Positions 1-64,000 of a stretch of DNA of 64,000 nucleotides are shown in pieces. The stretch is taken from assembly GCA_002509405.1 (NCBI GenBank), contig DAVO01000012.1:4009-68008 (forward strand), given 5' to 3'. The notes beneath the pieces are model-generated. The model was given only the letters and a program-made list of their open reading frames with translations. It ran no database searches and was not told where the DNA came from. The translations under genes and the position numbers were made by a program. The DNA is from Methanomassiliicoccaceae archaeon UBA72. GTDB taxonomy: Archaea > Thermoplasmatota > Thermoplasmata > Methanomassiliicoccales > Methanomethylophilaceae. The first letter of the stretch is position 1. Every line of letters begins with the position of its first letter.

Positions 1-892
<892 letters not shown>

Positions 893-893
<1 letters not shown>

Positions 894-1603
894 CAGTAGT
901 CTGCTCCGTTCTTTTTCTTGAACTCTTCCCATTTGCCGAGGACCTGGTCCCCGGTTATGAACTCGATGTTGTTCTCGTCCGCGAATCTTATGACGTCTTT
1001 TTTGGTCATCGAACTGCCGTCGTCACCCATCATCTCGCATATGGTGGCAGACGGATTTACACCGGCCATGTACATCATGGCGGTGCACAGTTCCGTGTGC
1101 CCCTTTCTGTTTGTAAGTATGTGCTCCGTGGCATTAAGCAAATGTACATGTCCCGGGGACCTGAACTCTTCCCCGATCTCCCTGGCTATTTCGGACGCGG
1201 GCTTGTCCTGGAACAGTACCTCCGCGAACCTTGAGATCGTGAGCGCCCGGTCCCTGTCGGTTATCCCCGTGTAGGTCTTCCGGTGGTTTATTGTAACACC
1301 GAAAGAAGATTTCGTGTTGTCGTACGGTATGTCGTTCGGGGCCATCGCCCTGAGCAGGGGGAATCTGTTCGAATCGTCGTAATAAACGTCGGCCATGTAG
1401 GGCAGGCCGATCTCCGTCGCCTTGTCGTAGGGAGTGGTGGTGCAGATCAGCCCTCCTGCCTTCTTCCTCATCATCTGCACAGCCTCGTACGTGATGTACT
1501 GCGAGGCGATCGTCATATCCGATTCGCCTTCCCTGTCGTCGAAATCGTAGACAAGTATGACCTTGCCCTGCCTAATGTCATTCAGGGCCTTTTTGAAGTT
1601 CAT
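893..1603 (-). CDS. ribB: 3,4-dihydroxy-2-butanone 4-phosphate synthase
   Basis: MNFKKALNDIRQGKVILVYDFDDREGESDMTIASQ...RSPGHVHLL...GHTEL is a clear RibB family match. I used the Met at 1603; the 131-codon upstream extension of ORF 893..1996 is low complexity and would cross the divergent promoter. Confidence 0.9.
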
Positions 1604-1717
1604 CAAATCACCAGGGGTCTGCCAAAGCGACTGTATAAAAAAACTGTTGGCAATGTACCAGCATTTTAGTAGACAGCAGACGACGTGTGCCACCGGTAGA
1701 AAAACGACGGAATAACA

Positions 1718-1725
1718 CTTTAAAT
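1718..1725 (+). promoter_or_regulatory. TATA-like box (TTTAAATA) upstream of the pgi/pmi start
   Basis: An AT-rich octamer lies 24 to 31 nt upstream of the ATG at 1749, inside the divergent ribB / pgi-pmi intergenic region. This spacing is typical of archaeal leaderless transcripts. Confidence 0.4.
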
Positions 1726-1748
1726 ATCTGCATCGGCTGGTACGAACG

Positions 1749-2768
1749 ATGTCCGATGGGAAGAATGTACAGGGTACGATGATCTTCAGGAACACCGCCA
1801 GTTTCCCGGAGCAGATAGAGGCGGCGCTGGAAGAAGAGATCCCCGCCATCCCGAAGGCCGGGAAGGTATGCATATGCGGCATGGGGGCATCCGCTCTCGC
1901 AGGCGAGATCCTCTCTGATTTTGCCGACGGTACATCTAAAACGCCGCTTTTCATAATCCGGAGGACCGAGTTCCCGAAGTGGGTGGGGGAGGACACTTGG
2001 ACGATACTCGTGAGCTACTCCGGAAACACCAAGGAAACGCTGATCGCCTACGATGAGGCGATACGCCGCAACTGCAAGGTCATATGCATCACGTCGGGAG
2101 GGGAGCTATACTCCAAATGCCTCAGCCGCAAGGACGTGGCCGTCACCCTGCCGGGAGGCATGCAGTCGCGTGTCGCCCTGGGCAGCATCATCGGTAGGAT
2201 GGCTTCGATACTGGAGGAGATGGGGGTGTGCGAGGCGAAGACCGAACTAAAGAAAATCGTCCCGGTGCTCAAGGCGGAGAGAGACAGGGTCGTAAAGGAC
2301 GACTGCAAGGTCGCAAGGGCGATCGCCGACAAGCTAATCGACAAGATCCCCGTGATCTACAGTCTCGCCAACATGCGCTCTTCCGCAATAAGGTGGAAGA
2401 CTCAGATAAATGAAAATTCCAAGAACATATCATTCTGCGGTTCCATTCCCGAGTTCAATCACAACGAGATAGTGGGCTGGACGGACGACGGGAACAACAA
2501 CCGTAATTTCGTCCCGGTCGTCCTTTACGACGACAACGCGTCGAAGATGATGAGAAGCATGACTGACACGTCCATAGGCATACTTGTGGACAAGAATCTC
2601 GAGACGATAACCCTTCACGTCGAGGGGACCGGAAATCTGGAGAAAAATCTCAAGTGCATAATCCTCGGAGACATCGTCTCGTTGTGTCTCGCGGACCTCC
2701 GCAGCACCGACCCGACCACCGAGAAGCCCCTCCGCGACGTCCGCGACCGGGCCGGCGTCCCGCTGTGA
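1749..2768 (+). CDS. Bifunctional phosphoglucose/phosphomannose isomerase (SIS domain)
   Basis: The N-terminal half is SIS-like (CICGMGASALAGEIL...VSYSGNTKETL...ITSGGEL) and the C-terminal half resembles the bifunctional archaeal PGI/PMI family. Confidence 0.75.
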   Translation: MSDGKNVQGTMIFRNTASFPEQIEAALEEEIPAIPKAGKVCICGMGASALAGEILSDFADGTSKTPLFIIRRTEFPKWVGEDTWTILVSYSGNTKETLIAYDEAIRRNCKVICITSGGELYSKCLSRKDVAVTLPGGMQSRVALGSIIGRMASILEEMGVCEAKTELKKIVPVLKAERDRVVKDDCKVARAIADKLIDKIPVIYSLANMRSSAIRWKTQINENSKNISFCGSIPEFNHNEIVGWTDDGNNNRNFVPVVLYDDNASKMMRSMTDTSIGILVDKNLETITLHVEGTGNLEKNLKCIILGDIVSLCLADLRSTDPTTEKPLRDVRDRAGVPL

Positions 2769-2814
2769 CTACCAATCCTTTTTTACCGTGCAACGGTTAC
2801 AAGGTAACGATATA

Positions 2815-4098
2815 ATGACCGCAGAGGATGCAAAATACATCAGAGAGCAGGTGATGAATCATAACAAGTGGTTCGAGGAATCTATCCCTATGATAGCGTC
2901 CGAGAATCTCATGAGCCCACTGGCCAAAGAGGTGCTGATCTCGGATTTCGCCGACAGGTATGCCGAGGGGCTTCCCGGAAAGCGCTACTATCAGGGAAAT
3001 ATCTACGTTGACAAGGTCGAGACGAAAGCCATAGAGCTTGCCAAAAAGCTTTTCAATGCTGATTTCGCCGATGTAAGGCCGATCTCCGGAACGGTCGCCA
3101 ACATGGCCGTCCTATTCGCCTTCGCCGAACCCGGCGATACCATCACGACATGTGCTCTGGCCCAGGGGGCACACATATCCACATGCGAGTTCGGAGCATT
3201 CGGACAGAGGGCCGTAAACTCGGTCAACTATCCTTTCAACGAAGAGAACATGAACATCGACGTGGACGGGACCATAAAGCTGCTGAAGCAGGTTAAGCCC
3301 AAGGTCGCGCAGTTCGGGCTGTCCGTCTTCCTGTTCCCGCCGCCCCTGAAGGAGCTGGAGGACACCTTCAACGAAGTCGGTTGCCTGGTATGGGAAGACT
3401 GTGCCCACGTCCTCGGACTCATCGCAGGCGGACAGTTCCATGATCCCCTGAGAGAAGGCGTGAACTTGATCTCGTCCTCCACGCACAAGACGTTCCCCGG
3501 TCCAAACCACGGGTTGCTGCTCGGATCCAATATGACCGAGGAGCAGGAGAAGAAGCTTCAGAAGGCCGTCTTCCCGGGAGTCACATCGAGCCACCACCTC
3601 CACGCCATGGCGGCGCTGGCCGTGACGCTGGCCGAGATGGAGGTCTTCGCCAAGGATTATGCCGCGCAGACATGCAAGAACTCCCGCCAGCTGGGCGAGT
3701 CGCTTTACGAGCTCGGGATCCCGGTGCTCTGCCCGGACCTGGGATTCACCAGGTCCCATGCCATCGCCGTCGACGTCTCCGAGTTCGGAGGCGGGAAGGA
3801 ATGCGCACAGCTTCTGGAGGATGCGAACATCATCTGCAACAAGAACATGCTCCCCAGGGATACAAGCTCAGTGCGCCCCTCGGGCCTCAGGCTGGGCGCC
3901 CAGGAATTGACCCGTGTCGGCATGAAGGAGAGCGAAATGAAAGAGGTCGCCGAACTCATAGCCCGCGTGGTCAAGAAGAAAGAAGATCCGGCCAAGGTCA
4001 AAAAGGACGTCAAGGCGCTGAAGAGGCAGTTCTCGAACATCCAATACTGCTTCAACGCCGGAGAGCCCGCATACGAGTACCGCAAACTCGTACCGTGA
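2815..4098 (+). CDS. glyA: Serine hydroxymethyltransferase
   Basis: IASENLMSPLAKEVLISDFADRYAEGLPGKRYYQG...SSSTHKTFPGPNHG contains the PLP-lysine motif. I preferred the ATG at 2815 to the GTG at 2788. Confidence 0.9.
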   Translation: MTAEDAKYIREQVMNHNKWFEESIPMIASENLMSPLAKEVLISDFADRYAEGLPGKRYYQGNIYVDKVETKAIELAKKLFNADFADVRPISGTVANMAVLFAFAEPGDTITTCALAQGAHISTCEFGAFGQRAVNSVNYPFNEENMNIDVDGTIKLLKQVKPKVAQFGLSVFLFPPPLKELEDTFNEVGCLVWEDCAHVLGLIAGGQFHDPLREGVNLISSSTHKTFPGPNHGLLLGSNMTEEQEKKLQKAVFPGVTSSHHLHAMAALAVTLAEMEVFAKDYAAQTCKNSRQLGESLYELGIPVLCPDLGFTRSHAIAVDVSEFGGGKECAQLLEDANIICNKNMLPRDTSSVRPSGLRLGAQELTRVGMKESEMKEVAELIARVVKKKEDPAKVKKDVKALKRQFSNIQYCFNAGEPAYEYRKLVP

Positions 4099-4116
4099 TC
4101 CCTGCACAAATTCCTT

Positions 4117-4150
4117 ACCCGCGCATCGCGCGGGTCTATTCATTTTTTCC
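4117..4150 (+). terminator. Hairpin (ACCCGCGC-ATC-GCGCGGGT) followed by a T-run, downstream of glyA
   Basis: A perfect 8 bp GC stem lies 19 nt after the glyA stop and is followed by CTATTCATTTTTT. Confidence 0.55.
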
Positions 4151-4175
4151 GAAATGCTTATGTTAATGTGAATTA

Positions 4176-4208
4176 TCGACCGCGCATAGCGCGCAGGTCA
4201 ATCATTTA
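4176..4208 (+). repeat. Second copy of the GCGC-hairpin plus ATCATTT motif
   Basis: TCGACCGCGCATAGCGCGCAGGTCAATCATTTA closely resembles the 4115..4150 element TTACCCGCGCATCGCGCGGGTCTATTCATTTT. Confidence 0.4.
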
Positions 4209-4242
4209 TAGCTGGAATTCGGTTCTCAACCGGTGAACAGAT

Positions 4243-4554
4243 ATGGGATTCATGGACAAAGTATCGGCCGGAATTAAGAACGTTGATAACAAGATAGGAT
4301 CCGACATCGACGAGAGCAGATATAACTCAAAGATACGCGACCTCCAGAAGGAGATCGACGAAATGAAGTCGAAGCTCGGCGACAGCGTCTACCAGGCGTT
4401 CCTCAAGGGAGAGGCCTTCGACGGCAAGAAATGCTGCGAGAAAATAAAGGCAAAGTATGAGGAGATCGACGTCACCGAGAAGGAAAAGCAGGAAATGGTC
4501 GCCGCAGCAAAGGCCGAACGCGAGAGCAACCGCAGAGAAGCCCAGCAGAAGTAA
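4243..4554 (+). CDS. Hypothetical small coiled-coil protein (103 aa)
   Basis: This is a clean ORF with charged heptad-like composition (KIRDLQKEIDEMKSKLGD...). I recognise no family. It ends in TAA and is followed by a hairpin and T-run. Confidence 0.5.
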   Translation: MGFMDKVSAGIKNVDNKIGSDIDESRYNSKIRDLQKEIDEMKSKLGDSVYQAFLKGEAFDGKKCCEKIKAKYEEIDVTEKEKQEMVAAAKAERESNRREAQQK

Positions 4555-4608
4555 GGCAGAAACCTCAGTGCTGCCGGGGTTTCCAGGCAGCGCATTCTTT
4601 TTTCTGAT

Positions 4609-4622
4609 TTAGGTATAACTAA
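4609..4622. promoter_or_regulatory. Near-perfect 14 bp palindrome TTAGGTATAACTAA abutting a TATA-like box; candidate DtxR-family operator
   Basis: 12 of 14 positions are self-complementary. The TTAG...CTAA half-sites resemble DtxR/IdeR boxes. The element lies about 32 to 45 nt upstream of the dtxR-like start at 4654 and directly 5' of TTTTATTA. Confidence 0.35.
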
Positions 4623-4653
4623 TTTTATTAACAGGCCGTACATACATAATCTG

Positions 4654-5316
4654 ATGGTGTCCGATAACCGTGAAGATTATCTGATCGAGATACTGCGCCT
4701 CACGGAAGGCGAAGGCAGGGCGAAGACCAACGATCTAGCCGATAAGCTGGGAGTTTCTCCGGCAAGCGTATCGGAGATGATAAAGGCCCTTTCCGGCGAC
4801 GGTTTCGTCACATATACAAAATACCGCGGCGCGGAGCTGACCCCCGAGGGCCTGAGCTATGCCAAACAGCTTCGAAAGAAACACCATATAATGGAACGCT
4901 TCCTGACGGACGTTCTCGACATGGACAGCGACACGGCTCATGTGGAGGCTCATAAGATGGAGCATGTCATTTCGGACGATTCTGCGATCAGGATATGCAG
5001 GATCATAGGTACTCCCGTGGACGATGACTGCTCCAGCTGCGAATCGCAATGCAGGGCGGCAACGGGCATCGGCCGGATAAGCAAGAAATTGAACGAAATG
5101 GCGCAGGGAGACCGCGGCCGCATATCGCATCTGAAATGCGAAGATCCTAAGACGGTCAAGAAACTGATATCCATGGGATTTGTCCCCGGAAGGGACGTCT
5201 GCATCGGAAGCAACGGTTCCAGGTCTGGTCCGAAGGTCGTTACCGTCGGTAACGCGACTTTCGCACTGGATTCTGAAATGGCGTCGTTCGTTTATGTTGA
5301 GCCGAGTGATGATTGA
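4654..5316 (+). CDS. DtxR/MntR-family metal-dependent repressor with a C-terminal FeoA/SH3-like domain
   Basis: REDYLIEILRL...TNDLADKLGVSPASVSEMIKAL is a winged HTH, HHIMERFL...AHVEAHKMEH is the metal-site region, and the C-terminus is FeoA-like (ISMGFVPGRDV...). Confidence 0.85.
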   Translation: MVSDNREDYLIEILRLTEGEGRAKTNDLADKLGVSPASVSEMIKALSGDGFVTYTKYRGAELTPEGLSYAKQLRKKHHIMERFLTDVLDMDSDTAHVEAHKMEHVISDDSAIRICRIIGTPVDDDCSSCESQCRAATGIGRISKKLNEMAQGDRGRISHLKCEDPKTVKKLISMGFVPGRDVCIGSNGSRSGPKVVTVGNATFALDSEMASFVYVEPSDD

Positions 5317-7241
5317 TGCAGGACGGAATGTTCACCGCGGCCCTTGTCGGGCAACCTAACGTGGGGAAATCATCGTTGTTCACAAGGCTGACGGGAGTCG
5401 GCGTCATATCTTCCAACTATGCAGGCACTACCGTAACATTCGAGGAAGCGGTGGTCACCAGAAAGGGAAACAAGGTAAGGATATACGATCTGCCGGGGAC
5501 TTACGGCATGTCCGGGGACTCCGACGACGAAGAGGTCGTGCTCGAGATGGTCCGGGACCCGGACGTCGATTCCGTCATCGTGGTAGCAGATGCCACCAAC
5601 CTACAGAGCAGCCTAGTGCTATGTTTCGAGGTCATAGAACTGGGCCTCCCAATGATACTTGCGGTCAACAAGGCCGACGAGGCCCGCAAGAAATACGATA
5701 CGGGCTACAAGGAGCTGGAACGCATCCTGGACGTCCCTGTCATACCGGTATCGGCGAAGACGGCGGAAGGGGTGGACGAGCTCGCGGACGCTCTCTGTGA
5801 AGGACGCGGAAGGAGGTCGACATTCCAGGTTAGGTACGAGCCTCATCTGGAGGGCGCCATCGACAATATCACAGGCCATCTCAAGAAGATAAGATTCGAC
5901 CAGCGGGGCACGGCCGTAAAACTGATGGAAGGAACAAAGACCTTCATTGAGGGGGTCATGCCCGCGACGGCCGAAATCGCCTCCGTCCTCCGCGACAATT
6001 TTGAAAGGGAACATCACGAGACATCCGACATCGCGATAGCCAGAGAGAGATATTCGGTTTCGGATGCCATAGTGAGGAAGGTTCAAACAAGGACACAGAC
6101 CAAGTTCAGCCGCAAGGACAGGCTTTCAGAGATGATGATCACAACATCAACGGGAATACCGATCCTCATTGCCGTAGGATTGATGCTTTTCGTTACGATG
6201 ATCTTCCTGGGGTCACTGCTTGACGGAGCGGTGAGCTATGTCTATGACACTCTCATAGGCAACACTCTCGCCGATTTCGGCGCAGACAAAGGCGGAGATA
6301 TAGGCAGGGCGATCATGCTCGGCATCGACGGGAGCATCAGAGCGATACTCACCCTGGTCATCCCGTACATAATGGTGTTCTACATAATACTGGGTATACT
6401 GGAGGACACAGGCTATCTGCCCAGGGCCGTGGTGCTTGTCGACAGGACGATGCACCATTTCGGTCTTCATGGCGGCGCATTCATACCCATGATCGTGGGA
6501 CTCGGATGCAACGTCCCGGCCATTATGGCCGTACGGACGATACGTTCCCGTCGCGAGAAGCTCATACTCACATCCCTGATCGTCATGTGCGTGCCTTGTT
6601 CGGCACAGATTGCGATAATCTTCGGGATAGTCGGAAAATATTCCGGATTAATTTACGCATTCGCAATATTGATGGTGCTTCTGGCACTCATGGTGGCCCT
6701 GGGGCTTGGACTCAACCGTTTCCTAAAATACGAACCTTCAAATCTGGCGATGGAGATACCCGATCTCTCCGTGCCTTCTCTAAAGAATGTTCTTTTCAAA
6801 ACCTGGAACCGCATCAAGGACTTCTTTGTGATAGCTTTTCCGCTCCTTGTTGTAGGAAGCATATTGCTGGAAATTGCGCTAAGCTACAGCCTCATGGATT
6901 TTGTCATCGGGCCACTATCTTTCCTTACGGTCGGGATGCTGGGACTTCCGGCCGCGGTGATACTCGCGTTCATCGTGGGCGTTCTGAGGAAAGAGATGGC
7001 CGTGGGGATGCTTGCGATAATCGCGGCAAGCACAGGAATAATGGAGCTCGCATCGTTCATGGGCCCGGAGCAGTTCTTCGTTTTCGGGCTCGTCATGGCA
7101 ATATACTTGCCGTGCCTTGCCACCATAGCCGTGATATGGCGCGAAATCGGATGGAAGGAGACCATTGCGGTATCGGCACTTTCTATCGGCACCGCCATCG
7201 CGATCGGAACGCTGGCGAACTGGATCCTGACGGTCTTCTGA
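5316..7241 (+). CDS. feoB: Ferrous iron transporter FeoB
   Basis: The G-domain motif ALVGQPNVGKSS and DLPGTYG are followed by a polytopic membrane domain. The ATG overlaps the dtxR-like TGA by 1 nt. Alternative starts are at 5313 (TTG) and 5328. Confidence 0.9.
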   Translation: MQDGMFTAALVGQPNVGKSSLFTRLTGVGVISSNYAGTTVTFEEAVVTRKGNKVRIYDLPGTYGMSGDSDDEEVVLEMVRDPDVDSVIVVADATNLQSSLVLCFEVIELGLPMILAVNKADEARKKYDTGYKELERILDVPVIPVSAKTAEGVDELADALCEGRGRRSTFQVRYEPHLEGAIDNITGHLKKIRFDQRGTAVKLMEGTKTFIEGVMPATAEIASVLRDNFEREHHETSDIAIARERYSVSDAIVRKVQTRTQTKFSRKDRLSEMMITTSTGIPILIAVGLMLFVTMIFLGSLLDGAVSYVYDTLIGNTLADFGADKGGDIGRAIMLGIDGSIRAILTLVIPYIMVFYIILGILEDTGYLPRAVVLVDRTMHHFGLHGGAFIPMIVGLGCNVPAIMAVRTIRSRREKLILTSLIVMCVPCSAQIAIIFGIVGKYSGLIYAFAILMVLLALMVALGLGLNRFLKYEPSNLAMEIPDLSVPSLKNVLFKTWNRIKDFFVIAFPLLVVGSILLEIALSYSLMDFVIGPLSFLTVGMLGLPAAVILAFIVGVLRKEMAVGMLAIIAASTGIMELASFMGPEQFFVFGLVMAIYLPCLATIAVIWREIGWKETIAVSALSIGTAIAIGTLANWILTVF

Positions 7242-8924
7242 TCAGCGGTGCGTAAACACGGCCTCTATCTTTTCGGGCGTGACCTTCTCCAGCCTTGCGA
7301 AGCCGACCCTCTCGAACTGCACAGTGTCGTTCTTCTCTTTCAGCACCGAGTCTTCGGTAAGTCCTTCCAGGGTCGTCCCGTCGGGCATGAGCATCGTCGT
7401 AGGTATGCTGCCGCGACAGACCCACTGGACAGCGCGGACCCCGGTCTTTAGTATCGACACGTCGTTTCCGTCGTAAGCGGCCGGCGTTCCGTATCTTATG
7501 TTGCACAGGTCCTTCAGCCTTATCTCCCCGACATCGGCGAAGATCTTCGAGTCGTCGGCGGAGATGAACACTGTGTTGCTTCCTTCGACGTTGTATTTCC
7601 GGGTTCCGCGTTCCGGGTGGTCGGGATGCAGCGGCGCGGAACCGCATATCTTTTCTGTGCCTGATATGTCGTACCTCACTGGGTCCTGGACGAAGAAGTA
7701 TCTGTTCGAAGTCTCGTCGATTATGTCCCGGTTCATGCCATATAGGTTGTCCCAGGAGAACTGTATGTCCACAGACTTCATGCCGGACTCCACCCAATAC
7801 CGCCTGATCGCCTCAGGTCTGATCCCTCTCCTCTCCAGAGCCCTAACGGTCCCGGTCCTCACATCGTCCCAGCCCGAGTACTCCCCGTCGCGGATGCACT
7901 GCTTGATGATCGATGTCTTCAGGACAGAGTCGGGTATGTTCACCAGTCCGTAGTGGTAGTAGTAAGGCTTCTTCCAACCGAAATAGTCGAAGATATATTC
8001 CTGTCTGTTCGTGTTGTTCAGATGGTCCTTTCCGCGTATCACGTGGGTCATCCCCATCAGGTGGTCGTCGATCGCCACCGAGAGGTTCATCATTGGATAG
8101 GCGCAGTACTTCTCGCCCAAAACGGGGTGCGGATGATATACGATGCGCAACGCAACGAAATCCCTGACCGCGGGGTTGGGATGGTTCAGATCTGTTTTGA
8201 CGACCGCCACCGCATCCCCTTCGCCGTATCCTCCGGACAGCAGCCTGTCGTATCTCTCGAGCTGCACTTCCACCGGAAGCTCCCTGCAGGGGCACGCTTC
8301 TCCCTTCTCCTTAAGTCCGCGCCAGTCGTCGCCGTTGCATGTGCAGATGTAGGCCTTCCCCATCTCGATGAGCTTTCTGACGTGGTCGTAGTATATCTCG
8401 AACCTGTCGGATTGTATGTATGTCTCGTCGATCCTCACGCCGAGCCAATCAAGGTCCTCCGGGATCATCCGGTAGGCATCCGGGTCTATCTTCTCCGGGT
8501 TGGTGTCCTCCATCCTGAGGATCAGCTTCCCCCCGTATCTCTTTACATACTCGTCGTTTAGGACCGAGACCCGGGTATGGCCTATATGCAGAGGTCCAGA
8601 GGGGCCGGGGGCGATGCGCATAACGATTTTGCCGTCGGCACCTTCCAGCGCCGGAAGCTCGTATTTGCGTTCTTTCTTCTCTTTCACGAGCATGGAGGAG
8701 TCGATCTTCTCAAGCTCGGACGTCTGGCGTTCGAGCCCCATCGCGTTAACCTCGGAGACTATGGAATCGACCAGTTCCCCTATCTCTGCCGACCTGGAGC
8801 GACATTCCGGAAAACCGCCGAGGATCTTTCCCAGAACGGCCTTCGGGTTCGCCTTCCCTTTGAAAAATACTGCGTTCTGAAGCGCGAACTTTTTGATAGT
8901 CTCTTCCAGGTTCTCCGGTGTCAT
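7242..8924 (-). CDS. gltX: Glutamyl-tRNA synthetase (archaeal/eukaryal type)
   Basis: MRIAPGPSGPLHIGHTRVSVLNDEY...LRMEDTNPEK shows the class I HIGH region. I used the Met at 8924 (MTPENLEETIKKFALQNA...). Confidence 0.9.
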   Translation of the reverse strand: MTPENLEETIKKFALQNAVFFKGKANPKAVLGKILGGFPECRSRSAEIGELVDSIVSEVNAMGLERQTSELEKIDSSMLVKEKKERKYELPALEGADGKIVMRIAPGPSGPLHIGHTRVSVLNDEYVKRYGGKLILRMEDTNPEKIDPDAYRMIPEDLDWLGVRIDETYIQSDRFEIYYDHVRKLIEMGKAYICTCNGDDWRGLKEKGEACPCRELPVEVQLERYDRLLSGGYGEGDAVAVVKTDLNHPNPAVRDFVALRIVYHPHPVLGEKYCAYPMMNLSVAIDDHLMGMTHVIRGKDHLNNTNRQEYIFDYFGWKKPYYYHYGLVNIPDSVLKTSIIKQCIRDGEYSGWDDVRTGTVRALERRGIRPEAIRRYWVESGMKSVDIQFSWDNLYGMNRDIIDETSNRYFFVQDPVRYDISGTEKICGSAPLHPDHPERGTRKYNVEGSNTVFISADDSKIFADVGEIRLKDLCNIRYGTPAAYDGNDVSILKTGVRAVQWVCRGSIPTTMLMPDGTTLEGLTEDSVLKEKNDTVQFERVGFARLEKVTPEKIEAVFTHR

Positions 8925-9007
8925 CGGCCATGAATTCTGATGCTTATATAAATCGTTGACCGCTCGGTCCTCACTTATAATTAATACCTCCGAGATAATC
9001 TGCATTC

Positions 9008-10276
9008 ATGACAGTCAAAGAATCGCTCACCGGTTCGTTCGAAAAAATAGAGAGGAAGGTGGACCCGGCCTCCGGAGAGGTGACGGAGATCCTTGCCAAA
9101 GAACAGGCGAAGACGTTCTACTTCACGGACCTGAACGGTAGCAAGGCCATCGGCAACCGCTTCTCCACCAGAGAGAAGATTGCCGGTGCGCTGGGCATAA
9201 AAACGTCGGAGATAGTCGATGCGATGGCGTCCGCTGTAAGCGGCCCCAAACAATACGCCGAGACCAAGGACCCGGCCTTCAGAGAGGTTTCCGTCAAGGT
9301 CGACCTCACGGAAATGCCCATTCCTAAATACTATCCGGAGGACGGCGGATGCTACATATCCGCAGGCGTCATAGTCGCTGAATGGAATGGGATAAGAAAC
9401 GTTTCTTTCCATAGGATGATGATAATGGACCGCGACACGATCGCCGTCCGTCTCGTACCCAGGCATCTTTTCACAATGCACAAGGCTGCAAAAAAAGAAG
9501 GAAAGGAGCTTAAGATATCCATCTGCATCGGAGTTCCGGCCGAGGTCCTTCTGGCCGCGGCCACGTCGATGGACTACGGAACCGACGAGCTCGAGGTGGC
9601 CTCCGCTCTGCGCATAAACGCCGGAAAGTCCCATCTGGAGGTCGGCAGGTGCGACAACGGCCTTCTTGTGCCGGCGGATACCGACTATGTTCTGGAGGGC
9701 CGCATAACGCTGGACGAGACGTCGGAAGGTCCGTTCGTGGACATAACCGGAACATACGACATGGTGAGGCAGCAGCCGATAATCAAGATCGACAAGATCT
9801 GGACATGCAGGGACCCGATATTCCATCTTCTGCTTCCGGGAGGATGGGAGCACTTCCTGCTTATGGGGCTCCCCAGGGAGCCGATGATCCTCAGGACGGT
9901 AAGGCAGGCCGTGCCCAGGGTCAAGGCCGTCCGCCTGACCGAAGGAGGTTGCTGCTGGTTCAACGGGGTCGTGTCGATAGCCAAGAACAAGGAGGGCGAC
10001 GGTGTCAACGCCATCATGGCCGCATTCACAGGCCATCCCTCGATGAAACAGGTCATCGTCGTCGATGACGATATCGACATCTCCGACGACCGGGAGGTCG
10101 AATGGGCAGTGGCAACGAGGATGCAGGCAGATAAGATAATAAAGATACCCGGAGCCGCCGGTTCGTCGCTGGACCCAAGCACCAACGGTACCACGTGGAA
10201 GGTCGGCTACGACGCGACTCTTCCGCTGGACGCCGATCCGGCACTTTTCAGGAAGGCGCTTGTGGCCAGGAACTGA
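9008..10276 (+). CDS. UbiD-family (prenyl-FMN dependent) decarboxylase
   Basis: The match to UbiD runs the whole length (YPEDGGCYISAGVIV...NVSFHRMMI...GPFVDITGTYD...LLPGGWEH). No UbiX partner is present in the window. Confidence 0.8.
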   Translation: MTVKESLTGSFEKIERKVDPASGEVTEILAKEQAKTFYFTDLNGSKAIGNRFSTREKIAGALGIKTSEIVDAMASAVSGPKQYAETKDPAFREVSVKVDLTEMPIPKYYPEDGGCYISAGVIVAEWNGIRNVSFHRMMIMDRDTIAVRLVPRHLFTMHKAAKKEGKELKISICIGVPAEVLLAAATSMDYGTDELEVASALRINAGKSHLEVGRCDNGLLVPADTDYVLEGRITLDETSEGPFVDITGTYDMVRQQPIIKIDKIWTCRDPIFHLLLPGGWEHFLLMGLPREPMILRTVRQAVPRVKAVRLTEGGCCWFNGVVSIAKNKEGDGVNAIMAAFTGHPSMKQVIVVDDDIDISDDREVEWAVATRMQADKIIKIPGAAGSSLDPSTNGTTWKVGYDATLPLDADPALFRKALVARN

Positions 10277-10338
10277 CGTAGGTCTTAAAATAAGCGGAAG
10301 CATACCGAAGAGCATATCCCAATGGGAAAGGTGAACAA

Positions 10339-10458
10339 ATGGCAGTAGAAGATATCGGGGAGAAGAACAGGAAGCGCAACAACAAGATCATAGGGACTGT
10401 GATGTTCCTTGCAGTACTGGCAGTTACGGTTTTCGCGTTCTTCTACTACCCTAACTGA
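10339..10458 (+). CDS. Possible 39-aa single-pass membrane micro-protein
   Basis: The sequence MAVEDIGEKNRKRNNKIIGTVMFLAVLAVTVFAFFYYPN is preceded by a Shine-Dalgarno-like AGGTGA about 5 nt upstream. It is shorter than the ORF-track cutoff. Confidence 0.4.
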   Translation: MAVEDIGEKNRKRNNKIIGTVMFLAVLAVTVFAFFYYPN

Positions 10459-10473
10459 GTAAATAGTTTAATT

Positions 10474-11778
10474 TCAACTGTGCCAGGGATCGCGACGGAC
10501 GATCGTTTCCTCGCGTCCCGGCCCTATGCTTACCAGGTCTACGGGGACCTTGAGCCCGTCCTCGATCAGCGAAATGTAGGACTTCATCCCTTCGGGCAGA
10601 GCATCGTAACCGTTCTTGACCACCTCTGCGGTATCATCCCATCCTTCCCAGCCCTTCACAGTCTTGTATACGGGCTTTGCAGCCTCGAGTTTGGAAAGCG
10701 AGGCGGGGAAGTGCTTTACGATCTTGCCGTCTATCTCGTATGCTGTGCATACCTTGACCTCTTTATATCCGCAGAGCACGTCGATCTTGGTTATGGCTAT
10801 GGAGGTGAAACCGTTGAGTCTTGCAGAGTGCTCCGCCTGCACGAGGTCCAGCCAACCGCACCTGCGTCCGCGCCCCGTCACGACGCCGAACTCTCCGCCC
10901 AGCTTCTGAAGCGCTTCCTCCTCTTCTCCTTCCATTTCGGTCACCATCGGGCCTTCGCCCACGCGCGTGGTGTAGGCTTTGAGGCACCCGACCACGCTGC
11001 CGATCCTCCTGGGAGCGACGCCCGACCCTGTGCAGGCCCCGCCAGCGCATGTCGATGACGACGTAACGTACGGGTATGTTCCGTGGTCAATATCCAGCAT
11101 CGCGCCCTGCGCGCCTTCGAAAACAACCTTTTTGCCGGCATCGAGCGCTTCGTTGATCAGGACGGAGGTGTCACATACCAGACCGTCGACCATGTCGCGC
11201 CATCGCATCATTTTTGCGAAGAGCGATTCGTTGCTGCATTGGCATTTTTCAGCATCCATCATTTCGAGGAGGTCCTTTTTGTAGGGAATCATGAAAGAGA
11301 TTTTTTCCTTAAGAAGGTCCTCTTCGTAGAGGTCTCCGACCCTGAAACCGATTCGGGATATCTTATCCTGGTACGCGGGACCTATGCCTTTTTTCGTAGT
11401 CCCGACCGGTTTGTTGCCACGATATTTCTCCTCGGCCCCGTCCAGCTTTTTGTGATAGTTCATGATGAGGTGCGCGCGGTCAGAGATTTTCAGGTTGGCG
11501 ATGGTGCCTCCTGCCTCGACGATTCGTTTTATCTCGTCTTCCATCTCTTCCATGTTTATGACCACTCCGTTACCGATAACGGCGGTCTTGTCAGGCCTCA
11601 GGACCCCGGATGGAAGCGCCTGGAGCTTGAAGGTCTTGCCATCGATTATGATGGTGTGGCCGGCGTTGTTTCCGCCCTGGAATCTGACAACCATCTCAGC
11701 GTCCTCCGCCAGATAGTCCGTGATTTTTCCCTTACCCTCGTCTCCCCACTGTGCGCCTATGATTACTAAACCCGGCAA
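10474..11778 (-). CDS. purA: Adenylosuccinate synthetase
   Basis: GAQWGDEGKGKITDYL...FQGGNNAGHT is the canonical PurA N-terminus. The start codon is TTG. Confidence 0.92.
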   Translation of the reverse strand: MPGLVIIGAQWGDEGKGKITDYLAEDAEMVVRFQGGNNAGHTIIIDGKTFKLQALPSGVLRPDKTAVIGNGVVINMEEMEDEIKRIVEAGGTIANLKISDRAHLIMNYHKKLDGAEEKYRGNKPVGTTKKGIGPAYQDKISRIGFRVGDLYEEDLLKEKISFMIPYKKDLLEMMDAEKCQCSNESLFAKMMRWRDMVDGLVCDTSVLINEALDAGKKVVFEGAQGAMLDIDHGTYPYVTSSSTCAGGACTGSGVAPRRIGSVVGCLKAYTTRVGEGPMVTEMEGEEEEALQKLGGEFGVVTGRGRRCGWLDLVQAEHSARLNGFTSIAITKIDVLCGYKEVKVCTAYEIDGKIVKHFPASLSKLEAAKPVYKTVKGWEGWDDTAEVVKNGYDALPEGMKSYISLIEDGLKVPVDLVSIGPGREETIVRRDPWHS

Positions 11779-11819
11779 CCTCTCACCAAAGCATCAAGAA
11801 CGTTCCCCTATAAAATGTC

Positions 11820-12926
11820 TTATCGGCGCGCGTCGGGGCTGGAAGAACGGTAAACATCGATTATTTCGCTAAGCGGGAGGTCGGTCTTGAAAGACGTCGG
11901 AGACATGTGCGTCCTGGATGCTTTTCCATGCTGGCACAATGCATCGACCATGATTTCTATCTTTGGCGGCGACATTTTGATATGGGAAGATAATTCGCTC
12001 AGATCATAGATGAAAACCTCTGAATCTATCTCCCTCCTCCATAGTTCCAGCATCTTGCTGCATCTGCGTTCGTCCGCCATCCCCTCGGGAGACATTCCAT
12101 TAAGAATTTCTGGGTCGTGCAGATTCCCGGTCCAGAACGGGCCGAGACGGTGCATCTCGTCGGGTCTGGAAGAAATGGACCTTTCCATTGTCTTCGTGTC
12201 ATATCTCATGTATCCAAGTTGAGAGAGTGTCCTGTCTGCCGCCTCGGCGCCCTCCGTCACCCGCACGTAAGTTCTGTAGTAATGGTCTGCGGAGAAAGAA
12301 AGCATCGGAGACATCCCGCGGTCGAATTTCGCCAACTCCCTGGCTATTGTGCACATGAGTATGCGTAATCCTCCTTCGTGGCACATGTATCCCCTCACGG
12401 GTTCAGACTGATATCTCCTGCGGCATTTGGCTGAATGGGCGCCGGCCAGCGGGGCGGTGTCGGTGGCCGTGACAGCCAATATTCCCTTTCTGCTGCATCC
12501 TCTGATCGCAGACTGGATGAAAGGCGCCGGGGAACCGAAAGGGTCCAGGTCCACATATCCGAACGCGTGCTCCGAGAATAGGATATGGAGGTCCTTGTTC
12601 GACGGAGTGCAGTTATCCAGGCCGTTAAGTTCGATGTTCTTCCTCACATACTCCATAGAGCCAGGGTTGATGTCGTTTGCCGTGACCTCTGTTCCGGGGA
12701 CCTCGTTGGCTATGCGCGCCGCGCGCGCTCCGGTGGCGGTCATGGCATCCGCGACGGTTATACCGGGACTGAGCGAACGCAGGAGCATCACGCTGACGTC
12801 ACGGTTGAAAGCCATCTGCTCGTTGAAGAAAATCTCTGAATTTTTCTTGCCCGGTCCGCCGGAAGAATGCTCCGAAGGCACCGAGAGAAGGGTACTCCCT
12901 TCCTTGACAACGACCGTTTTCGTCAT
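11820..12926 (-). CDS. trm1: tRNA (guanine(26)-N2)-dimethyltransferase
   Basis: FFNEQMAFNRDVSV...DAMTATGARAARIA...VDLDPFGSPAPF shows the Trm1 family motifs. Confidence 0.88.
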   Translation of the reverse strand: MTKTVVVKEGSTLLSVPSEHSSGGPGKKNSEIFFNEQMAFNRDVSVMLLRSLSPGITVADAMTATGARAARIANEVPGTEVTANDINPGSMEYVRKNIELNGLDNCTPSNKDLHILFSEHAFGYVDLDPFGSPAPFIQSAIRGCSRKGILAVTATDTAPLAGAHSAKCRRRYQSEPVRGYMCHEGGLRILMCTIARELAKFDRGMSPMLSFSADHYYRTYVRVTEGAEAADRTLSQLGYMRYDTKTMERSISSRPDEMHRLGPFWTGNLHDPEILNGMSPEGMADERRCSKMLELWRREIDSEVFIYDLSELSSHIKMSPPKIEIMVDALCQHGKASRTHMSPTSFKTDLPLSEIIDVYRSSSPDARR

Positions 12927-13471
12927 CAGAGGTCTTCACCGTTCATGAGGTGAATGATCTTGTAAGGCAGAAGGTTGCGGTTGGTCGGCGTTACTTCGAG
13001 GATACGGACATCGTCGCGCCTTCTAATGTCCTGCAGAAGGGGATTCCTTGATTTTTTGTGAAGAGTTATTATCATGGGCTTGCCGGCATCGAGCGCCTCT
13101 TTGACAGCATCGATGAACGCCGGACATTCGACCTCGAGCTTTCCTACCTCGTCGATCACGATGATGTCGCATTCAAGGCATGCGGATTTTATGGCTTTCA
13201 CACCTACTTTTTCAAGCGCCTCGATGTCCACTCCGAGCTTCCCAACCATGATGCGGCTCTCGATCTCCGTGCTGGCGAATACTTCGGTCTCGTTTGTCAC
13301 AAGATTGCGTACCGAACAGCCGGTCTTGCGCCTGCCGTCGTCTATAGGTTCATTTATCATACCGCCTATCAGGCGGTCGCTGTCGCCCAGCATCTCTATG
13401 ACGGTCTTCAGCACCTGCGTCTTTCCCGAACCGGGGAGACCCGTGATGCCGATCTTGATATTTTGAGCCAT
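12926..13471 (-). CDS. THEP1-type nucleoside triphosphatase (NTPase_1 family)
   Basis: ITGLPGSGKT is the P-loop and IIVIDEVGKLE is Walker B. Size and layout match the archaeal MJ1559/THEP1 family. The stop overlaps the trm1 start. Confidence 0.75.
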   Translation of the reverse strand: MAQNIKIGITGLPGSGKTQVLKTVIEMLGDSDRLIGGMINEPIDDGRRKTGCSVRNLVTNETEVFASTEIESRIMVGKLGVDIEALEKVGVKAIKSACLECDIIVIDEVGKLEVECPAFIDAVKEALDAGKPMIITLHKKSRNPLLQDIRRRDDVRILEVTPTNRNLLPYKIIHLMNGEDL

Positions 13472-13522
13472 AATTTCCTTATCCAGAGTACACCTGTATA
13501 GCGTTCCTAATATATAGTATGT

Positions 13523-13915
13523 TCACGGTTGGGGCCGATCCTCGATATTGGACACGAACATAAGCGGATATCCAATCTCTGGGTCATAGCGCATTTCTGC
13601 AGTTACGGACACCCCCTGTATCCTGATTTTCACAACAACATCTATTTTTTCCCCTGTGAGGGAGAAATACGAATATCTGTCCCTCGACTTGCTGAAAACA
13701 CCACGGTCTATATGGATGCTGGCACTCTCGACATAAGGTTGCGAGCATATGCTTTTTTCCATTGCGGCCTCCAGGGCTTGCACTCCCTCTAAGTTGATCG
13801 GCGTTCCCACGAACTGGTGGTACACCGTACCCATTTTGATCCCCGCCTCGAACAGCGCCCTTTCCCTTATGGAACAATTGAACCTGCCGGCAGCCAAAGA
13901 CTCCCTGTCAGTCAT
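13523..13915 (-). CDS. Probable archaeal dihydroneopterin aldolase family protein (MptD-like)
   Basis: ERALFEAGIKMGTVYHQFVGTP resembles the conserved core of the archaeal DHNA/MptD family as I recall it. I have no alignment to confirm this. Confidence 0.5.
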   Translation of the reverse strand: MTDRESLAAGRFNCSIRERALFEAGIKMGTVYHQFVGTPINLEGVQALEAAMEKSICSQPYVESASIHIDRGVFSKSRDRYSYFSLTGEKIDVVVKIRIQGVSVTAEMRYDPEIGYPLMFVSNIEDRPQP

Positions 13916-13998
13916 CCTGTGGGTGAATGCGATTCGATTATATTTTTATAGCTTAGGACTGAAGTAAGGGTTTATTTACAGAATCGTATAACGGCGCG

Positions 13999-14901
13999 AT
14001 GGAAATCACACTCGAATCCATTCAGCAGCTCAAAAAAGAGAAGAATGCAGTGATACTTGCGCACAATTACACCTTGCCCGAGGTCCAGGACGCGGCAGAT
14101 TATGTAGGCGATTCCCTTGGCTTGTCGCGCAAAGCCGCGGAGACCGAGGCAGAAATTATAGTTTTTTGTGGCGTCAGCTTCATGGGCGAGACGGCTAAGA
14201 TACTGAACCCCGATAAGAAGGTCCTCATTCCGGAGCCGAGGGCAGGCTGCTCCATGGCATCGATGTGCACGGCCTCCCAGGTCCGTGAATTGAAAAAACA
14301 TTATCCCGACGCGGCGGTGGTAGCCTATGTAAACACGACTGCGGACGTGAAGGCAGAAGCGGACATATGCTGCACATCTTCAAACTCCGTAAAGGCAACA
14401 TCCTCTCTGGAGGAGAAGGACATAATCTTCGTTCCCGACATGAATCTGGCCGCGTATACGGCCCGCAAGCTGCCGGAGAAGAACATAATCCCGTTCCACG
14501 GGTACTGCTCCGCACATCACGGGATCACCGCATGGCAGATCGAAGACCTTAAGATGCTGCACCCCGGGGCGGACATAGTCAGCCATCCGGAATGCGCATC
14601 GGAAGTTCTCGATATTTCCGATTATATAGGGTCAACCGAGAAGATGATCGACCATGTTCGGGAATCCTCGAAAAGCGAATTCATAATAGCCACCGAAGTA
14701 GGCATGCTCTACAGGCTCGCGAAGGCGCGCCCCGACTCCAGGTTCTATTTCCCTCCCAACGCACTGTGCCAGACGATGAAGATGACCGATCTTCGGCTTA
14801 TCTACAGGGCACTGACCGAGGGGAAAGCGGAAGTTGTTCTCGACCCCGAGATATCCAGAAGGGCCCGTATACCGGTGGAGAGGATGCTCTCCCTGCGCTG
14901 A
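13999..14901 (+). CDS. nadA: Quinolinate synthase
   Basis: NAVILAHNYTLPEVQDAADYVGDSL...FCGVSFMGETAKIL is the NadA signature. Confidence 0.9.
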   Translation: MEITLESIQQLKKEKNAVILAHNYTLPEVQDAADYVGDSLGLSRKAAETEAEIIVFCGVSFMGETAKILNPDKKVLIPEPRAGCSMASMCTASQVRELKKHYPDAAVVAYVNTTADVKAEADICCTSSNSVKATSSLEEKDIIFVPDMNLAAYTARKLPEKNIIPFHGYCSAHHGITAWQIEDLKMLHPGADIVSHPECASEVLDISDYIGSTEKMIDHVRESSKSEFIIATEVGMLYRLAKARPDSRFYFPPNALCQTMKMTDLRLIYRALTEGKAEVVLDPEISRRARIPVERMLSLR

Positions 14902-15357
14902 TTAGCGGTACATCATCTCCCAGCCGCCCTTCGGGATGAGCTCTTTCAGCTCCCCGTCGTGGAGGTCTGCGGTCTGGAAGGAGAGTTTTATAAGGTGCTT
15001 TATGAGGCTCTGGGACGGGACGCCGTCTATGTAGCTCTGTATGACCTTGAATGAAATGAAGCCCTCGTCGGAGTCCAATACGAAGCTGCCGTTGTTGATC
15101 GTGTTGTTGATCTTGTTAAGTTCGACCGTCAGTTCTTCCCTCTTGCCGGGAGGGACCTGGAACATCAGGCGGCAATAGATGTTAAGGGTCTTGTGCTCGT
15201 CGTCGGCCGCAAGGACCATGCCTATGGGCATATCCTCTCCGTTGGCCGTGAGATAAACGACCGGCTCGTCCTCCGAGACCTCGTACTTGTAATCGAAGCT
15301 GTCAAGCGCTTTGCAGACAGCATCCTTAACCGACTTCGCGCTCTTCTTCTTGAACAT
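14902..15357 (-). CDS. Hypothetical protein, YbjN-like fold suspected
   Basis: I started the ORF 14902..15483 at the internal Met (MFKKKSAKSV...). The pattern DSFDYKYEVSED...LNIYCRLMF...FISFKV is reminiscent of YbjN/T3SS-chaperone-like domains. This call is weak. Confidence 0.4.
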   Translation of the reverse strand: MFKKKSAKSVKDAVCKALDSFDYKYEVSEDEPVVYLTANGEDMPIGMVLAADDEHKTLNIYCRLMFQVPPGKREELTVELNKINNTINNGSFVLDSDEGFISFKVIQSYIDGVPSQSLIKHLIKLSFQTADLHDGELKELIPKGGWEMMYR

Positions 15358-15521
15358 TCCGACCACGTACGGTGATATGCATATGGGTATTTGTTTTTTG
15401 ACAATTCGCTCGATCCGGGAGTAAAGACAATATCTCTCCTGCGTATCCGGGTTACGAGGAAGGCCGGATGAAGATGACTTCATGCTGATCCGTGATGAGC
15501 CCTATGAGTGCCGACGGCCCC

Positions 15522-16058
15522 TCAATCCCTTTCGTAGTCTGACATGCACACATAGGAGATGAAATCGCTCAGTTTCATGCCGCTGTCCCATCTCATGATG
15601 AAATTGCCGTTGTTCGAAACGTCCATTTTGGGAATGCGTCTGTTTAGCAGACCGCATCTTCCCCTGAGCGGCGTCTCGGAAGGTATCGTAAAAACCCTCC
15701 ACGGATCCCCCCTGATTCCTTTGAGCCTGTATGCGTAGATGGGTATCAGATGAGACTTCTGGCACTCTTGCATCATCTGGTCCGCCTGTTCGGTAAGCCG
15801 GGTGTTCCTGCTGAAATGCATCGTGCTCTCGTTGGAGCTCTTGACCTCGATGGGAAATGAGAAGTCCCATCGGAGGGCCACAAGGTCGACCCCCAGGGAA
15901 CCCGCCGCCCTCACTACGAGGAAAGGCTCCCTTAGCATCGAGTTGTAGGCTTCAGTCTCGATATCGTCGCAGGTCTTCACCATCTTGGCAATGACCTTCG
16001 GGTCCCCTGAAAGTAGGTATTTCAGCTCTCTTTCGTAGATGTCGCCCGGGGGGGCCAT
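15522..16058 (-). CDS. Hjc-like archaeal Holliday junction resolvase / PD-(D/E)XK nuclease
   Basis: YERELKYLL...VVRAAGSLGVDLVA...PIEVKSS fits the Hjc E...D...E-x-K layout. At 178 aa it is longer than a typical Hjc. Confidence 0.55.
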   Translation of the reverse strand: MAPPGDIYERELKYLLSGDPKVIAKMVKTCDDIETEAYNSMLREPFLVVRAAGSLGVDLVALRWDFSFPIEVKSSNESTMHFSRNTRLTEQADQMMQECQKSHLIPIYAYRLKGIRGDPWRVFTIPSETPLRGRCGLLNRRIPKMDVSNNGNFIMRWDSGMKLSDFISYVCMSDYERD

Positions 16059-16121
16059 GATGTAAAAGTGCGTAAGGTGTTTATAAATCGGACCATGGGA
16101 TGGCCGAAAGTGCCGAAACTG

Positions 16122-17426
16122 TCAGGGAGACAGTCTCGACACGTCTCTGGGGAAAAGGATCGCTTCCCTTATGTTGGGAAGGTCGAGCATTTTCACCAGC
16201 AGCCTTTCCGTTCCGATTCCCCATCCGCCGTGCGAAGGCATCCCGTATCTGAAAGCTTCGAGGTAGAATTCGAAATCCTTCGGGTCGAGTCCTTTCTTTT
16301 CCATCCTTTCGATCAAACGGTCGATACGATGCTCCCTCTGCCCGCCCGAAGAGATCTCCTGCCCTCTGTAGTCCAGATCGAAGGAGTATGAGTAGGAGGT
16401 CCCGTCTTTTTCCATGATGTAGAATGGTTTTGCATCCTCGGGATACTCGCAGATGAAATATAGGTCGAATCCCTTCGATGACATCCGGTCTCCGACGATC
16501 TTCTCCCCCTCGGTACCAAGGTCTTCTCCGTCTTTGATGTCGAGCCCGCCCTCGCGCACTATCTCGAGGCACTCCTCATAGGTAAGGCGGGGATACGGTA
16601 AAGCAGGTATGTTGATGTCCTTGCCGAGTGCCGCAAGCTGTTCAGCACCCCTGTCTTTAATGCCCCTCAGAACGAAATCCACGATATTCTCGATCATGGA
16701 CATGACGTCCTCCTCTGATGATATCCAGGACATCTCGCCGTCGAAAGATACGAATTCCGTCACGTGCCTGTTGGTGTTGGAGTTCTCGGCACGGAATGCG
16801 GGAGATATCTCGTAAACACGGTCGAGCCCTGTCGACATAAGGATCTGCTTGTATAGTTGCGGACTTTGCGCGAGATATGCCTCCCTTCCGAAATAATCGA
16901 CTTTGAAGAGGGTTGCGCCGCCCTCGGCCCCCGAGGAGTTGATCTTCGGGGTGGAGACCTGTACGAATCCATTCTCCCTGCACGCTTCTGCGATCAGCCC
17001 GAACATAAGCGACTTAAGTTCGAATATGGCCTTGATCTCAGGTTTGCGGAGGTCCATGAACCTGTGGTTCAGACGGGTATCCATTTCCACATTTACCTTG
17101 TCTACTACGCCCATGGGGAGAGGCACCGCGGCCTCGGACACGATCTATGCGGAAGTGGGTATTATCTCGAATCCAAGAGCGGTCTGGTTGCTCTCTTTCA
17201 CCTCGCCCGTCACCGAAACCGCCGACTCCCTGGAAAGTGTTGTCAGCATCTCAAAAAGCCCAGGTTCGATCTTTTTCTTGGGCATGGTCACCTGTACCGT
17301 GCCGAACCTGTCTCTGAGCGTCAGGAAGGATATGCCCCCCAGATTTCTTATGTCCTGTGCCCAGCCGTTGACGGTCACAGTACCGTCTCCAGCCTTGATG
17401 GTCTTAGTGTTCCTTATGAGGGTCAT
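16122..17426 (-). CDS. aspS: Aspartyl-tRNA synthetase interrupted by one in-frame TAG (17145..17147)
   Basis: ORF 17145..17426 encodes the OB-fold anticodon-binding domain (TVNGWAQDIRNLGGISFLTLRDRFGTVQV). ORF 16122..17141 encodes the class II catalytic core (FRAENSNTNRH...GGWGIGTERL). Both are in the same frame, separated only by TAG and ATC. Confidence 0.85.
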
Positions 17427-17549
17427 TTAATCGAACGGTTATATCCGCTTATCATAAATAACTTCAGCTTTGGCCTCCCAGCACTGCGTGCGGGAATAAG
17501 TATTATAAATGGAACCGCCTACTCGGTATAGTTTCGAGATGGGTGTACC

Positions 17550-18692
17550 ATGTCAGAGGAAAAAGTAACAGTATCGGTGATAAAGGCGGACGTAGGGTCC
17601 GTTGTCGGACATTCTAAACCGCACCCTTCGATGCTCGAGGCATCCAGGGAGGTCCTCAGGGACGCACAGAAACAGGGTGTTGTCGAGGATTTCTATGTTA
17701 CTCGCGTCGGAGACGATATCAACTTATTCATGACCCATTACAAGGGTGCCGGCAACCGCGACGTCCACGGCGCCGCCTGGGAGTGCTTCCAGAGGGCGGC
17801 CAAGATCGCCAAGTCCATGAAGCTGTACGCCGCAGGGCAGGACATACTCACGGACGCGTTCTCCGGCAATGTCAAGGGAGCAGGCCCCGGTTCGGCCGAG
17901 TTCTCCTTCGTAGAGAGGAAATCGGAGCCGTTGTTGTTCTTCATGGCGGACAAGACCGAGCCGTCCGCATATTCGCCGATCCTCTCCAGGATATTCCTGG
18001 ACCCGTTCACGACGACCGGGCTGGTAATCGACGCCAGGGCCAAGATGGGATTCGATGTCGAGATCCAGGACGTCATGGACCACAAGAAGGTGGTAATGTC
18101 GTCGCCCGAAGAGACGCTCAGCATCCTGAGCCTTCTCGGAGACACTTCGAGATACGCGATCAAGAGGATCGACTCCAGGGCAGGCGTCGGGCCCGCGTGC
18201 GTGGTGTCCACAGACAAGCTCAACCTCACGGCCGGCAAGTACGTAGGTAAGGACGATCCGGTGTGCATATGCCGCGCCCAGAGCGGACTGCCTTCGGTCG
18301 GCGAATACCTTCAGCCTTTCGTCAACCCCACCATAGTGGCGGGCTGGATGAGGGGTTCCCACTACGGAGCGCTGTACCCCTGCTCGCCCGAGGATTCTGA
18401 CCCCGTCTATTTCGACGGGCCCCCGAGGATATGCTGCCTGGGTTTCCAGCTCAACGACGGAAAGCTTCAGGGCCTGGAGCCGATGAACTCCAAGAACGGA
18501 GAGCACGTGCCCGTCGACTTCTTCAAGGGCGAGACCTGGAACAAGGCAAGGGAAGATGCCATAAAGGCGTCCATGCTCATGAGGAGCCAGGGCCCGTTCA
18601 TGCCCTCGATACTCGGACCGGAGGAGATGGAATATACCTCTCGGCCGGAGGTCCTCAGCTCTCTTACGTCGAGGTTCGAGAACATTGAGTGA
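17550..18692 (+). CDS. fbp: Fructose-1,6-bisphosphate aldolase/phosphatase (class V FBPase)
   Basis: VSVIKADVGSVVGHSKPHP...LFMTHYKG...LYAAGQDILTDAFSGNVKGAGPG is the archaeal bifunctional FBPA/P family. Confidence 0.92.
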   Translation: MSEEKVTVSVIKADVGSVVGHSKPHPSMLEASREVLRDAQKQGVVEDFYVTRVGDDINLFMTHYKGAGNRDVHGAAWECFQRAAKIAKSMKLYAAGQDILTDAFSGNVKGAGPGSAEFSFVERKSEPLLFFMADKTEPSAYSPILSRIFLDPFTTTGLVIDARAKMGFDVEIQDVMDHKKVVMSSPEETLSILSLLGDTSRYAIKRIDSRAGVGPACVVSTDKLNLTAGKYVGKDDPVCICRAQSGLPSVGEYLQPFVNPTIVAGWMRGSHYGALYPCSPEDSDPVYFDGPPRICCLGFQLNDGKLQGLEPMNSKNGEHVPVDFFKGETWNKAREDAIKASMLMRSQGPFMPSILGPEEMEYTSRPEVLSSLTSRFENIE

Positions 18693-19368
18693 AAAAAAGT
18701 TCCACAGACCGGTAATCATAGTGAACTTCAAGGCGTACCAGGAGGTCAACGGACCCGGCGCCTTGGAGCTTGCCAAGATATGCGAGAAGGTCTCAGAGGA
18801 GTCGGGGCTGAAGATTGGCATATGTCCGCCGATGGTCGACCTCGGATACGTGGCCAGGAACGTGGATGTCCCGGTGTTCGCTCAGAATATCGACCCACGG
18901 GCACCCGGATCGGCCACGGGATGGGTCACGCCTGCCATGGTGAAGGGATGTGGCGCGGCCGGAACACTGATCAACCACACAGAGCACAAGATACGGTTGA
19001 ACGAGATCTCAGAATGCACCGACCTCGCCAAGGCATCGGACCTTATCACCCTGATATGTTCCGACAATGACAGGGTCGCGGCACAGGTGGCACAGTTCCG
19101 TCCCGATTTCGTCGCCGTGGAGCCCCCCGATCTAATCGGAGGGGACCTTTCCGTCACCAAGGCAAACCCGGCGATCATCGAGAATACGGTGGATGCGGTC
19201 AGATCGGTCAACCACACCGTCATGATCCTCTGCGGTGCGGGTGTCAAGACCGGGGCAGATGTGAGGGCGGCCCTCGATCTGGGAGCCGACGGTGTGCTTC
19301 TCGCTTCCGGCGTCGTAAGGTCCAAAGATCCAGAGGCAACAGTCAGGGACCTGGTGCGGAAGGTCTGA
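18685..19368 (+). CDS. tpiA: Triosephosphate isomerase (archaeal short form)
   Basis: VIIVNFKAY...GTLINHTEH...VAVEPPDLIGG matches the family. The TTG start overlaps the end of fbp. Confidence 0.88.
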   Translation: MSEKKFHRPVIIVNFKAYQEVNGPGALELAKICEKVSEESGLKIGICPPMVDLGYVARNVDVPVFAQNIDPRAPGSATGWVTPAMVKGCGAAGTLINHTEHKIRLNEISECTDLAKASDLITLICSDNDRVAAQVAQFRPDFVAVEPPDLIGGDLSVTKANPAIIENTVDAVRSVNHTVMILCGAGVKTGADVRAALDLGADGVLLASGVVRSKDPEATVRDLVRKV

Positions 19369-19462
19369 GCCTGGCCATTCTCGGCGACGGCCGGATACGG
19401 TATGCCGAGTATCACTAACTGTAGTTGGCACTCTGATATGCGGGAACGCAGACAAGAGGGCG

Positions 19463-21532
19463 ATGAGGCCACCGGTTCTGATACTCTTGGCGGTGATGGT
19501 CGCTGTCACACCCGCGTTCATGGCAGCGGAGGATGTGGCCGCTGCACCTGACGGAGTTTTAATCTCCGAGGTTCAGCCGAAAGGAGCAGAGGGGTTGTCG
19601 TTACATAATTTCGGTGACCGCTGTCTGGATCTGAAAGGGTACAGCCTTTCGGACAGTGAAGGTAAGCTCGTTTTCACAAGATCGATAATGCTGGGACCTT
19701 CGGCAGACATTACCGTTTCATTCGACATCGATTCGGTACAGACTTTCCTTGACCGTCCCGGGGACGAAGATTTTTTCGCATATGAGGTCGGCACATTCGG
19801 AATCACCGCCGATAAAAGATTCAAACTTGCAGATTCAGGTGACGGCCTTTGTCTCTTCGACCCCGGGAACGTGTTGCTTGATTCGGTCTGCTGGGGAAAT
19901 GTGACTGTCGAAGGCTGGAGCGGCCGGTCGGGAGACAGGCCCACAGAGGACAGATACCTTGTCCGTCTTTCTTCGTCGGACACGGATACGGCGGAAGATT
20001 GGAAGCTGACCCGTCCAGGCATGACAGACCGGTCGTGCGTCACGTTCACTGCTGACGTGACTCCGTTCACATTCCCCGAATGCCGCGGCTCGCACATCTA
20101 CAATGCCCTCGAATCAGCGAGAGAGGAAGTCCTTATTTCGATCTACCAGTTGACAAGCAGGGAGACCGTCGCCCTCCTGTGCCTCCTTGCAGGGAGCGGT
20201 GTGAGTGTTAACGTCCTTTTGGAAGGATCTCCATTGGGAGGAAGGGAAATTGTAAACACCGAGCGCATGATGATGAAAAATCTGGTTGACAGCGGCGGCA
20301 CGGTGAGGTTCATCAACGATCCGAACTCCGGAGACAACAGAGATTACGGCAGCAGATTCACGTATGTACATTCCAAATACGCTGTCATAGACGGAAAAAC
20401 GACCATAATCACATCCGAGAACTGGACAGAATCCAATATGGGCGCGGGAGAAGGCAACAGAGGATGGGGAGCCGTATTGGAAAGCGAGGATTTTGCGTCA
20501 TATATGCGGGAGATATTCTTTAACGACAGCAGCAACGTCTTCGGAGACTGCATGGATCTGCTGGAACTCTACCCGCAACAGGCAGGTTTCGAAGGAGGCA
20601 TGGCCTATTCCGATCCCGCTCTGACTTATGACGACAGCTACGAGAGCATCACGTTCAGGGAATGCATGGTGACGCCCGTGTTGTCGCCTGATAACTCGTA
20701 CGGGCGGCTCAGGTCTATGATCGAAGGCTCCGAGGTCCGGGTGTTCGCCCAGCAGATGGACCTTTCGGATTCGTATATGAGCCTGTCAGAAGAATCTCCC
20801 GCATCATGGATGGTAGAAGCGGCGTCCCGCGGTGTCGACGGCAGGTTGATCTTAGATATCACCAATGATACTGGAAGCGAATATGCAGAAATAGGACTGA
20901 TCAACACCACCACGGGTCTGAAGGCGGCGGGGATCAGCGGAGGCGAGGGATTCCGGCTGACGCATAACAAGGGGGTCATAGTCGATGACAGCGTGTGGAT
21001 AGGCTCCGTGAACTGGACGGACACATCTTTTTTTCATAACAGGGAGGTGGCGGTAATCATCGATTCCCCCGGAGTGACGGATTTCTTCAAATCGCATTTC
21101 ATGGAAGATTGGGACGATAACTACGCTTTCGGCGAAATAAATCTGGAGATCCTTTGTTCGGGGGACGGGGTGCCTTCTGATTTTGGTTCTTTTGAGGTAT
21201 CGATATATCCGAAAGGAGATTACACGATCCTGTGGGACATATACGGGGACGGAAATCATATCCGGAGCTCCACTGTCGACAAGATATCTTATGAAGGGTT
21301 GGAGCCTGGAAGGCACACACTTATCGTAACGGTAACGGACGAAGATACGGGAAGATCCGCTTCAGCATCTGTCGAATACATCGCTGAAGAATATCACGGA
21401 CATACCGACAATATTAATGTCAACTGCGTATATTTGGCTGTAGGGGCGTCGGCCTCCGCGGTGGCTCTGGGGATCATCAGAGCAGAAAAAACTCGGGATT
21501 TCCGAGAAAAACGGAAGAGGAGATATCGGTGA
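19463..21532 (+). CDS. Secreted, membrane-anchored protein: lamin-tail-like domain, two HKD phospholipase-D/nuclease motifs, PKD-like domain and a C-terminal TM
   Basis: The signal peptide is MRPPVLILLAVMVAVTPAFMAA and the LTD-like stretch is VLISEVQPKG...ADSGDGLCLFD. The two HKD motifs are HSKYAVIDGKTTIITSENW and HNKGVIVDDSVWIGSVNW. A PKD-like segment (YGDGN...TVTDEDTG) precedes a C-terminal TM helix and a basic tail. Confidence 0.75.
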   Translation: MRPPVLILLAVMVAVTPAFMAAEDVAAAPDGVLISEVQPKGAEGLSLHNFGDRCLDLKGYSLSDSEGKLVFTRSIMLGPSADITVSFDIDSVQTFLDRPGDEDFFAYEVGTFGITADKRFKLADSGDGLCLFDPGNVLLDSVCWGNVTVEGWSGRSGDRPTEDRYLVRLSSSDTDTAEDWKLTRPGMTDRSCVTFTADVTPFTFPECRGSHIYNALESAREEVLISIYQLTSRETVALLCLLAGSGVSVNVLLEGSPLGGREIVNTERMMMKNLVDSGGTVRFINDPNSGDNRDYGSRFTYVHSKYAVIDGKTTIITSENWTESNMGAGEGNRGWGAVLESEDFASYMREIFFNDSSNVFGDCMDLLELYPQQAGFEGGMAYSDPALTYDDSYESITFRECMVTPVLSPDNSYGRLRSMIEGSEVRVFAQQMDLSDSYMSLSEESPASWMVEAASRGVDGRLILDITNDTGSEYAEIGLINTTTGLKAAGISGGEGFRLTHNKGVIVDDSVWIGSVNWTDTSFFHNREVAVIIDSPGVTDFFKSHFMEDWDDNYAFGEINLEILCSGDGVPSDFGSFEVSIYPKGDYTILWDIYGDGNHIRSSTVDKISYEGLEPGRHTLIVTVTDEDTGRSASASVEYIAEEYHGHTDNINVNCVYLAVGASASAVALGIIRAEKTRDFREKRKRRYR

Positions 21533-21978
21533 TAGTAAGACAGATGTCCGAAGAGGACCTCCCGCGCGTGTACGCAATCGCCTTGAGCTCGCTCGACGAG
21601 TACTACCTGCCCGAGATATTCTCATTTTTTCTAAACCAATGGCCAAGCGGGCAGCTCGTGGCATGTTCTGTTACCGGAAAGGTAATCGGATTCATCTGCG
21701 GCTCCCGTCTGGGGCCGGACCGTGTGGGGATAGCCCTTCTGGCGGTCGAAAGGGAGGGCAGGTGTCGCGGAGCGGGATCCGAGCTTCTGGCGGCATTGAG
21801 GAAACGCGCCGTTGCGGAGGGCGCATACACAGTGCAACTGGAGGTCCGCAAAGAAAACGAGGCCGCGATCCGTTTCTACAAGGCCCGCGGGTTCATCATC
21901 ACTGAGGATTTGCCGGTATTCTACAACAACGGCGGGGACGGGATCAGGATGATCGGGGCCACAGTCCAGAACTCGTGA
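21529..21978 (+). CDS. GNAT-family N-acetyltransferase (RimI-like)
   Basis: LAVEREGRCRGAGSELL...EVRKENEAAIRFYKARGF is the acetyl-CoA binding motif. The GTG start overlaps the preceding stop. Confidence 0.8.
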   Translation: MIVRQMSEEDLPRVYAIALSSLDEYYLPEIFSFFLNQWPSGQLVACSVTGKVIGFICGSRLGPDRVGIALLAVEREGRCRGAGSELLAALRKRAVAEGAYTVQLEVRKENEAAIRFYKARGFIITEDLPVFYNNGGDGIRMIGATVQNS

Positions 21979-22051
21979 TCATCTCGACTGTTTTCTGGTT
22001 CTTCCAATATCTATAACTATTCGTAAGGCCGTTAAGTCTTGAGGTAAAAAA

Positions 22052-22768
22052 ATGGAAAACGAAGAACCATATTGCTGTTGCTGCTGCGACGAAGATGAAG
22101 TAAGCGAAAGGATACCTCTCATCGGAGAGGACGCGCCCGCTTTCAAGGCGAACACAACACAGGGAGAGATCAACTTCCCGGCAGACTTCAAGGGAAAATG
22201 GGTCATCTTGTTCTCCCACCCCGCCGATTTCACGCCTGTCTGCTCTACCGAGTTCATGACATTTGCAGCGATGACGGACGAGTTCAAGGCGCTCAACACC
22301 CAGCTCGTCGGTATCTCCATCGACTCCATCCACTCGCACATCGCCTGGCTCAGATCGATCTCTCAGATGGAGTGGGGGCCGCACAAGAAAGGTGTCGAGA
22401 TCACATTCCCTTTGATCGACGACGTGAGCATGAACGTTGCCAACAAATACGGAATGGTCCACGACAAGACCTCTACTTCCGCGGTGCGTGCGACCTTCAT
22501 CATCGACCCCGTCGGTAAGATCAGGACGATCCTCTACTACCCGGCAAGCACCGGGCGCAACATGGAAGAGATCAAGAGAGTGGTGATCGCTTTGCAGAAG
22601 GCGGACAAGGACAAATGTGCCACGCCCGCAAACTGGAAGCCCGGGGACGATGTGATCATCCCCGCACCCGGAAGCTGCGGTGCGGCCAAGGACCGTGTGG
22701 CTGACAAGTCCGAGGACAAGTACTGCTACGACTGGTTCCTCTGCTTCCGCAAAGAAAAGAAGCAGTGA
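22052..22768 (+). CDS. Peroxiredoxin (archaeal Prx6-like) with an unusual N-terminal CCCCC extension
   Basis: FSHPADFTPVCSTEF is the peroxidatic Cys motif and the C-terminal YCYDWFLCF resembles the archaeal Prx tail. The N-terminus is MENEEPYCCCCCDEDEV. Confidence 0.9.
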   Translation: MENEEPYCCCCCDEDEVSERIPLIGEDAPAFKANTTQGEINFPADFKGKWVILFSHPADFTPVCSTEFMTFAAMTDEFKALNTQLVGISIDSIHSHIAWLRSISQMEWGPHKKGVEITFPLIDDVSMNVANKYGMVHDKTSTSAVRATFIIDPVGKIRTILYYPASTGRNMEEIKRVVIALQKADKDKCATPANWKPGDDVIIPAPGSCGAAKDRVADKSEDKYCYDWFLCFRKEKKQ

Positions 22769-22776
22769 AATCATTT

Positions 22777-22800
22777 AGGGGCGAAAGCCCCTTTTAAATT
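22777..22800. terminator. Bidirectional hairpin terminator (AGGGGC-GAAA-GCCCCT followed by TTTAAATT) between convergent genes
   Basis: A perfect 6 bp stem with a GAAA loop is flanked by T-rich sequence on both strands, between the prx stop (22768) and the Lon-like stop (22807). Confidence 0.6.
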
Positions 22801-22806
22801 TCTTGT

Positions 22807-24327
22807 TCAATTGAACATGCTGTCGTCCGGAACGTGCTCGTTCTGGAAATAATACTGTGACTTTTCCTTCTGAGCGCTGGATACGTCTTTCGAGAGGCCC
22901 TTGGTGTATGAACCGTATTTGTTCTTGATCTGTTCCTCGACGGGCATCGCGCGCTTCAGCGCCCTGCGGACGTGTTCGGCGGTTATGATGTCCTCTCCGT
23001 CGACCACAGCGATGTCCCCTGCGGCGCGGATCAGCCCCCCCATCTCTCTGAGCCTGAGGGTCAGGGAGTTGGACTGCTCGTCCAGTTTCGCCCTGCGGCG
23101 TCCTTCTTTGATGAGCTCTTCCACTGCGGGTATGTCCGCATGGGGGATGCGCCCGTCCTTCTGAACCTCTTGGGCTACGAACTGGGCATATTTGGCGCGG
23201 TTCTCGCTGTTGTCCGGCATGACCGTGTCGACCAGCACTTCGTATCCGTTGCCTATGATGCGCGAGCGCAGCGGGGAGAGGATGTTCTCGATGTCCTGGA
23301 TGTTACATGCCGCGACCAGAATGAAGTCGCAAGGTACGGCGTCGACCCTGACGCTGGCGCCTGCAGATTGCGGGTTGTGCCCTGTTATCGGGAAAGTCTT
23401 GTCCTGCATGGCGGTCAGAATGTACCTTTGGAGATTGCCGAGATGAGATATCTCGTCAATGAACAGGACTCCCTCGTGTGCTTCGTGTATCGCTCCGGCG
23501 ACGACCCTCTCATAAGCGGGGGAGCCGAGCTTTTCATGTCCTCCGTACGGGTCGTGCAGGACATCCCCGAGAAGTTCGGTCTCGGACGAACCGGTGGCCA
23601 TGACAAACGGGTTCCTCCTCAGTTTCACCAGGACCTTCTTGTTTTTTGTGCCTTGGAGCTGGCTTCTCTTCTCCAGAGACTTCTGGTCGAGCATGCGTAT
23701 GTACTCTCCGGCCCTTTCGAACACGATGGTCTCCTCGGTCCCGTCAGGCAGCGTCCTCGTGGTGTTCACACGGTCCTTCCCGGCTAGCGTCGGTTGCCCG
23801 TTGAACGATTCCATGAGGCTGCCGAAAAGGTCTGCGAACGGGGCGTTAACGGCGGTGCTCGTCTTTCCTGTTTGGCACTCGGGGCACACAAGGTCGTGAG
23901 GGCTGGAATACGCCCCGCACTTCTTGCAACGGAACCCTAGGCGCTCGGCGACGTTCGCTGGAGCCTTTTTGGGTTCCAGAAGCGTGCCCACCGTCTCGGC
24001 CGTGAGGTCCTCTTCGCGGACGACCTCCTTGCTGTCCAGCACTTCCAGGAGCGGCCTCTCGCTGTTTTCCGGGTTTTTCACGACGCGTATCTCATGGTTC
24101 GGCACCGGCAGGTTCAGGGAGAGCGCTTGCGCAATCATCGACTTGCCGGTGCCCGGAGGCCCGACCAGGAGCAGGTTCCTGCGTTGTGTCGCGGCGATCT
24201 TGGCCATCTGGATGGCCTCGTTCTGGCCCAACACCCTGTCCAGGGGGTCGGACGGCAGAAGTATTTCGCCTGTCGACGCGAGCTCGGTCACATCGCTCCA
24301 GTGCTCTACGGGCCTCCTTTCTGACAT
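22807..24327 (-). CDS. LonB-type AAA+ ATPase lacking protease and membrane domains, with a zinc-ribbon insert
   Basis: LGQNEAIQMAKIAATQRRNLLLVGPPGTGKSM and GAIHEAHEGVLFIDEI...PCDFILVAACN...LRSRI match the LonB ATPase module. CKKCG...CPEC is inserted. The protein ends after the ATPase module with no Ser-Lys protease domain. Confidence 0.75.
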   Translation of the reverse strand: MSERRPVEHWSDVTELASTGEILLPSDPLDRVLGQNEAIQMAKIAATQRRNLLLVGPPGTGKSMIAQALSLNLPVPNHEIRVVKNPENSERPLLEVLDSKEVVREEDLTAETVGTLLEPKKAPANVAERLGFRCKKCGAYSSPHDLVCPECQTGKTSTAVNAPFADLFGSLMESFNGQPTLAGKDRVNTTRTLPDGTEETIVFERAGEYIRMLDQKSLEKRSQLQGTKNKKVLVKLRRNPFVMATGSSETELLGDVLHDPYGGHEKLGSPAYERVVAGAIHEAHEGVLFIDEISHLGNLQRYILTAMQDKTFPITGHNPQSAGASVRVDAVPCDFILVAACNIQDIENILSPLRSRIIGNGYEVLVDTVMPDNSENRAKYAQFVAQEVQKDGRIPHADIPAVEELIKEGRRRAKLDEQSNSLTLRLREMGGLIRAAGDIAVVDGEDIITAEHVRRALKRAMPVEEQIKNKYGSYTKGLSKDVSSAQKEKSQYYFQNEHVPDDSMFN

Positions 24328-24336
24328 GGGACTTCC

Positions 24337-25875
24337 TCAGTAGAAATCGTCCTTTGCCCAAAGGGTCATATCGGCCGGCAGTTTGGAGACCTTCCCCTTG
24401 CGGGTGGCGACCACGACTCCGATCTTCTTCTCGTCGCAGACGTCCACTATCCTCTGGGATATCACTCCGTCGAAGACTATGGACGCTATCCCCTCGCCTT
24501 CTTCCTTGAGGGTGTCGGCGAGGCTCTTCACTGCGACTTCTTTGACGACCTTCTTCTCAGCGTCGAGCAGTTTTGCGTTATGGGTGGATGCCATGTCGGC
24601 GAGCAGGTCCCTGAAGAAGACCTGGTCCTCAGTAAGCGCTTTGTCGGCCCGTCTGGGCTTCTTTGCGCGGAGGGTCCTCGTAGGCTTCTCTTCAGTCTCT
24701 GAGTCGCCTTTCTCTTCGGCTTCAGGTTTTGCCGCCTCGGTCCTTATGGCCTCGGGCTTGGAAACCTCCTGCTTCGCCGCCTCGGGTTTCACGATCTCCT
24801 TGACTTGTTCGGCCTCGGCCTCTTCAACGGCCTCGGCCTCCTCCTTCGCTTCCTTCTTTCTGAACCTCTCGGCCGCCTCGGTGTTGAACCTCTCCCTCCT
24901 GGGAGTGCGGTCTTCGTCCCTGGGTCTGGCGCCCTGGTTCTGGTGGCGGTCGTGGCCGGAGTGCTGTTCCCTCCTGGCAGGCCTGGGCTCTTCCTCCTCT
25001 TCTTTGGGCTCCTCAGCCGAGATGCCGGTGATACCGTTCATTTCCATGTACTGGTCTGCGGGTATCTTGTTGCGGAGGCATTTGACAAGCTGTTTCTGAG
25101 TAAGCTCCTCGACCTCCTGTGAGCGGGGCGCCCGGGCAACGAAGTCGACCTCTGCAACCTGGAAAAGCTCCTTGAGGATCAGTTCTCCTCCCCTGTCGCC
25201 ATCTACGAATGCGGTAACGACCCTTTCCCTGGACAGGTCCTGGACCGTCTTGGGAATGTCCGTCCCCTCGACCGCTATGGCGTTCTTAATTCCCGATCTG
25301 AGGCAGTTGAGGACATCGGACCTGCCTTCGACGACAATTATGGACTCCGCATCTTTCACGTTGGGTCCGGCAGGGCACCTGTCCTTGCCGTAGGAGACTA
25401 TCTCTTCGACCTGCAGGCTCTTTCTTATGTTGTCGGTAAGGTCCGAGCTTGTCCCCTTCGACTGTTTTATCAGCTCGGAAAGGAGCTCCTTGGCGCGTTC
25501 GATGACCTTCTCCCTCTTGGTTATCCTCACATCTTCGATGCCGAGGACCTTGATAGACGCTTTGCATGGCCCCACACGGTCGACGGTCTCGAGGGCCGAT
25601 GCGAGAATGACGGTCTCGACCTGGTCGAGGCTCGAGGACATCGTGACGTTTCCTTCAGACCTTCCTCCCTTGGAGGTGACATCAACCTCTATCCTTCCGA
25701 TCCTTCCCGTTTTCTGGAGGTCTCTAAGGTCGAGGTCGTCGCCGAGAAGTCCCTCTGTCTGTCCGAAGATCGCTCCGACGACGTCAGGCTTCTCCACGAC
25801 ACCGTCGGCATTGATCTTCGCTTTAACCAAGTATTTTGTAGCTGTTGGATCTGCGTACATTTGAATCATTTCCAT
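24337..25875 (-). CDS. dnaG: Archaeal DnaG primase / exosome-associated Toprim protein
   Basis: DVVGAIFGQTEGLLG...IIVVEGRSDVLN...AFVDGDRGGE shows the Toprim motifs. A long charged linker occupies residues about 287 to 415. Alternative Met starts are at 25869 and 25860. Confidence 0.9.
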   Translation of the reverse strand: MEMIQMYADPTATKYLVKAKINADGVVEKPDVVGAIFGQTEGLLGDDLDLRDLQKTGRIGRIEVDVTSKGGRSEGNVTMSSSLDQVETVILASALETVDRVGPCKASIKVLGIEDVRITKREKVIERAKELLSELIKQSKGTSSDLTDNIRKSLQVEEIVSYGKDRCPAGPNVKDAESIIVVEGRSDVLNCLRSGIKNAIAVEGTDIPKTVQDLSRERVVTAFVDGDRGGELILKELFQVAEVDFVARAPRSQEVEELTQKQLVKCLRNKIPADQYMEMNGITGISAEEPKEEEEEPRPARREQHSGHDRHQNQGARPRDEDRTPRRERFNTEAAERFRKKEAKEEAEAVEEAEAEQVKEIVKPEAAKQEVSKPEAIRTEAAKPEAEEKGDSETEEKPTRTLRAKKPRRADKALTEDQVFFRDLLADMASTHNAKLLDAEKKVVKEVAVKSLADTLKEEGEGIASIVFDGVISQRIVDVCDEKKIGVVVATRKGKVSKLPADMTLWAKDDFY

Positions 25876-26533
25876 GAAGGGATGGATATACGCCCTGCTC
25901 AGCTCTTTCTCACGGACACCTGCCCGATTCGAACTGTATTCTCGTCTCTGACCTGTAGTCTTTCCCGCTCAGCGGTGATGCGTTCTGGTCTTGGGGCCCG
26001 GTCGTTCCGACGGGGCTGCCGGTTGATAGTGAATCAGTGAACAGGGAATATTCAATTCCCTTGGGTATACAAACACACATCGCGCTTATAAGGTTTTGCG
26101 GAAAAAATGACGATCGGGCTTCGATCGATCCTACCGTTTCGGTGATGGTTGCCGATTGTCGGGGTCGGGAAAAAACGGAGACGCTTTCAGGAAAATTCAG
26201 TTGCGACCCTTCATTCAGGACAGTTCATTTTTCCCGTTTGTCTTCAAAGACAGCAGGTGTGGACAAAAAAACTATATAGTATAACATGATGGAAAATTGT
26301 GATTGGCGGGAAAGAGCCGAGAGCATGGAGGAGATTACCTTGGGTTCTCCTGCTCTTGTTGTGCGCCGTCGGGTCGACTTCTGCCATTGCCCTTGTGACA
26401 TGCGACGAGGTCGGTTGCGGAGAAGAGGACGCAATGCCGTTAACCGGTCCCGTGTCATACATTCCACACTAGGCGGTGGATGCGGGGCCTGCCCGCGGCT
26501 GCGAAGCGGCATGCGTGCCGTCCTATGGCGGGG

Positions 26534-28870
26534 TCAGAGCGACATCTCTATCAAATCTGCACCTACCTGCTTCATGAATCCGCAGGTCTCCAGGTCGCAG
26601 GTGAAGAAGACAATCTGCATGTCCTTTGCCGCCTCCGAGAGCGCACGGCATGCTCCCAGCTTCCTTTCCGAGTCGAAGACCAGCAGCACATCGTCCAGGA
26701 GTATCGGCAGCTTTTCCTCCGAAAGCTCCTTCGCCACCGCCAGTTTAAGGGACAGACATACCTGCCCGGCGAGCCCCGAGCTCCATTGCCCCTTGGCCTT
26801 CACCTCGGTCCCTCCGCGTATCGAGACGTCCTTGGTACGGGGGTTGCTCTCCATGCGATACAGGCCCCCCGTCATCATGTCCAGGTATCTGTCTGCTGTC
26901 CGTATGACCTGCGGTTGCATGTTTTCGTATATGTCGTCGCATGCCATGTCGGCAATGTACCTCTCCAAAGAGAGCACGCCCCACTTTCTTATCTCCGAGT
27001 CCAGCTCTGCGCTGAGGGAGCTTCTCTCGTCCAACAGGCGCTCGGTCTCCGCGTCCCTGAGGATGGCATCTTTCTGACTGATTATCTTTCCAAGTTCCCT
27101 CTGTTTTTCATCGATCTCCTCGGCAGGGTCATCGGGAGGCATGGGTGCTTCGGAACCGGTATCGATACCGGCCGAACCCATTATCTTTTTGATGTTCTCC
27201 ATCTTATTTTCGATCTCATCCTTTTTCTTCTTCAGATCGACGATTCTTTCGAGTTCTTCCGCAGACCCATAAGGTTCAAGATATTCGCCCAGGGAATTTT
27301 TCGCTCTCTGATGTTCGGAGCGGGCCTCCTCCGCCGTTGTTTTCGCTTCGGATATCGAGGAAGAAATTGTAATCAACGCATTGAGTCTGCGAACGTCTGA
27401 TTCGAAAGAGCCCCGTCCGATCCCGGCTTCGGATGCGACGGATGCCAGCTCCGTTTCGAGTCTTGCAATCTTAGCCCTCATGTTGCTCGCGCGTTGGAGC
27501 TCCGAGTCGCGTTTCTGTTCAAGGGCCCTTATTCTGTCGATTTTTTCGCAAAGCCCGGCAACATCCTCTCTCCGCGTATCGCGGGGGAATCCGCGGGATG
27601 ATATGAAATCCGAAAAGCCGTCCTCCGGACCCCTCTTCGGGAGCACGAAATAGATAGCGGCCAGCGCCACAACGGAGGCGGCATAGATGTACGGGACCCC
27701 AGAGACGAAGGCGGCCATCGCGCAGACGGAGGCCAGCGCCAAGAGCGCCAGGGCGGGGACGTAATTCTTCTTCGGCATTTCCGTAACCGAAGCTCTTTCG
27801 ATCGTCCCGCGTCCGGTATCTGCATTCCTGACGGTCTCGGGGCTCAAGCCGTTTCCTGTCAGCGCGGCGACCTCCTCATCCAGCCGTGAGGCGGAACCGT
27901 CGGCGGCCTCCATGTCCGATGTTGCGGACAGGTACGAGCCTATGTTCTCGTTCAGAGACCTGATCTTCTCCTCGTTCCGCATCACAGCGTCCGAGGAGGC
28001 GCCCCCCATCTCCTTGACGAGGGATGCCAGCTTCTCGTCTGCACTTTGCATGCTTTTGCGCAGTGCGATTTCGGAAGCCATCAGCTCATTGTACCTCCCC
28101 ATGCCCTCCGGCGGGGCCCTGTTCGCATCCGCCATGCCGTCGAGGCTTATCTCCAGCTCGCCGTACTCTTTCAGGTTCATTTCTTGTTTTTCGTACGCTT
28201 TGATGTTAGCCCGTACAGTGTCGGCCTCTGCCTTCTTTTCCTTGAGCGCCGACAGTTCCGCAACGATCCGGCCCTCGTCGGCCGCCAATCTTTCGTACTC
28301 GGGGCCCTTGGACCGGGCGGCCTTGATGGCCTCCCCGTTCTCTCTGATATCATCGAACAGTTTACCTATGCCCTTGATAGAGGTCATCTTCTCAGGCCTC
28401 AGGAGGTCCTCCATCCCGATGTTGATGGATTCCGATATCTGCGGCATGTTCTCGCCGCCCGGGACCGTAAGGAACCTCCTTTTTATGTCTCCCGATTCGA
28501 CCGCATCCGTGTCGATAAGGTCCTCCGGGCCCATGGCATATACGCTACGGTAGATGTCGGGGTCGACGCCGGAGATGTCCGACGGCATCATACCAATGCT
28601 GGAAACGATCTTGCTCCCGCTCCTGGTGACCGTGAACCTTTTTCCCGAATCGGTGATGCAGTCTATCTCCCCGGAGTCAGAGGCGGAAGTCTGCGGGTAG
28701 ACGTTCTTGCGTTTCCCGGTCTTGAAGAGCGTGGTCCTAATAAACTCCTTCAGAGTGGTCTTTCCGCTTTCGTTCTCGCCGTAGCAGACCGTGAGCCCCG
28801 GCGATATCGGACCGTAATCTTTGTTGACGGCCTTTCCGAACAGACGGATGCGGACAGCCTCGATTATCAT
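26534..28870 (-). CDS. Rad50/SbcC/YhaN-like SMC-type ATPase with a central transmembrane hairpin
   Basis: The N-terminal Walker A is YGENESGKTT. Long coiled-coil segments flank two hydrophobic helices (YVPALALLALASVCAMAAFVSGV and IYAASVVALAAIYFVL). The C-terminus has the SSG signature and the ILLDD Walker B. Confidence 0.75.
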   Translation of the reverse strand: MIIEAVRIRLFGKAVNKDYGPISPGLTVCYGENESGKTTLKEFIRTTLFKTGKRKNVYPQTSASDSGEIDCITDSGKRFTVTRSGSKIVSSIGMMPSDISGVDPDIYRSVYAMGPEDLIDTDAVESGDIKRRFLTVPGGENMPQISESINIGMEDLLRPEKMTSIKGIGKLFDDIRENGEAIKAARSKGPEYERLAADEGRIVAELSALKEKKAEADTVRANIKAYEKQEMNLKEYGELEISLDGMADANRAPPEGMGRYNELMASEIALRKSMQSADEKLASLVKEMGGASSDAVMRNEEKIRSLNENIGSYLSATSDMEAADGSASRLDEEVAALTGNGLSPETVRNADTGRGTIERASVTEMPKKNYVPALALLALASVCAMAAFVSGVPYIYAASVVALAAIYFVLPKRGPEDGFSDFISSRGFPRDTRREDVAGLCEKIDRIRALEQKRDSELQRASNMRAKIARLETELASVASEAGIGRGSFESDVRRLNALITISSSISEAKTTAEEARSEHQRAKNSLGEYLEPYGSAEELERIVDLKKKKDEIENKMENIKKIMGSAGIDTGSEAPMPPDDPAEEIDEKQRELGKIISQKDAILRDAETERLLDERSSLSAELDSEIRKWGVLSLERYIADMACDDIYENMQPQVIRTADRYLDMMTGGLYRMESNPRTKDVSIRGGTEVKAKGQWSSGLAGQVCLSLKLAVAKELSEEKLPILLDDVLLVFDSERKLGACRALSEAAKDMQIVFFTCDLETCGFMKQVGADLIEMSL

Positions 28871-30054
28871 TCCGAAGCCTCCGAGAAACGCTCCAGCAGT
28901 CTTACCTTCGCATCGCCGACGAGGTTCCTGAGCTCCTCGTCGCTCATGGATTCAAAATGCTTCTGCAGATACTTTTTCGAGGTCGCGGTGCTGCATATCG
29001 CTCCGATCAGACGGTCTCTTTCCATCATCATGACCGAATCTGCCACGGATGCGACCTTTGAAACAAGGTCCTTCCCCCCGGCAGAAGGCATGCTTTCCGG
29101 TTTCGAGAGGACCTCTATATCCGCAACCGTTCCAGCCGACCTTTCCTGTATCGCCTTCAAAATCTCGTCGGGTTCGGACCTGATCATTTTATCCAGCGCC
29201 CCGCGTCCTTTCACGGCGATTCTGACGACGGAGTTCTTTTCGATCATGGACGAAACGCTGTCGATGAAAGAGCGGAAGTCGCGTCCTGTTATATCGGCCT
29301 CTATCGTTTCCCAGATGATCTCCTGTGTCGGCACGAAACGAAGTTCCTTGACGGTGTCAGAGACCACCTTAACGACGTAAGCCCCTTTCTCTCCCGACTC
29401 CTTTATGCTCTTCCCTTGCGTGTTCCCGGGATACACCACATATGGCCTTTCGTGAAGCACTGCGCGTTTGTGTATGTGGCCCAGTGCCCAGTAGTCGATG
29501 TCCTTCTCTATCATATCGACGAGCCTGGCGGGGGCATATGCGGATGCATCGCTGGAATCCACGTCGCAATGGACGCATCCTACCGTGAAAACGTCCCTGC
29601 TTCCTTCGAGCTTTATCGCCAGGTCCTCGTTGGTGTTCCTGGAAGTGAAGCTGATGCCTGAAATCTCCACTCTGTCTCCGTTCTTCAGCTCCAGCATGAA
29701 CCGCTCGGGCTCGCCCCCGAACTCGTGGACGTTCGTAGGAAGGGGGATGTCATCCTCCCAGCTGGTGGTATGGTCGTGGTTCCCCCAAGCTATAAAGCAC
29801 GGAATGTCCAGCCCTCCAAGGATCTCGGCGAAGCGGAACCTGGTCCTCGGCGTGATGTTCTCCTTATCGAAGACGTCTCCGGATATGACCATGAAATCAG
29901 CATTTTCCGAACGGGCAAGGTCTGCTATTTTGGAGAAAGACGAGAATGTGGATTCTGCCATCCTCTTAGCAAGGTCCCTGTCCCTGGACCTGATTCCGGC
30001 GAACCTGCTGCCCAGATGCAGATCGGCGCAGTGTATGAATTTGAAGTCTGACAT
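28867..30054 (-). CDS. Mre11/SbcD/YhaO-like metallophosphoesterase nuclease
   Basis: HCADLHLG, GDVFD, WGNHDH and LGHIH are the calcineurin-like phosphoesterase motifs. I used the Met at 30054 (MSDFKFIH...). The stop overlaps the ATPase start by 4 nt. Confidence 0.8.
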   Translation of the reverse strand: MSDFKFIHCADLHLGSRFAGIRSRDRDLAKRMAESTFSSFSKIADLARSENADFMVISGDVFDKENITPRTRFRFAEILGGLDIPCFIAWGNHDHTTSWEDDIPLPTNVHEFGGEPERFMLELKNGDRVEISGISFTSRNTNEDLAIKLEGSRDVFTVGCVHCDVDSSDASAYAPARLVDMIEKDIDYWALGHIHKRAVLHERPYVVYPGNTQGKSIKESGEKGAYVVKVVSDTVKELRFVPTQEIIWETIEADITGRDFRSFIDSVSSMIEKNSVVRIAVKGRGALDKMIRSEPDEILKAIQERSAGTVADIEVLSKPESMPSAGGKDLVSKVASVADSVMMMERDRLIGAICSTATSKKYLQKHFESMSDEELRNLVGDAKVRLLERFSEASE

Positions 30055-30180
30055 GGCCGAGATAATGGCTAAGCGATTTAAGTATGGTGCCTCCGGTCCA
30101 CCGAATAGGCTGAAAGTGGACCGGCCGACCGTCCTTACCTCCAAATATTATATTGGTAATACCATCCAACCGGGAGAGCA

Positions 30181-31989
30181 ATGGACTGTATCAGGAAAAA
30201 GGTTGAAGAGGAGGTCAGGAGGGGGACGATAGGTTCCAATCACGGCTGCCCCTATCATCCTAGCCATTTCATCGGCCAGGACTGCACATTCTGCTTCTGC
30301 CCGTTCTATCCATGCGAGGACGGAAAACTCGGCAAGTTCATCGGTTCCAGACGCGGCAAGCAGATATGGGACTGCTCCGACTGCCTATTCATCCACAGAA
30401 AGGAGGTCGTCGGTTTCGTCATGGAAGAGATCAGGCGCTCCGGGTTCGGGGAATGCGGCGACAAGAGGATGACAGAGATATTTTCCGAAGCGAAGGAGAA
30501 ATTCTGGCGCAGAGGCAGACCGGTCATGGTCCTGGGCGCCACGTCGGACGCCGGAAAGTCTGTGACGGCAGCCGCTATGTGCAGGATCTTTCTCAGGAGG
30601 GGTTTCGTCACGGCTCCTTTCAAATCACAGAACATGAGCCTTAACTCCAAGGTCACCAGGACAGGTTCCGAGATAGCCATGATACAGGCCCTCCAGGCGC
30701 AGGCCGCAGGCCTGAAGAACACGGACTACCACATGAATCCGATACTCATGAAGCCCAAGGGCGACATGGTATCGCAGGTGGTGGTGGAGGGGAAGCCGCT
30801 GGGAGATTACGACGTCAGGTCATATTATTCCGATTTCGTGCCCGGACCGGGCAGAGATGCGGTAAAAAGAAACATAGACTTTCTCCTCGACAGGTACGAC
30901 ATCGTCGTCATGGAGGGCGCCGGGTCCCCCGCCGAGATCAACATCTACGATTCGGACATAGCTAACATGCAGGCCGCGGAGATCGCGGATGCAAACTGCG
31001 TCCTGGTCGTCAACGCCGAATGGGGAGGCGCCTTCGCATACGCGCTCGGCACCGTCGAACTCATCCCGGAGAAGGACAGGAAACGGATCAAGGGCATAAT
31101 AATCAACAACGTCAGAGGGGACGTGGAGAAGATGAGGCCGGGGGCGGAGGAGCTGGAGAAGATGCTGGGCATACCTGTGCTGGGAATCGTCCCCCATGCG
31201 GATGTGAAGCTTCCCAGCGAGGACTCGGAGAGCTTCCGCGGCTCACGGACCGTTGGCACGGGCTCCGTGCGCGTGGCGGTAGTCAAATTCCCGCGCATAT
31301 CCAATTTCACCGATCTGGACCCACTGTTCCTCGAGGATACGACCATCGTCTTCGCCGACAGGCCAGAGGAGTTCGAAGGTGCGGACGCCATCGTGCTCCC
31401 CGGTACCAAGAACACTATTTCAGACCTCGAATGGATGAAAGAGAAAGGCATAGCCGCGAAGATATCTTCCATGAAGGGCAAGGTACCGATCATCGGGCTT
31501 TGCGGCGGATATCAGATGATGGGGTCGAAGCTGTCCGACCCCAACGGGATCGAGGGCGGGAGGCCGTCGGAGACCGAAGGCCTGGGATTCTTCGAGAATG
31601 TCACAAGGTGGGAAGCCTACGACAAATGCGTGAGGCAGGCGCGGGGCAATATAATCTCCACAGGCGGCGATGTCACCGGGTACGAGATACACATGGGCAT
31701 GACGGACGTTAAAGAAAAGCCGCTGTTCTCTCTGGAGCGTTTCCCGGACAACGTCGAAGAGGGTTCCCTCAAGGAGGAAGAGATGCTGTTCGGGACGTAC
31801 CTGCACGGGGTTTTTGACACCCAGGACTTCAGGAGGTATTTCCTCTCATTCGTGAAAGGCGGCCGTCCGGTCGCCGATAACGTAGATTACCGGGAATATG
31901 TGGACATAAACCTGGACAAGCTGGCCGACGTGTTCGAGGAGGCTCTGGACATGGACAAGGTAATGGAAATCGTGGGAGAGGTAAGATGA
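30181..31989 (+). CDS. cobQ: Cobyric acid synthase (CobQ/CbiP) with an N-terminal cysteine-rich small domain
   Basis: The ATPase domain (GATSDAGKSV...PFKSQNMSLNS...MEGAGSPAEIN) is followed by a GATase domain (GLCGGYQMMG...YEIHMG). About 100 N-terminal residues are Cys-rich (CPYHPSHF..CTFCFCPFYPC..CSDC). Confidence 0.85.
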   Translation: MDCIRKKVEEEVRRGTIGSNHGCPYHPSHFIGQDCTFCFCPFYPCEDGKLGKFIGSRRGKQIWDCSDCLFIHRKEVVGFVMEEIRRSGFGECGDKRMTEIFSEAKEKFWRRGRPVMVLGATSDAGKSVTAAAMCRIFLRRGFVTAPFKSQNMSLNSKVTRTGSEIAMIQALQAQAAGLKNTDYHMNPILMKPKGDMVSQVVVEGKPLGDYDVRSYYSDFVPGPGRDAVKRNIDFLLDRYDIVVMEGAGSPAEINIYDSDIANMQAAEIADANCVLVVNAEWGGAFAYALGTVELIPEKDRKRIKGIIINNVRGDVEKMRPGAEELEKMLGIPVLGIVPHADVKLPSEDSESFRGSRTVGTGSVRVAVVKFPRISNFTDLDPLFLEDTTIVFADRPEEFEGADAIVLPGTKNTISDLEWMKEKGIAAKISSMKGKVPIIGLCGGYQMMGSKLSDPNGIEGGRPSETEGLGFFENVTRWEAYDKCVRQARGNIISTGGDVTGYEIHMGMTDVKEKPLFSLERFPDNVEEGSLKEEEMLFGTYLHGVFDTQDFRRYFLSFVKGGRPVADNVDYREYVDINLDKLADVFEEALDMDKVMEIVGEVR

Positions 31990-32819
31990 AGGTGCTTTTC
32001 CTGGGTACGGCCTCGGGGGCGGGCAAGACCACCGTCACGGCGATGTACTGCAGATATCTGGCCCGCAGAGGTGTCCGCGTCGCGCCGTTCAAGGCTTCCA
32101 ACCTCTCGCTGAACTCGTATGCAACCTCCGAGGGAGGGGAGATAGGCATCGGGCAGGCATTCCAGGCGCTGGCCGCCGGAATAGTCCCGGTCACGGACAT
32201 GAACCCCATACTGCTGAAGCCGGGAGGCGGAGGCAGGATGCAGGTCGTCCTGAACGGGAAGCCGTGTTCCGATGTGACGGACGGCAGGCCGATGGACATC
32301 GCTAAGGCCACTTCGGAGGCGTGCAAGGCCTACGACAGGCTCAGGGAGAGGTTCGACGCCGTGGTCTGCGAAGGCTCGGGATCCCCGGCAGAGATAAATC
32401 TCAGGGACAGGGACATCGCCAACATCGGGATGATGCGCGAAAGGAACATCCCCGCAGTGCTGGTGGGGGACATCGAGAGGGGAGGGGTTTTCGCGGCCCT
32501 GTACGGAACATGGAAGCTGGTGCCCGAGGAGCAGCGCGGACTGTTGAAGGGATTCATGATCAACCGTTTCCGCGGAGATCCGACGATACTCGGCAGCGGC
32601 ATCGCCCGCATAGAAGAGATCACAGGAATGAAGTGCCTGGGGGTAATGCCTTACGCAGACCTGAGGTTCCCGGAGGAGGACTCGCTGTCGGACTCCCGGG
32701 GAAGGATGTCCGGAAAAGACGTAAGCTCCGCATTCCTCGACAATCTGGACTCCCTGATCGGCGAGGCGGAGCGTTCAGGTTTCGATTTCGAAGCGCTGAA
32801 CGCGATTGCGGAAGAATGA
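31986..32819 (+). CDS. CobQ-like ATPase-domain-only paralogue with no glutamine amidotransferase domain
   Basis: GTASGAGKTT...PFKASNLSLNS...CEGSGSPAEINLRDRDIAN...GDIERGGVFA...INRFRGD matches the CobQ N-domain. The protein ends at 277 aa. The start overlaps the cobQ stop (ATGA). Confidence 0.7.
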   Translation: MKVLFLGTASGAGKTTVTAMYCRYLARRGVRVAPFKASNLSLNSYATSEGGEIGIGQAFQALAAGIVPVTDMNPILLKPGGGGRMQVVLNGKPCSDVTDGRPMDIAKATSEACKAYDRLRERFDAVVCEGSGSPAEINLRDRDIANIGMMRERNIPAVLVGDIERGGVFAALYGTWKLVPEEQRGLLKGFMINRFRGDPTILGSGIARIEEITGMKCLGVMPYADLRFPEEDSLSDSRGRMSGKDVSSAFLDNLDSLIGEAERSGFDFEALNAIAEE

Positions 32820-33014
32820 TCATCCGCCGGACGCGACTTTGATCGCCCTGATGACCATCCCGTCCTCGAGAGGCGTGTCGGAAGGCACAGGGGTCCCTCC
32901 GACCAGGAACAGGAAGGCGTTCGGAAGCAGGCCCATGGACCAGAAGGCTTCGCCTACCGTCCCCTCGGCGGCCACCGCTGTATCCTTTCCGTACATGGAG
33001 ATCGTCGCGCTCAC
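32820..33014 (-). CDS. ThiS/MoaD-family ubiquitin-like small protein ending in Gly-Gly (SAMP-like)
   Basis: This 64-aa ORF ends ...DGMVIRAIKVASGG followed by the stop, with beta-grasp-like spacing. The start is GTG at 33014 or ATG at 32996. Confidence 0.6.
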   Translation of the reverse strand: MSATISMYGKDTAVAAEGTVGEAFWSMGLLPNAFLFLVGGTPVPSDTPLEDGMVIRAIKVASGG

Positions 33015-33056
33015 AGATGCATATCGGGCGGTTCGGTTGATATTTCTTTTGATTGC

Positions 33057-33071
33057 CGTTTTTATAAAACG
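33057..33071. promoter_or_regulatory. Palindromic TATA element CGTTTTTATAAAACG in a divergent intergenic region
   Basis: A perfect 15 nt palindrome is centred about 25 nt upstream of the ATG at 33089 (plus strand) and about 50 nt upstream of the SAMP-like start (minus strand). Confidence 0.4.
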
Positions 33072-33088
33072 AATGCTATCGGGCAGCG

Positions 33089-33361
33089 ATGATAACGGCG
33101 GTCCCTATGATGGTCTTCGTCACAGTTTCGTCCGTGTTCATGGCGACGGGAGACATTTCGACTTTCGCTCCCGCCCTTGCGCCCTCTGGATTCGCGGCGG
33201 CGCTGGACCCGTCTACGATGACCGTCTCACAGCTGTTAAGATACTATAGTCAGGCGCTCGTTCCCGCCGCTGTCCTATGTGCATTCTCGTACGCTTTGTA
33301 TAAATTGATAAAGTACGCCCGTTTCAAGGACGGCTTCGAAGAGGAGGTCCGCCGTAAATGA
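33089..33361 (+). CDS. Hypothetical small membrane protein (90 aa)
   Basis: The protein has two hydrophobic segments, and its stop overlaps the next gene's ATG (ATGA), which suggests translational coupling. I recognise no family. Confidence 0.4.
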   Translation: MITAVPMMVFVTVSSVFMATGDISTFAPALAPSGFAAALDPSTMTVSQLLRYYSQALVPAAVLCAFSYALYKLIKYARFKDGFEEEVRRK

Positions 33362-33963
33362 CCACCCTTGACAGCTTCTTCGCCGGGGAGATATACGTGC
33401 TCGACACCGAGACCACGGGACTCAAAGGCCATCCTTACGACGTGATAGTGGACATCGCGGTCTGCAGAGTGGATCTTGACGAAGGCACCGTGGAGCCGGC
33501 GTACTCTTCGGTGGTGGGGTATGACACGTCCGAGTGGAACGAATATCGCCGCACCGCATGGATATTCGAGAACACGGATATGACGCTCGACATGGTCGAT
33601 TCGGCACCACCCCTTCAGGAAGTGGTCTCCGACGTACGCAGACTCCTGAAAGGGAAGAGGGTGACTTCTTACAATACGGAATATGACATGGGAAAGTTCC
33701 TCTACCACGAGCCATGGAGCATGAAAGGCCTCTTTACCGAGTGCAAGGACATAATGAAGGCCGCCACTCCGATATGCAAAGTGCCCAGCCAATATTACGG
33801 AAGACAGTACCAATTCCCCAAACTGGACCTCGCTTACGAAAAGATAGTCGATGGCGACCCGGCGGGGATAAACGGTGTGCAGGCCCACAGGGCGATGTCC
33901 GATGCAATGGTGGCGTCGCACATAATGGTCCGCATGTTCCGCGACGGGACTTATTCGCCCTGA
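33358..33963 (+). CDS. DEDDh 3'-5' exonuclease (DnaQ/epsilon-like)
   Basis: Exo I is YVLDTETTGL, Exo II is SYNTEYDMGKFL and Exo III is HRAMSDAM. All catalytic residues are present. Confidence 0.8.
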   Translation: MTTLDSFFAGEIYVLDTETTGLKGHPYDVIVDIAVCRVDLDEGTVEPAYSSVVGYDTSEWNEYRRTAWIFENTDMTLDMVDSAPPLQEVVSDVRRLLKGKRVTSYNTEYDMGKFLYHEPWSMKGLFTECKDIMKAATPICKVPSQYYGRQYQFPKLDLAYEKIVDGDPAGINGVQAHRAMSDAMVASHIMVRMFRDGTYSP

Positions 33964-36566
33964 TCCGGGGCGTCGTCCTCTTTCATGCTCTTTTCCAGTT
34001 CCTTTTCCAGCTTCTTGTTGAACCAGGTCTCGGTGCGTATCGAAAGGAAAGAGAACATCCCGCTGCGGAGAGCGGCCCTGAGGACGAACAGCCATACCAG
34101 GACCAGGCCGATTATCGGGATGTAATATTCCGGCGGGAACACGGCGGTGGAGATCGCCTTGATGACGAAGAAGCGGGTCTCGGGAACGAAGTAAACGCAG
34201 GAGAACAGCAGGAGGAGCAGGCCGACCAGCAGCGTAGGCTTGACGTCTCTGGTGACCCTGCCGTCGACAGATAGGAACCTGTGCATGGGTTGCACGAGCA
34301 GGAGCTCCGCGATCCCTGCGAGCATCACGAAGAACAGCATGGCGTTGCGGGCGTTGATCTCCCTTATGTCGTTCTCGAACATCTCTATCGTTGCGTTCTG
34401 TCCCGCCAGATCCAGGGATCTGACGAGGTCGATGTACGGAATCCCCGCCGATTCGGCCATGGCGTGATAGTCTATGTTTATGAAAGCCCCGGTCCCGAAG
34501 TAGAAGACCAGGTAGATGGCGATACCGAACACCCCGATCAGGAACGCCGACGGTATCGCGAAACGGATCACCTCCGGTAGGACCATATCTCCGTTGTCAT
34601 CCGGCTTCGCCCACAGTGTCATAAGGAACGCGGATATGGATACCGTGAGAAGGGCGTACATTGTGTTCTGGATCGGAAGCAACGGCGAGTTGCCCACTAT
34701 CAGAAGGGCAAAAACGATCAGGAACACCAGGGTGAAGTTCCTGGTCAGATAGACCTTGAGTATGTCCCTCATGCCCGTCACCGTCCTTCTGCCCTCCATC
34801 AGCGCCTTGGGGAGGGCTGCAAAGTTGTCCTTCATCAGGACCATGTCCGCGGCCCCGCGGGCAGCTCCGCTCCCGCTCTCCAAAGCAATGCCTACCTGGG
34901 CGGCCTTTATGGCCTTGACGTCGTTGACCCCGTCGCCAACCATGGCCACGTACCGGTTGCTCAGTTTCAGGGTATCGATCACGACCTCCTTGTGGTCAGG
35001 TCTCATGCGTCCGAATATGTTCGTGGAAAGTATGGCATTCGTCCTCTCCCTGCCATCAAGGGCGTCCAGCTGTTCCCCTGATATTATCTTCCTCTCCCCC
35101 GGTATCTCGGCGATGCTGAAAAGTGCATTCACAGTCTCCGGGTCGTCTCCGGATATGACCTTTATGTCGATGCCGTTCTTCATGAAGATCTCCATCGTCT
35201 CCCTGCAGTCGGCGCGTATCTCGTCGGCGATGGCGGCCACGCCTATCACCTCAAGGCCGTTCGGGATCGTCGGTTCGTCTCCCTCGAAAAGTCCGCCCTT
35301 CCCCTCGCACAGCACAACGTTCCTGAGGCCCTGCCTGGAAAGCGTGGCGACGGTCCCCTGTACGCTTTCGCCGTCGGCGACCTTTCCCTTGAGCATGTCC
35401 CATGCACCCATGACCACCACTTGATCCGCCCCATCCACCATCGTCCTTACGGCGCTGTACTTTCTATCGGAGGAGAATTGAATTTCTTCAATCAGATCGC
35501 TCCTTTCGGACCCGAATTCGGCCTCCAGCACCTCAACGGTGCGGTTGCGGCTTCCGGTGGAGCCCAAGAAGACCCTTATCAATTTCCTGGCTTCGGTTTC
35601 GTCCATCGAGAAGTACATTTTCTTGAATATCAGACGGTTTGTGGTTATGGTCCCCGTCTTGTCCATGCAAACAGTGTTAACATGGCTCATCGACTCGACC
35701 GAGTTGGACCTCTGAAGGAGGACACCTGTGTCGGCCATCCGTATGGCCACTATCATGTAGGTCAGCGTTATCAGCAGGAAGAGCGCGATAGGTACGATGT
35801 CGAGTATGATGGTGGCTGTCTTCAGGAGCTCGTTGAGGGTGGTGCTGGCCCCCGAAACCAGCTTGAGGACTGTGTAAATGACCAGTATTAGCGCTGCGAC
35901 CGAGATGAGGAGCTGCGTCACGGCAGTCGTCTCCATCTGCAGAGGCGTCTTCTTTTTCTTGTAGCTGCGGGCACTGACCAGCATCTTAGAGGCGTAGGTA
36001 TCGGATCCAAGTGCCGAGGCCCTGTAGTACGCCTCCCCCGTCACGCAGTAAGAGCCGGAGAATATCGTGTCGCCCATATGTTTCCTCACGGGGCTGGACT
36101 CTCCGCTCAGGGCGGCCTCGTCCATCTCCAGCGACCGCATCTCTATGAGCTCGCCGTCCACGAGCGCCTGGTCGCCGGAGGTCAGGCGTATTACGTCGTC
36201 CATGACGATCTGGGACTGGTCTATCTCGACCTCCCTGCCGTCCCTTATCACCGTGACCTTGGGCCGGAGGAGCAACGCTATCTTGTCCAGTCTGTGCTTG
36301 GCCTTGATCTCCTGCAGGGTCGAGACGAGTATGTTCAGCGCTATGATCCCCGTGGCGGAGATGGCACTTGTGTACTCCTGCAGAAGATAGAGCGCGACGC
36401 CGAGCAGCATGAGTATGAGGTTGAACCAGTTCAGGAAGTTCTCGACGAATATGTCCCTGTAGCTCCTGCTGACAGATGACTCTACCCTGTTAACCAAGCC
36501 AGAAGCCCTTCGCTGATTCACCTCATCGGCGCTAAGGCCGCGGACCGCCATGAAACGTGAACCCAA
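33951..36566 (-). CDS. Cation-transporting P-type ATPase
   Basis: DKTGTITTN is the phosphorylation site. TGES-like ALSGESSP, the GDGVNDVKAIKAA hinge and about 10 TM segments are present. Confidence 0.88.
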   Translation of the reverse strand: MGSRFMAVRGLSADEVNQRRASGLVNRVESSVSRSYRDIFVENFLNWFNLILMLLGVALYLLQEYTSAISATGIIALNILVSTLQEIKAKHRLDKIALLLRPKVTVIRDGREVEIDQSQIVMDDVIRLTSGDQALVDGELIEMRSLEMDEAALSGESSPVRKHMGDTIFSGSYCVTGEAYYRASALGSDTYASKMLVSARSYKKKKTPLQMETTAVTQLLISVAALILVIYTVLKLVSGASTTLNELLKTATIILDIVPIALFLLITLTYMIVAIRMADTGVLLQRSNSVESMSHVNTVCMDKTGTITTNRLIFKKMYFSMDETEARKLIRVFLGSTGSRNRTVEVLEAEFGSERSDLIEEIQFSSDRKYSAVRTMVDGADQVVVMGAWDMLKGKVADGESVQGTVATLSRQGLRNVVLCEGKGGLFEGDEPTIPNGLEVIGVAAIADEIRADCRETMEIFMKNGIDIKVISGDDPETVNALFSIAEIPGERKIISGEQLDALDGRERTNAILSTNIFGRMRPDHKEVVIDTLKLSNRYVAMVGDGVNDVKAIKAAQVGIALESGSGAARGAADMVLMKDNFAALPKALMEGRRTVTGMRDILKVYLTRNFTLVFLIVFALLIVGNSPLLPIQNTMYALLTVSISAFLMTLWAKPDDNGDMVLPEVIRFAIPSAFLIGVFGIAIYLVFYFGTGAFINIDYHAMAESAGIPYIDLVRSLDLAGQNATIEMFENDIREINARNAMLFFVMLAGIAELLLVQPMHRFLSVDGRVTRDVKPTLLVGLLLLLFSCVYFVPETRFFVIKAISTAVFPPEYYIPIIGLVLVWLFVLRAALRSGMFSFLSIRTETWFNKKLEKELEKSMKEDDAPDQGE

Positions 36567-36571
36567 TCCGC

Positions 36572-39460
36572 TTATAAAATCATCTGTACAGCCGATTCAA
36601 TTTCTTCTCTGGGTATTGGTTCGAATTCAACCCTTTCGCCTATCGATACGAAGTCGATGACACACCTCGCCGGCCTCTTGTAGTAGCCCTCCGCCGCAAG
36701 TGCGTAGACGCTCAGCTGAAGCATGTATGCGTCCATGTTGTTTTTTGACACGTCGGTCTTGTAGTCATGCACCTCTATACGGTCCGGATAAAGTGCCAGA
36801 AGGTCTATGTAACCGCTGAGGGAAACGCCAAGTCCGTTAAGGGGCAGCATGCAATGGACCTCTGCCAGTACGAGGTCGGCGTCGGCGACGGATGCAAGGA
36901 CCTCTTTCACGGCGGGGGTCTCGGGATATTTCTCCCTAGGCTCGATGCCCTTGGCCAGTCCCTCCGCGGCCGCATGGATCTTCTTCCCGTACTCGATCCC
37001 CTTCCCCGAAACCTCGTCGGCGCCCTCCTCCGGCGGACCGCCTTCAAAGACCATTATGTCATGGACCCCTATGACCTTGCGACGGGATTCGTACGGCGCA
37101 GGAACAGGCATAAGGATGTTCCTGTCCTTCTCAGCAAATGCGGGCGCAGGCAGGTCCCCTATGGTTCCCAGGTATTTGTCCCCAGACAGCCCCGAGATGA
37201 ATTTGGAGGGCTCGTCCCCGCAGATCATAGTGACGTATTGCTTCGCCCTCGAGATGGCCACGAAAAGGGTGCGGCGCTCTTCGCTGTAGTCTCTGTCTGC
37301 GGCGGTCCTTACCAGTAATGTCTTCCAAGAGCATCCCTTTCTGACGAAACCTCCGTCGGAAACCAGCTCCGTGGTGCATCTCACGCCCTCTGTCTCGTTG
37401 AAATATATCTCGTAATTGTCCTGCGTATAGTTGGGTATTATACGGTTATCCAGCCTGGGTATGATCACTATCGGGTATTCCAGCCCCTTGGATTTATGCA
37501 TGGTCTGGATCAAAACGGCGTCGGAGTTCAGGTCCGCATCTATGCTGTATTTGTTTTTCTCGGCGATGTCGCTCTCGATCATCCTTATCATGTCCGATAT
37601 GGTGATCAGGGAGGAACGGTGGGCGGACGAAAGCGTGGTGATGATCGCCTGCGTGACGTCGTTGTTGAGTCCGTAGTATGAAAAAACAGACGATATCAGA
37701 TTGGTCGGCCTGCGTTTCTTCCTTTCCAGGTCATCCCTCAGTTCCGCGACCTCCTTGGGTACATCCGCGAAGTTCCCCCGGTCGCCGCGGACTATCTTTC
37801 TGACGTCCTCCAGGCCATACTCCATATCGGAAAGGATCCCCACCAGTCCCCAGGGGTCTGTCCTGTTGTTTATGAATTTCAGCCATGCGAGCAGCAGCTT
37901 TCCCTCTCTTGTGGACATTATCTCCACGTCCCCCTGCAGGAAAGCATCCACTCCTCTCGCCCTAGCCTCATCGTAAACGGCGCGGCACATGCTGCTGTTT
38001 CTGCAGATCACAGCGATGTCGCCGTACCTGGGCCTTCTGGCCTCTGTGCCCTCGTGCACAACGTAGTCGCCCGTCACATATTCTATGATCCTGGAGACCG
38101 TCTCCTTCGCCTCTTCGGAAGTCGGCACTTTGACATATCTCACGTGGGTGTCGGTCCCGATGGTGTCGTCGCCCGACGTCAGTTTAGTCACGGTTTCCGG
38201 GTCGAGGGAGACGGTCTCGTCATTGGTCCCCGGCAGACTCAGAACTGCGAACGAGGCGTCGATGATCTCCTGGGAGCTGCGATAGTTCCTGTCCAGCGAG
38301 AGCCTTGTGACCGCAGGTATCCTGAAAGGGATGCGCTCGGTGTCGTCGTTGAGATAAGCGTGCATGGCCACCGCCCGCCGCTCGAAATCGATTATGTTGT
38401 CGATCGATACGAACCTGAACCCGTATATTCCCTGTTTCCAGTCGCCCACCACGCAGAGGTTGGGCTCCTTGAGCAGCATCAGGGCGATCATCATCTGATT
38501 CTCGTTGGTGTCCTGGAATTCGTCTATCATCACGTACCTGCAGGACATTCTTTCCCTGACCCCGGCGCTGACATAGAGGATGATGAATGCGAACACGGAG
38601 TTCAGGCCGTAGGTCAGACGGTCGTCCGCGACCGAACGGCGTATGTATTCGTAGTATACGTCGTGAACGAACCTCAGGAGTTCGGACCTGTCGTCTTCGG
38701 CCGCGGATCTGATTATTTCCGGAGTCACATCTTCTTCCGTAGAAAACAGCGGCATTTCGGGAGAGAAAATCGTCCCTTCCTTGATTTTTTTGGAGACCGC
38801 GTTTATCAGCTTTTTCTTCTTCCTGGCATCGAAGTTCAGCCGCTCGACGGAAGAGGCGTCTCTGCCGATATCTCCCTCGAGGTCCTCCCCCTCTCTTCCT
38901 CCGAACCATCCCTTGCTCAGAGGCACTATGCCTTTGGCCATCAGTTTGTTGATCAAAGCATACATATGGGAAGGCAGAGTGCTGGAGATGACCGCTATAT
39001 CTCCGTATTCGCTTCCGTGTTCCGCGTTGAAACGGTCGAAGAAGTTGCTGAAATACTCTCTGTTAAGCGTTTCGTTCTCCACAAGCGACGCGCTTCGGGT
39101 GAGCCCCTCGCCGAAACCGAGGAAGTCGCTCACGGATTCAGGGGATTCCTTCACTATAGAGTAGCAGAACGAGTCGAATGTTCCGGCCTGGATGAGCCTC
39201 GTGTCCTTTCCCGTCTCCGTTTTCGCGAGCCCTTCCCTTATGCGCTCCTCCATCTCCGTGGCCGCGTTCTTGGTGAACGTGAGAAGGAGAATGTCCTTCG
39301 TCTGAATCTCAGGCTTTTTCAAAATGTTGATGTACCTGCTCACGACGGTGAAAGTTTTGCCCGTGCCGGGCCCGGCGTCGACCACGTAGAAGCCGTCCAG
39401 CCCTTCGGCGATGGCCTTCTGGGAATCGTTAGGTTCTTTAGCCATCGTATTCCCCCTCAT
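36572..39460 (-). CDS. AddA-like UvrD/PcrA-family helicase with a C-terminal PD-(D/E)XK nuclease domain
   Basis: The helicase motifs are DAGPGTGKT, MIDEFQDTN and TMHKSKGLEYPIV. The C-terminal nuclease motif is GYIDLLALYPDRIEVHDYKTD. An alternative Met start is at 39445. Confidence 0.8.
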   Translation of the reverse strand: MRGNTMAKEPNDSQKAIAEGLDGFYVVDAGPGTGKTFTVVSRYINILKKPEIQTKDILLLTFTKNAATEMEERIREGLAKTETGKDTRLIQAGTFDSFCYSIVKESPESVSDFLGFGEGLTRSASLVENETLNREYFSNFFDRFNAEHGSEYGDIAVISSTLPSHMYALINKLMAKGIVPLSKGWFGGREGEDLEGDIGRDASSVERLNFDARKKKKLINAVSKKIKEGTIFSPEMPLFSTEEDVTPEIIRSAAEDDRSELLRFVHDVYYEYIRRSVADDRLTYGLNSVFAFIILYVSAGVRERMSCRYVMIDEFQDTNENQMMIALMLLKEPNLCVVGDWKQGIYGFRFVSIDNIIDFERRAVAMHAYLNDDTERIPFRIPAVTRLSLDRNYRSSQEIIDASFAVLSLPGTNDETVSLDPETVTKLTSGDDTIGTDTHVRYVKVPTSEEAKETVSRIIEYVTGDYVVHEGTEARRPRYGDIAVICRNSSMCRAVYDEARARGVDAFLQGDVEIMSTREGKLLLAWLKFINNRTDPWGLVGILSDMEYGLEDVRKIVRGDRGNFADVPKEVAELRDDLERKKRRPTNLISSVFSYYGLNNDVTQAIITTLSSAHRSSLITISDMIRMIESDIAEKNKYSIDADLNSDAVLIQTMHKSKGLEYPIVIIPRLDNRIIPNYTQDNYEIYFNETEGVRCTTELVSDGGFVRKGCSWKTLLVRTAADRDYSEERRTLFVAISRAKQYVTMICGDEPSKFISGLSGDKYLGTIGDLPAPAFAEKDRNILMPVPAPYESRRKVIGVHDIMVFEGGPPEEGADEVSGKGIEYGKKIHAAAEGLAKGIEPREKYPETPAVKEVLASVADADLVLAEVHCMLPLNGLGVSLSGYIDLLALYPDRIEVHDYKTDVSKNNMDAYMLQLSVYALAAEGYYKRPARCVIDFVSIGERVEFEPIPREEIESAVQMIL

Positions 39461-42182
39461 CTGTTACGGCGGCAGGTTCCCGTGTGCAGACCGAAAAGAA
39501 ACAGCATTTCGTGCAGTCTTTACGGGGTTTAGGTTCGAAACCAGATCCCATCTTTTTCGATGCGGCCGCATGGTCATCGTTCAGTTTCTCAAGGAAAAGG
39601 CCCATGGAGTCCGAAGGGATGAACACTTCCTCTTTCACGATCCAGTAGTCCTCCTTCAGATGTTTGCAGAGTTTCCTCAATGCTTTGGTCACATAATCTG
39701 TTTTCACCTTCCCCGGCTTCATTCCGAGGGAAGACAACACGGACGCGACGAGTGCAGCGTCTCCCTCCCAGTCCTCGGGTCGGAGTCCGGAGGATAGCAA
39801 AGGCGACACGAAAGAATCCCATTTCTCATACATAGGCAACAGGGATTTCGTACCGTCAAAGAGCTTTCTCAACTGTGAATTCGGGTCGGCCATAGCCTCT
39901 CTTTTTGTTTCTTTCATCAGATGCACATTGACCGAATTGTAACAGACGGTCTCGGTGTCTTTCACGCGTCCGTCGGTCCCGAAAACGTAGAAAAGGCTGA
40001 AAACCGGAGTTCCGCCGCCCAAGGCCTCCCTGGCCAAAGCCAGGTAGATCAGGGGTTGCGTTTCGATGTATTCTGCTTTCTTCGGGTCGAGATTTTTGGC
40101 AACGTCGGTCGCTGCGTGGAAACCGCCGGTCTTGTAGTCGATCAGACAACTCCCTATCGCCAGGTCGAACTTGCCGTATATCGGATATTCGGAGGAGTCC
40201 ATATCTCTCTCCGCGTGGCTGCTGCACATGGCAAGGCCCTCTGATTTCATGAGTTCGTTGGGATATACGCGCGAGGCGTTTTCCACATCCAGGGGGACGG
40301 GCTCTTTCCTGACGCGGTCGATGAAGGTCATCAGGTTCCTCAGGGCCACGCGTATGCGGTCCATGTCCAGCTTCTCCATGAGCGGGCAGGAGAGCCCGGC
40401 GTACGTCTTGCCTATGAGCTCTGCGTAGTGCTCGATGCCGTTTTTAGCGACATGTTTGGGATAGCAGACGTACAACTCGGCGAAAGCATGGATAAGGTGT
40501 CCGAAAGCCGTGTTTTCGTTGTCGGGCGCGGTCACAAGATTTCCGTAGTAGAACGCACGGGGACAGTCGCAGTAATTGTTGTAAGTGGATTTCGTGAACT
40601 TCCATTCGCGCTCCGTGTCCTTTCCGATGATCTCGGTCCCCCTCTCGGGGAACACTTCGGGCGTTTCCTTGTACCAGGATCCTTTCCTTACGGGCGCGAC
40701 ATCTTTGAAGTATGTCACATGGCGTCCTTCCCCTTCAAGCCCGCAGATGCCCTCGAACAGGAAGGTCGGACGGGCCTCTTTTCCCTTCCTCGTTGCGTTT
40801 ATGGCGTAGATGCGGGACGTCCCCTGTTGCAGGAGGACCCTGAACTTCATCGCGTCCTTCTCGGCTTCCGCTTCTCTGTCGATATACTGCCTTCCCACGA
40901 TCCTGTTGCCCCATTCCTCGCCCATACCGATGAATATGACGAAAGGACGGTCGACGAATACTGACCTGTGGCAGTCTGCCAGGAGAACGCCTCTTTTTTC
41001 GCTGTCCGGTATCTGCTCGTTGTGGTGCAGGTCGGATACGTTGTTCACGGCATAATTCATCTCTCCAACCAGCTGAGAGGTCACCTTCCTTCCGGCGAAG
41101 TTCAGCTCGTCGAGCAGCAGGTGGACCTGTGGGACGCTCTTTTTGTTCACCACGAGGTCGCAGACCTCAAGAAAGGTCATTTCCTTCAGGTTTTTCATGC
41201 ATTCAGCCAGTTCCAGCGCTCTCCCTCCGATGTCGGGAAGTCTGGACAGGAGGACGTTGTCGTACCTAGCCCCAACCGTGCCGCCGTAAGCCGAGAATAT
41301 CTCCCTCACGTGCCTGACCCTGACGGTGTCGTAAGACATCCCCAGGGTCAGGAAGCTGAGATAATCTCTGACCTGGGAGAGGTCGCGTACGGTCATCGTG
41401 TTCTTGAACGGTATTCCGCGCCTGTAGAGGGCGGCGCGTACCGCGTCAGCTATCCCGCTCTCCGTATCCATGACAATCGCCACGTCCGTGGCGCGTTCCG
41501 CATCTATGAGTTCGACCACGTTCTCGGCGATCTGCCTGTCGTTGCCTATTTCGTATATCTCTCCGATTTCGTAATTTTCGTCTTCGGCGACAACCTCTAT
41601 CTCATCGTGCCTGATGGGAATGAAATGTTTGTCGAGGTCGTCGAATAGCTCGACGCCTATCACAGCGGTTCTTCTGCCGGCGAACATGTTGTCAGAAATA
41701 ACGTAACCGGACCCTCGGCCCTCGTGGTACGTCTCCGGGACGAAGTCTCCCATGGCCTTTTCCACCGTCGGGAGGGCTCTGTACGAATCGTATACCCTCC
41801 TGGACCTGCGGGAGTACAGGAACTTCTCGACTTCCGACGTATATCTCCTGATGTTCCTGATGTTCTCGACCTCGGCGTGCACGAATTTGAATCCGTATCC
41901 GGTCTCGTCGGAGACCGCGGCGACGACCTCCAGGTCGCTCATCAACGGCAGGCCCAGAATCTGGATCGAAAGGTCGACGGCCAACTGCCGCGGGGTGTAA
42001 GCGAAGCCCCCGATCATCGGCCGGTCTATCCGCCCGTTCAGGGCGGTGGCGAGGGGGGCGTCGTTTGTTATTACGATATCGAAGTCTCTCGCTTCTGCGT
42101 AAATCTCGTCGATGCTCTTGGTCCTGTACATCCGACGCTGAATCGTCCGGAGGATAGTAATCCTTTCTATCGAATCCAGCAA
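39438..42182 (-). CDS. AddB-like subunit: degenerate helicase-like N-region plus a PD-(D/E)XK nuclease with an Fe-S staple cysteine pattern
   Basis: GKFDLAIGSCLIDYKTGG is the nuclease core. A Cys in YNNYCDCP combined with C-terminal CTKCCFFSVC (C-x2-C-x5-C) matches the AddB/Cas4 iron-staple arrangement. No intact Walker A is seen. The gene overlaps the addA-like start. Confidence 0.65.
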   Translation of the reverse strand: MLDSIERITILRTIQRRMYRTKSIDEIYAEARDFDIVITNDAPLATALNGRIDRPMIGGFAYTPRQLAVDLSIQILGLPLMSDLEVVAAVSDETGYGFKFVHAEVENIRNIRRYTSEVEKFLYSRRSRRVYDSYRALPTVEKAMGDFVPETYHEGRGSGYVISDNMFAGRRTAVIGVELFDDLDKHFIPIRHDEIEVVAEDENYEIGEIYEIGNDRQIAENVVELIDAERATDVAIVMDTESGIADAVRAALYRRGIPFKNTMTVRDLSQVRDYLSFLTLGMSYDTVRVRHVREIFSAYGGTVGARYDNVLLSRLPDIGGRALELAECMKNLKEMTFLEVCDLVVNKKSVPQVHLLLDELNFAGRKVTSQLVGEMNYAVNNVSDLHHNEQIPDSEKRGVLLADCHRSVFVDRPFVIFIGMGEEWGNRIVGRQYIDREAEAEKDAMKFRVLLQQGTSRIYAINATRKGKEARPTFLFEGICGLEGEGRHVTYFKDVAPVRKGSWYKETPEVFPERGTEIIGKDTEREWKFTKSTYNNYCDCPRAFYYGNLVTAPDNENTAFGHLIHAFAELYVCYPKHVAKNGIEHYAELIGKTYAGLSCPLMEKLDMDRIRVALRNLMTFIDRVRKEPVPLDVENASRVYPNELMKSEGLAMCSSHAERDMDSSEYPIYGKFDLAIGSCLIDYKTGGFHAATDVAKNLDPKKAEYIETQPLIYLALAREALGGGTPVFSLFYVFGTDGRVKDTETVCYNSVNVHLMKETKREAMADPNSQLRKLFDGTKSLLPMYEKWDSFVSPLLSSGLRPEDWEGDAALVASVLSSLGMKPGKVKTDYVTKALRKLCKHLKEDYWIVKEEVFIPSDSMGLFLEKLNDDHAAASKKMGSGFEPKPRKDCTKCCFFSVCTREPAAVTDEGEYDG

Positions 42183-42237
42183 AAGATCCTTTCTATATAT
42201 CGGCGGGATTAACTACTGTCAATGTTCTTCAGGTGGC

Positions 42238-42792
42238 GTGTCCGAACTGTATGTCGTGGAGATCAACGGAGACGGAGAGGCGGGATATCCGCAGAACGTC
42301 GTGGCGGAGATCGGGATATGCAGAGTGGACTTAGGTTCCAAGGATTTCGATACGGTCTACAGCGACGTTGTCCGACTGGACCCCCTGGACATCGGCAAAG
42401 CGTCCCTCGACTGGATGTCCGCCACTTCAGGCATGGACCCGAGGGAGCTGTATTTTGGTTCCCCGGCCTTGGAATTAGCTGCGCATGTAAAGAGCATCCT
42501 TGCAGGTTCGGATGTTGCGTGCTTCGACATCGGCGAGGTTTTTGGTAAATACCTTCTTTACGAACCCTGGGACCTGACCCACGAGGTATCGGTCATGCCA
42601 TCTGTCTCCCTTCGTATACCCAGCAATGCGATTCCCGCACCCGGGACAATGCTGAACGACAGGATCGGATACGCCTATTCGGTGTTGTGTCCCGGCGACC
42701 CCGCCGACGTTGGCGAGGGGAGAAGAGCGATGCATCTGGCACAGATGACATCGCAGATCATCATCGTGCTTCGCTCCCACGGGCTCTATTAA
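42238..42792 (+). CDS. Catalytically degenerate paralogue of the 33358..33963 DEDDh exonuclease
   Basis: It is clearly homologous to the active copy (YVVEINGDGEAGYPQNVVAEIGICRVDL versus YVLDTETTGLKGHPYDVIVDIAVCRVDL; LYEPW versus YHEPW). The Exo I, II and III acidic and His residues are replaced (DTE to EIN, YD to EV, HRAMSD to RRAMHL). Confidence 0.6.
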   Translation: MSELYVVEINGDGEAGYPQNVVAEIGICRVDLGSKDFDTVYSDVVRLDPLDIGKASLDWMSATSGMDPRELYFGSPALELAAHVKSILAGSDVACFDIGEVFGKYLLYEPWDLTHEVSVMPSVSLRIPSNAIPAPGTMLNDRIGYAYSVLCPGDPADVGEGRRAMHLAQMTSQIIIVLRSHGLY

Positions 42793-43238
42793 AAGCGGAA
42801 CATCTTCAGGACCGAGCCGAAATGGGCGTCTGCCAACTGTGCCAGATATGAAGATATGTACAGCACTGCCAAAATTACCAGCAGAAGCAGAAGAAGCACC
42901 CTGGTAAAGGAGCCCGCATCCAACCACCATCCGATGCAAAGATAGATCAAAGCGAAGAGCACAGCTCCGAAAATCAGGAACAGCCAGCCCTTCTCGCTGC
43001 GGTAGTCGAGATATATCCTTCCCAGGCCCTGGAGACCGAATATTCCGGGTATCGCAGCAAGGAGCGTCGCGATCAGCACGCTCTTATCGCCCGGGATCCT
43101 CTCTTCTCTCTCCCGTGGCTTAGGCCCATTCATATCTGGCACATCATCGTTTCTCGGCACGGAACTGTAGCATTTGGGGCATGTGACGCTCAGCGAAGGA
43201 ACAATCTCCCCACAGTTCGGACATCTTCTTTCGGTCAT
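42789..43238 (-). CDS. Zinc-ribbon membrane protein
   Basis: MTERRCPNCG...CPKC is followed by 3 to 4 TM helices. I used the internal Met at 43238, which overlaps the upstream thioesterase stop. Confidence 0.55.
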   Translation of the reverse strand: MTERRCPNCGEIVPSLSVTCPKCYSSVPRNDDVPDMNGPKPREREERIPGDKSVLIATLLAAIPGIFGLQGLGRIYLDYRSEKGWLFLIFGAVLFALIYLCIGWWLDAGSFTRVLLLLLLVILAVLYISSYLAQLADAHFGSVLKMFRF

Positions 43239-43669
43239 CTTTTCTCTCCAAGTTTGAAACCTGTGCAAACGGCGGAAGCTATCAGCCTGCCGCCGCCGAA
43301 CACCTTCACGTCGTAGTCGGCCATCGAACGGGAATCGTTGATCAATACGGCCTCGGCCGTCAGCGGCCCCTCCGTAGCGGGCCTATAATAGTGCACGCTG
43401 CACGACTGGCCGACGGCATCGCATCCTATATTGCACGCCACGCAGAAAGCATGGTCTATCAGCCCGAAAGTCGCCGCGCCATGGACGAACCCTAGGCTGT
43501 TCAGAATCCTTCCGCATATGGGCATCTGCGCTACCGTCTTCTCTTTCGACACGTATATCAGAGTGATCCCCAGCTCTGTGGCGAAAGGGGCCTTGGACAT
43601 GGATTCGATTCGGTCCATATCGTACCTGCAGCTCTCTTCGGTTATCGAAAGCAGCTCTGAACGGTCCAT
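43235..43669 (-). CDS. PaaI-family hotdog-fold thioesterase
   Basis: LNSLGFVHGAATFGLIDHAF...VHYYRPA...AEAVLINDSRSMADYDV fits the PaaI/YbgC-like pattern. Confidence 0.75.
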   Translation of the reverse strand: MDRSELLSITEESCRYDMDRIESMSKAPFATELGITLIYVSKEKTVAQMPICGRILNSLGFVHGAATFGLIDHAFCVACNIGCDAVGQSCSVHYYRPATEGPLTAEAVLINDSRSMADYDVKVFGGGRLIASAVCTGFKLGEKR

Positions 43670-43760
43670 GCCGAAATATATACAGTACCGTATTTAACCG
43701 GAACGCAGTAAACCGCTATACGGCACAACAAATTAAAGCGGTTCGAGCCATGGGGGTGGC

Positions 43761-45104
43761 ATGGCGGAAAGACTGACGGTCACGCAGCTCAATACCAGAG
43801 TGCGCTCCATACTGTCGGAGTCCCATGCCGTCAATGACGTTTGGGTCATCGGCGAGATATCCAACCTCAAATTCTATCAAAGCGGACACTACTATTTCAC
43901 GCTGAAAGATGAAGGCAGTCAGATAAGCTCAGTGCTTTTCAAGGGTTCCAGGGGGAGAATCGATTTCGAGCCCGCAGACAATATGAAGGTCTCGGCTTTC
44001 GGACACGTCGACCTATACGTGGCCAACGGCAAATACCAGTTCATCGTCGAGACCATGACCCCCTCGGGGATAGGCGACCTGTTCCTGGAATATGAGAAGC
44101 TCAGGAAGAAACTCGAAGCCGAGGGATTGTTCGACTCCTCGAGGAAAAGAAAGCTTCCCGTTTATCCCAAGGTCATAGGCGTGGTCACGTCGGAGAGCGG
44201 GGCGGTGATCCACGATATCGTCACAACTTCAGGGAGGCTTTTCCCAGCAGACATCCTCCTCGCGCCCGCCCAGGTCCAGGGAGAAGGTGCCGCAGAATCC
44301 ATCATCAGAGGGATAGAGGTTCTCAACAGGGAAAAAGTAGACGTTATAATAGTTGGCAGGGGAGGAGGTTCCATAGAGGACCTTTGGGCTTTCAACGAGG
44401 AAAAGGTAGCAAGGGCGATCTCTTCCTCACAGGCACCGGTGATATCCGCGGTCGGGCACGAATCCGATTTCACTATAGCCGATTTCGTCGCCGACGTCAG
44501 GGCCCCCACACCCACCGGGGCCGCAGAGCTGGCCCTCCGTGACAAACGGGAAGTGATCAGACAAGTGGATGGTTTCGGAATACGGATGGGGAGGGCGCTC
44601 TACCATATATGTGAAGCGATGCGCTACCGTCTGGAACTGGCCGATTCCAAATTAGCGGTCGGCCGTCAGTACGAAAGACTCTCTATGCTGGAGATCCGAG
44701 TGGGGCAGCTTTCCGAGAAGGCCGATGCCGCGCTCAGATCCTCGGTGCTGGGCATGAGGTCCCGTTTCAATTCGGTCGATTCCAAGATATCTCCTGCTGC
44801 GGCGCAACGTACGGTAACGTCGCTGAAAGACCGTCTTTCCTTCCTGTCGGAAAGAATGAAGCTGGCCATATTGCGGCGCCTGAAGGATGCGGGGTCTAAG
44901 ATGGACGCAATAGACCAACGGTCCTCGGCACTCAACCCGCGCAGCGTGCTGGACAGGGGATACAGCTATGTGACCGACTCCGAAGGCCATGCCCTGACGT
45001 CGGCCAGGTCGCTATCCTCGGGGTCCATGGTGTCCATTTCGTTCCGCGACGGCGGTGCCGAAGCGGAGATAAAAAAGGTGAACTACGATGAACGAAGACA
45101 TTGA
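43761..45104 (+). CDS. xseA: Exodeoxyribonuclease VII large subunit
   Basis: The N-terminus is OB-fold (VWVIGEISNLKFYQSGHYYFTLKD), followed by the catalytic region VTSESGAVIHDI...RGGGSIEDLWAFN...VISAVGHESD. Confidence 0.88.
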   Translation: MAERLTVTQLNTRVRSILSESHAVNDVWVIGEISNLKFYQSGHYYFTLKDEGSQISSVLFKGSRGRIDFEPADNMKVSAFGHVDLYVANGKYQFIVETMTPSGIGDLFLEYEKLRKKLEAEGLFDSSRKRKLPVYPKVIGVVTSESGAVIHDIVTTSGRLFPADILLAPAQVQGEGAAESIIRGIEVLNREKVDVIIVGRGGGSIEDLWAFNEEKVARAISSSQAPVISAVGHESDFTIADFVADVRAPTPTGAAELALRDKREVIRQVDGFGIRMGRALYHICEAMRYRLELADSKLAVGRQYERLSMLEIRVGQLSEKADAALRSSVLGMRSRFNSVDSKISPAAAQRTVTSLKDRLSFLSERMKLAILRRLKDAGSKMDAIDQRSSALNPRSVLDRGYSYVTDSEGHALTSARSLSSGSMVSISFRDGGAEAEIKKVNYDERRH

Positions 45105-45321
45105 GGGTATGAGTTTCGAAGAATGCATCACGGCACTCGAAGCGCTGGTGAAAGAGCTTGAAAGCGGAACTCTCGACCTGGACAAGAGCCTCGAGATATA
45201 CGAGCGCGCCACCGTCATGAGGGACCGGTGCAAAAAGATACTTGAAGAGAGCGAGCGCCGGGTCCAGAAGATCACAGAGAGCTCGGAAGGTATCAAAAGG
45301 TCAGACCTTAAGATTGAGTGA
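45088..45321 (+). CDS. xseB: Exodeoxyribonuclease VII small subunit
   Basis: FEECITALEALVKELESGTLDLDKSLEIYERA is the XseB helical hairpin. The gene overlaps the end of xseA. Confidence 0.8.
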   Translation: MNEDIEGMSFEECITALEALVKELESGTLDLDKSLEIYERATVMRDRCKKILEESERRVQKITESSEGIKRSDLKIE

Positions 45322-46167
45322 CCAAAGTCTGAAGCACTGCTTCCTGGCCCATCCGTCCGTTTGGGAGTAGAGGTCCGTGCCGTGGAAGTACAGGTCGCTG
45401 AAGGCCAGTCTCAGGGAGCCGGAGAGCTCTCCCTCGCGCAGATTCTTGCTGTTGAAGGACCCGAATATGAACTTCAGTCCTATCAGGAGCACCTCCACCG
45501 CGTCGTGGCCCCTGGCGAAGTCGATGGGGTCGTATCCTTCAGACATCTCCTCGTTCAGGCGGCGCAGGAGTTCGTTCCTGCTTACGCCCACGTTCATCGA
45601 AGCGCTGATCACCTCGTTCACAAGCTGCTTTACGTCGGTCTGAAGAGTCTTGCGGTCGATGAACCTTTCAAAGTCCAGGTTTCTGAAGGAAAGGTTGATT
45701 TTCAGTTTTTCCGAGATGTACATCAGGAGGCCGACAGGATAACACGCAGACACTATGGCATCGAAAACGGGCCCATATTTTCTTTCGAATCCCTCAAGTT
45801 CGCCGGCATCGGCATATTCGCACAGAATGTCGTCCAGGGCCGGGCTTCCGATCATCATCATCTCCAGGTCCCTGCGGTCGGTCAGGAATAAGGGCGGGGC
45901 GCGTTTCTTTCCAGTTATCCTGTCAAGGTCGGAATCCACGATGCCGACGACGGACACGAGGCCTCGTCTGCTCCAGCACTCGTCCACGGATTTTCGGACG
46001 TTGTCTTTGGAATGGCCTATGACTATCTTCACATGCTCCTTGTCGCTGAACTTGCCGTAAAGCCTGCCGTCGGTGATCCCTTCGACCACGAGCACCGTGT
46101 CCTCGACCGAAGACATCAGCATCGTTATCTCATTCGCAATGTCTGCCGGCGTCAGTGTTTCCCGCAT
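45301..46167 (-). CDS. DUF4435/Toprim (OLD-like) nuclease domain protein, AriB-like
   Basis: TVLVVEGITDGRLYGKF contains the Toprim Glu and VGIVDSDLDRI contains DxD. The size (about 270 to 288 aa) and position directly downstream of, and overlapping, an ABC ATPase also fit. Alternative starts are at 46122 and 46116. Confidence 0.65.
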   Translation of the reverse strand: MRETLTPADIANEITMLMSSVEDTVLVVEGITDGRLYGKFSDKEHVKIVIGHSKDNVRKSVDECWSRRGLVSVVGIVDSDLDRITGKKRAPPLFLTDRRDLEMMMIGSPALDDILCEYADAGELEGFERKYGPVFDAIVSACYPVGLLMYISEKLKINLSFRNLDFERFIDRKTLQTDVKQLVNEVISASMNVGVSRNELLRRLNEEMSEGYDPIDFARGHDAVEVLLIGLKFIFGSFNSKNLREGELSGSLRLAFSDLYFHGTDLYSQTDGWARKQCFRLWSLNLKV

Positions 46168-47203
46168 TGTTAGCTTTCAGCTCCCTTGCCATATCCCATT
46201 TGTCATGGATTATCTGAGGCGAATGGGTCGCTATTATGAACTGAAGGTCCCTGAGCCTTGCCAGATCCACGAGTATCCCCCCGAGCTTCTGCTGCCACTC
46301 CACATGCAGGGAGTTCTCTGGCTCGTCCAGCACCACCAGCGAACCCTGTTCCGTCTGGAAAAGCAGACGGTACATGATGACCATGATCTGTTTCTCTCCC
46401 GAGGAAAGCGAGATGAGCGGAAGCTCCTTGCCGCTGTTGAGTCTGACCGTCAGGTTGTCTTTCTCGTTTATCTCTATATTCTTTTTGATCAGAAGTTCGT
46501 TGACGATGTCCTTGAAGACGACGATCGACTCTGCCAGCTGGTAGAACTTCCTGATATAGTCGTTCAGGCCGAAAGCCAGGTCCTGGTAGTCCTTCCTCTT
46601 CTTCGTGCTCAGGTCATGGCGCTCCGGCGGGAAGCGGAGACCGGAGGGCATCTCGGGCTCCAGCCCTGCTCCCTTCATGAAATCCAATTTGGCCTTGAGG
46701 TCCTTGAAAAGTAACACGAACTCCCCGTCGGAAAGGTCAGGGCGCCGGGAATCTTCGGGCTGCAACAGGGAGCCGTTGTCCTTTGCGTATCTGATGCGGT
46801 CTCTCATCTCGGCCGCGTAGACCGATATGGCCGGGACGTAATGGCCGTCCTTCTTCCTTACTATCTGCCTCTCCGGAGAGATATATGTCACCTGGAACAT
46901 CCTGCGGAGCTCCGACTCGTCGACCGGTTGCTCGAGCTCGTTCTTCTGCACCAGTACGTTCGTGCCGTTGTGGTTCTCGACGATGAGGGTCATATCGCTG
47001 GAGAAGTTGACGTCCATCCTCTCGAAAGGCATGGACGAGAGCACATCGAACTCCCCCTTCAGGAGGGCTACTACGGCCCGCATGATGATGGATTTGCCGA
47101 ATCCGTTGCTGGAATAGATGAAGGTTACAGGTCCCTGGTTCAGACTGACGCTGCTGTCGCATTCGTCGAAGAGCCCATAAATGGTAATCGTTCTGATCTT
47201 CAT
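46130..47203 (-). CDS. SMC/ABC-type ATPase (AAA_15/AAA_21-like), AriA-like
   Basis: Walker A is SSNGFGKS, the signature motif is LSSGEKQ, Walker B is LVVLDEPENSLH and the H-loop is ATHSPQ. A TATA-like CTTAAAATATGC lies about 25 nt upstream on the minus strand. Confidence 0.7.
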   Translation of the reverse strand: MKIRTITIYGLFDECDSSVSLNQGPVTFIYSSNGFGKSIIMRAVVALLKGEFDVLSSMPFERMDVNFSSDMTLIVENHNGTNVLVQKNELEQPVDESELRRMFQVTYISPERQIVRKKDGHYVPAISVYAAEMRDRIRYAKDNGSLLQPEDSRRPDLSDGEFVLLFKDLKAKLDFMKGAGLEPEMPSGLRFPPERHDLSTKKRKDYQDLAFGLNDYIRKFYQLAESIVVFKDIVNELLIKKNIEINEKDNLTVRLNSGKELPLISLSSGEKQIMVIMYRLLFQTEQGSLVVLDEPENSLHVEWQQKLGGILVDLARLRDLQFIIATHSPQIIHDKWDMARELKANNAGNTDAGRHCE

Positions 47204-47291
47204 CGTGTCCGTATGTCCTTAAGCATATTTTAAGTACCCGTTATCCTGGCCGAGGGCTATCTTTATTTCCGTTGAACAACTCTGCGCCACG

Positions 47292-48134
47292 ATGGAATCT
47301 GAAAAAACATTCTTCGAAGTAAAAAAACTCATCTCCTCCGGCAGTATCGATGCGGCGGAAGCGATCCTCTCCGACTTGGCATCATCTTCCGGCGACCCAT
47401 TCGTCCGCATCCAGTGCGCGTCGGTGATGATGATAGTCGGAAGGAACGTATCTTCCGAAAAGGTCCTAGAAGAACTGTACGAAAACCTTCCTGAAGATTC
47501 CGGGACGCTGTTCCAGATAGCAAGAGCCATGAGGGGCCTGGGGAGGGCAGATCTGGCCGCCGAGATCCTATCGGGCTTGGAGGGGGATGACGAGGTCTTG
47601 AGAGAGTACGCCCTTGCCCTTAACCTCCTGGGACGTTACGGAGATTCCGTTTCCGCCACGGCAAAAATATCTGCCCCTTCTCTCCGGGACAAGGTCCTGA
47701 CCGCAGACGGGCTGTCAGCTTCAGGACGTTCGCAGGAAGCCATTGGGCTGACAGGAGGTCTTTTGAAAGAATATCCAGAAGTCTACGATGTACAGCGCTC
47801 ACATTGCACCGCACTGATATCGGCGGGCATGGACAAGGAGGCCGTGAAGTATGCAAGGAGCCTTCTTAAGAAAGACAAGAATTCTCCCGACGCCAACGCG
47901 GTCGCCGCATACGTAATGCATGTCGAGGGAAAGAGCCAGTCCGCAGGAGCATTCGCATCTGCGGCATTACGTTCCGACCCGTCTCACCTAGGTGCCATGG
48001 AGGTTCTCGCGCTGAGCCTGATAGAAAAGGGGAAGTTCAGGGAGGCCAGCATCGTTGCCGGCGCCATGAACGAGAAGGAGCCGGGAAATCCGGCTGCGGT
48101 AAAAATACTCAAGGAATGCGGCGGAAAGAGCTGA
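47292..48134 (+). CDS. TPR-repeat protein
   Basis: The sequence shows repeated 34-aa helical-pair periodicity rich in A, L and G (LFQIARAMRGLGRADLAAEIL..., EYALALNLLGRYGDS...). It is divergent from the ATPase gene. Confidence 0.6.
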   Translation: MESEKTFFEVKKLISSGSIDAAEAILSDLASSSGDPFVRIQCASVMMIVGRNVSSEKVLEELYENLPEDSGTLFQIARAMRGLGRADLAAEILSGLEGDDEVLREYALALNLLGRYGDSVSATAKISAPSLRDKVLTADGLSASGRSQEAIGLTGGLLKEYPEVYDVQRSHCTALISAGMDKEAVKYARSLLKKDKNSPDANAVAAYVMHVEGKSQSAGAFASAALRSDPSHLGAMEVLALSLIEKGKFREASIVAGAMNEKEPGNPAAVKILKECGGKS

Positions 48135-49709
48135 TCAGTGCCTGTATATGCGGTCCCTGATGCTGAAATCGCTTACTCTGCGGGCCCTCTTGCCCCTGTT
48201 CCTCGCGACCTCCTTCCAGAATCCGGGCATGAAGAACAGCAGCGCCGTGGCGATCTCGAGACGTCCCAGGAACATGACCACGATCATAACGGCCTTCACT
48301 ACCGGGTCCAGCGTGTACAGGGTGTCATAAGGACCGTATTCGCCTATCGAAGCTCCGGTGTTGCACACCGAAGTTACGGCCAAACCTATGGAATCGACGG
48401 GCATAACACCCATCATCATGAAGATGACCCCTGCTATGACAATTGTAATGGCGAACAGTGCCAGCGTTATGAAGGAGTTTATGACCGAAGACTCTTCCAC
48501 GCTGTCGCCGTCCATTTTGACGTCATATACGGCCAATGGATGGAGCGTCTTGTAAATGCTGTTCTTGATGTACTTTCCTATTATGACGAAGCGGTACATC
48601 TTCACTCCTCCGGCAGTGGATCCGCTCATGCCGCCTACAAAGGCCACTATCAGAAGGAGTATCGAGCAAAGCGGTACCGGCCAGATAGCAGGGTCTGTGA
48701 AATTGACAACCGCAAATCCCGTGGAAGTGCCCATGGAGACGACCGTGAACAGGGAATCTGCGACAGTCTCCATCAGATAATACAATTCCAGATTCCTGCT
48801 GGCATTTATCAGCAGCGCAGATATCAGCAAGCTTATTCCGATGTACCAGTAAATTGTCCATCTGAATTCGGTGTTTTTCGCATAGGGTTTCAGCTGTCCT
48901 TTGTAAAGGCCTTTGAAATGTATGTAGAAGTTCGTACCTCCCAGAAGCATGAAGGCTATTACGATAACTTTGACGATGTGGTCATAGTCCGCCATGCTGT
49001 TGGCGTTGTTGAGGAATCCTCCGGTCGAGACCGTCGAGAGGGTCATGCATGCCGAATCTATGGCGCTTACGCCGAATAATACCAGAATGACAGCCTGCAC
49101 GACCGTGAGGAGGACATAGATCAGCAGGAAGCTCTTCGCGGAGTCCTTCAGCCTAACAGAAAAGTTTTTTGTCCCGGAACCGGACATCTCGTTGATAGAG
49201 AATCCCTTTCCGCCTATGCCCATTATTGGTAGCATGTAAAGGAATATGAGGATTACCGACACACCTCCGATCCACTGGGTCATGGACCTCCAGAGGAAGA
49301 GGCTCTGCGGGAAGGAATCGAAGTCCCTGACCATGGTATATCCCGTGGTGGTCACTCCGCTCACGGACTCGAACAGGGAGTCTATCAGCGGCATACCGTA
49401 CAATATGAAGGGTGTGGCGCCGACGAGTATCATTATCAAAAACGCGCCGCCTATCATCAGGATCCCCGAGGTGGCCTGGAGGCCCTCATCGCCCTCTCTG
49501 AACATTATCAGAACGATGAGGCCGACCAGCACGAGTAAGAAAAGCGGTGTGAGGAAGATCTCGTAATCCTCTCCGTAGTAGACTGCCGTGGCGAAGGGTG
49601 CGGCCATCGAGATGCCCATCATCAGCATTATCATGCCCAAGGAATGGAGCACCGTATTCCTCCAGCGGGCCCCCTTGCTTATTTTTGTCTCATCCTCTAA
49701 CAACGACAA
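48135..49709 (-). CDS. trkH: TrkH/KtrB-family potassium transporter membrane subunit
   Basis: This polytopic protein has repeated selectivity-filter-like segments (SGVTTTGY, STVSTGGF, MGTSTGF, VCNTGAS). Confidence 0.88.
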   Translation of the reverse strand: MSLLEDETKISKGARWRNTVLHSLGMIMLMMGISMAAPFATAVYYGEDYEIFLTPLFLLVLVGLIVLIMFREGDEGLQATSGILMIGGAFLIMILVGATPFILYGMPLIDSLFESVSGVTTTGYTMVRDFDSFPQSLFLWRSMTQWIGGVSVILIFLYMLPIMGIGGKGFSINEMSGSGTKNFSVRLKDSAKSFLLIYVLLTVVQAVILVLFGVSAIDSACMTLSTVSTGGFLNNANSMADYDHIVKVIVIAFMLLGGTNFYIHFKGLYKGQLKPYAKNTEFRWTIYWYIGISLLISALLINASRNLELYYLMETVADSLFTVVSMGTSTGFAVVNFTDPAIWPVPLCSILLLIVAFVGGMSGSTAGGVKMYRFVIIGKYIKNSIYKTLHPLAVYDVKMDGDSVEESSVINSFITLALFAITIVIAGVIFMMMGVMPVDSIGLAVTSVCNTGASIGEYGPYDTLYTLDPVVKAVMIVVMFLGRLEIATALLFFMPGFWKEVARNRGKRARRVSDFSIRDRIYRH

Positions 49710-49712
49710 GGA

Positions 49713-51062
49713 TCACAACCCCGGCAAATTCTTTCCAAGCAGCTTTTTCACCGCAGACATTTTTGACATGTAGGCATATATCAACACCCTGTCCCCGTCC
49801 CTGAAGTTGGTGTCGTACTTAGGGTATATCACCCTGCCGTTGCGGACCACTGCGGCAAAACGGACCCCGTCCGGAATATCCAGGTCCCCGTACAAACGGT
49901 TGAAAAGGGGAGACCTCTCATCGATCTTCACGCTGAAGAAGAACTCGCTGTCGTGCTTCATCTTCAATATCGAGTCCTCATCCGATATCAGGCCCTTGGT
50001 GATCTCGTTGGCTATTATGAGGTGGTATCCAATTATCGTCTCTATTCCCGTGAAGCGGAATATATCGTTATACTCCCTTGTGAGATATCTGGAAATGACC
50101 TTCCTGGTACCGAACTTAAGGGAAGCCATGCAGGCTAGGAGGTTCTTCTCGTCCGCTTCGGTGACGCTTATTAGGACGTCCGCCCTTCCCACGTTCTCGG
50201 TCTTGAGGATGTGCGGGTCCAGAGAATCCGAGTTAACAACGATGGCATCCGTAAGGGTGCGGGCGGCCTCCCTGCAAAGGTCCTTGTCCTCTTCGATGAT
50301 CTTGACGTAGACTTTCTTGTCCATTTTGCTGAGGGCCTTGGCGACGTTCATTCCGACCACCCCAGCTCCCAGGATCACAAATTCCAGGGCCTCGTCCTCG
50401 ATGCCTATCATCTTGTTGAAGGCCTCGATCCCCTTTTCGCTGCCGATGACGGTGATCCTGTCCTCCGGGCGGACCTCGGCCGTTTCCACGTCGATAATGA
50501 CTCCGTCCCCGCGGTATATGCATACGATGTTGCACTCCTCAGGTATGTCCAGGTTCAATATCACGTTGCCCACTATGCCCTGGTCGCCGCCGACCCTGAA
50601 GGTCGCAATAGCCAGCCCCAGAGATTTGATCGTTTCGTAATCTACCACGTTCTCGAGCGTGGCCAGCTTGAATATCTTGTTCGAGCTGATGATCTCCGGA
50701 GAAATGATCATGTCCACGCCGGGGTCCCCCTCTCCGGTTGTCTTGATCAGGTAGTCCGGGTTCTTGATGGTGGCCACCGTGCGCAACGAAGGCTTGTATT
50801 TTTTGGAAACCATGCATATGAAAAGGTTCAGCCCGTCGGATGGAAGCGTAGATACGATTATGTCCGCATCGTGCTTGCCGATCGCCAGCTCCAGTATCTT
50901 GGGGTTGGTCCCGTCCTCGTGGAGAACCGAGACATTGAGCAGATTCTTCACGGTGTCGGCCTTTATCGCGTCCTTCTCGATCATCATCACGTTGTGGACG
51001 GCTGATAGGGTCTCTGCGGAAGTATATCCGACGTTTCCCGCGCCGATAATGATAATGTTCAT
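49713..51062 (-). CDS. trkA: TrkA potassium uptake protein with tandem RCK/NAD-binding domains
   Basis: MNIIIIGAGNVGY and a second ILGAGVVGMNVA Rossmann motif are each followed by an RCK_C-like segment. Confidence 0.88.
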   Translation of the reverse strand: MNIIIIGAGNVGYTSAETLSAVHNVMMIEKDAIKADTVKNLLNVSVLHEDGTNPKILELAIGKHDADIIVSTLPSDGLNLFICMVSKKYKPSLRTVATIKNPDYLIKTTGEGDPGVDMIISPEIISSNKIFKLATLENVVDYETIKSLGLAIATFRVGGDQGIVGNVILNLDIPEECNIVCIYRGDGVIIDVETAEVRPEDRITVIGSEKGIEAFNKMIGIEDEALEFVILGAGVVGMNVAKALSKMDKKVYVKIIEEDKDLCREAARTLTDAIVVNSDSLDPHILKTENVGRADVLISVTEADEKNLLACMASLKFGTRKVISRYLTREYNDIFRFTGIETIIGYHLIIANEITKGLISDEDSILKMKHDSEFFFSVKIDERSPLFNRLYGDLDIPDGVRFAAVVRNGRVIYPKYDTNFRDGDRVLIYAYMSKMSAVKKLLGKNLPGL

Positions 51063-51244
51063 CTGAGTTCCGTCCTGAGATGTTCGGTCCCGTTATATCG
51101 GTTGTGCTTGTAAGTTTCATCTGGAACTTAAGGCCGACGTCCCTTCAATCCTGATGGGGATGTAAATGCTTTTCGTATTCGCCCGGCTTCCCAAAGCGTG
51201 GAATCTCCGAGATAAGGCCGATTCCTAATATGAAACGTATCGCG

Positions 51245-51254
51245 TAATATAAAT
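51245..51254 (+). promoter_or_regulatory. TATA-like box TAATATAAAT upstream of hisD
   Basis: It is centred about 28 nt upstream of the ATG at 51278. Confidence 0.4.
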
Positions 51255-51277
51255 CACGGGACTATGATTCGGGCGCC

Positions 51278-52534
51278 ATGTGGAAGCAAGTAAGCGAGGA
51301 TTTCTGGAAGGAGAACCGCGCGTCCAAGGTCGGAGACGTCTCGGATGCCGTGAGCGGCATCATCGGCGAGGTGCGTGCCGGCGGTGACAAGGCGCTGTTC
51401 GAGCTTACCAAGAGATTCGACAGACAGGAACTCGGGCGTCTGGAGGTAACACGCGAAGAGATCGAAGACGCATACGATTCCGTAGACCAAGAGATAGTCG
51501 AAGAGCTGGAGAACGCGGCATACAACATCGAGCGCTTCCATGAGATGCAGGTCCCTCCAGATATGTGGCTCAGGGAGGTGGAGCCCGGCATTACGTTGGG
51601 TGTCAAGAGCACACCTCTTGAAAGGGTCGGATGCTATGTCCCGGGGGGGAGAGCGTCATATCCCAGCACAGCTCTGATGTGCATCATCCCGGCGAGGGTC
51701 GCGGGCGTAGGCGAGATTATCTGCTGTACTCCCGCCCCGGTGAACCCGGCGACGCTGGTAGCGATGGACATCGCGGGAGCGGACGAGATATTCAAGCTGG
51801 GCGGCGCGCAGGCCGTGGCGGCGATGGCGCTTGGTACCGGCAGCGTCCCAAAGGTCCAGAAGATAGTCGGCCCCGGAAACGTGTATGTCACGGCAGCAAA
51901 GATGATGCTCCGCAACGAGGTGGAGATAGACTTCCCGGCAGGACCCAGCGAGATAGGGGTGCTTGCCGATTCGGGCGCGGTATGTGAATATCTGGCTGCG
52001 GACCTCATAGCTCAGGCGGAGCACGACCCGTCATCGGCAAGCCTGCTGATAACGGACGACCCGGAGCTTCCCGGCCTCGTTTGGGAGGCTATGGAGCAAA
52101 TGATCGACGACCAGCCCAGGAAGAGCATCATACTGAAGGCCCTGGAGAACTCAGGTTACATCGTTGCAGAGGATATGGACGAGGCGGTCGAGATGATGAA
52201 CCGCATCGCCCCGGAGCACCTGTCCATACAGACCTCCGACCCGATGGCAACCCTTTCGAAGGTCAGGAACGCAGGTTCGATATTCGTAGGCCCCTATACC
52301 CCGGTTGCCGCAGGCGACTATGCGTCGGGGACCAACCACGTGCTTCCCACGGCCGGGAATTCATCAACGGCTTCCGGCCTGAACGTGGCACACTTCCGTA
52401 AGACGTCCACCGTGCAGTTGCTCACCTGCGAGGGCCTGGAGGCCCTTGCGCCGACCATAGAGACTTTGTCCACATCGGAAGGCCTTCACGCCCACTGCGA
52501 TTCGGTGAGGGTCCGCTTCGACGATGCGGAGTGA
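51278..52534 (+). CDS. hisD: Histidinol dehydrogenase
   Basis: VGCYVPGGRASYPSTALM...GPGNVYVTAAK...AQAEHD...AGDYASGTNHVLPT shows the HisD motifs. Confidence 0.92.
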   Translation: MWKQVSEDFWKENRASKVGDVSDAVSGIIGEVRAGGDKALFELTKRFDRQELGRLEVTREEIEDAYDSVDQEIVEELENAAYNIERFHEMQVPPDMWLREVEPGITLGVKSTPLERVGCYVPGGRASYPSTALMCIIPARVAGVGEIICCTPAPVNPATLVAMDIAGADEIFKLGGAQAVAAMALGTGSVPKVQKIVGPGNVYVTAAKMMLRNEVEIDFPAGPSEIGVLADSGAVCEYLAADLIAQAEHDPSSASLLITDDPELPGLVWEAMEQMIDDQPRKSIILKALENSGYIVAEDMDEAVEMMNRIAPEHLSIQTSDPMATLSKVRNAGSIFVGPYTPVAAGDYASGTNHVLPTAGNSSTASGLNVAHFRKTSTVQLLTCEGLEALAPTIETLSTSEGLHAHCDSVRVRFDDAE

Positions 52535-54608
52535 GATGATGGACCACTTAGACCTCTACGACCCCAACCTCTACATCAACAGGGAGCTCTCATGGCTCGA
52601 GTTCAACAGGAGATGCCTCGACGAGGCCAACGACAAGGGGGCCCCCCTGCTCGAACGCCTGAAGTTCCTTGCCATATGCTACGGGAACCTCGACGAGTTC
52701 TTCATGATCCGCGTCCCCGGCATAGTCAACGGGATAGTGGCAGGTGCACCGATACTTGATGCCCCGGACATAGAGCATGACACAAACCGTCTGCTTTCCA
52801 AGATCAATTCCAAGGTGGAGGGCCTGCTAGAGGGGTACAACGCATGCTGGTTGGAGCTCAGGTCGGTCCTTTCGGAGAACGGGATAAGGATTCTGTCCAT
52901 AGACGACCTCTCCGACGAGCAGATGGAGGCGGTGGATTCCTTCTACAACGACCGCATCCATCCTCTCCTGACGCCTCTCGCGCTGGACGTATCGCATCCG
53001 TTCCCTTTCATCTCGAGCAACACCCTCAGCCTTGCGGTGAAGATGGAGGGGCCCAGGGGCCAGGTAATGTATGCCAGGATCAAGATGCCCCTCGGACCCT
53101 TCAACCGCTTCGTGCGGATACCATCCGAATCCTCCGGCTTCGACTATGTCCTCCTGGAGGATATGGTGCGCCACAACGTGCAGAAGCTTTTCCCCGGTTT
53201 CAAGATCAACGGGGTATACGCCTTCAGGGTCACCAGGAATGCTGATACCAAGGTGACGATCGACGAGGCCTGCGACCTCATGTCTGCCGTCGAGGAGTCC
53301 ATCGAAGGCAGGGGCACCGGTTTCCCGGTCAGGATGGTCACAGAGTCTGCCATGCCCCAGGACATGGTGGAGCTTTTCGGCAAGAATCTGGACCTCGGGA
53401 CGGAGCAGATACACAGGTCGGATTCGCCGTTGATGCTCAACAGCCTCTGGGAGCTCTACGACCTCAACCTGCCCCGTCTCAAGGAGAAGGAATTCAGGCC
53501 CTACTGCCCGCAGGAGCTGGCAGAGGGGTCGTCGATCTTCGAGGCCGTAGCAAAGAGGGACTGGGTGCTCTACCACCCGTACGAATCCTTCGGGATAATA
53601 GTGAGGTTCCTGCAGGAAGCGGCCCACGACCCTGCGGTCCAGAGCATCAAGATATGTCTTTACAGGATAGGCAAGGACCCCTCCATAATCCAGGCGCTTA
53701 GGGATGCCAGGGAGAAAGGTAAGACGGTATCGGTCCTGATGGAGATAAGGGCGAAATTCGACGAGACCAACAATATACAGCTCGCGAAAAGCATGGAACA
53801 GCTCGGCATACATGTGGTCTTCGGGCCCCTGGAGCTAAAGGTCCATTCCAAGCTCCTGCAGGTGGTGCGCCTCGAGGGAGGCCATCTTGTCAGGTACACC
53901 CATATGAGCTCCGGCAACTACAACGTAAGCACCGCCAAGCAGTATGCCGACATCTCGTTCCTGACGGTGAACGAGGAGATAGGAGAGGACGTGGGCGAAC
54001 TTTTCAACTCCCTCACCGGCTACTTCGGACCCAGGGAATACAAGCAGCTGCTGGTGTCGCCTCTGAACCTGAAGGACTCGCTCATCGAAAAGATAAGACG
54101 CGAGATCGAACGCAAGGAGGAGACCGGCAGCGGATACATCGCGCTCAAGGCCAACGGCCTCATAGACGCGGACATCATTGCAAGCCTGTACAGCGCGTCC
54201 ATCGCGGGCGTGAAGATAGAATTGAACATCAGGGGGCTGTGCTGCCTCCGTCCCGGGATACCAGGAGTATCCGACAACATACGCGTGATAAGGGTGGTGG
54301 ACAGGTTCCTGGAGCATGCGCGCATCTACTACTTCGAGAACGGGGGCGACCCGGAGATGTACATGGGTTCTTCGGACATAATGCCGAGAAACCTCCTCGC
54401 AAGGGTCGAGACGCTGTTCCCGATACTCGACAAGGAGATGCTGGTCTCCATCAGGGACAACATCCTTCGCGTGCACCTTGCCGACAACGTGAAGGCCAGC
54501 GAGCTGACCTCCGACGGGACGTATGTCCCGGTGGCAAGGAAGAAGAAGGAGCCGGCAGTCAGGTCGCAGAAATGGTTCATTGACCACAGAGGGTGCTGGC
54601 ATGGCTGA
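52524..54608 (+). CDS. ppk: Polyphosphate kinase 1
   Basis: YINRELSWLEFNRRCLDEA...LERLKFLAICYGNLDEFFMIRV and the HSK motifs (KVHSKLL) match PPK1. The gene overlaps the end of hisD. An alternative ATG is at 52536. Confidence 0.92.
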   Translation: MRSEMMDHLDLYDPNLYINRELSWLEFNRRCLDEANDKGAPLLERLKFLAICYGNLDEFFMIRVPGIVNGIVAGAPILDAPDIEHDTNRLLSKINSKVEGLLEGYNACWLELRSVLSENGIRILSIDDLSDEQMEAVDSFYNDRIHPLLTPLALDVSHPFPFISSNTLSLAVKMEGPRGQVMYARIKMPLGPFNRFVRIPSESSGFDYVLLEDMVRHNVQKLFPGFKINGVYAFRVTRNADTKVTIDEACDLMSAVEESIEGRGTGFPVRMVTESAMPQDMVELFGKNLDLGTEQIHRSDSPLMLNSLWELYDLNLPRLKEKEFRPYCPQELAEGSSIFEAVAKRDWVLYHPYESFGIIVRFLQEAAHDPAVQSIKICLYRIGKDPSIIQALRDAREKGKTVSVLMEIRAKFDETNNIQLAKSMEQLGIHVVFGPLELKVHSKLLQVVRLEGGHLVRYTHMSSGNYNVSTAKQYADISFLTVNEEIGEDVGELFNSLTGYFGPREYKQLLVSPLNLKDSLIEKIRREIERKEETGSGYIALKANGLIDADIIASLYSASIAGVKIELNIRGLCCLRPGIPGVSDNIRVIRVVDRFLEHARIYYFENGGDPEMYMGSSDIMPRNLLARVETLFPILDKEMLVSIRDNILRVHLADNVKASELTSDGTYVPVARKKKEPAVRSQKWFIDHRGCWHG

Positions 54609-56136
54609 AAGCAGGACCGTCGCCTTCATAGACGTGGGTACCAACTCGATCCATGTGCTGGTGACCCAGTTCTTCCCGGACTCGGTGGGCACTCCGATAT
54701 TCGACGACAAGGAGTCCGTGAGGCTTGGCCAGAACCTCTTCGCCGAGGGATACATCGACCAAGAGACCATCCAGAGGACGAAACTTGTCATAGGGCGTTT
54801 CGTCAGGATAGCCAAGGACATGGGCGCGGACGAGATATTCGCCTTCGCCACATGCGCCGCACGCGAGGCCTACAACAGGAACGAGCTGCTGGACGCGGCT
54901 TCTGAAGCGGGAATAGATCTGAGGATAATATCCGGCACCGAGGAGGCCAGGCTGGCGGGGCTCGGCGTGTTCGGGCCTTACGGGCCCCCGGACAGGTGCG
55001 TCGACATCGATCTCGGAGGGGGAAGCACCGAGATAAATCTCTGCAAAGGCAGCGAGACCATATTCTTGGACAGCCTCATGGCCGGTTCGGTGCGTTTCTC
55101 CTACGGGCTGGGCATAGACCAGCGCGGGACGGTGTCCCGTGCCGACTACGAAAAGATGCTCCGTGCGGTGGACAAGGTGGCAGATAATGCGGCCAACAGG
55201 CTCAGGGAGATCGGATTCGACAGGGCGATGGGGTCATCGGGCACCATGATAAATCTGGCCGAGATGTGCGCCGCCCGCAGGGACGGCGACGCTTCGTATA
55301 TGACGAAAAAAGAGCTTTCGGAGCTGATGAGGGACCTTTGCGCCATGGACGAAGTCCAGCGCCGCAGCGTGCCCAGGATGAACCCCGGAAGGTCGGACAT
55401 AATCATCGGAGGAGGGGCCGTAGCAGAGGAGCTGATGCACCTTTTCGAGATAGACAAGATATTCATCAGCGAACGCGGGCTGAGAGAAGGGATGCAGTTC
55501 GACTATCTCCTGGGAAAAGGCAGGAAGGAGTTCAATCTCAGGCGATCCTCTGTGATGACACTCGCCAGACGCTGCGGTTTCAACGAGAAGCACGCATCGC
55601 AGGTCAACATGCTCACGATGCGTATGTTCGACAGCATGAAGGACCTCGGCCTGCACGCGATGAACGGCGACGTCAGGGAACTGCTGGGATATGCGGCGAC
55701 GCTCCATGATATAGGGGAGTTCATCAGCTACAACAAGCACAATGTCCACTCCTACACGATAATATTGAATTCGAACATGCCCGGTTTCACCCCGACGGAA
55801 CTGGAGGACATGGCGCTGATCGCAAAGTTCCACCACAAACGGTTCCCCGGGTCGAACCACAAGCTCCTCAAGACGTTTACCAGACAACGGGCCAAGACCG
55901 TCCGCTACTGCGCCATGATGCTCCGCATGGCCGACGTTCTGGACAGGCACAGGTCCTCGCCGGTGGACAGCATGCGCGTCCTCGCGGTCGGAGGCAGCGT
56001 GCTCATAGATCTGAAGTCCAAGGAGGACCTGAGCATGGAGGTCTGGAAGCTGGAAGAGCTATCCGAACCGTTCAGAGAAGTATTCGGGTCAGAGCTTAGG
56101 ATATGCGCATCCGGGTGGGGCGAAGCGAAGATATAG
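54601..56136 (+). CDS. ppx: Exopolyphosphatase (Ppx/GppA) with a C-terminal HD domain; the only gene here ending in TAG
   Basis: VAFIDVGTNSIHVLV...IDLGGGSTEI is the ASKHA fold and LHDIGEFISYNKH is the HD region. I used the ATG at 54601, which overlaps the ppk stop. Confidence 0.85.
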   Translation: MAESRTVAFIDVGTNSIHVLVTQFFPDSVGTPIFDDKESVRLGQNLFAEGYIDQETIQRTKLVIGRFVRIAKDMGADEIFAFATCAAREAYNRNELLDAASEAGIDLRIISGTEEARLAGLGVFGPYGPPDRCVDIDLGGGSTEINLCKGSETIFLDSLMAGSVRFSYGLGIDQRGTVSRADYEKMLRAVDKVADNAANRLREIGFDRAMGSSGTMINLAEMCAARRDGDASYMTKKELSELMRDLCAMDEVQRRSVPRMNPGRSDIIIGGGAVAEELMHLFEIDKIFISERGLREGMQFDYLLGKGRKEFNLRRSSVMTLARRCGFNEKHASQVNMLTMRMFDSMKDLGLHAMNGDVRELLGYAATLHDIGEFISYNKHNVHSYTIILNSNMPGFTPTELEDMALIAKFHHKRFPGSNHKLLKTFTRQRAKTVRYCAMMLRMADVLDRHRSSPVDSMRVLAVGGSVLIDLKSKEDLSMEVWKLEELSEPFREVFGSELRICASGWGEAKI

Positions 56137-56298
56137 GTCCCTAGGCAGGAACGCCCCGTCAGATGATTCTTCGCGGCCATCGGGCTTCAGGACATCTCTC
56201 CAGACGAACCTTTTCGTTAGGAACCATTAAATTAAGGCAAGTTATGTTAATTTCAGAAGCGGGATACCCCTTGCATGGATTAACGTCCGTTTCCCGCT

Positions 56299-57063
56299 TT
56301 AAAATCCCTTATATCCCTCGGGGTCGATCCTGAGGGATATCCCCTTTTGGTAAGCCCTTCTCTCAATTTCGTCCCATGCACCGCGGAGCAGGTCCAGTTC
56401 CTCGGGGGATGTCTGCACCAGGGCGCTGTCCCCGTAGCAGCGGAATCTCACCTGCCCAACCCCGGCCGTATTCCGGATGAAAGCTTCCCATTCTTCGATA
56501 TCCCTAAGCACGGCATCGGTGATGACGGTGCCGCATGGTATGCGGGTGGAGAGGCATGTGTCCTTTACGAGGCCTGCCGACCAATCTTTGGACATTACGT
56601 GTTCGACTATCTCCTTCCTTCCGATCTTCAGCGACTCGAGGGGCCTGAAGATGAAAAGTTCCACGGCCGCCCTGTGGCCCGGGCGGTTCTGGGAGAGGTC
56701 GTCGTAGTTGTCTCCGCATATGCAGTTGCCAGTTCCCAGTTCTACGGCTATCGTCCTGACGGCGGAATACACCGCCCTTTTGCAGTGATAGCAGCGGTCC
56801 TCCCCGTTAGCCTCCACGCCCGGCAGGTCTTCCCATCCGATCTCTGCGACCACGAAGGGGATGCCGATCGCATTTGCGATCCTCTCCGCCTCGGACCTCT
56901 GCCTCCTGCTGACCATGGGCATGTCCACGAACACGGCGGTGATATCCTCTATCGACCTTACGCATGCCTCGGCCAGATAAGAGCTGTCGAACCCGCCTGA
57001 GAACGCCAGCACAGCCGAATCCATAGTTCCTAGGAAATCGCAAACTTCGTCGAACCTGTTCAT
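56299..57063 (-). CDS. larE: LarE-like PP-loop ATP-dependent sulfur transferase
   Basis: AVLAFSGGFDSSYLA is the PP-loop, and CYHCKR and DTCLSTRIP also fit. I used the Met at 57063 (MNRFDEV...). Confidence 0.7.
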   Translation of the reverse strand: MNRFDEVCDFLGTMDSAVLAFSGGFDSSYLAEACVRSIEDITAVFVDMPMVSRRQRSEAERIANAIGIPFVVAEIGWEDLPGVEANGEDRCYHCKRAVYSAVRTIAVELGTGNCICGDNYDDLSQNRPGHRAAVELFIFRPLESLKIGRKEIVEHVMSKDWSAGLVKDTCLSTRIPCGTVITDAVLRDIEEWEAFIRNTAGVGQVRFRCYGDSALVQTSPEELDLLRGAWDEIERRAYQKGISLRIDPEGYKGF

Positions 57064-57119
57064 CTGCTTCTTATCATTTCCGCGAATATCTTTAACCCTT
57101 CGCACATATACAAGCGCAT

Positions 57120-57866
57120 ATGGACATCAGAGAAGTGTTGGAATCCTACAGGGCGGGCAGGATCTGCGCTGCGGAGGCGGAAAGGTCGCTCCGCGCTGAC
57201 TATATCGAGTCGATAGGTAACGATGTCAATATGGACCTGGGACGAGAGATCAGGAAGGGAACTCCCGAGGTCGTCTACGCCAGAGCGAAGTCACCGGAGA
57301 CCGTCGAGAGGATCCTTCGCAGTTCCAAGAGGAGGCTTCTGGTGTCAGGTGCGGCCGAGGAGCACTTCAGCGCAGCCGAGGGCATCGAAGGTGCGGAGTT
57401 CCACAGAGAGTGCGGTTGCATCGTCTTAGGCGGATTCCCCGAGGAAAGATACGGCCCGGTGGCTGTTGTCACCGCAGGCACATCCGACATCAAGGTCGCC
57501 AAAGAGGCGGTCCTCATGGCCCGCATGATGGGCTGTTCATGCCTGGAATTCTATGACATCGGGGTCTCGGGCTTACATCGCCTCATACCTCCCCTGAAAG
57601 AGATCGTATCGAAGGACGCCGCGGCCGTGGTCGCGGTCGCCGGAATGGAAGGGGCGCTGCCGACACTGGTGTCGTCCCTTTCGCCGGTTCCCGTCATAGG
57701 TGTGCCGACATCTACCGGATACGGCATCGGAGGTGATGGGCTGGCCGCCCTCATGGGCATGTTGCAGTCCTGCTCTCCGGGCCTTAGCGTGGTGAACATT
57801 GACAACGGGATAGGGGCGGGCGCGATGGCGGCCATGATAGCCAGGGGCAGGGTCTCCGAGAGATGA
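57120..57866 (+). CDS. larB: LarB-like nicotinic acid adenine dinucleotide carboxylase/hydrolase (PurE-like)
   Basis: DLGREIRKGTPEVVYA...VAVVTAGTSDIKVAKEA...VAGMEGALPTLV...PVIGVPTS matches the LarB family. Confidence 0.8.
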   Translation: MDIREVLESYRAGRICAAEAERSLRADYIESIGNDVNMDLGREIRKGTPEVVYARAKSPETVERILRSSKRRLLVSGAAEEHFSAAEGIEGAEFHRECGCIVLGGFPEERYGPVAVVTAGTSDIKVAKEAVLMARMMGCSCLEFYDIGVSGLHRLIPPLKEIVSKDAAAVVAVAGMEGALPTLVSSLSPVPVIGVPTSTGYGIGGDGLAALMGMLQSCSPGLSVVNIDNGIGAGAMAAMIARGRVSER

Positions 57867-59137
57867 GCGGACAGACGTTCTTCGATTCGATGGCAGAGAT
57901 GAACAACACCGAGATCAAATCCGGGTTGTGCTCGATCTGCAAAGGCTCGCACAGGCTCTGCGGGAAGGACAGATGCCCGCTGATGATAAAGTTCTACTCG
58001 CAGCAGAAGACCCTGCCGATGATAGACGCAAAGGACCTGGCAGGGAGCAGCCCTCCTGCCGTGTTCGTCGGCAGGTTCGGATATCCCAAGGTGGACGTGG
58101 GCCCCTTGATACCCCCGGAGTTCGGAGACACGTCCATCATGGACACGCCGGAGCGCTGGATGGGGAAGAGCATAGACGAGATAGTTGATTTCAGGTTCAA
58201 ACTGGTCCGCGGAAAGATCAGGATAGATGCGTACGACTTCAAAAAGTCGGGCAGAGTGGTAGACGATATACAAGAGATCGCCCTGACAGAACGCCCCCTT
58301 GACATCGAGGCGGAGTTCTCCCATAAGCCCAAGGGACGCGTCGTCATGGATGACGAGGTTCAGCCCTTCGGGCCATCTGCGCGTATGACCTCTATGAGGA
58401 AGAGCAACGGCAGGTTTGAAAGGAACCTCGAACGCAGCTTCTACGACACTGACATGAAGGCGGTGGACGCCGTGATATCGTCCTACCGCAACGGGACGCT
58501 TATTTCCGAGATAGAGAAGGCGTTCTCCGTCGGGACGATGGGGGTGGAGAAGCGGCGCAGGTTCGTTCCAACGAGATGGAGCATCACGGCTGTCGACGAT
58601 ATAATAGGCAAAGACCTGCTGACCACCACCAAGTTCTACAACACCATCGACGACTACCGCATATACCAGTGGGAGCAGCTGGACAACCGCTGGTGCATAC
58701 TGATGATGCCCTGCACATGGAGGTACGAGCTCATAGAGGCGTGGTATCCGAACACCACGTGGAACCCTACCGGACGCACGATCGACATAATCAGCGACTG
58801 CGAGTTCTTCGACGGCAGGAAGGAATATGCCCACATCGGAGGATGCTACTACGCCGCGAGGATGGCCGTCAACGAGCTTCTCACAAGCGAAAGGCGCACG
58901 GCGGGCGTCGTGATCTTCCGCGAGGCGCACCCGGGATACGTCATGCCGGTAGGCGTGTGGAACGTCAGGGAGAACGTCAGGGAGGCCCTTCGGACCAAAC
59001 CCTACAGCTACGACACCCTTGACAAGGCGATGGACCACGTGGACAGGGTGATGGACATCCCTAAGAGCACATGGGTCAGCAATTCCGGGGTCCTGAAGGA
59101 CTGGTACACGCAGAGGAGGATCGAGGACTATTACTGA
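57863..59137 (+). CDS. Archaeal Nre-family DNA repair protein with a C-terminal PIP box
   Basis: The N-terminus is CSICKGSHRLCGKDRCP (Zn-like), PPAVFVGRFGYPKV...RFVPTRWSITAVDD matches the Nre N and C domains, and the C-terminus QRRIEDYY fits Q-x-x-I-x-x-Y-Y. The start overlaps the larB stop (ATGA). Confidence 0.75.
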   Translation: MSGQTFFDSMAEMNNTEIKSGLCSICKGSHRLCGKDRCPLMIKFYSQQKTLPMIDAKDLAGSSPPAVFVGRFGYPKVDVGPLIPPEFGDTSIMDTPERWMGKSIDEIVDFRFKLVRGKIRIDAYDFKKSGRVVDDIQEIALTERPLDIEAEFSHKPKGRVVMDDEVQPFGPSARMTSMRKSNGRFERNLERSFYDTDMKAVDAVISSYRNGTLISEIEKAFSVGTMGVEKRRRFVPTRWSITAVDDIIGKDLLTTTKFYNTIDDYRIYQWEQLDNRWCILMMPCTWRYELIEAWYPNTTWNPTGRTIDIISDCEFFDGRKEYAHIGGCYYAARMAVNELLTSERRTAGVVIFREAHPGYVMPVGVWNVRENVREALRTKPYSYDTLDKAMDHVDRVMDIPKSTWVSNSGVLKDWYTQRRIEDYY

Positions 59138-59186
59138 CCTTCTCGACTTCACGCCTTCTGACGAGTGGGACGGGGTTTTCGAGACC

Positions 59187-59906
59187 GTGAAATGCAAACG
59201 GGCCCTCTCGCCGTCCGGCCTGCCCGGCATCGACTACGCCCTGAATCCCTACGGTGGCTGCGAGCACGGTTGCGTTTACTGCTACGGGCCCGAGGTGACC
59301 CATACGGACTTCAGGGAATGGCGCATCGTGAGGGTAAGGAGCAACATAGCGGAGAGGCTTGCCAAAGAGGTGCCGAACATAGAGGGCACGGTCGGCATAG
59401 GAACGGTCACCGACCCTTACCAGTACGCCGAAAAGAGATTCATGCTCACATCCCAATGCCTGGAAGTGCTCAGGTCCGCCGGGCTCAGAATACACGTACA
59501 CACGAAGTCCGATCTCATACTCCGCGATCTCGACATCATCTCCGGGATGAAGGGCGAGGTCGGTATCACCATAACCACCCTTGACGAGAAGGTCTCCCAC
59601 ATAACGGAGCCGGGCGCCCCGCTTCCAAAAAGGAGGCTGGAAGCACTTAAGGAACTGACCTGCGCCGGCGTGGACACCTATGCCCTGGTCGGGCCCGTGC
59701 TCATGTATCTCGAAGGCAAAGAGGTCGAATTCGTCGAAGCGGTAGCATCCACGGGAGTCAGGCGCATGTGCGTAGACCGTCTTAACCTGCGGCCGCTGCT
59801 CTCTCAGAGGCTGGAACGCATGGGAGTGAGGGGTTCGACCTCGGCACTGGAGAAGATACGGCATATCGCCGGGGACCGCGGCATAGAGGTCACCGACGTA
59901 TTTTGA
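59187..59906 (+). CDS. Radical SAM protein, SplB/COG1533-like (DNA-repair photolyase-like)
   Basis: LNPYGGCEHGCVYCYG contains the CxxxCxxC radical SAM cluster motif in the SplB-like context. The start codon is GTG. Confidence 0.75.
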   Translation: MKCKRALSPSGLPGIDYALNPYGGCEHGCVYCYGPEVTHTDFREWRIVRVRSNIAERLAKEVPNIEGTVGIGTVTDPYQYAEKRFMLTSQCLEVLRSAGLRIHVHTKSDLILRDLDIISGMKGEVGITITTLDEKVSHITEPGAPLPKRRLEALKELTCAGVDTYALVGPVLMYLEGKEVEFVEAVASTGVRRMCVDRLNLRPLLSQRLERMGVRGSTSALEKIRHIAGDRGIEVTDVF

Positions 59907-60297
59907 ATGTAAGCATGTCCCTGACCGACAGGGAGTAGGAGAATACCAACAGGGAGACCGCGAGCAGAGCGGACAGGAACGCGAGGAACGTTCCGTTCAT
60001 GGAACCGTAGACGGTCAGCCTGATATACAGGAAGTAGAAGACCAGGTAGAGTATTATCGCCGCGGTAAGATGCGATACCCTCACCTGCACCTCTCCACCG
60101 CGGTTCCTGTACCCTATGAAGACGATGCCGCCGCCTACCAGAAAGCTGATGAGGAGGGCGACGTAGGTCAAGGGCGGGAAAGGCCATTTGCCTGCGAAGA
60201 ATGCGAGATACAGAAGCGAAGCTCCCCAGAAACATATCCCCAGATAGACCAGCCACATTCCTTCCATCGATTCGTAGTTGATCCTGAAGGCGCGCAT
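59890..60297 (-). CDS. Hypothetical integral membrane protein
   Basis: There are four hydrophobic helices. I used the internal Met (MRAFRINYES...) so as not to run into the thermosome promoter. I recognise no family. Confidence 0.4.
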   Translation of the reverse strand: MRAFRINYESMEGMWLVYLGICFWGASLLYLAFFAGKWPFPPLTYVALLISFLVGGGIVFIGYRNRGGEVQVRVSHLTAAIILYLVFYFLYIRLTVYGSMNGTFLAFLSALLAVSLLVFSYSLSVRDMLTFKIRR

Positions 60298-60439
60298 TCT
60301 GAAGATACTTTCTGTATGAATATATATCCTTATCCTTTGATAAAACGGATGGCGACCATCAAAAAATGCACTGGTTATAAAGGAATAGTTAATATAGAAG
60401 AACAAATTTACCGTAACCAAGACAAAGGAGGATAATCCA

Positions 60440-62065
60440 ATGTATGGTTCTGGAAATCAGCCTATAATCGTGCTCAGAGAAGGCACTGAAAGAAACAGGG
60501 ACAAGGAAGCGCAATTCAACAACATAGCGGCCGCAAAAGCAGTGGCCGACGCCGTCAGGTCCACTCTCGGACCTAAAGGAATGGACAAAATGCTTGTCAA
60601 CACCATCGGCGACGTGGTCATAACCAACGACGGAGTGACCATTCTGAAAGAGATCGACGTACAGCACCCCGCCGCCAAGATGGTCGTCGAGGTAGCCAAG
60701 ACCCAGGACTCCGAGTGCGGAGACGGCACCACGACCTCGGTCGTAATAGCCGGAGAGCTGCTCAAACAGTCCGAGGAGCTTATCAACTCCAACGTCCACT
60801 CGACGGTGATCACCAACGGATTCAGGCTCGCCGCCGAGAAAGCGGCCGAAATCCTGGACGAGATCGCAGTACCGGTCAACACCGACGAACTCCTCGAGAA
60901 GGTCGCATCCACGGCGCTCACCGGCAAAGCTGTCGGAGAGGAAGAGGCAAAACTCGCCAAAATCGTGGTCCAGGCCTGCAGGTCCGTCGAAGACGACGGA
61001 AAGGTCGACACCGACGACATACACATTCAGAAAAAGATCGGCGAGAACATCGGCAACACATGCATGATAAAGGGTATCGTGATCGACAAAGAGCGCGTCC
61101 ACCCCCGCATGCCCAGGAAAGTAGAGAACGCGAAGATCGCGCTGTTCTCATGCGCCCTCGAGGTCAAGAAGACCGAGTTCGACGCACAGATACAGATAAC
61201 CGACCCCACAAAGATGAACTCCTTCCTCGAGGAGGAGGAGAACAGCCTCAAGGCGATGGTCGACGCCATCAAGAAGTCCGGAGCCAACGTGGTCCTCTCC
61301 CAGAAGGGAATCGACGATCTGGCCCAGCACTACCTTGCAAAGGCGGGCATATTCGCATGCAGGAGGCTCAAGCAGAGCGACCTCGAGGCTATTGCCAAGG
61401 CGACCGCAGGAACAGTCGTCGGCAACACCGCAGAGATCAACAGCAGCGACCTGGGATCCGCCGGTGTCGTGGAGGAGAAGCTCATCGGAGAGGACGGAAT
61501 GGTCTTCATCACCGGATGCAAGAACCCCAAGGCAGTGACCCTTTTCGCCCGCGGAGGCACCGAGCACGTCATCGAAGAGGTTGAAAGGGCCCTTACCGAC
61601 GCCATCCGCGTCGTGGGAGTCGCCATCGAAGACGGAAAGGTCGTCGCCGGAGCAGGTGCCCCCGAGATAGAGGTAGGGATCAGACTGGCCTCTTACGCCT
61701 CCAGCATCGGAGGAAGGGAGCAGCTTGCGATCGAAAAGTTCTCGAAGGCCCTGGAGATAATCCCCTGGACGCTCGCCGAGAACGCAGGCATCGACCCCAT
61801 AGACAGCATCATCAACCTGAAGAAGGCCCACAAGGAACACAAGAACGGTTCCGTCTACGGTATCGACCTCGACAGCGGAGAGGCCGTCGACATGCTGAAG
61901 AAGGACGTTGTAGAGCCCCTCAGGGTGAAGAAGCAGGCCATAAGCTCTGCTTACGAGGTCGCCAACATGATCCTCAGGATCGACGACGTCATCACCGCAC
62001 GCAGGGCCCAGTCCCCCCCGCCGGGAGCCGGTGGAATGGGCGGCATGCCCCCCGGAATGATGTAA
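60440..62065 (+). CDS. ths: Thermosome subunit (group II chaperonin)
   Basis: [12 protein letters not shown]...[21 protein letters not shown]...GDGTTTSVV and the C-terminal [11 protein letters not shown] tail match. An AGGAGG Shine-Dalgarno sequence lies 8 nt upstream. Confidence 0.95.
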
Positions 62066-62074
62066 AACCATTAA

Positions 62075-62108
62075 CGAGGGGGCTCGTCCCCCTCGACACG
62101 ATTTTTAT
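62075..62108 (+). terminator. Hairpin (CGAGGGGG-CTCGT-CCCCCTCG) followed by a T-run, after the thermosome gene
   Basis: A perfect 8 bp stem lies 10 nt after the TAA and is followed by ACACGATTTTTATT. Confidence 0.6.
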
Positions 62109-62241
62109 TAAACAATTCTGCCCTTGAGGAATTCCGGGGGCTCGGAGATTCACTTATAATCATAAGTCTGGCACTATGCCGGTTACGTATCTGTAGGCAG
62201 TCATTTAAAAAATTATGAATGGTATTTTCATAGTCGCTCTG

Positions 62242-62257
62242 TCAGACAATTGTCTGA
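62242..62257. repeat. Perfect 16 bp palindrome TCAGACAATTGTCTGA upstream of the first recombinase gene
   Basis: The self-complementary sequence sits in the AT-rich 62100..62300 spacer, about 45 nt upstream of the ATG at 62303. Confidence 0.6.
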
Positions 62258-62302
62258 AAAAATTAAATATCCGTCGGACCATTATGAACACGATGGGATC
62301 AA

Positions 62303-63073
62303 ATGCGGGCCGCACTTTACACGAGGGTGTCGACTGAAGATCAGGCCAGAGAAGGTTACTCCCTCGACGCACAGATGAAGCGTCTGGAGGCCTACTGCCA
62401 GGTCAGAGGATGGGACATCGGGGGCAAGTACAGGGACGAGGGGTTCTCAGGAAGGGACACTGATCGTCCGGAATACCGCAGGATGTTTTCAGAATCTGAG
62501 TCCTGGGACATCCTTCTCGTGCTGAAGATGGACCGTATCCACAGGAACAGCGTGAACTTCACGCTGATGATGGACGAGCTGAGGAAGCACGGCAAAGAAT
62601 TCAACTCGATGCAGGAGAAGTTCGACACTACCACCGCAATGGGCCGTTTCGTAATGGACATCATGCAACGCATCGCCCAGCTCGAAAGCGAGCAGATCGG
62701 AGAGAGGGTCAAGATCGGGATGATGCAGAAGGCCCAGTTCGGAACCGGCCCCATGGGGTCCGGCCACCCTTACGGATACGTTTATTCCAGAGGCATCCTC
62801 GAAGTGGTGGAGGACGAGGCATACACCGTGAAGGCGATATACCGCCTATACAACGAAGGCTCTTCGATGGAGGATATCGCGGACTCCCTCAACCGTGCCA
62901 GGATCCCCGCCAAGAAAGGAGGCGCCTGGAACAGGCAGTCGATATGCAACATACTCCACAACCCCATCTACTTAGGATATATCGAATGGGACGGGATCGT
63001 CAGGGAAGGCGGTCACATGGCGATAATCGACAAAGAAGCCTATGAGGCAGTGAACGGGCCTTTCAATGGATGA
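62303..63073 (+). CDS. Serine recombinase (resolvase catalytic domain plus recombinase domain, short form)
   Basis: AALYTRVSTEDQ contains the catalytic Ser. DRIHRNS, GRFVMDIMQRIAQLESEQIGERV and a recombinase-domain segment (YGY...AYTVKAIYRLY...GGAWNRQSICNILHNPIYLG) also match. Confidence 0.85.
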   Translation: MRAALYTRVSTEDQAREGYSLDAQMKRLEAYCQVRGWDIGGKYRDEGFSGRDTDRPEYRRMFSESESWDILLVLKMDRIHRNSVNFTLMMDELRKHGKEFNSMQEKFDTTTAMGRFVMDIMQRIAQLESEQIGERVKIGMMQKAQFGTGPMGSGHPYGYVYSRGILEVVEDEAYTVKAIYRLYNEGSSMEDIADSLNRARIPAKKGGAWNRQSICNILHNPIYLGYIEWDGIVREGGHMAIIDKEAYEAVNGPFNG

Positions 63074-63932
63074 AGACAAGAACTACCGGGCCGCGATATA
63101 CGTTCGCGTTTCTACAGACGAGCAGGCACAGGACGGATACTCTCTGAATGCGCAGAAGGAGATGCTGACCAACTACTGCATTTCCCAGGGCTGGAACATT
63201 GCGAAGTTCTACGAGGACGACGGATATTCCGGAAGGACCGTGAAACGTCCCGCTTATGCGAAGATGATCGAAGAGTCGGACCTCTGGGACGTAATGCTCG
63301 TGGTAAAGATAGACCGCATCCACAGGAACAGCCGCAACTTCATGGAGATGATGGAGGACATCAGCTCCAAGGGCAAGATGTTCGTCTCTTCGACGGAGGC
63401 ATTGGACACCACGAACGCACTGGGGAGGTTCGTGGTGGACATGATACAGCGTATCGCGCAGCTGGAAAGCGAGCAGATCGGCGAGCGCACATACTTCGGC
63501 ATGCGCGAGAAGGCCGAGAATCTGGAAAACGATGCGTCGGAAAAGAAGACGATGGGTTTCAATCCTCCCTTCGGCTACCGCATAAACAACGGGGCCCTCG
63601 AAGCCGTGAGCGACGAGCTGGACGTGGCAGAGAACATATTTTTCCAGTATTATGACGGAAGGACCATCGACGAGATATGCAGCAATCTCAACGAAGAAGA
63701 GACCCTGACAAGAAAAGGCAACATCTGGAACAAGTTCAACCTGAGCAACATCCTCCACAACCCGGTCTATGCGGGATACATGAGGTGGGAGGACATCCTG
63801 ATACGCCACGAAGCCCACACGGCAGTATCGCCGGAGCTTTTCAACAGGGTGCAGGAGATCATGGCGTCAAAAGTGAAGGACCCCTCGAAGAGGAACGTCC
63901 TTTTGGTGCCGGTGATCGGCGAGCAGAATTAA
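63066..63932 (+). CDS. Serine recombinase, paralogue of the preceding gene
   Basis: AAIYVRVSTDEQ, DRIHRNS and GRFVVDMIQRIAQLESEQIGERT match, as does the recombinase-domain segment (FGYRI...NIWNKFNLSNILHNPVYAGY). The gene overlaps the upstream gene by 8 nt. Confidence 0.85.
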   Translation: MDEDKNYRAAIYVRVSTDEQAQDGYSLNAQKEMLTNYCISQGWNIAKFYEDDGYSGRTVKRPAYAKMIEESDLWDVMLVVKIDRIHRNSRNFMEMMEDISSKGKMFVSSTEALDTTNALGRFVVDMIQRIAQLESEQIGERTYFGMREKAENLENDASEKKTMGFNPPFGYRINNGALEAVSDELDVAENIFFQYYDGRTIDEICSNLNEEETLTRKGNIWNKFNLSNILHNPVYAGYMRWEDILIRHEAHTAVSPELFNRVQEIMASKVKDPSKRNVLLVPVIGEQN

Positions 63933-64000
63933 TGTAAAAAAGTCGAGCGCAGAGGCCGGGCGCAGGGGCGGTTCGAGGGATGGGAAAGCCGCCTTAATAC

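Follow-up and report, generated by a model that had tools for sequence, protein, structure and literature searches.

The aspartyl-tRNA synthetase gene (aspS) of a methylotrophic methanogen, a UBA370-related strain of the family Methanomethylophilaceae (Methanomassiliicoccales), probably contains a recently acquired pyrrolysine (Pyl) codon. In the 64-kb stretch of DNA analyzed here (hereafter, the window), the aspS frame is interrupted by a single TAG at codon 94. The explanation that we favor, with a probability of roughly 85%, is that this UAG is decoded as Pyl, so that a full-length, 434-aa AspRS with Pyl94 is produced, the substitution being most likely neutral or nearly so. UAG recoding has already been described for Methanomethylophilaceae; the new element is the probable, recent Pyl codon in aspS, and no new mechanism is involved.

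The aspS frame extends from the ATG at 17426 to the TGA at 16124..16122 (435 codons counting the stop), and the TAG at 17147..17145 is the only internal stop (Table 1). The two open reading frames on either side of it, 17145..17426 (93 aa) and 16122..17141 (339 aa, with a GTG start), are in the same frame, with only TAG and ATC between them, and the junction reads ...ALGFEIIPTSA-TAG-IVSEAAVPLPMGVVDK.... An OB domain and a class II core placed in one frame and parted by TAG and ATC had been described in an earlier, sequence-only reading of the window, and this arrangement is evident from the sequence and from Pfam searches: in the read-through protein, PF01336 matches residues 17-93 (E 6.6e-14, 52 bits vs a cut-off of 27) and PF00152, the class II D/K/N core, matches residues 115-428 (E 9.3e-84, 281.5 bits vs a cut-off of 25). 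The length of about 434 codons expected in that reading agrees with the 434-aa homologs, and the product is colinear with the solved archaeal AspRS of Thermococcus kodakarensis (3nel_A/1b8a_A; E 5.6e-145, query residues 16-434 aligned with chain residues 18-438); no alignment gap surrounds the TAG, which faces V96 of the T. kodakarensis enzyme. The matches to bacterial AspRS are confined to two separate stretches. Judging by these similarities, the aspS product is an archaeal/eukaryal-type class IIb AspRS without the bacterial insertion domain. The SPAFRAE sequence in the motif 2 region and GGWGIGTER in the motif 3 region are invariant across the AspRS alignment. The top protein matches are AspRS of 434 aa from Methanomethylophilaceae, with 76-96% identity; some sources label close homologs as aspartate--tRNA(Asn) ligase or nondiscriminating aspartyl-tRNA synthetase. 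The coding scores of the segments flanking the TAG are similar, 0.43 bits per codon before and 0.40 after it, and by codon-usage scoring, no other gene in the window has strongly coding sequence both before and after an internal TAG. Frame analysis detected neither a frameshift nor a further stop in either half, as had been claimed earlier. Clearly, this is one gene with one stop rather than two ORFs that adjoin by chance.

Table 1. Coordinates of the aspS features and of the only gene with a TAG terminator in the window.
Feature	Coordinates	Strand	Basis or remark
aspS, archaeal-type class II AspRS	16122..17426	minus	434 codons + TGA, with one internal TAG read through
TAG codon 94, putative pyrrolysine (UAG) codon	17145..17147	minus	GAG (Glu) in UBA370
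OB-fold anticodon-binding domain, codons 1-93	17148..17426	minus	PF01336, coding score, dN/dS
End of OB strand, hinge and class II core, codons 95-434	16125..17144	minus	PF00152, coding score, dN/dS
Sole TAG "terminator", ppx/GppA-HD gene (54601..56136)	TAG + extension + TGA, 56134..56166	plus	Gene calls

The remaining part of the window appears as ordinary chromosome (the G+C content of the window is 55.5%). It includes metabolic genes for FBPase, TIM, NadA, adenylosuccinate synthase, SHMT, cobyric-acid synthase, polyphosphate kinase and Ppx, along with genes for a class I (Glu/Gln-type, PF00749) tRNA synthetase, FeoB and a P-type ATPase, as well as Rad50/Mre11-like genes and a thermosome gene involved in DNA maintenance and folding, respectively. 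No pyl gene, methylamine methyltransferase, tRNA or Rfam family was found within these 64 kb. A 915-aa gene that appeared to be broken in one related locus (L011) is intact.

The TAG in aspS is real. The exact 93-aa N-terminal fragment delimited by the TAG is encoded on contigs of four runs, SRR10812145-SRR10812148 (Logan), each of which was assembled on its own, and the TAG is present at codon 94 in the window and in loci L001-L003, with GAG in L005-L007. Three of the TAG-containing contigs match the window at 100% identity. The fourth, the 19.7-kb contig of SRR10812148, matches it at 99.93% and has 11 SNPs in 15.3 kb, all of them outside aspS; because of these SNPs, it represents an independent consensus rather than a copy of the window assembly. 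The C-terminal ORF of 330 aa (P0277) is likewise recorded from both NCBI and Logan, on four contigs, the largest of 71,275 bp. A sequencing or assembly artefact had been among the alternatives proposed for this codon, and the consensus of a metagenome-assembled genome (MAG) can contain errors, but the recurrence of the same TAG in four independent Logan assemblies, one of them with 11 other differences from the window, rules this alternative out for practical purposes. The TAG-bearing assemblies that were found amount to the four consecutively numbered runs and one MAG; given the consecutive numbers, the runs possibly come from a single study, and the TAG allele may be limited to one local population. 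There is a practical corollary to the reality of this codon, namely that standard gene callers cut aspS into "fragments" of 93 aa and 330 aa, which would lower completeness estimates and cause the gene to be falsely flagged as a pseudogene.

The origin of the TAG can be traced by comparison with the closest genome in GTDB, that of Methanomassiliicoccaceae archaeon UBA370, which shows 95.6% DNA identity to the window over 7.3 kb. In UBA370, aspS is intact and reads GCA-GAG-ATC-GTG where the window reads GCA-TAG-ATC-GTG, the local context being otherwise the same. Glu is found at position 94 in every other full-length member of the 90% AspRS cluster to which aspS belongs, including P0273, which is represented on 27 contigs. 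Across 80 GTDB species representatives, the codon 94 column is variable (E48 D6 V5 T4 I4 K4 R3 L2 N1 Q1), and no in-frame stop was detected anywhere in aspS in any of the 80 species (one aspS locus was retained per species, and all loci are intact). The alignment of orthologs that had been proposed as a check thus shows a sense codon in all 80 species, with Glu as the residue of the closest relatives. The TAG is therefore derived from GAG, one G-to-T transversion having altered a codon that varies among species, and because UBA370 has GAG, the change must have occurred after the split from the UBA370 lineage (~96% identity). A very recent mutation had been listed among the alternatives to Pyl decoding; this proposal is correct, given that the sister with 95.6% identity has GAG, yet a recent mutation and Pyl decoding are complementary, not competing, explanations.

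The rest of the gene evolves under strong constraint. The dN/dS of aspS is 0.037 in the comparison with the relative at 91% identity and 0.046 with the relative at 87%, and the two halves are alike in this respect (0.02-0.05 before the TAG and 0.04 after it). There are 47 differences between the window and UBA370 in aspS; polarized with three outgroups, these place 24 synonymous changes on the branch that leads from the UBA370 split to the window, along with 2 non-synonymous ones, E94 to TAG and the conservative I140L. Neutral decay is expected to produce about three non-synonymous changes per synonymous one, and the 24:2 pattern implies that aspS is not decaying. Signs of a pseudogene, that is, relaxed selection, a frameshift or a second stop, were sought in aspS, and none were found. 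The sense column in the relatives together with purifying selection bears out the earlier view that the TAG stands in for a sense position of a working gene. As for timing, the 24:2 pattern gives no date for the TAG within the branch.

These data bear directly on the possibility that the TAG has killed aspS, leaving a fresh pseudogene in a cell served by another AspRS copy or by a partner organism. The youth of the mutation, with GAG in the sister at 95.6% identity, could mean that secondary damage has yet to accumulate. Against this stand the 24 synonymous vs 2 non-synonymous changes on the window branch, the lack of a frameshift or second stop in aspS, and the intact state of aspS in 80 of the 80 species, with one locus in each. 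Asp-tRNA normally has no other source than an AspRS of this type, and the same probably holds for Asn-tRNA in this group. Taken together, inactivation of the gene appears highly improbable.

Usage of stop codons in the window is compatible with reassignment of UAG. According to gene calls trained on codon usage, TGA ends 43 of the 54 genes, TAA ends 10 and TAG ends one, which confirms the near absence of TAG terminators noticed in the sequence-only reading; the trinucleotide TAG itself is about as common across the window as TAA (348 vs 405). The median fraction of TAG stops is 4.1% in Pyl-encoding Methanomethylophilaceae vs 22% in archaea lacking Pyl (PMC12626013), and at a rate of 0.22, the probability of finding at most one TAG among 54 stops is 2.4e-5. 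With the 64-kb window as the scope, TAG stays within the low-TAG range (≤5% of terminators), and there is no Category 4 TAG, i.e., one whose read-through makes a large out-of-frame overlap. The list of longest ORFs contains two further TAG-ending ORFs (three in total), both of which are shadow ORFs located opposite real genes.

The only TAG "terminator" belongs to the ppx/GppA gene, for which the Ppx-GppA and HD domains were found by Pfam in sister loci. The TAG of this gene is followed by nine in-frame codons (VPRQERPVR) and a TGA at 56164..56166, and the next gene starts at 56299. Nine loci of the sister lineage share both the TAG and the extension; the latter has two substitutions, both synonymous, and the loci diverge, with an indel, right after its TGA. 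The conservation pattern gives a small hint that the 9-codon extension might be translated.

The machinery for Pyl synthesis and insertion is encoded in all three of the nearest lineages (~96%, 91% and 87% identity), where pylT-pylS-pylBCD adjoin TAG-containing mtmB/mttB genes. In the 87% lineage (GCA_002506995.1), the pyl cluster is located at 162-179 kb of the 844-kb contig DAYT01000001.1, which also holds an intact aspS at about 49 kb. This cluster consists of pylT, pylS (P0247), pylB, pylC, pylD and genes for a RACo-type activase and corrinoid proteins, along with an mttB and two mtmB genes that are split by TAG. By synteny with this lineage, the pyl cluster of the window's strain would be located about 100 kb beyond the window start, which fits its absence from the window. 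In the ~96% (UBA370-like) lineage, PylRS P0267 and the same cluster are found at 601-620 kb of JGI Ga0134849_000002 (681,739 bp), and the cluster is present also on SAHD_10000055 (231,096 bp). Both contigs carry the thermosome region, with 96.1% identity to positions 50438..64000 of the window, and their sizes agree with those of the largest contigs recorded for the intact AspRS P0273 and P0275. On this evidence, the pyl cluster and an intact aspS share a contig in two of the three lineages (87% and ~96%). The thermosome region and the pyl cluster are both present in GCA_036677565.1 as well, on separate contigs. In the ~91% lineage, AspRS P0276 is paired with PylRS P0268 (accessions MGE0015103 and MGE0014624); because the NCBI accessions are close together, the two probably come from one MAG, and a pylTSBCD cluster is recorded with P0270, a PylRS nearly identical to P0268. 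In the vicinity of the sister-lineage pyl clusters, gene callers split mtmB/mttB at the TAG.

The pylT gene of this clade (GGGGGACGGTCCGGCGACCAGCTGGCCTCTAGAGCYTCGCTAGCGGGGATCGACACCCCGGTCTCTCGCCA) has the anticodon loop CUCUAGA (anticodon CUA), lies 21 nt upstream of pylS, and presumably resembles the tRNA(Pyl) of M. alvus. ARAGORN and the Rfam tRNA model miss this gene even where it is clearly present, so that a negative tRNA scan is uninformative with respect to pylT. A scan of metagenomes with pylT retrieved eight contigs, none of which came from the window's strain. Several PylRS candidates belong elsewhere: P0157 and P0179 are from human-gut and other species, and P0249, P0234 and P0270 are from other members of the clade. 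An in-frame TAG was suspected in pylB and in the 254-aa variants of PylRS, but neither contains one: the open frame of pylB begins at the stop of pylS, and the short PylRS calls stem from a V21M substitution. The family Methanomethylophilaceae includes genomes without Pyl (PMC12626013), so that family membership alone does not guarantee the presence of the machinery. The window's strain itself is nevertheless likely to carry it. The pylTSBCD clusters in the three nearest lineages, together with TAG as the terminator of 1 of 54 genes, support Pyl decoding, which the sequence-only reading had raised as a serious possibility.

The events that led to the current state of aspS can be reconstructed as follows. 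The host group carries a UAG-reading tRNA(Pyl), PylRS and PylBCD, and has nearly abandoned TAG as a gene end. A single G-to-T change in the lineage of the strain converted aspS codon 94 from GAG (Glu) to TAG. Ribosomes would insert Pyl, the likely residue at UAG94, and continue, producing the junction peptide ESNQTALGFEIIPTSA-O-IVSEAAVPLPMGVVDK. Pyl94 would occupy a site that varies among homologs, within the final beta-strand of the OB domain and just before the hinge. If the decoding of UAG is ambiguous rather than fully reassigned, some of the 93-residue OB fragment would be made too. A side effect would be that the essential aspS gene now depends on the Pyl machinery. No exceptional stem-loop (PYLIS) was detected downstream of the codon: the 120 nt from the UAG have a folding energy of -35.1 kcal/mol vs a shuffle mean of -34.4 (z = -0.19). 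A downstream stem-loop is not needed for Pyl insertion.

The location of residue 94 suggests how the substitution could be tolerated. In the AlphaFold model of a relative with 96% identity (P0001; mean pLDDT of 67, that is, moderate, and about 75-90 locally, and used only to place residue 94 in a strand), this residue falls within strand 86-98, the last strand of the OB domain, just ahead of the linker. Because the position is variable and lies at the end of the OB strand before the hinge, a bulky lysine derivative is proposed to be tolerated there. Pyl94 is therefore likely to be accommodated and most likely would be neutral or near-neutral, and residue 94 is thereby a putative surface-tolerant site at which a class II synthetase could accept such a derivative.

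A different way to obtain a functional enzyme would be for translation to stop at the UAG and resume from the GTG at 17141 or from codon 105 (ATG), with the OB domain and the core cooperating as two polypeptides. Naturally split aminoacyl-tRNA synthetases exist, the GTG is only 3 nt from the stop, and gene callers choose the codon 105 ATG (the 330-aa ORF); furthermore, a synonymous change in codon 100 on the window branch yields GGTG 9 nt upstream of this ATG, and a Shine-Dalgarno-like 4-mer occurs in a comparable range of positions in about 40% of the genes in the window. The 4-nt motif, however, is near the chance level, the GTG and the ATG are ancestral sense codons that are present in relatives with an intact aspS, and a split AspRS was found in 0 of the 80 species. 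Moreover, the tRNA(Pyl), if present as it is in the three nearest lineages, would read UAG at least sometimes, so that splitting would be unnecessary. Reinitiation at GTG 17141, one of the alternatives raised earlier, lacks specific support, and a two-polypeptide enzyme is very unlikely.

A subtler alternative accepts Pyl insertion and differs with regard to its cost. Under this scenario, the TAG is a leaky, mildly harmful nonsense allele at which UAG is read either as Pyl or as stop, less AspRS is made, and the allele, rather than being a tolerated sense codon, hitch-hikes transiently within one local clone. The confinement of the TAG to four consecutively numbered runs and one MAG is compatible with such a fate, as is the presence of E94 on at least 27 contigs of the widespread sister lineage, and ambiguous decoding of UAG has been demonstrated in M. 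acetivorans (PMC12626013). Given that UAG is read both ways in M. acetivorans, the yield of full-length AspRS could drop, making the allele mildly harmful rather than neutral. On the other side, each of the four runs assembles with TAG as the consensus, and insertion of Pyl is consistent in M. alvi, a member of the same family. Because this alternative also requires read-through with Pyl, it differs from the favored explanation in the fitness effect alone, and it seems unlikely.

Similarly doubtful is the notion that TAG94 is non-neutral in that it ties the supply of the probable sole charger of tRNA(Asp), and probably of tRNA(Asn), to Pyl-tRNA(Pyl), with the 93-aa OB fragment perhaps binding tRNA. 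If this were the case, aspS would provide a natural snapshot of the step that makes TAG reassignment irreversible, as proposed by Kivenson et al.

The reading of UAG94 as a Pyl codon can be compared with several known systems. The methylamine methyltransferase genes mtmB, mtbB and mttB are presumably served by the same tRNA(Pyl)/PylRS pair as aspS. These enzymes use Pyl in catalysis, at a position conserved across archaea and bacteria, whereas the aspS site varies and its TAG is restricted to one strain lineage. A closer analogy is the tRNA(His) guanylyltransferase (Thg1) of Methanosarcina acetivorans, in which Heinemann et al. 2009 reportedly found Pyl and described its "appearance by neutral evolution"; the residue is said to have been shown experimentally, to involve no special mRNA signal and not to be needed for catalysis. 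Like Thg1, AspRS is a tRNA-related housekeeping enzyme encoded with a single UAG at a non-conserved site where the relatives have ordinary residues. Unlike Thg1, it is a different enzyme from a different archaeal order, for which Pyl is deduced and which is expected to be strictly essential.

In M. acetivorans, UAG gives rise to both read-through and truncated products, as in the case of the long and short forms of RdmS (Shalvarjian et al. 2025, PMC12626013). As in RdmS, the internal UAG of aspS is located outside the methyltransferases, has no known targeting signal and is predicted to yield both forms. The differences are that aspS is essential and RdmS is not, and that M. acetivorans keeps TAG as a stop, whereas in the aspS window TAG ends only 1 of 54 genes.

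Finally, the closest counterparts of aspS are the genes of Genetic Code 34. Pyl has been detected by proteomics at TAG codons genome-wide in Methanomethylophilus alvi (Kivenson et al. 2024, bioRxiv 10.1101/2024.09.30.615893). Aminoacyl-tRNA synthetases are among the Pyl proteins, with the HisRS of M. burtonii confirmed by MS, and the genes with an internal TAG (Category 1) are mostly singletons of one genome or genus and probably neutral (bioRxiv 10.1101/2024.09.30.615893). Category 1 requires that the sequences flanking the TAG each be >30% identical to known proteins and that read-through extend the product by >15 aa; for aspS, the identity is 76-96% on both sides, and read-through adds 340 residues. 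Like Category 1 genes, aspS is conserved, does not encode a methyltransferase and has homologous sequence before and after its TAG, and its host is a low-TAG methanogen of a Pyl-encoding lineage, from the family that includes Methanomethylophilus; as in most Category 1 cases, the TAG is confined to a single lineage. The main text of Kivenson et al. mentions neither AspRS nor the UBA370/UBA421-related lineage, and a further difference is that the aspS event can be dated to the time after the split from the ~96% lineage. The dependence of essential genes on Pyl has been proposed as a step that fixes a new code (Kivenson et al., bioRxiv 10.1101/2024.09.30.615893), and the change in aspS is the kind of event that would make Pyl decoding obligatory and TAG reassignment one-way. 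With GAG kept in the sister at ~96% identity, aspS offers a dated natural example of UAG entering an essential translation gene.

A single gene in the window appears to end in TAG, the ppx/GppA-HD gene, and here the reading frame continues beyond that codon for nine in-frame codons (VPRQERPVR) before reaching TGA. Both the TAG and the nine-codon extension are retained in nine loci of the sister lineage, with synonymous changes only, and the divergence among these loci begins directly past the TGA. It is possible that these nine codons are translated, giving the protein a pyrrolysine (Pyl)-containing tail.

The tRNA(Pyl) gene of this clade, pylT, is 71 nt long, has the anticodon CUA and is followed 21 nt downstream by pylS; its minimum free energy fold is not a cloverleaf. 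Neither ARAGORN nor the Rfam tRNA model gave a match to pylT in the pyl loci of the relatives, so that tRNA scans are unable to exclude tRNA(Pyl) in these genomes. The pylB frame in the relatives is open onward from the stop codon of pylS and contains no in-frame TAG (L146 and L117), and gene callers predict just 215-263 aa; translation may in reality begin at a non-canonical codon, or its initiation may be coupled to pylS. Among nine contigs from different samples (L116-L125, with a cluster of about 9.3 kb), the region from pylS to RACo is 99.7-100% identical, and the same contigs differ upstream of the pyl/mt cluster, either in the presence of an additional mttB copy or in whether an amino-acid permease or an EamA transporter is encoded there. 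This near-identity reflects either a very widespread digester species or an unusually conserved cluster.

Features in the window and in the pyl-carrying loci of relatives (L-numbers)
Feature	Position	Strand	Remark
TAG, extension and TGA of ppx/GppA-HD gene	56134..56166	+	sole TAG 'stop' among the window's 54 genes
pylT	L117 7909..7979; L147 8909..8979		relatives' pyl loci
pylB frame	L146 9826..10890; L117 8826..9890		relatives' pyl loci
DHBP-synthase-domain ORF	893..1996	-	domain begins at residue 136
DUF4435 protein and AAA_21/AAA_15 ATPase	45301..47203	-	overlapping genes
Two tandem serine recombinases	62303..63932	+	Resolvase and Recombinase domains; directly past thermosome gene
Two adjacent large genes	36572..42182	-	UvrD-helicase and PD-(D/E)XK domains

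The true start of the DHBP-synthase ORF is probably further downstream because its initial ~135 codons, which precede the domain, overlap the adjacent PGI-like gene (1749..2768). The DUF4435 protein and the ATPase look like a putative two-gene defence module. In the sister loci, variable hypothetical genes come after the serine recombinase pair, and therefore this part of the window may be the boundary of an integrated element. The two large genes encode a 962 aa protein with UvrD-helicase and PD-(D/E)XK nuclease domains and a 914 aa protein with a PD-(D/E)XK domain, a pair that resembles AddAB, which is seemingly unusual in an archaeon.

Follow-up and report, generated by a model that had tools for sequence, protein, structure and literature searches.

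A split ABC ATPase-DUF4435/Toprim gene pair related to PARIS, conserved across Methanomethylophilaceae and perhaps domesticated

The window, i.e. the whole stretch of 64,000 nucleotides of archaeal DNA analysed here, contains two overlapping genes on the minus strand, which are enclosed between those encoding exonuclease VII and a TPR protein gene. The features of the locus, in window coordinates, are as follows.

46130-47203, minus strand: AriA-like ABC ATPase gene (ORF, 357 aa).
45301-46167, minus strand: AriB-like DUF4435/Toprim gene, predicted nuclease (ORF, 288 aa).
46130-46167, minus strand: overlap of the ATPase gene 3' end with the DUF4435 gene 5' end, 38 nt.
45301-45321, both strands: convergent overlap of the 3' ends of the DUF4435 gene and xseB, 21 nt.
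43761-45321, plus strand: xseA and xseB, large and small subunits of exonuclease VII (Pfam Exonuc_VII_L, 1e-95; Exonuc_VII_S, 6e-14).
45088-45321, plus strand: xseB, convergent downstream neighbour of the DUF4435 gene.
47204-47291, no strand: divergent intergenic region common to the ATPase and TPR protein genes, 88 nt.
47233-47226, minus strand: TATA-like TTAAAATA, 22 nt upstream of the ATPase ATG, read from the sequence.
47292-48134, plus strand: TPR protein gene, 280 aa (Pfam TPR_19, TPR_14 and others), divergent, 88 nt upstream of the ATPase gene.

The open reading frames agree with an initial annotation of this DNA, which had placed two overlapping minus-strand genes between xseB and a TPR gene, with a 21-nt convergent overlap at the 3' end of the pair, in an archaeal host, which belongs to the Methanomethylophilaceae. 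Judged from the gene layout, the 38-nt overlap indicates probable translational coupling of the ATPase and DUF4435 genes; an overlap of 4-38 nt is present in 63 of 76 related loci, and overlaps of 4-29 nt between the DUF4435 gene and xseB are found in most of the 79 loci in which xseB is adjacent. The TATA-like TTAAAATA may serve as the promoter of an ATPase transcript with a short leader or none. The xseA and xseB genes are conserved downstream neighbours and lie outside the ATPase/DUF4435 module. No integrase, tRNA gene or defence gene was found near the pair within the window, and a separate Rad50-like gene is located at 26.5 kb.

The ATPase matches the Pfam families AAA_21 (1.1e-18) and AAA_15 (1.1e-16), and is a Rad50-type head carrying a three-helix insert. 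The motifs previously recognized in both proteins are all present in the translations, and no variation was seen in their core residues within the family. In the ATPase they are GFGKS, LSSGEKQ, LVVLDEPENSLH and ATHSP: the family alignment shows as invariant N33-G34-x-G36-K37 (Walker A), L266, S267, G269 and E270 of LSSGE, DEPE at positions 293-296, and T326, S328 and P329 of THSP, with S268 and H327 nearly so. AriA is the top PADLOC model both for the window ATPase (7e-30) and for all 27 family ATPases tested (27/27), followed on the former by PtuA (1e-20 or worse) and AbiLi (1e-12). It is also the best PDB sequence match (9e-14), and is aligned by hhalign with 99.7% and an E-value of 3.5e-26. 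The AF2 model of the protein (pLDDT 89.7) leads to the same result, since the top 15 Foldseek matches are all AriA (E about 1e-18, TM 0.53-0.61), with retron-associated PtuA, Rad50 and SMC at 1e-13 or worse.

The AAA_15/AAA_21 ABC ATPase core is common to several other systems and, indeed, the C-terminal half of the protein matches the PADLOC models of Septu and retron PtuA, AbiL (AbiLi/AbiLii), MADS3-4 and Gabija GajA. However, the partner proteins of the Septu, retron, AbiL and Gabija ATPases are HNH proteins (PtuB), RloB (AbiLii) or a fused TOPRIM_OLD domain, whereas the archaeal partner is a DUF4435 protein. Membership of Septu, retron, AbiL or Gabija was therefore rejected on the basis of the wrong partner and of scores weaker than those of AriA; neither a reverse transcriptase nor a methylase lies near the archaeal pair. 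Identity with Rad50/Mre11 was likewise discarded, owing to the far better AriA scores and to the presence of the separate Rad50-like gene, and so was an analogy with RecF/RecR, as the only common ground found was that in both cases an ABC ATPase goes with a Toprim protein.

The assignment of the second protein to DUF4435, made at the outset from its motifs, is supported by a Pfam match that barely exceeds the cut-off (3.6e-6; 27.3 bits versus 27). The borderline score is resolved by the PADLOC AriB model, which matches the protein with 1.4e-12 and is the sole PADLOC match in 25 of the 25 family members, and by the AriB fold of the protein; NCBIfam contains no model for it. The Toprim motifs VVEGITD and VDSDLD are found in the translation, and E29, D33, D78, D80, D82, D97, D100, E102 and the RGHD stretch at positions 219-222 are invariant in the family alignment. 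From their spacing, the acidic residues are probably equivalent to E26, D30, D88, E90 and E122 of AriB. When the AF2 model (pLDDT 93.4) was compared with the PDB by Foldseek, the AriB chains 8ux9_A and 8v46_D were the only significant matches (E 5e-6), with a full-length structural alignment and TM values of 0.52-0.54. Among PDB entries the link to AriB came from fold comparison only, as AriB was not reached by sequence, whether the query was the DUF4435 protein on its own, the archaeal profile or the outgroup profile.

The closest known system is thus PARIS (AriA/AriB; class 4 OLD; E. coli B185 P4 satellite; PDB 8ux9, 8v45-8v49), in which an AAA_15/AAA_21 ABC ATPase gene is followed by an adjoining, co-oriented and overlapping DUF4435 Toprim gene, as in the archaeal locus. 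Profile searches and solved structures alike place AriA and AriB closest to the two proteins, and the archaeal pair keeps both the ATPase motifs and the acidic residues of the Toprim domain, so that the PARIS-like architecture initially proposed is upheld, with PADLOC, PDB and Foldseek all favouring AriA/AriB over other ABC-ATPase/nuclease systems. The relation is nevertheless a distant one, with only 15-18% sequence identity. The classical OLD enzymes of classes 1 and 2 (P2 Old, GajA) are fused ATPase-TOPRIM_OLD proteins, whereas the archaeal pair consists of two genes and contains DUF4435; the OLD protein of Thermus scotoductus (6p74) matches the pair weakly. The class 4 OLD/PARIS lineage has been reported to be restricted to bacteria (PMC12796447), and a literature search for PARIS or DUF4435 in Methanomassiliicoccales returned nothing. 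The likeness could mean that a genuine PARIS immunity became fixed in the lineage, in which the ATPase would sense a viral protein, perhaps a conserved one of Methanomassiliicoccales viruses, through a remodelled helical domain, and free a tRNA-cleaving Toprim nuclease that aborts the infection. AriA and AriB are indeed the top matches at the profile, sequence and fold levels, the invariant catalytic residues and the coupled two-gene layout are those expected of a working abortive-infection module, and the nearest relatives outside the clade resemble mobile PARIS.

The part of AriA that is predicted to do such sensing is, however, largely missing from the archaeal ATPase. As suspected in the initial annotation, the protein is shorter than AriA, by 107 aa (357 versus 464 aa). 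According to hhalign, the protein lacks some 70 of the residues within AriA 82-200, spanning most of IS1 (AriA 122-180), the insertion defined and predicted to recognize the trigger in E. coli AriA (PMC11464382); the shortness of the ATPase is thus explained by the lack of most of this predicted trigger-recognition insertion. The last coiled-coil helix, which follows the IS2-equivalent region, is also shorter, by about 21 residues; in PARIS, IS2 mediates the assembly of a trimer of dimers (AriA6:AriB3). The lengths of IS1 (59 aa) and IS2 (48 aa) add up to exactly the 107-aa deficit, but this is probably due to chance, since the IS2-equivalent region is present at a length similar to that of AriA, although in a low-confidence alignment. 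The equivalent of the central pore loop is acidic in the archaeal ATPases (mean net charge -3) and basic in AriA. The features implicated in trigger sensing by PARIS, IS1 together with basic pore loops (central and radial), are not found as a set in the archaeal protein. Conservation is as high at the helical apex as in the catalytic lobe (0.59 in both), as opposed to 0.39-0.41 versus 0.70 in the outgroup, and the apex carries a near-invariant motif, KDLKAKLDF..AG.EP..P...RFPP, that is specific to the clade and distinguishes it from PARIS. Both the missing insertion and the unusual conservation of the putative sensing surface weigh against immunity, PARIS sensors being reported as poorly conserved at this surface (PMC11464382). 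On the other hand, the roles of IS1 and of the pore loops in E. coli AriA are only predicted or partly tested, and pore residues differ among PARIS clades (PMC11464382), so that the short ATPase could simply sense another thing.

Outside the clade there is a large family of full-length relatives, used as the outgroup. Grouped at 50% identity, with E<=1e-30, they amount to 1,084 clusters, a count to which the archaeal clade itself contributes a few representatives; the outgroup metagenome scan used a set (A5) narrower than the diverse alignment (A4), and examples are loci L081, L082, L084, L085 and L086-L165. The nearest long-ATPase relative is L082 (GCA_030604065.1). Archaeal and outgroup DUF4435 proteins are 35-40% identical (hhalign 100%, E 2e-89), and share the motifs VEGxxDxR, GIVDxDxD, TDxxDxE and GHD, as well as gene order and the stop/start overlap, a 4-nt ATGA overlap being typical of the mobile outgroup. 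The partner ATPases are only 25-29% identical to that of the window, are longer (median 444 aa; 440-463 aa in four individual loci) and retain an IS1-like segment. The outgroup also differs in having no common neighbours between loci: at matched divergence neighbours are shared in 0/375 and 0/829 locus pairs (0/1,204), whereas in the archaeal clade they are shared in 81% and 94%. The outgroup neighbours are heterogeneous, exonuclease VII is not among the common ones, and one locus adjoins an integrase, a transposase and a CRISPR-Cas locus. The nearest relatives outside the clade thus behave like ordinary mobile PARIS.

A very different picture emerges within the Methanomethylophilaceae, where a relative was found in 112 species genomes, the loci having been sampled via the pair itself, so that genomes of the family without it would go unseen. 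The ATPase gene is directly upstream of the DUF4435 gene in 80/80 species loci, xseB is convergent and directly downstream in 79/80, xseA is syntenic in 76/80 and the TPR gene in 69/80, most of the other loci stopping at a contig edge. The pair belongs to a core block that is collinear and spans about 16 kb (PPK-HisD-TrkA-TrkH-TPR-pair-xseBA-...-AddBA), although a conservation of gene order general to these small genomes could inflate the apparent meaning of such synteny. The DUF4435 gene is intact in all 80 loci. The mean pairwise p-distance is 0.49, compared with 0.45 for xseA and 0.51 for TrkA, and the dN/dS of the pair (0.07-0.17) is that of purifying selection and in the same range as for xseA, TPR and TrkH. 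Pair-versus-neighbour distances correlate as well as those between neighbours, tree congruence being judged by distance correlation and neighbour-joining monophyly only. The GC content of the pair (0.54-0.55) equals that of the flanks; together with the strict synteny, it agrees with the earlier view of an old resident that does not look foreign, and led to the rejection of a recent horizontally acquired island. A defence hotspot was also rejected, as the rare insertions adjoining the pair contain no known defence genes.

It is on these grounds that the initial framing of the pair as an immune module is not supported. PARIS is found in satellites, prophages and defence islands, whereas the archaeal pair is chromosomal, syntenic and vertically inherited, and its neighbours are housekeeping genes, with none of the variable, mobile or defence-island context of PARIS. 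The ATPase upstream in every locus, xseB downstream in all but one and the collinearity from PPK to AddA show the syntenic position in relatives that would speak against the immune claim. An immunity fixed in the lineage must, besides the missing part of IS1, be reconciled with strict family-wide synteny and uniform intactness, with housekeeping-like rates and dN/dS, and with the lack of any link to mobile elements or defence islands, a search of IMG/VR viral contigs having found no relative. We regard it as unlikely, although it is the most serious of the alternatives.

A precedent for the opposite fate is available. Cran1, an OLD-family ATPase-nickase of clade U11, is found throughout the Sulfolobales, where it is vertically inherited, essential, linked to the cell cycle, with which its expression keeps step, and non-defensive, and it was its atypical conservation that led to the finding of its essential cell-cycle role (PMC12796447). 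The pair shares with Cran1 the combination of OLD-family ATPase and Toprim domains and the same evolutionary signature, i.e. conservation throughout an archaeal lineage and vertical inheritance, with no signs of horizontal transfer. It differs in that Cran1 is one fused polypeptide of another OLD clade, whereas the archaeal pair is split, belongs to class 4, is PARIS-derived and is known from sequence. The explanation that we favour, with some reservation, is that the pair derives from PARIS, was captured once, lost most of the sensor insertion and became a fixed core module, one that is likelier to be a nuclease domesticated for housekeeping or stress than to serve in mobile abortive infection.

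Capture would have occurred once, in an ancestor of the Methanomethylophilaceae, by insertion between the TPR gene and xseB, and would have been followed by the loss of most of IS1 and, then, by vertical inheritance under purifying selection. How the two proteins may work together, and outside defence, we infer by analogy with AriA/AriB. The ATPase would form a head-to-tail, ATP-binding dimer, which would dock the Toprim nuclease near the nucleotide sites and restrain it; the binding of a ligand would cause an ATP-dependent conformational change by which the nuclease is licensed. Canonical PARIS responds to fast-evolving anti-restriction proteins of phages, which it senses via basic pore loops. 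In the archaeal pair a conserved, probably cellular, cue perceived via the helical apex seems the more likely input. The nuclease would carry out a two-metal-ion cleavage of nucleic acids, its substrate being tRNA, by analogy with AriB, or DNA, which would be nicked by analogy with OLD and Cran1. A cellular role involving nucleic acids seems, on this reading, likely.

A narrower form of this explanation would make the pair an accessory of DNA repair, acting with the neighbouring repair genes of bacterial type, those of exonuclease VII and of the AddAB-like helicase-nuclease, with the ATPase as a Rad50-like, ATP-driven clamp and the Toprim protein as a nickase on DNA ends or protein-DNA adducts. 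The convergent xseB abuts the pair in 79 of 80 species, and AddB and AddA are found in the same collinear block, the AddAB-like genes being 3 kb away; the repair genes are recognized by Pfam. The convergent orientation, however, excludes co-transcription with xseBA, and the block also holds the unrelated TrkAH, HisD, PPK and thioesterase genes, so that linkage to repair genes may be plain synteny; at outgroup loci, too, exonuclease VII is not a common neighbour. To our knowledge, the only AriB characterized so far cuts tRNA and not DNA. An ATPase without most of IS1 does resemble Rad50-type heads, whose helical domains bind DNA (PMC11464382), and both OLD enzymes and Cran1 act as nickases on DNA (PMC12796447). 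The specific repair partnership is, on the whole, improbable.

The naming of AriA as an antitoxin by the PDB depositors, and the toxicity of AriB once it is released from AriA (PMC11464382), bring to mind a selfish cassette of the toxin-antitoxin type, held by addiction and of no benefit to the host. Addiction, however, could be escaped by the joint deletion of both genes, and it leaves unexplained why more than 100 species have both genes intact with a dN/dS of about 0.1 on both, at a single fixed location and with no extra copies on mobile elements. We consider this very improbable.

The capture and domestication of a PARIS-derived pair, if correct, would have several consequences. PADLOC models of AriA and AriB match every family member tested, so that tools of the PADLOC/DefenseFinder type likely call PARIS at these loci; a core gene pair would then be counted as defence, inflating censuses of archaeal defence systems. 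The pair also places a derivative of class 4 OLD in archaea, at variance with the statement that the lineage is confined to bacteria (PMC12796447). Furthermore, in this clade the disappearance of most of IS1 goes together with a change from a mobile to a fixed module, a natural experiment by which the sensing parts of AriA could be told from the signalling ones. If domesticated, the pair would join Cran1 as a second example of OLD-type immune enzymes put to use in archaeal cell biology, and would be a tractable one for the study of how abortive-infection toxins get tamed. We tentatively propose that an OLD-family defence enzyme may have been domesticated in archaea for a second time, independently, and that this may be the first such event for a split PARIS (class 4). 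A mobile module of abortive infection would have been deprived of the sensor for its viral trigger and become a core, possibly essential, ATP-controlled nuclease in a whole family of host-associated methanogens, with a part in DNA repair or chromosome maintenance, or in tRNA/RNA turnover. Since the methanogens of this family inhabit the human gut and the rumen, a conserved, lineage-specific putative nuclease complex in these organisms may also be of some applied interest.

Two overlapping minus-strand ORFs, described in the initial annotation as an ABC ATPase and a DUF4435/Toprim protein, are borne out by the ORF coordinates, as are the 21-nt convergent overlap of the 3' end of the DUF4435 gene with xseB and the presence of a TPR gene on the other side of the pair:

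45088-45321, plus strand: xseB, convergent with the DUF4435 gene
45301-46167, minus strand: DUF4435 gene (288-aa ORF)
46130-47203, minus strand: ABC ATPase gene (357-aa ORF)
47292-48134: TPR gene, divergent from the ATPase gene and 88 nt upstream of it

The two genes of the pair overlap by 38 nt, and all the motifs initially quoted are found in their translations. The ATPase matches the Pfam families AAA_21 (1.1e-18) and AAA_15 (1.1e-16) and is, as had been suspected, shorter than AriA, the ATPase of the PARIS anti-phage system (357 versus 464 aa). The DUF4435/Toprim identity of the second protein also holds, through a Pfam match barely above threshold (27.3 bits with a cut-off of 27) and a match to AriB, the Toprim nuclease of PARIS (1.4e-12 with PADLOC). 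The GC content of the pair (0.54-0.55) equals that of its flanks; an archaeal host agrees with the annotation of the closest homologues as Methanomethylophilaceae or Methanomassiliicoccales. Around the pair lie ordinary housekeeping genes, and ARAGORN detected no tRNA gene in the whole 64 kb.

By descent the two genes belong to the PARIS lineage, class 4 of the OLD family, which has been reported as restricted to bacteria (PMC12796447). Among 5,027 PADLOC defence models, AriA is the top match of the ATPase (7e-30) and AriB the sole match of the DUF4435 protein, and AriA is the best model in 27/27 diverse ATPases of the family, with AriB the only match in 25/25 diverse DUF4435 proteins. The closest solved relative of the ATPase by sequence is AriA (464 aa; 8ux9, 8v45-8v49; 9e-14); a sequence search of the PDB with the DUF4435 protein, alone or as a family profile, did not reach AriB. 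When its confident AlphaFold2 model (pLDDT 93.4, pTM 0.89) is compared with the PDB, AriB chains are the sole significant matches, over the full length (E 5e-6, probability 1.00, TM 0.52-0.54). AriA also accounts for the best 15 structural matches of the ATPase model (pLDDT 89.7; E about 1e-18), ahead of PtuA (retron-associated ATPases), Rad50 and SMC heads, which begin at about 1e-13. Invariant across the family are the Walker A NGxGK, LSSGE, DEPE and THSP motifs of the ATPase and, in the DUF4435 protein, E29, D33, D78, D80, D82, D97, D100, E102 and an RGHD motif; the spacing of the acidic residues agrees with that of the metal-binding E26, D30, D88, E90 and E122 of AriB (PMC11464382). To judge from these residues, the pair retains everything required for ATP hydrolysis and metal-dependent nuclease activity. 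The GHD motif (residues 219-222, about 45502-45513 of the window) belongs to the helical domain at the C-terminus and not to the Toprim core; it is invariant as RGHD in the archaeal clade, and in the mobile relatives outside it (alignment A4) the G is invariant and the H and D nearly so, with the consensus CGHD. No discussion of this motif, which may serve DUF4435 nucleases in catalysis or in substrate binding, was found in the literature covered here.

Scanning one genome per species gave relatives in 112 genomes, presence being sampled through the pair itself, so that the count covers genomes that carry it; 80 loci were retained, against which the neighbour genes of the window were searched by tblastn. 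The ATPase gene lies directly upstream of the DUF4435 gene in 80/80 loci and xseB is convergent, directly downstream, in 79/80; xseA (76/80), TPR (69/80), TrkH (59/80) and TrkA (55/80) keep the same position, absences being mostly due to contig ends, in a collinear block PPK-HisD-TrkA-TrkH-TPR-ATPase-DUF4435-xseB-xseA-thioesterase-zinc ribbon-hypothetical-AddB-AddA. The DUF4435 gene is intact in 80/80 loci (283-293 aa), and its start overlaps the ATPase stop by 4-38 nt in 63/76. The mean pairwise p-distances of the DUF4435 protein (0.488) and the ATPase (0.487) may be set beside those of xseA (0.445), TrkA (0.505), TrkH (0.576) and TPR (0.60), and tree congruence, judged by distance correlation and a neighbour-joining tree only, gives Spearman values of 0.37-0.75 for the pair versus its neighbours, much the same range as among the neighbours themselves (0.43-0.71). 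In comparisons with three close relatives, dN/dS is 0.07-0.17 for the DUF4435 gene and 0.08-0.10 for the ATPase gene, and 0.07-0.10, 0.10 and 0.06-0.09 for xseA, TPR and TrkH, respectively. The pair is maintained by selection, and is fixed, syntenic and under purifying selection across the whole archaeal family; its retention by toxin-antitoxin addiction is very improbable.

A mobile or defence island was also considered, and is rejected in view of the strict synteny, the housekeeping neighbours, the lack of tRNA genes in the window, a scan of 2.9 million IMG/VR viral contigs that found no relative, and the absence of known defence genes from the few lineage-specific insertions adjoining the pair. 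The immune module proposed initially finds partial support only: the PARIS homology stands, but the pair is syntenic in 79-80 of the 80 loci, and a syntenic position in relatives was half of what that annotation itself had held to speak against it.

Some loci deserve separate mention. Among the 80 loci, the DUF4435-xseB junction is broken on a large scale only in L078 (about 7560-12190), by a 4.6-kb lineage-specific insertion that encodes a 542-aa AAA-ATPase_like/PDDEXK_9 protein and several small ORFs without assigned function. In 6/76 loci (L034, L037, L051, L062, L066, L072) the ATPase frame is not closed by its usual stop and continues for 164-563 nt, out of frame with the DUF4435 gene that it enters, yielding Arg/Gly-rich tails; these may be genuine, or may be due to lost stop codons or to frameshifts in the assembly. 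Seven contigs (L022, L023, L034, L036, L051, L062, L066) belong to bins with bacterial labels (Lachnospiraceae, Bacteroidaceae, Prevotella hominis, Firmicutes CAG:194, Dialister hominis, Bacteroides ovatus); they show the Methanomethylophilaceae gene order where long enough, in full in L023, L036, L051, L062 and L066, and are almost certainly archaeal contigs that have been mis-binned or mislabelled in the public assemblies.

The region has a strong DNA-repair content, with exonuclease VII, an AddAB-like pair and a Rad50-like gene. The AddA/AddB-like pair, of bacterial type in an archaeon (window 36572-42182, minus strand; a 962-aa UvrD-helicase/PD-(D/E)XK and a 914-aa PD-(D/E)XK protein), is found 3 kb away from xseAB and keeps its synteny throughout the family; an old block of bacterial origin may unite AddAB, exonuclease VII and the PARIS-like pair. 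A specific partnership of the pair with exonuclease VII and AddAB, to which their shared synteny would lend itself, is a narrower version of the domesticated-module reading discussed below, and an unlikely one. At 26534-30144 (minus strand) a 778-aa protein with a weak AAA_23 match is Rad50-like in look, and the 425-aa ORF before it could be a candidate Mre11. Polyphosphate kinase (PPK1, 694 aa), which belongs to the conserved block around the pair, adjoins a Ppx/GppA phosphatase (537 aa) at 52524-56136 (plus strand).

The closest relatives outside the archaeal clade are mobile, have long ATPases and behave as PARIS does. When the DUF4435 profile was searched exhaustively with HMMER, 3,824 cluster representatives passed E<=1e-3 and 1,084 passed E<=1e-30; about eleven archaeal clade members score 337-428 bits, above a large plateau of full-length relatives at about 200-290 bits. 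Genomic context was looked up for five of the latter:

P0388/P0248, 291 bits, partner ATPase 374 aa: syntenic (TrkH-TPR-ATPase-DUF4435-xseA)
P0249, 288 bits, partner ATPase 440 aa: unrelated context
P0251, 270 bits, partner ATPase 463 aa: unrelated context
P0252, 266 bits, partner ATPase 440 aa: unrelated context
P0387, 202 bits, partner ATPase 457 aa: adjoins a phage integrase, an ISL3 transposase and a type I-C CRISPR-Cas locus

The nearest non-syntenic relative, P0249, is 40% identical to the DUF4435 protein of the window, and the archaeal profile aligns collinearly with that of the outgroup over 283 columns (hhalign 100%, E 2.4e-89). The syntenic set forms a single clade in the neighbour-joining tree, with ATPases of 342-374 aa; the outgroup partners have a median of 444 aa (mostly 413-493 aa; 80 metagenome loci). 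At matched divergence (locus pairs with DUF4435 proteins 35-60% identical), a common upstream neighbour is found in 81% and a common downstream neighbour in 94% of archaeal clade pairs, versus 0/375 and 0/829 outgroup pairs, and outgroup neighbours are very heterogeneous (137 proteins match 164 Pfam families, none in more than 6 proteins). L082, the locus of the nearest non-syntenic relative, carries, convergent to the pair (8854-11515, minus strand), another ATPase of SMC_N/AAA_15 type (478 aa) and an unknown protein of 388 aa, and L085 likewise has an 831-aa AAA_23 ATPase just downstream; these are possible additional ATPase-based systems that cluster with the mobile form.

For comparison with the archaeal ATPase family (hhalign 99.7%, E 3.5e-26), AriA residues 6-440 were rebuilt from a printed alignment; both pore-loop sequences, as published, are exactly reproduced in the result. 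The archaeal family has no equivalent of about 70 AriA residues in the 82-200 interval and lacks about 21 more at 309-329; the same gap is found in direct alignment with the long outgroup ATPases. Most of IS1 (AriA residues 122-180), three helices with a role in trigger recognition that is itself a prediction for E. coli AriA (PMC11464382), is thus missing from the archaeal ATPase. The pore loops implicated in Ocr sensing (113-124, 161-174) lie in or next to IS1, and IS2 (242-289) enables hexamer assembly (PMC11464382); the IS2-equivalent region is present with similar length, at low alignment confidence. Where AriA has a basic, disordered central-pore loop (ESERHLRERDVK), the archaeal family has a conserved motif, QKNELExP, in a segment of mean net charge -3. 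The helical apex (residues 159-199) carries KDLKAKLDF..AG.EP..P...RFPP and is as conserved in the archaeal clade as the catalytic C-lobe (0.59 each), whereas the outgroup values are 0.39-0.41 for the helical region and 0.70 for the C-lobe, and PARIS sensor surfaces are reported as poorly conserved (PMC11464382). The ATPase is far less similar to its long counterparts (25-29% identity) than the nuclease is to its own outgroup relatives (35-40%), which suggests a remodelling of the sensor subunit at the base of the archaeal clade. A PARIS defence system that became fixed would explain the homology and the retained catalytic residues, and would have to accommodate this altered and conserved putative sensor; it is somewhat improbable.

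By homology, the ATPase dimer would dock the nuclease and restrain it, and an ATP-dependent change would license its cleavage of tRNA, in the manner of AriB, or of DNA, in that of OLD and Cran1. No paper linking DUF4435 or PARIS to Methanomassiliicoccales was found in a literature search. Cran1, a Sulfolobales-wide OLD-family ATPase-nickase, is essential, cell cycle-linked and not defensive (PMC12796447), its non-defensive role having been found through the same lineage-wide evolutionary signature as that of the pair. On all these grounds, the reading that we favour, by a modest degree of belief, is that the pair is a domesticated or repurposed module, which would sense a conserved, probably cellular, cue.
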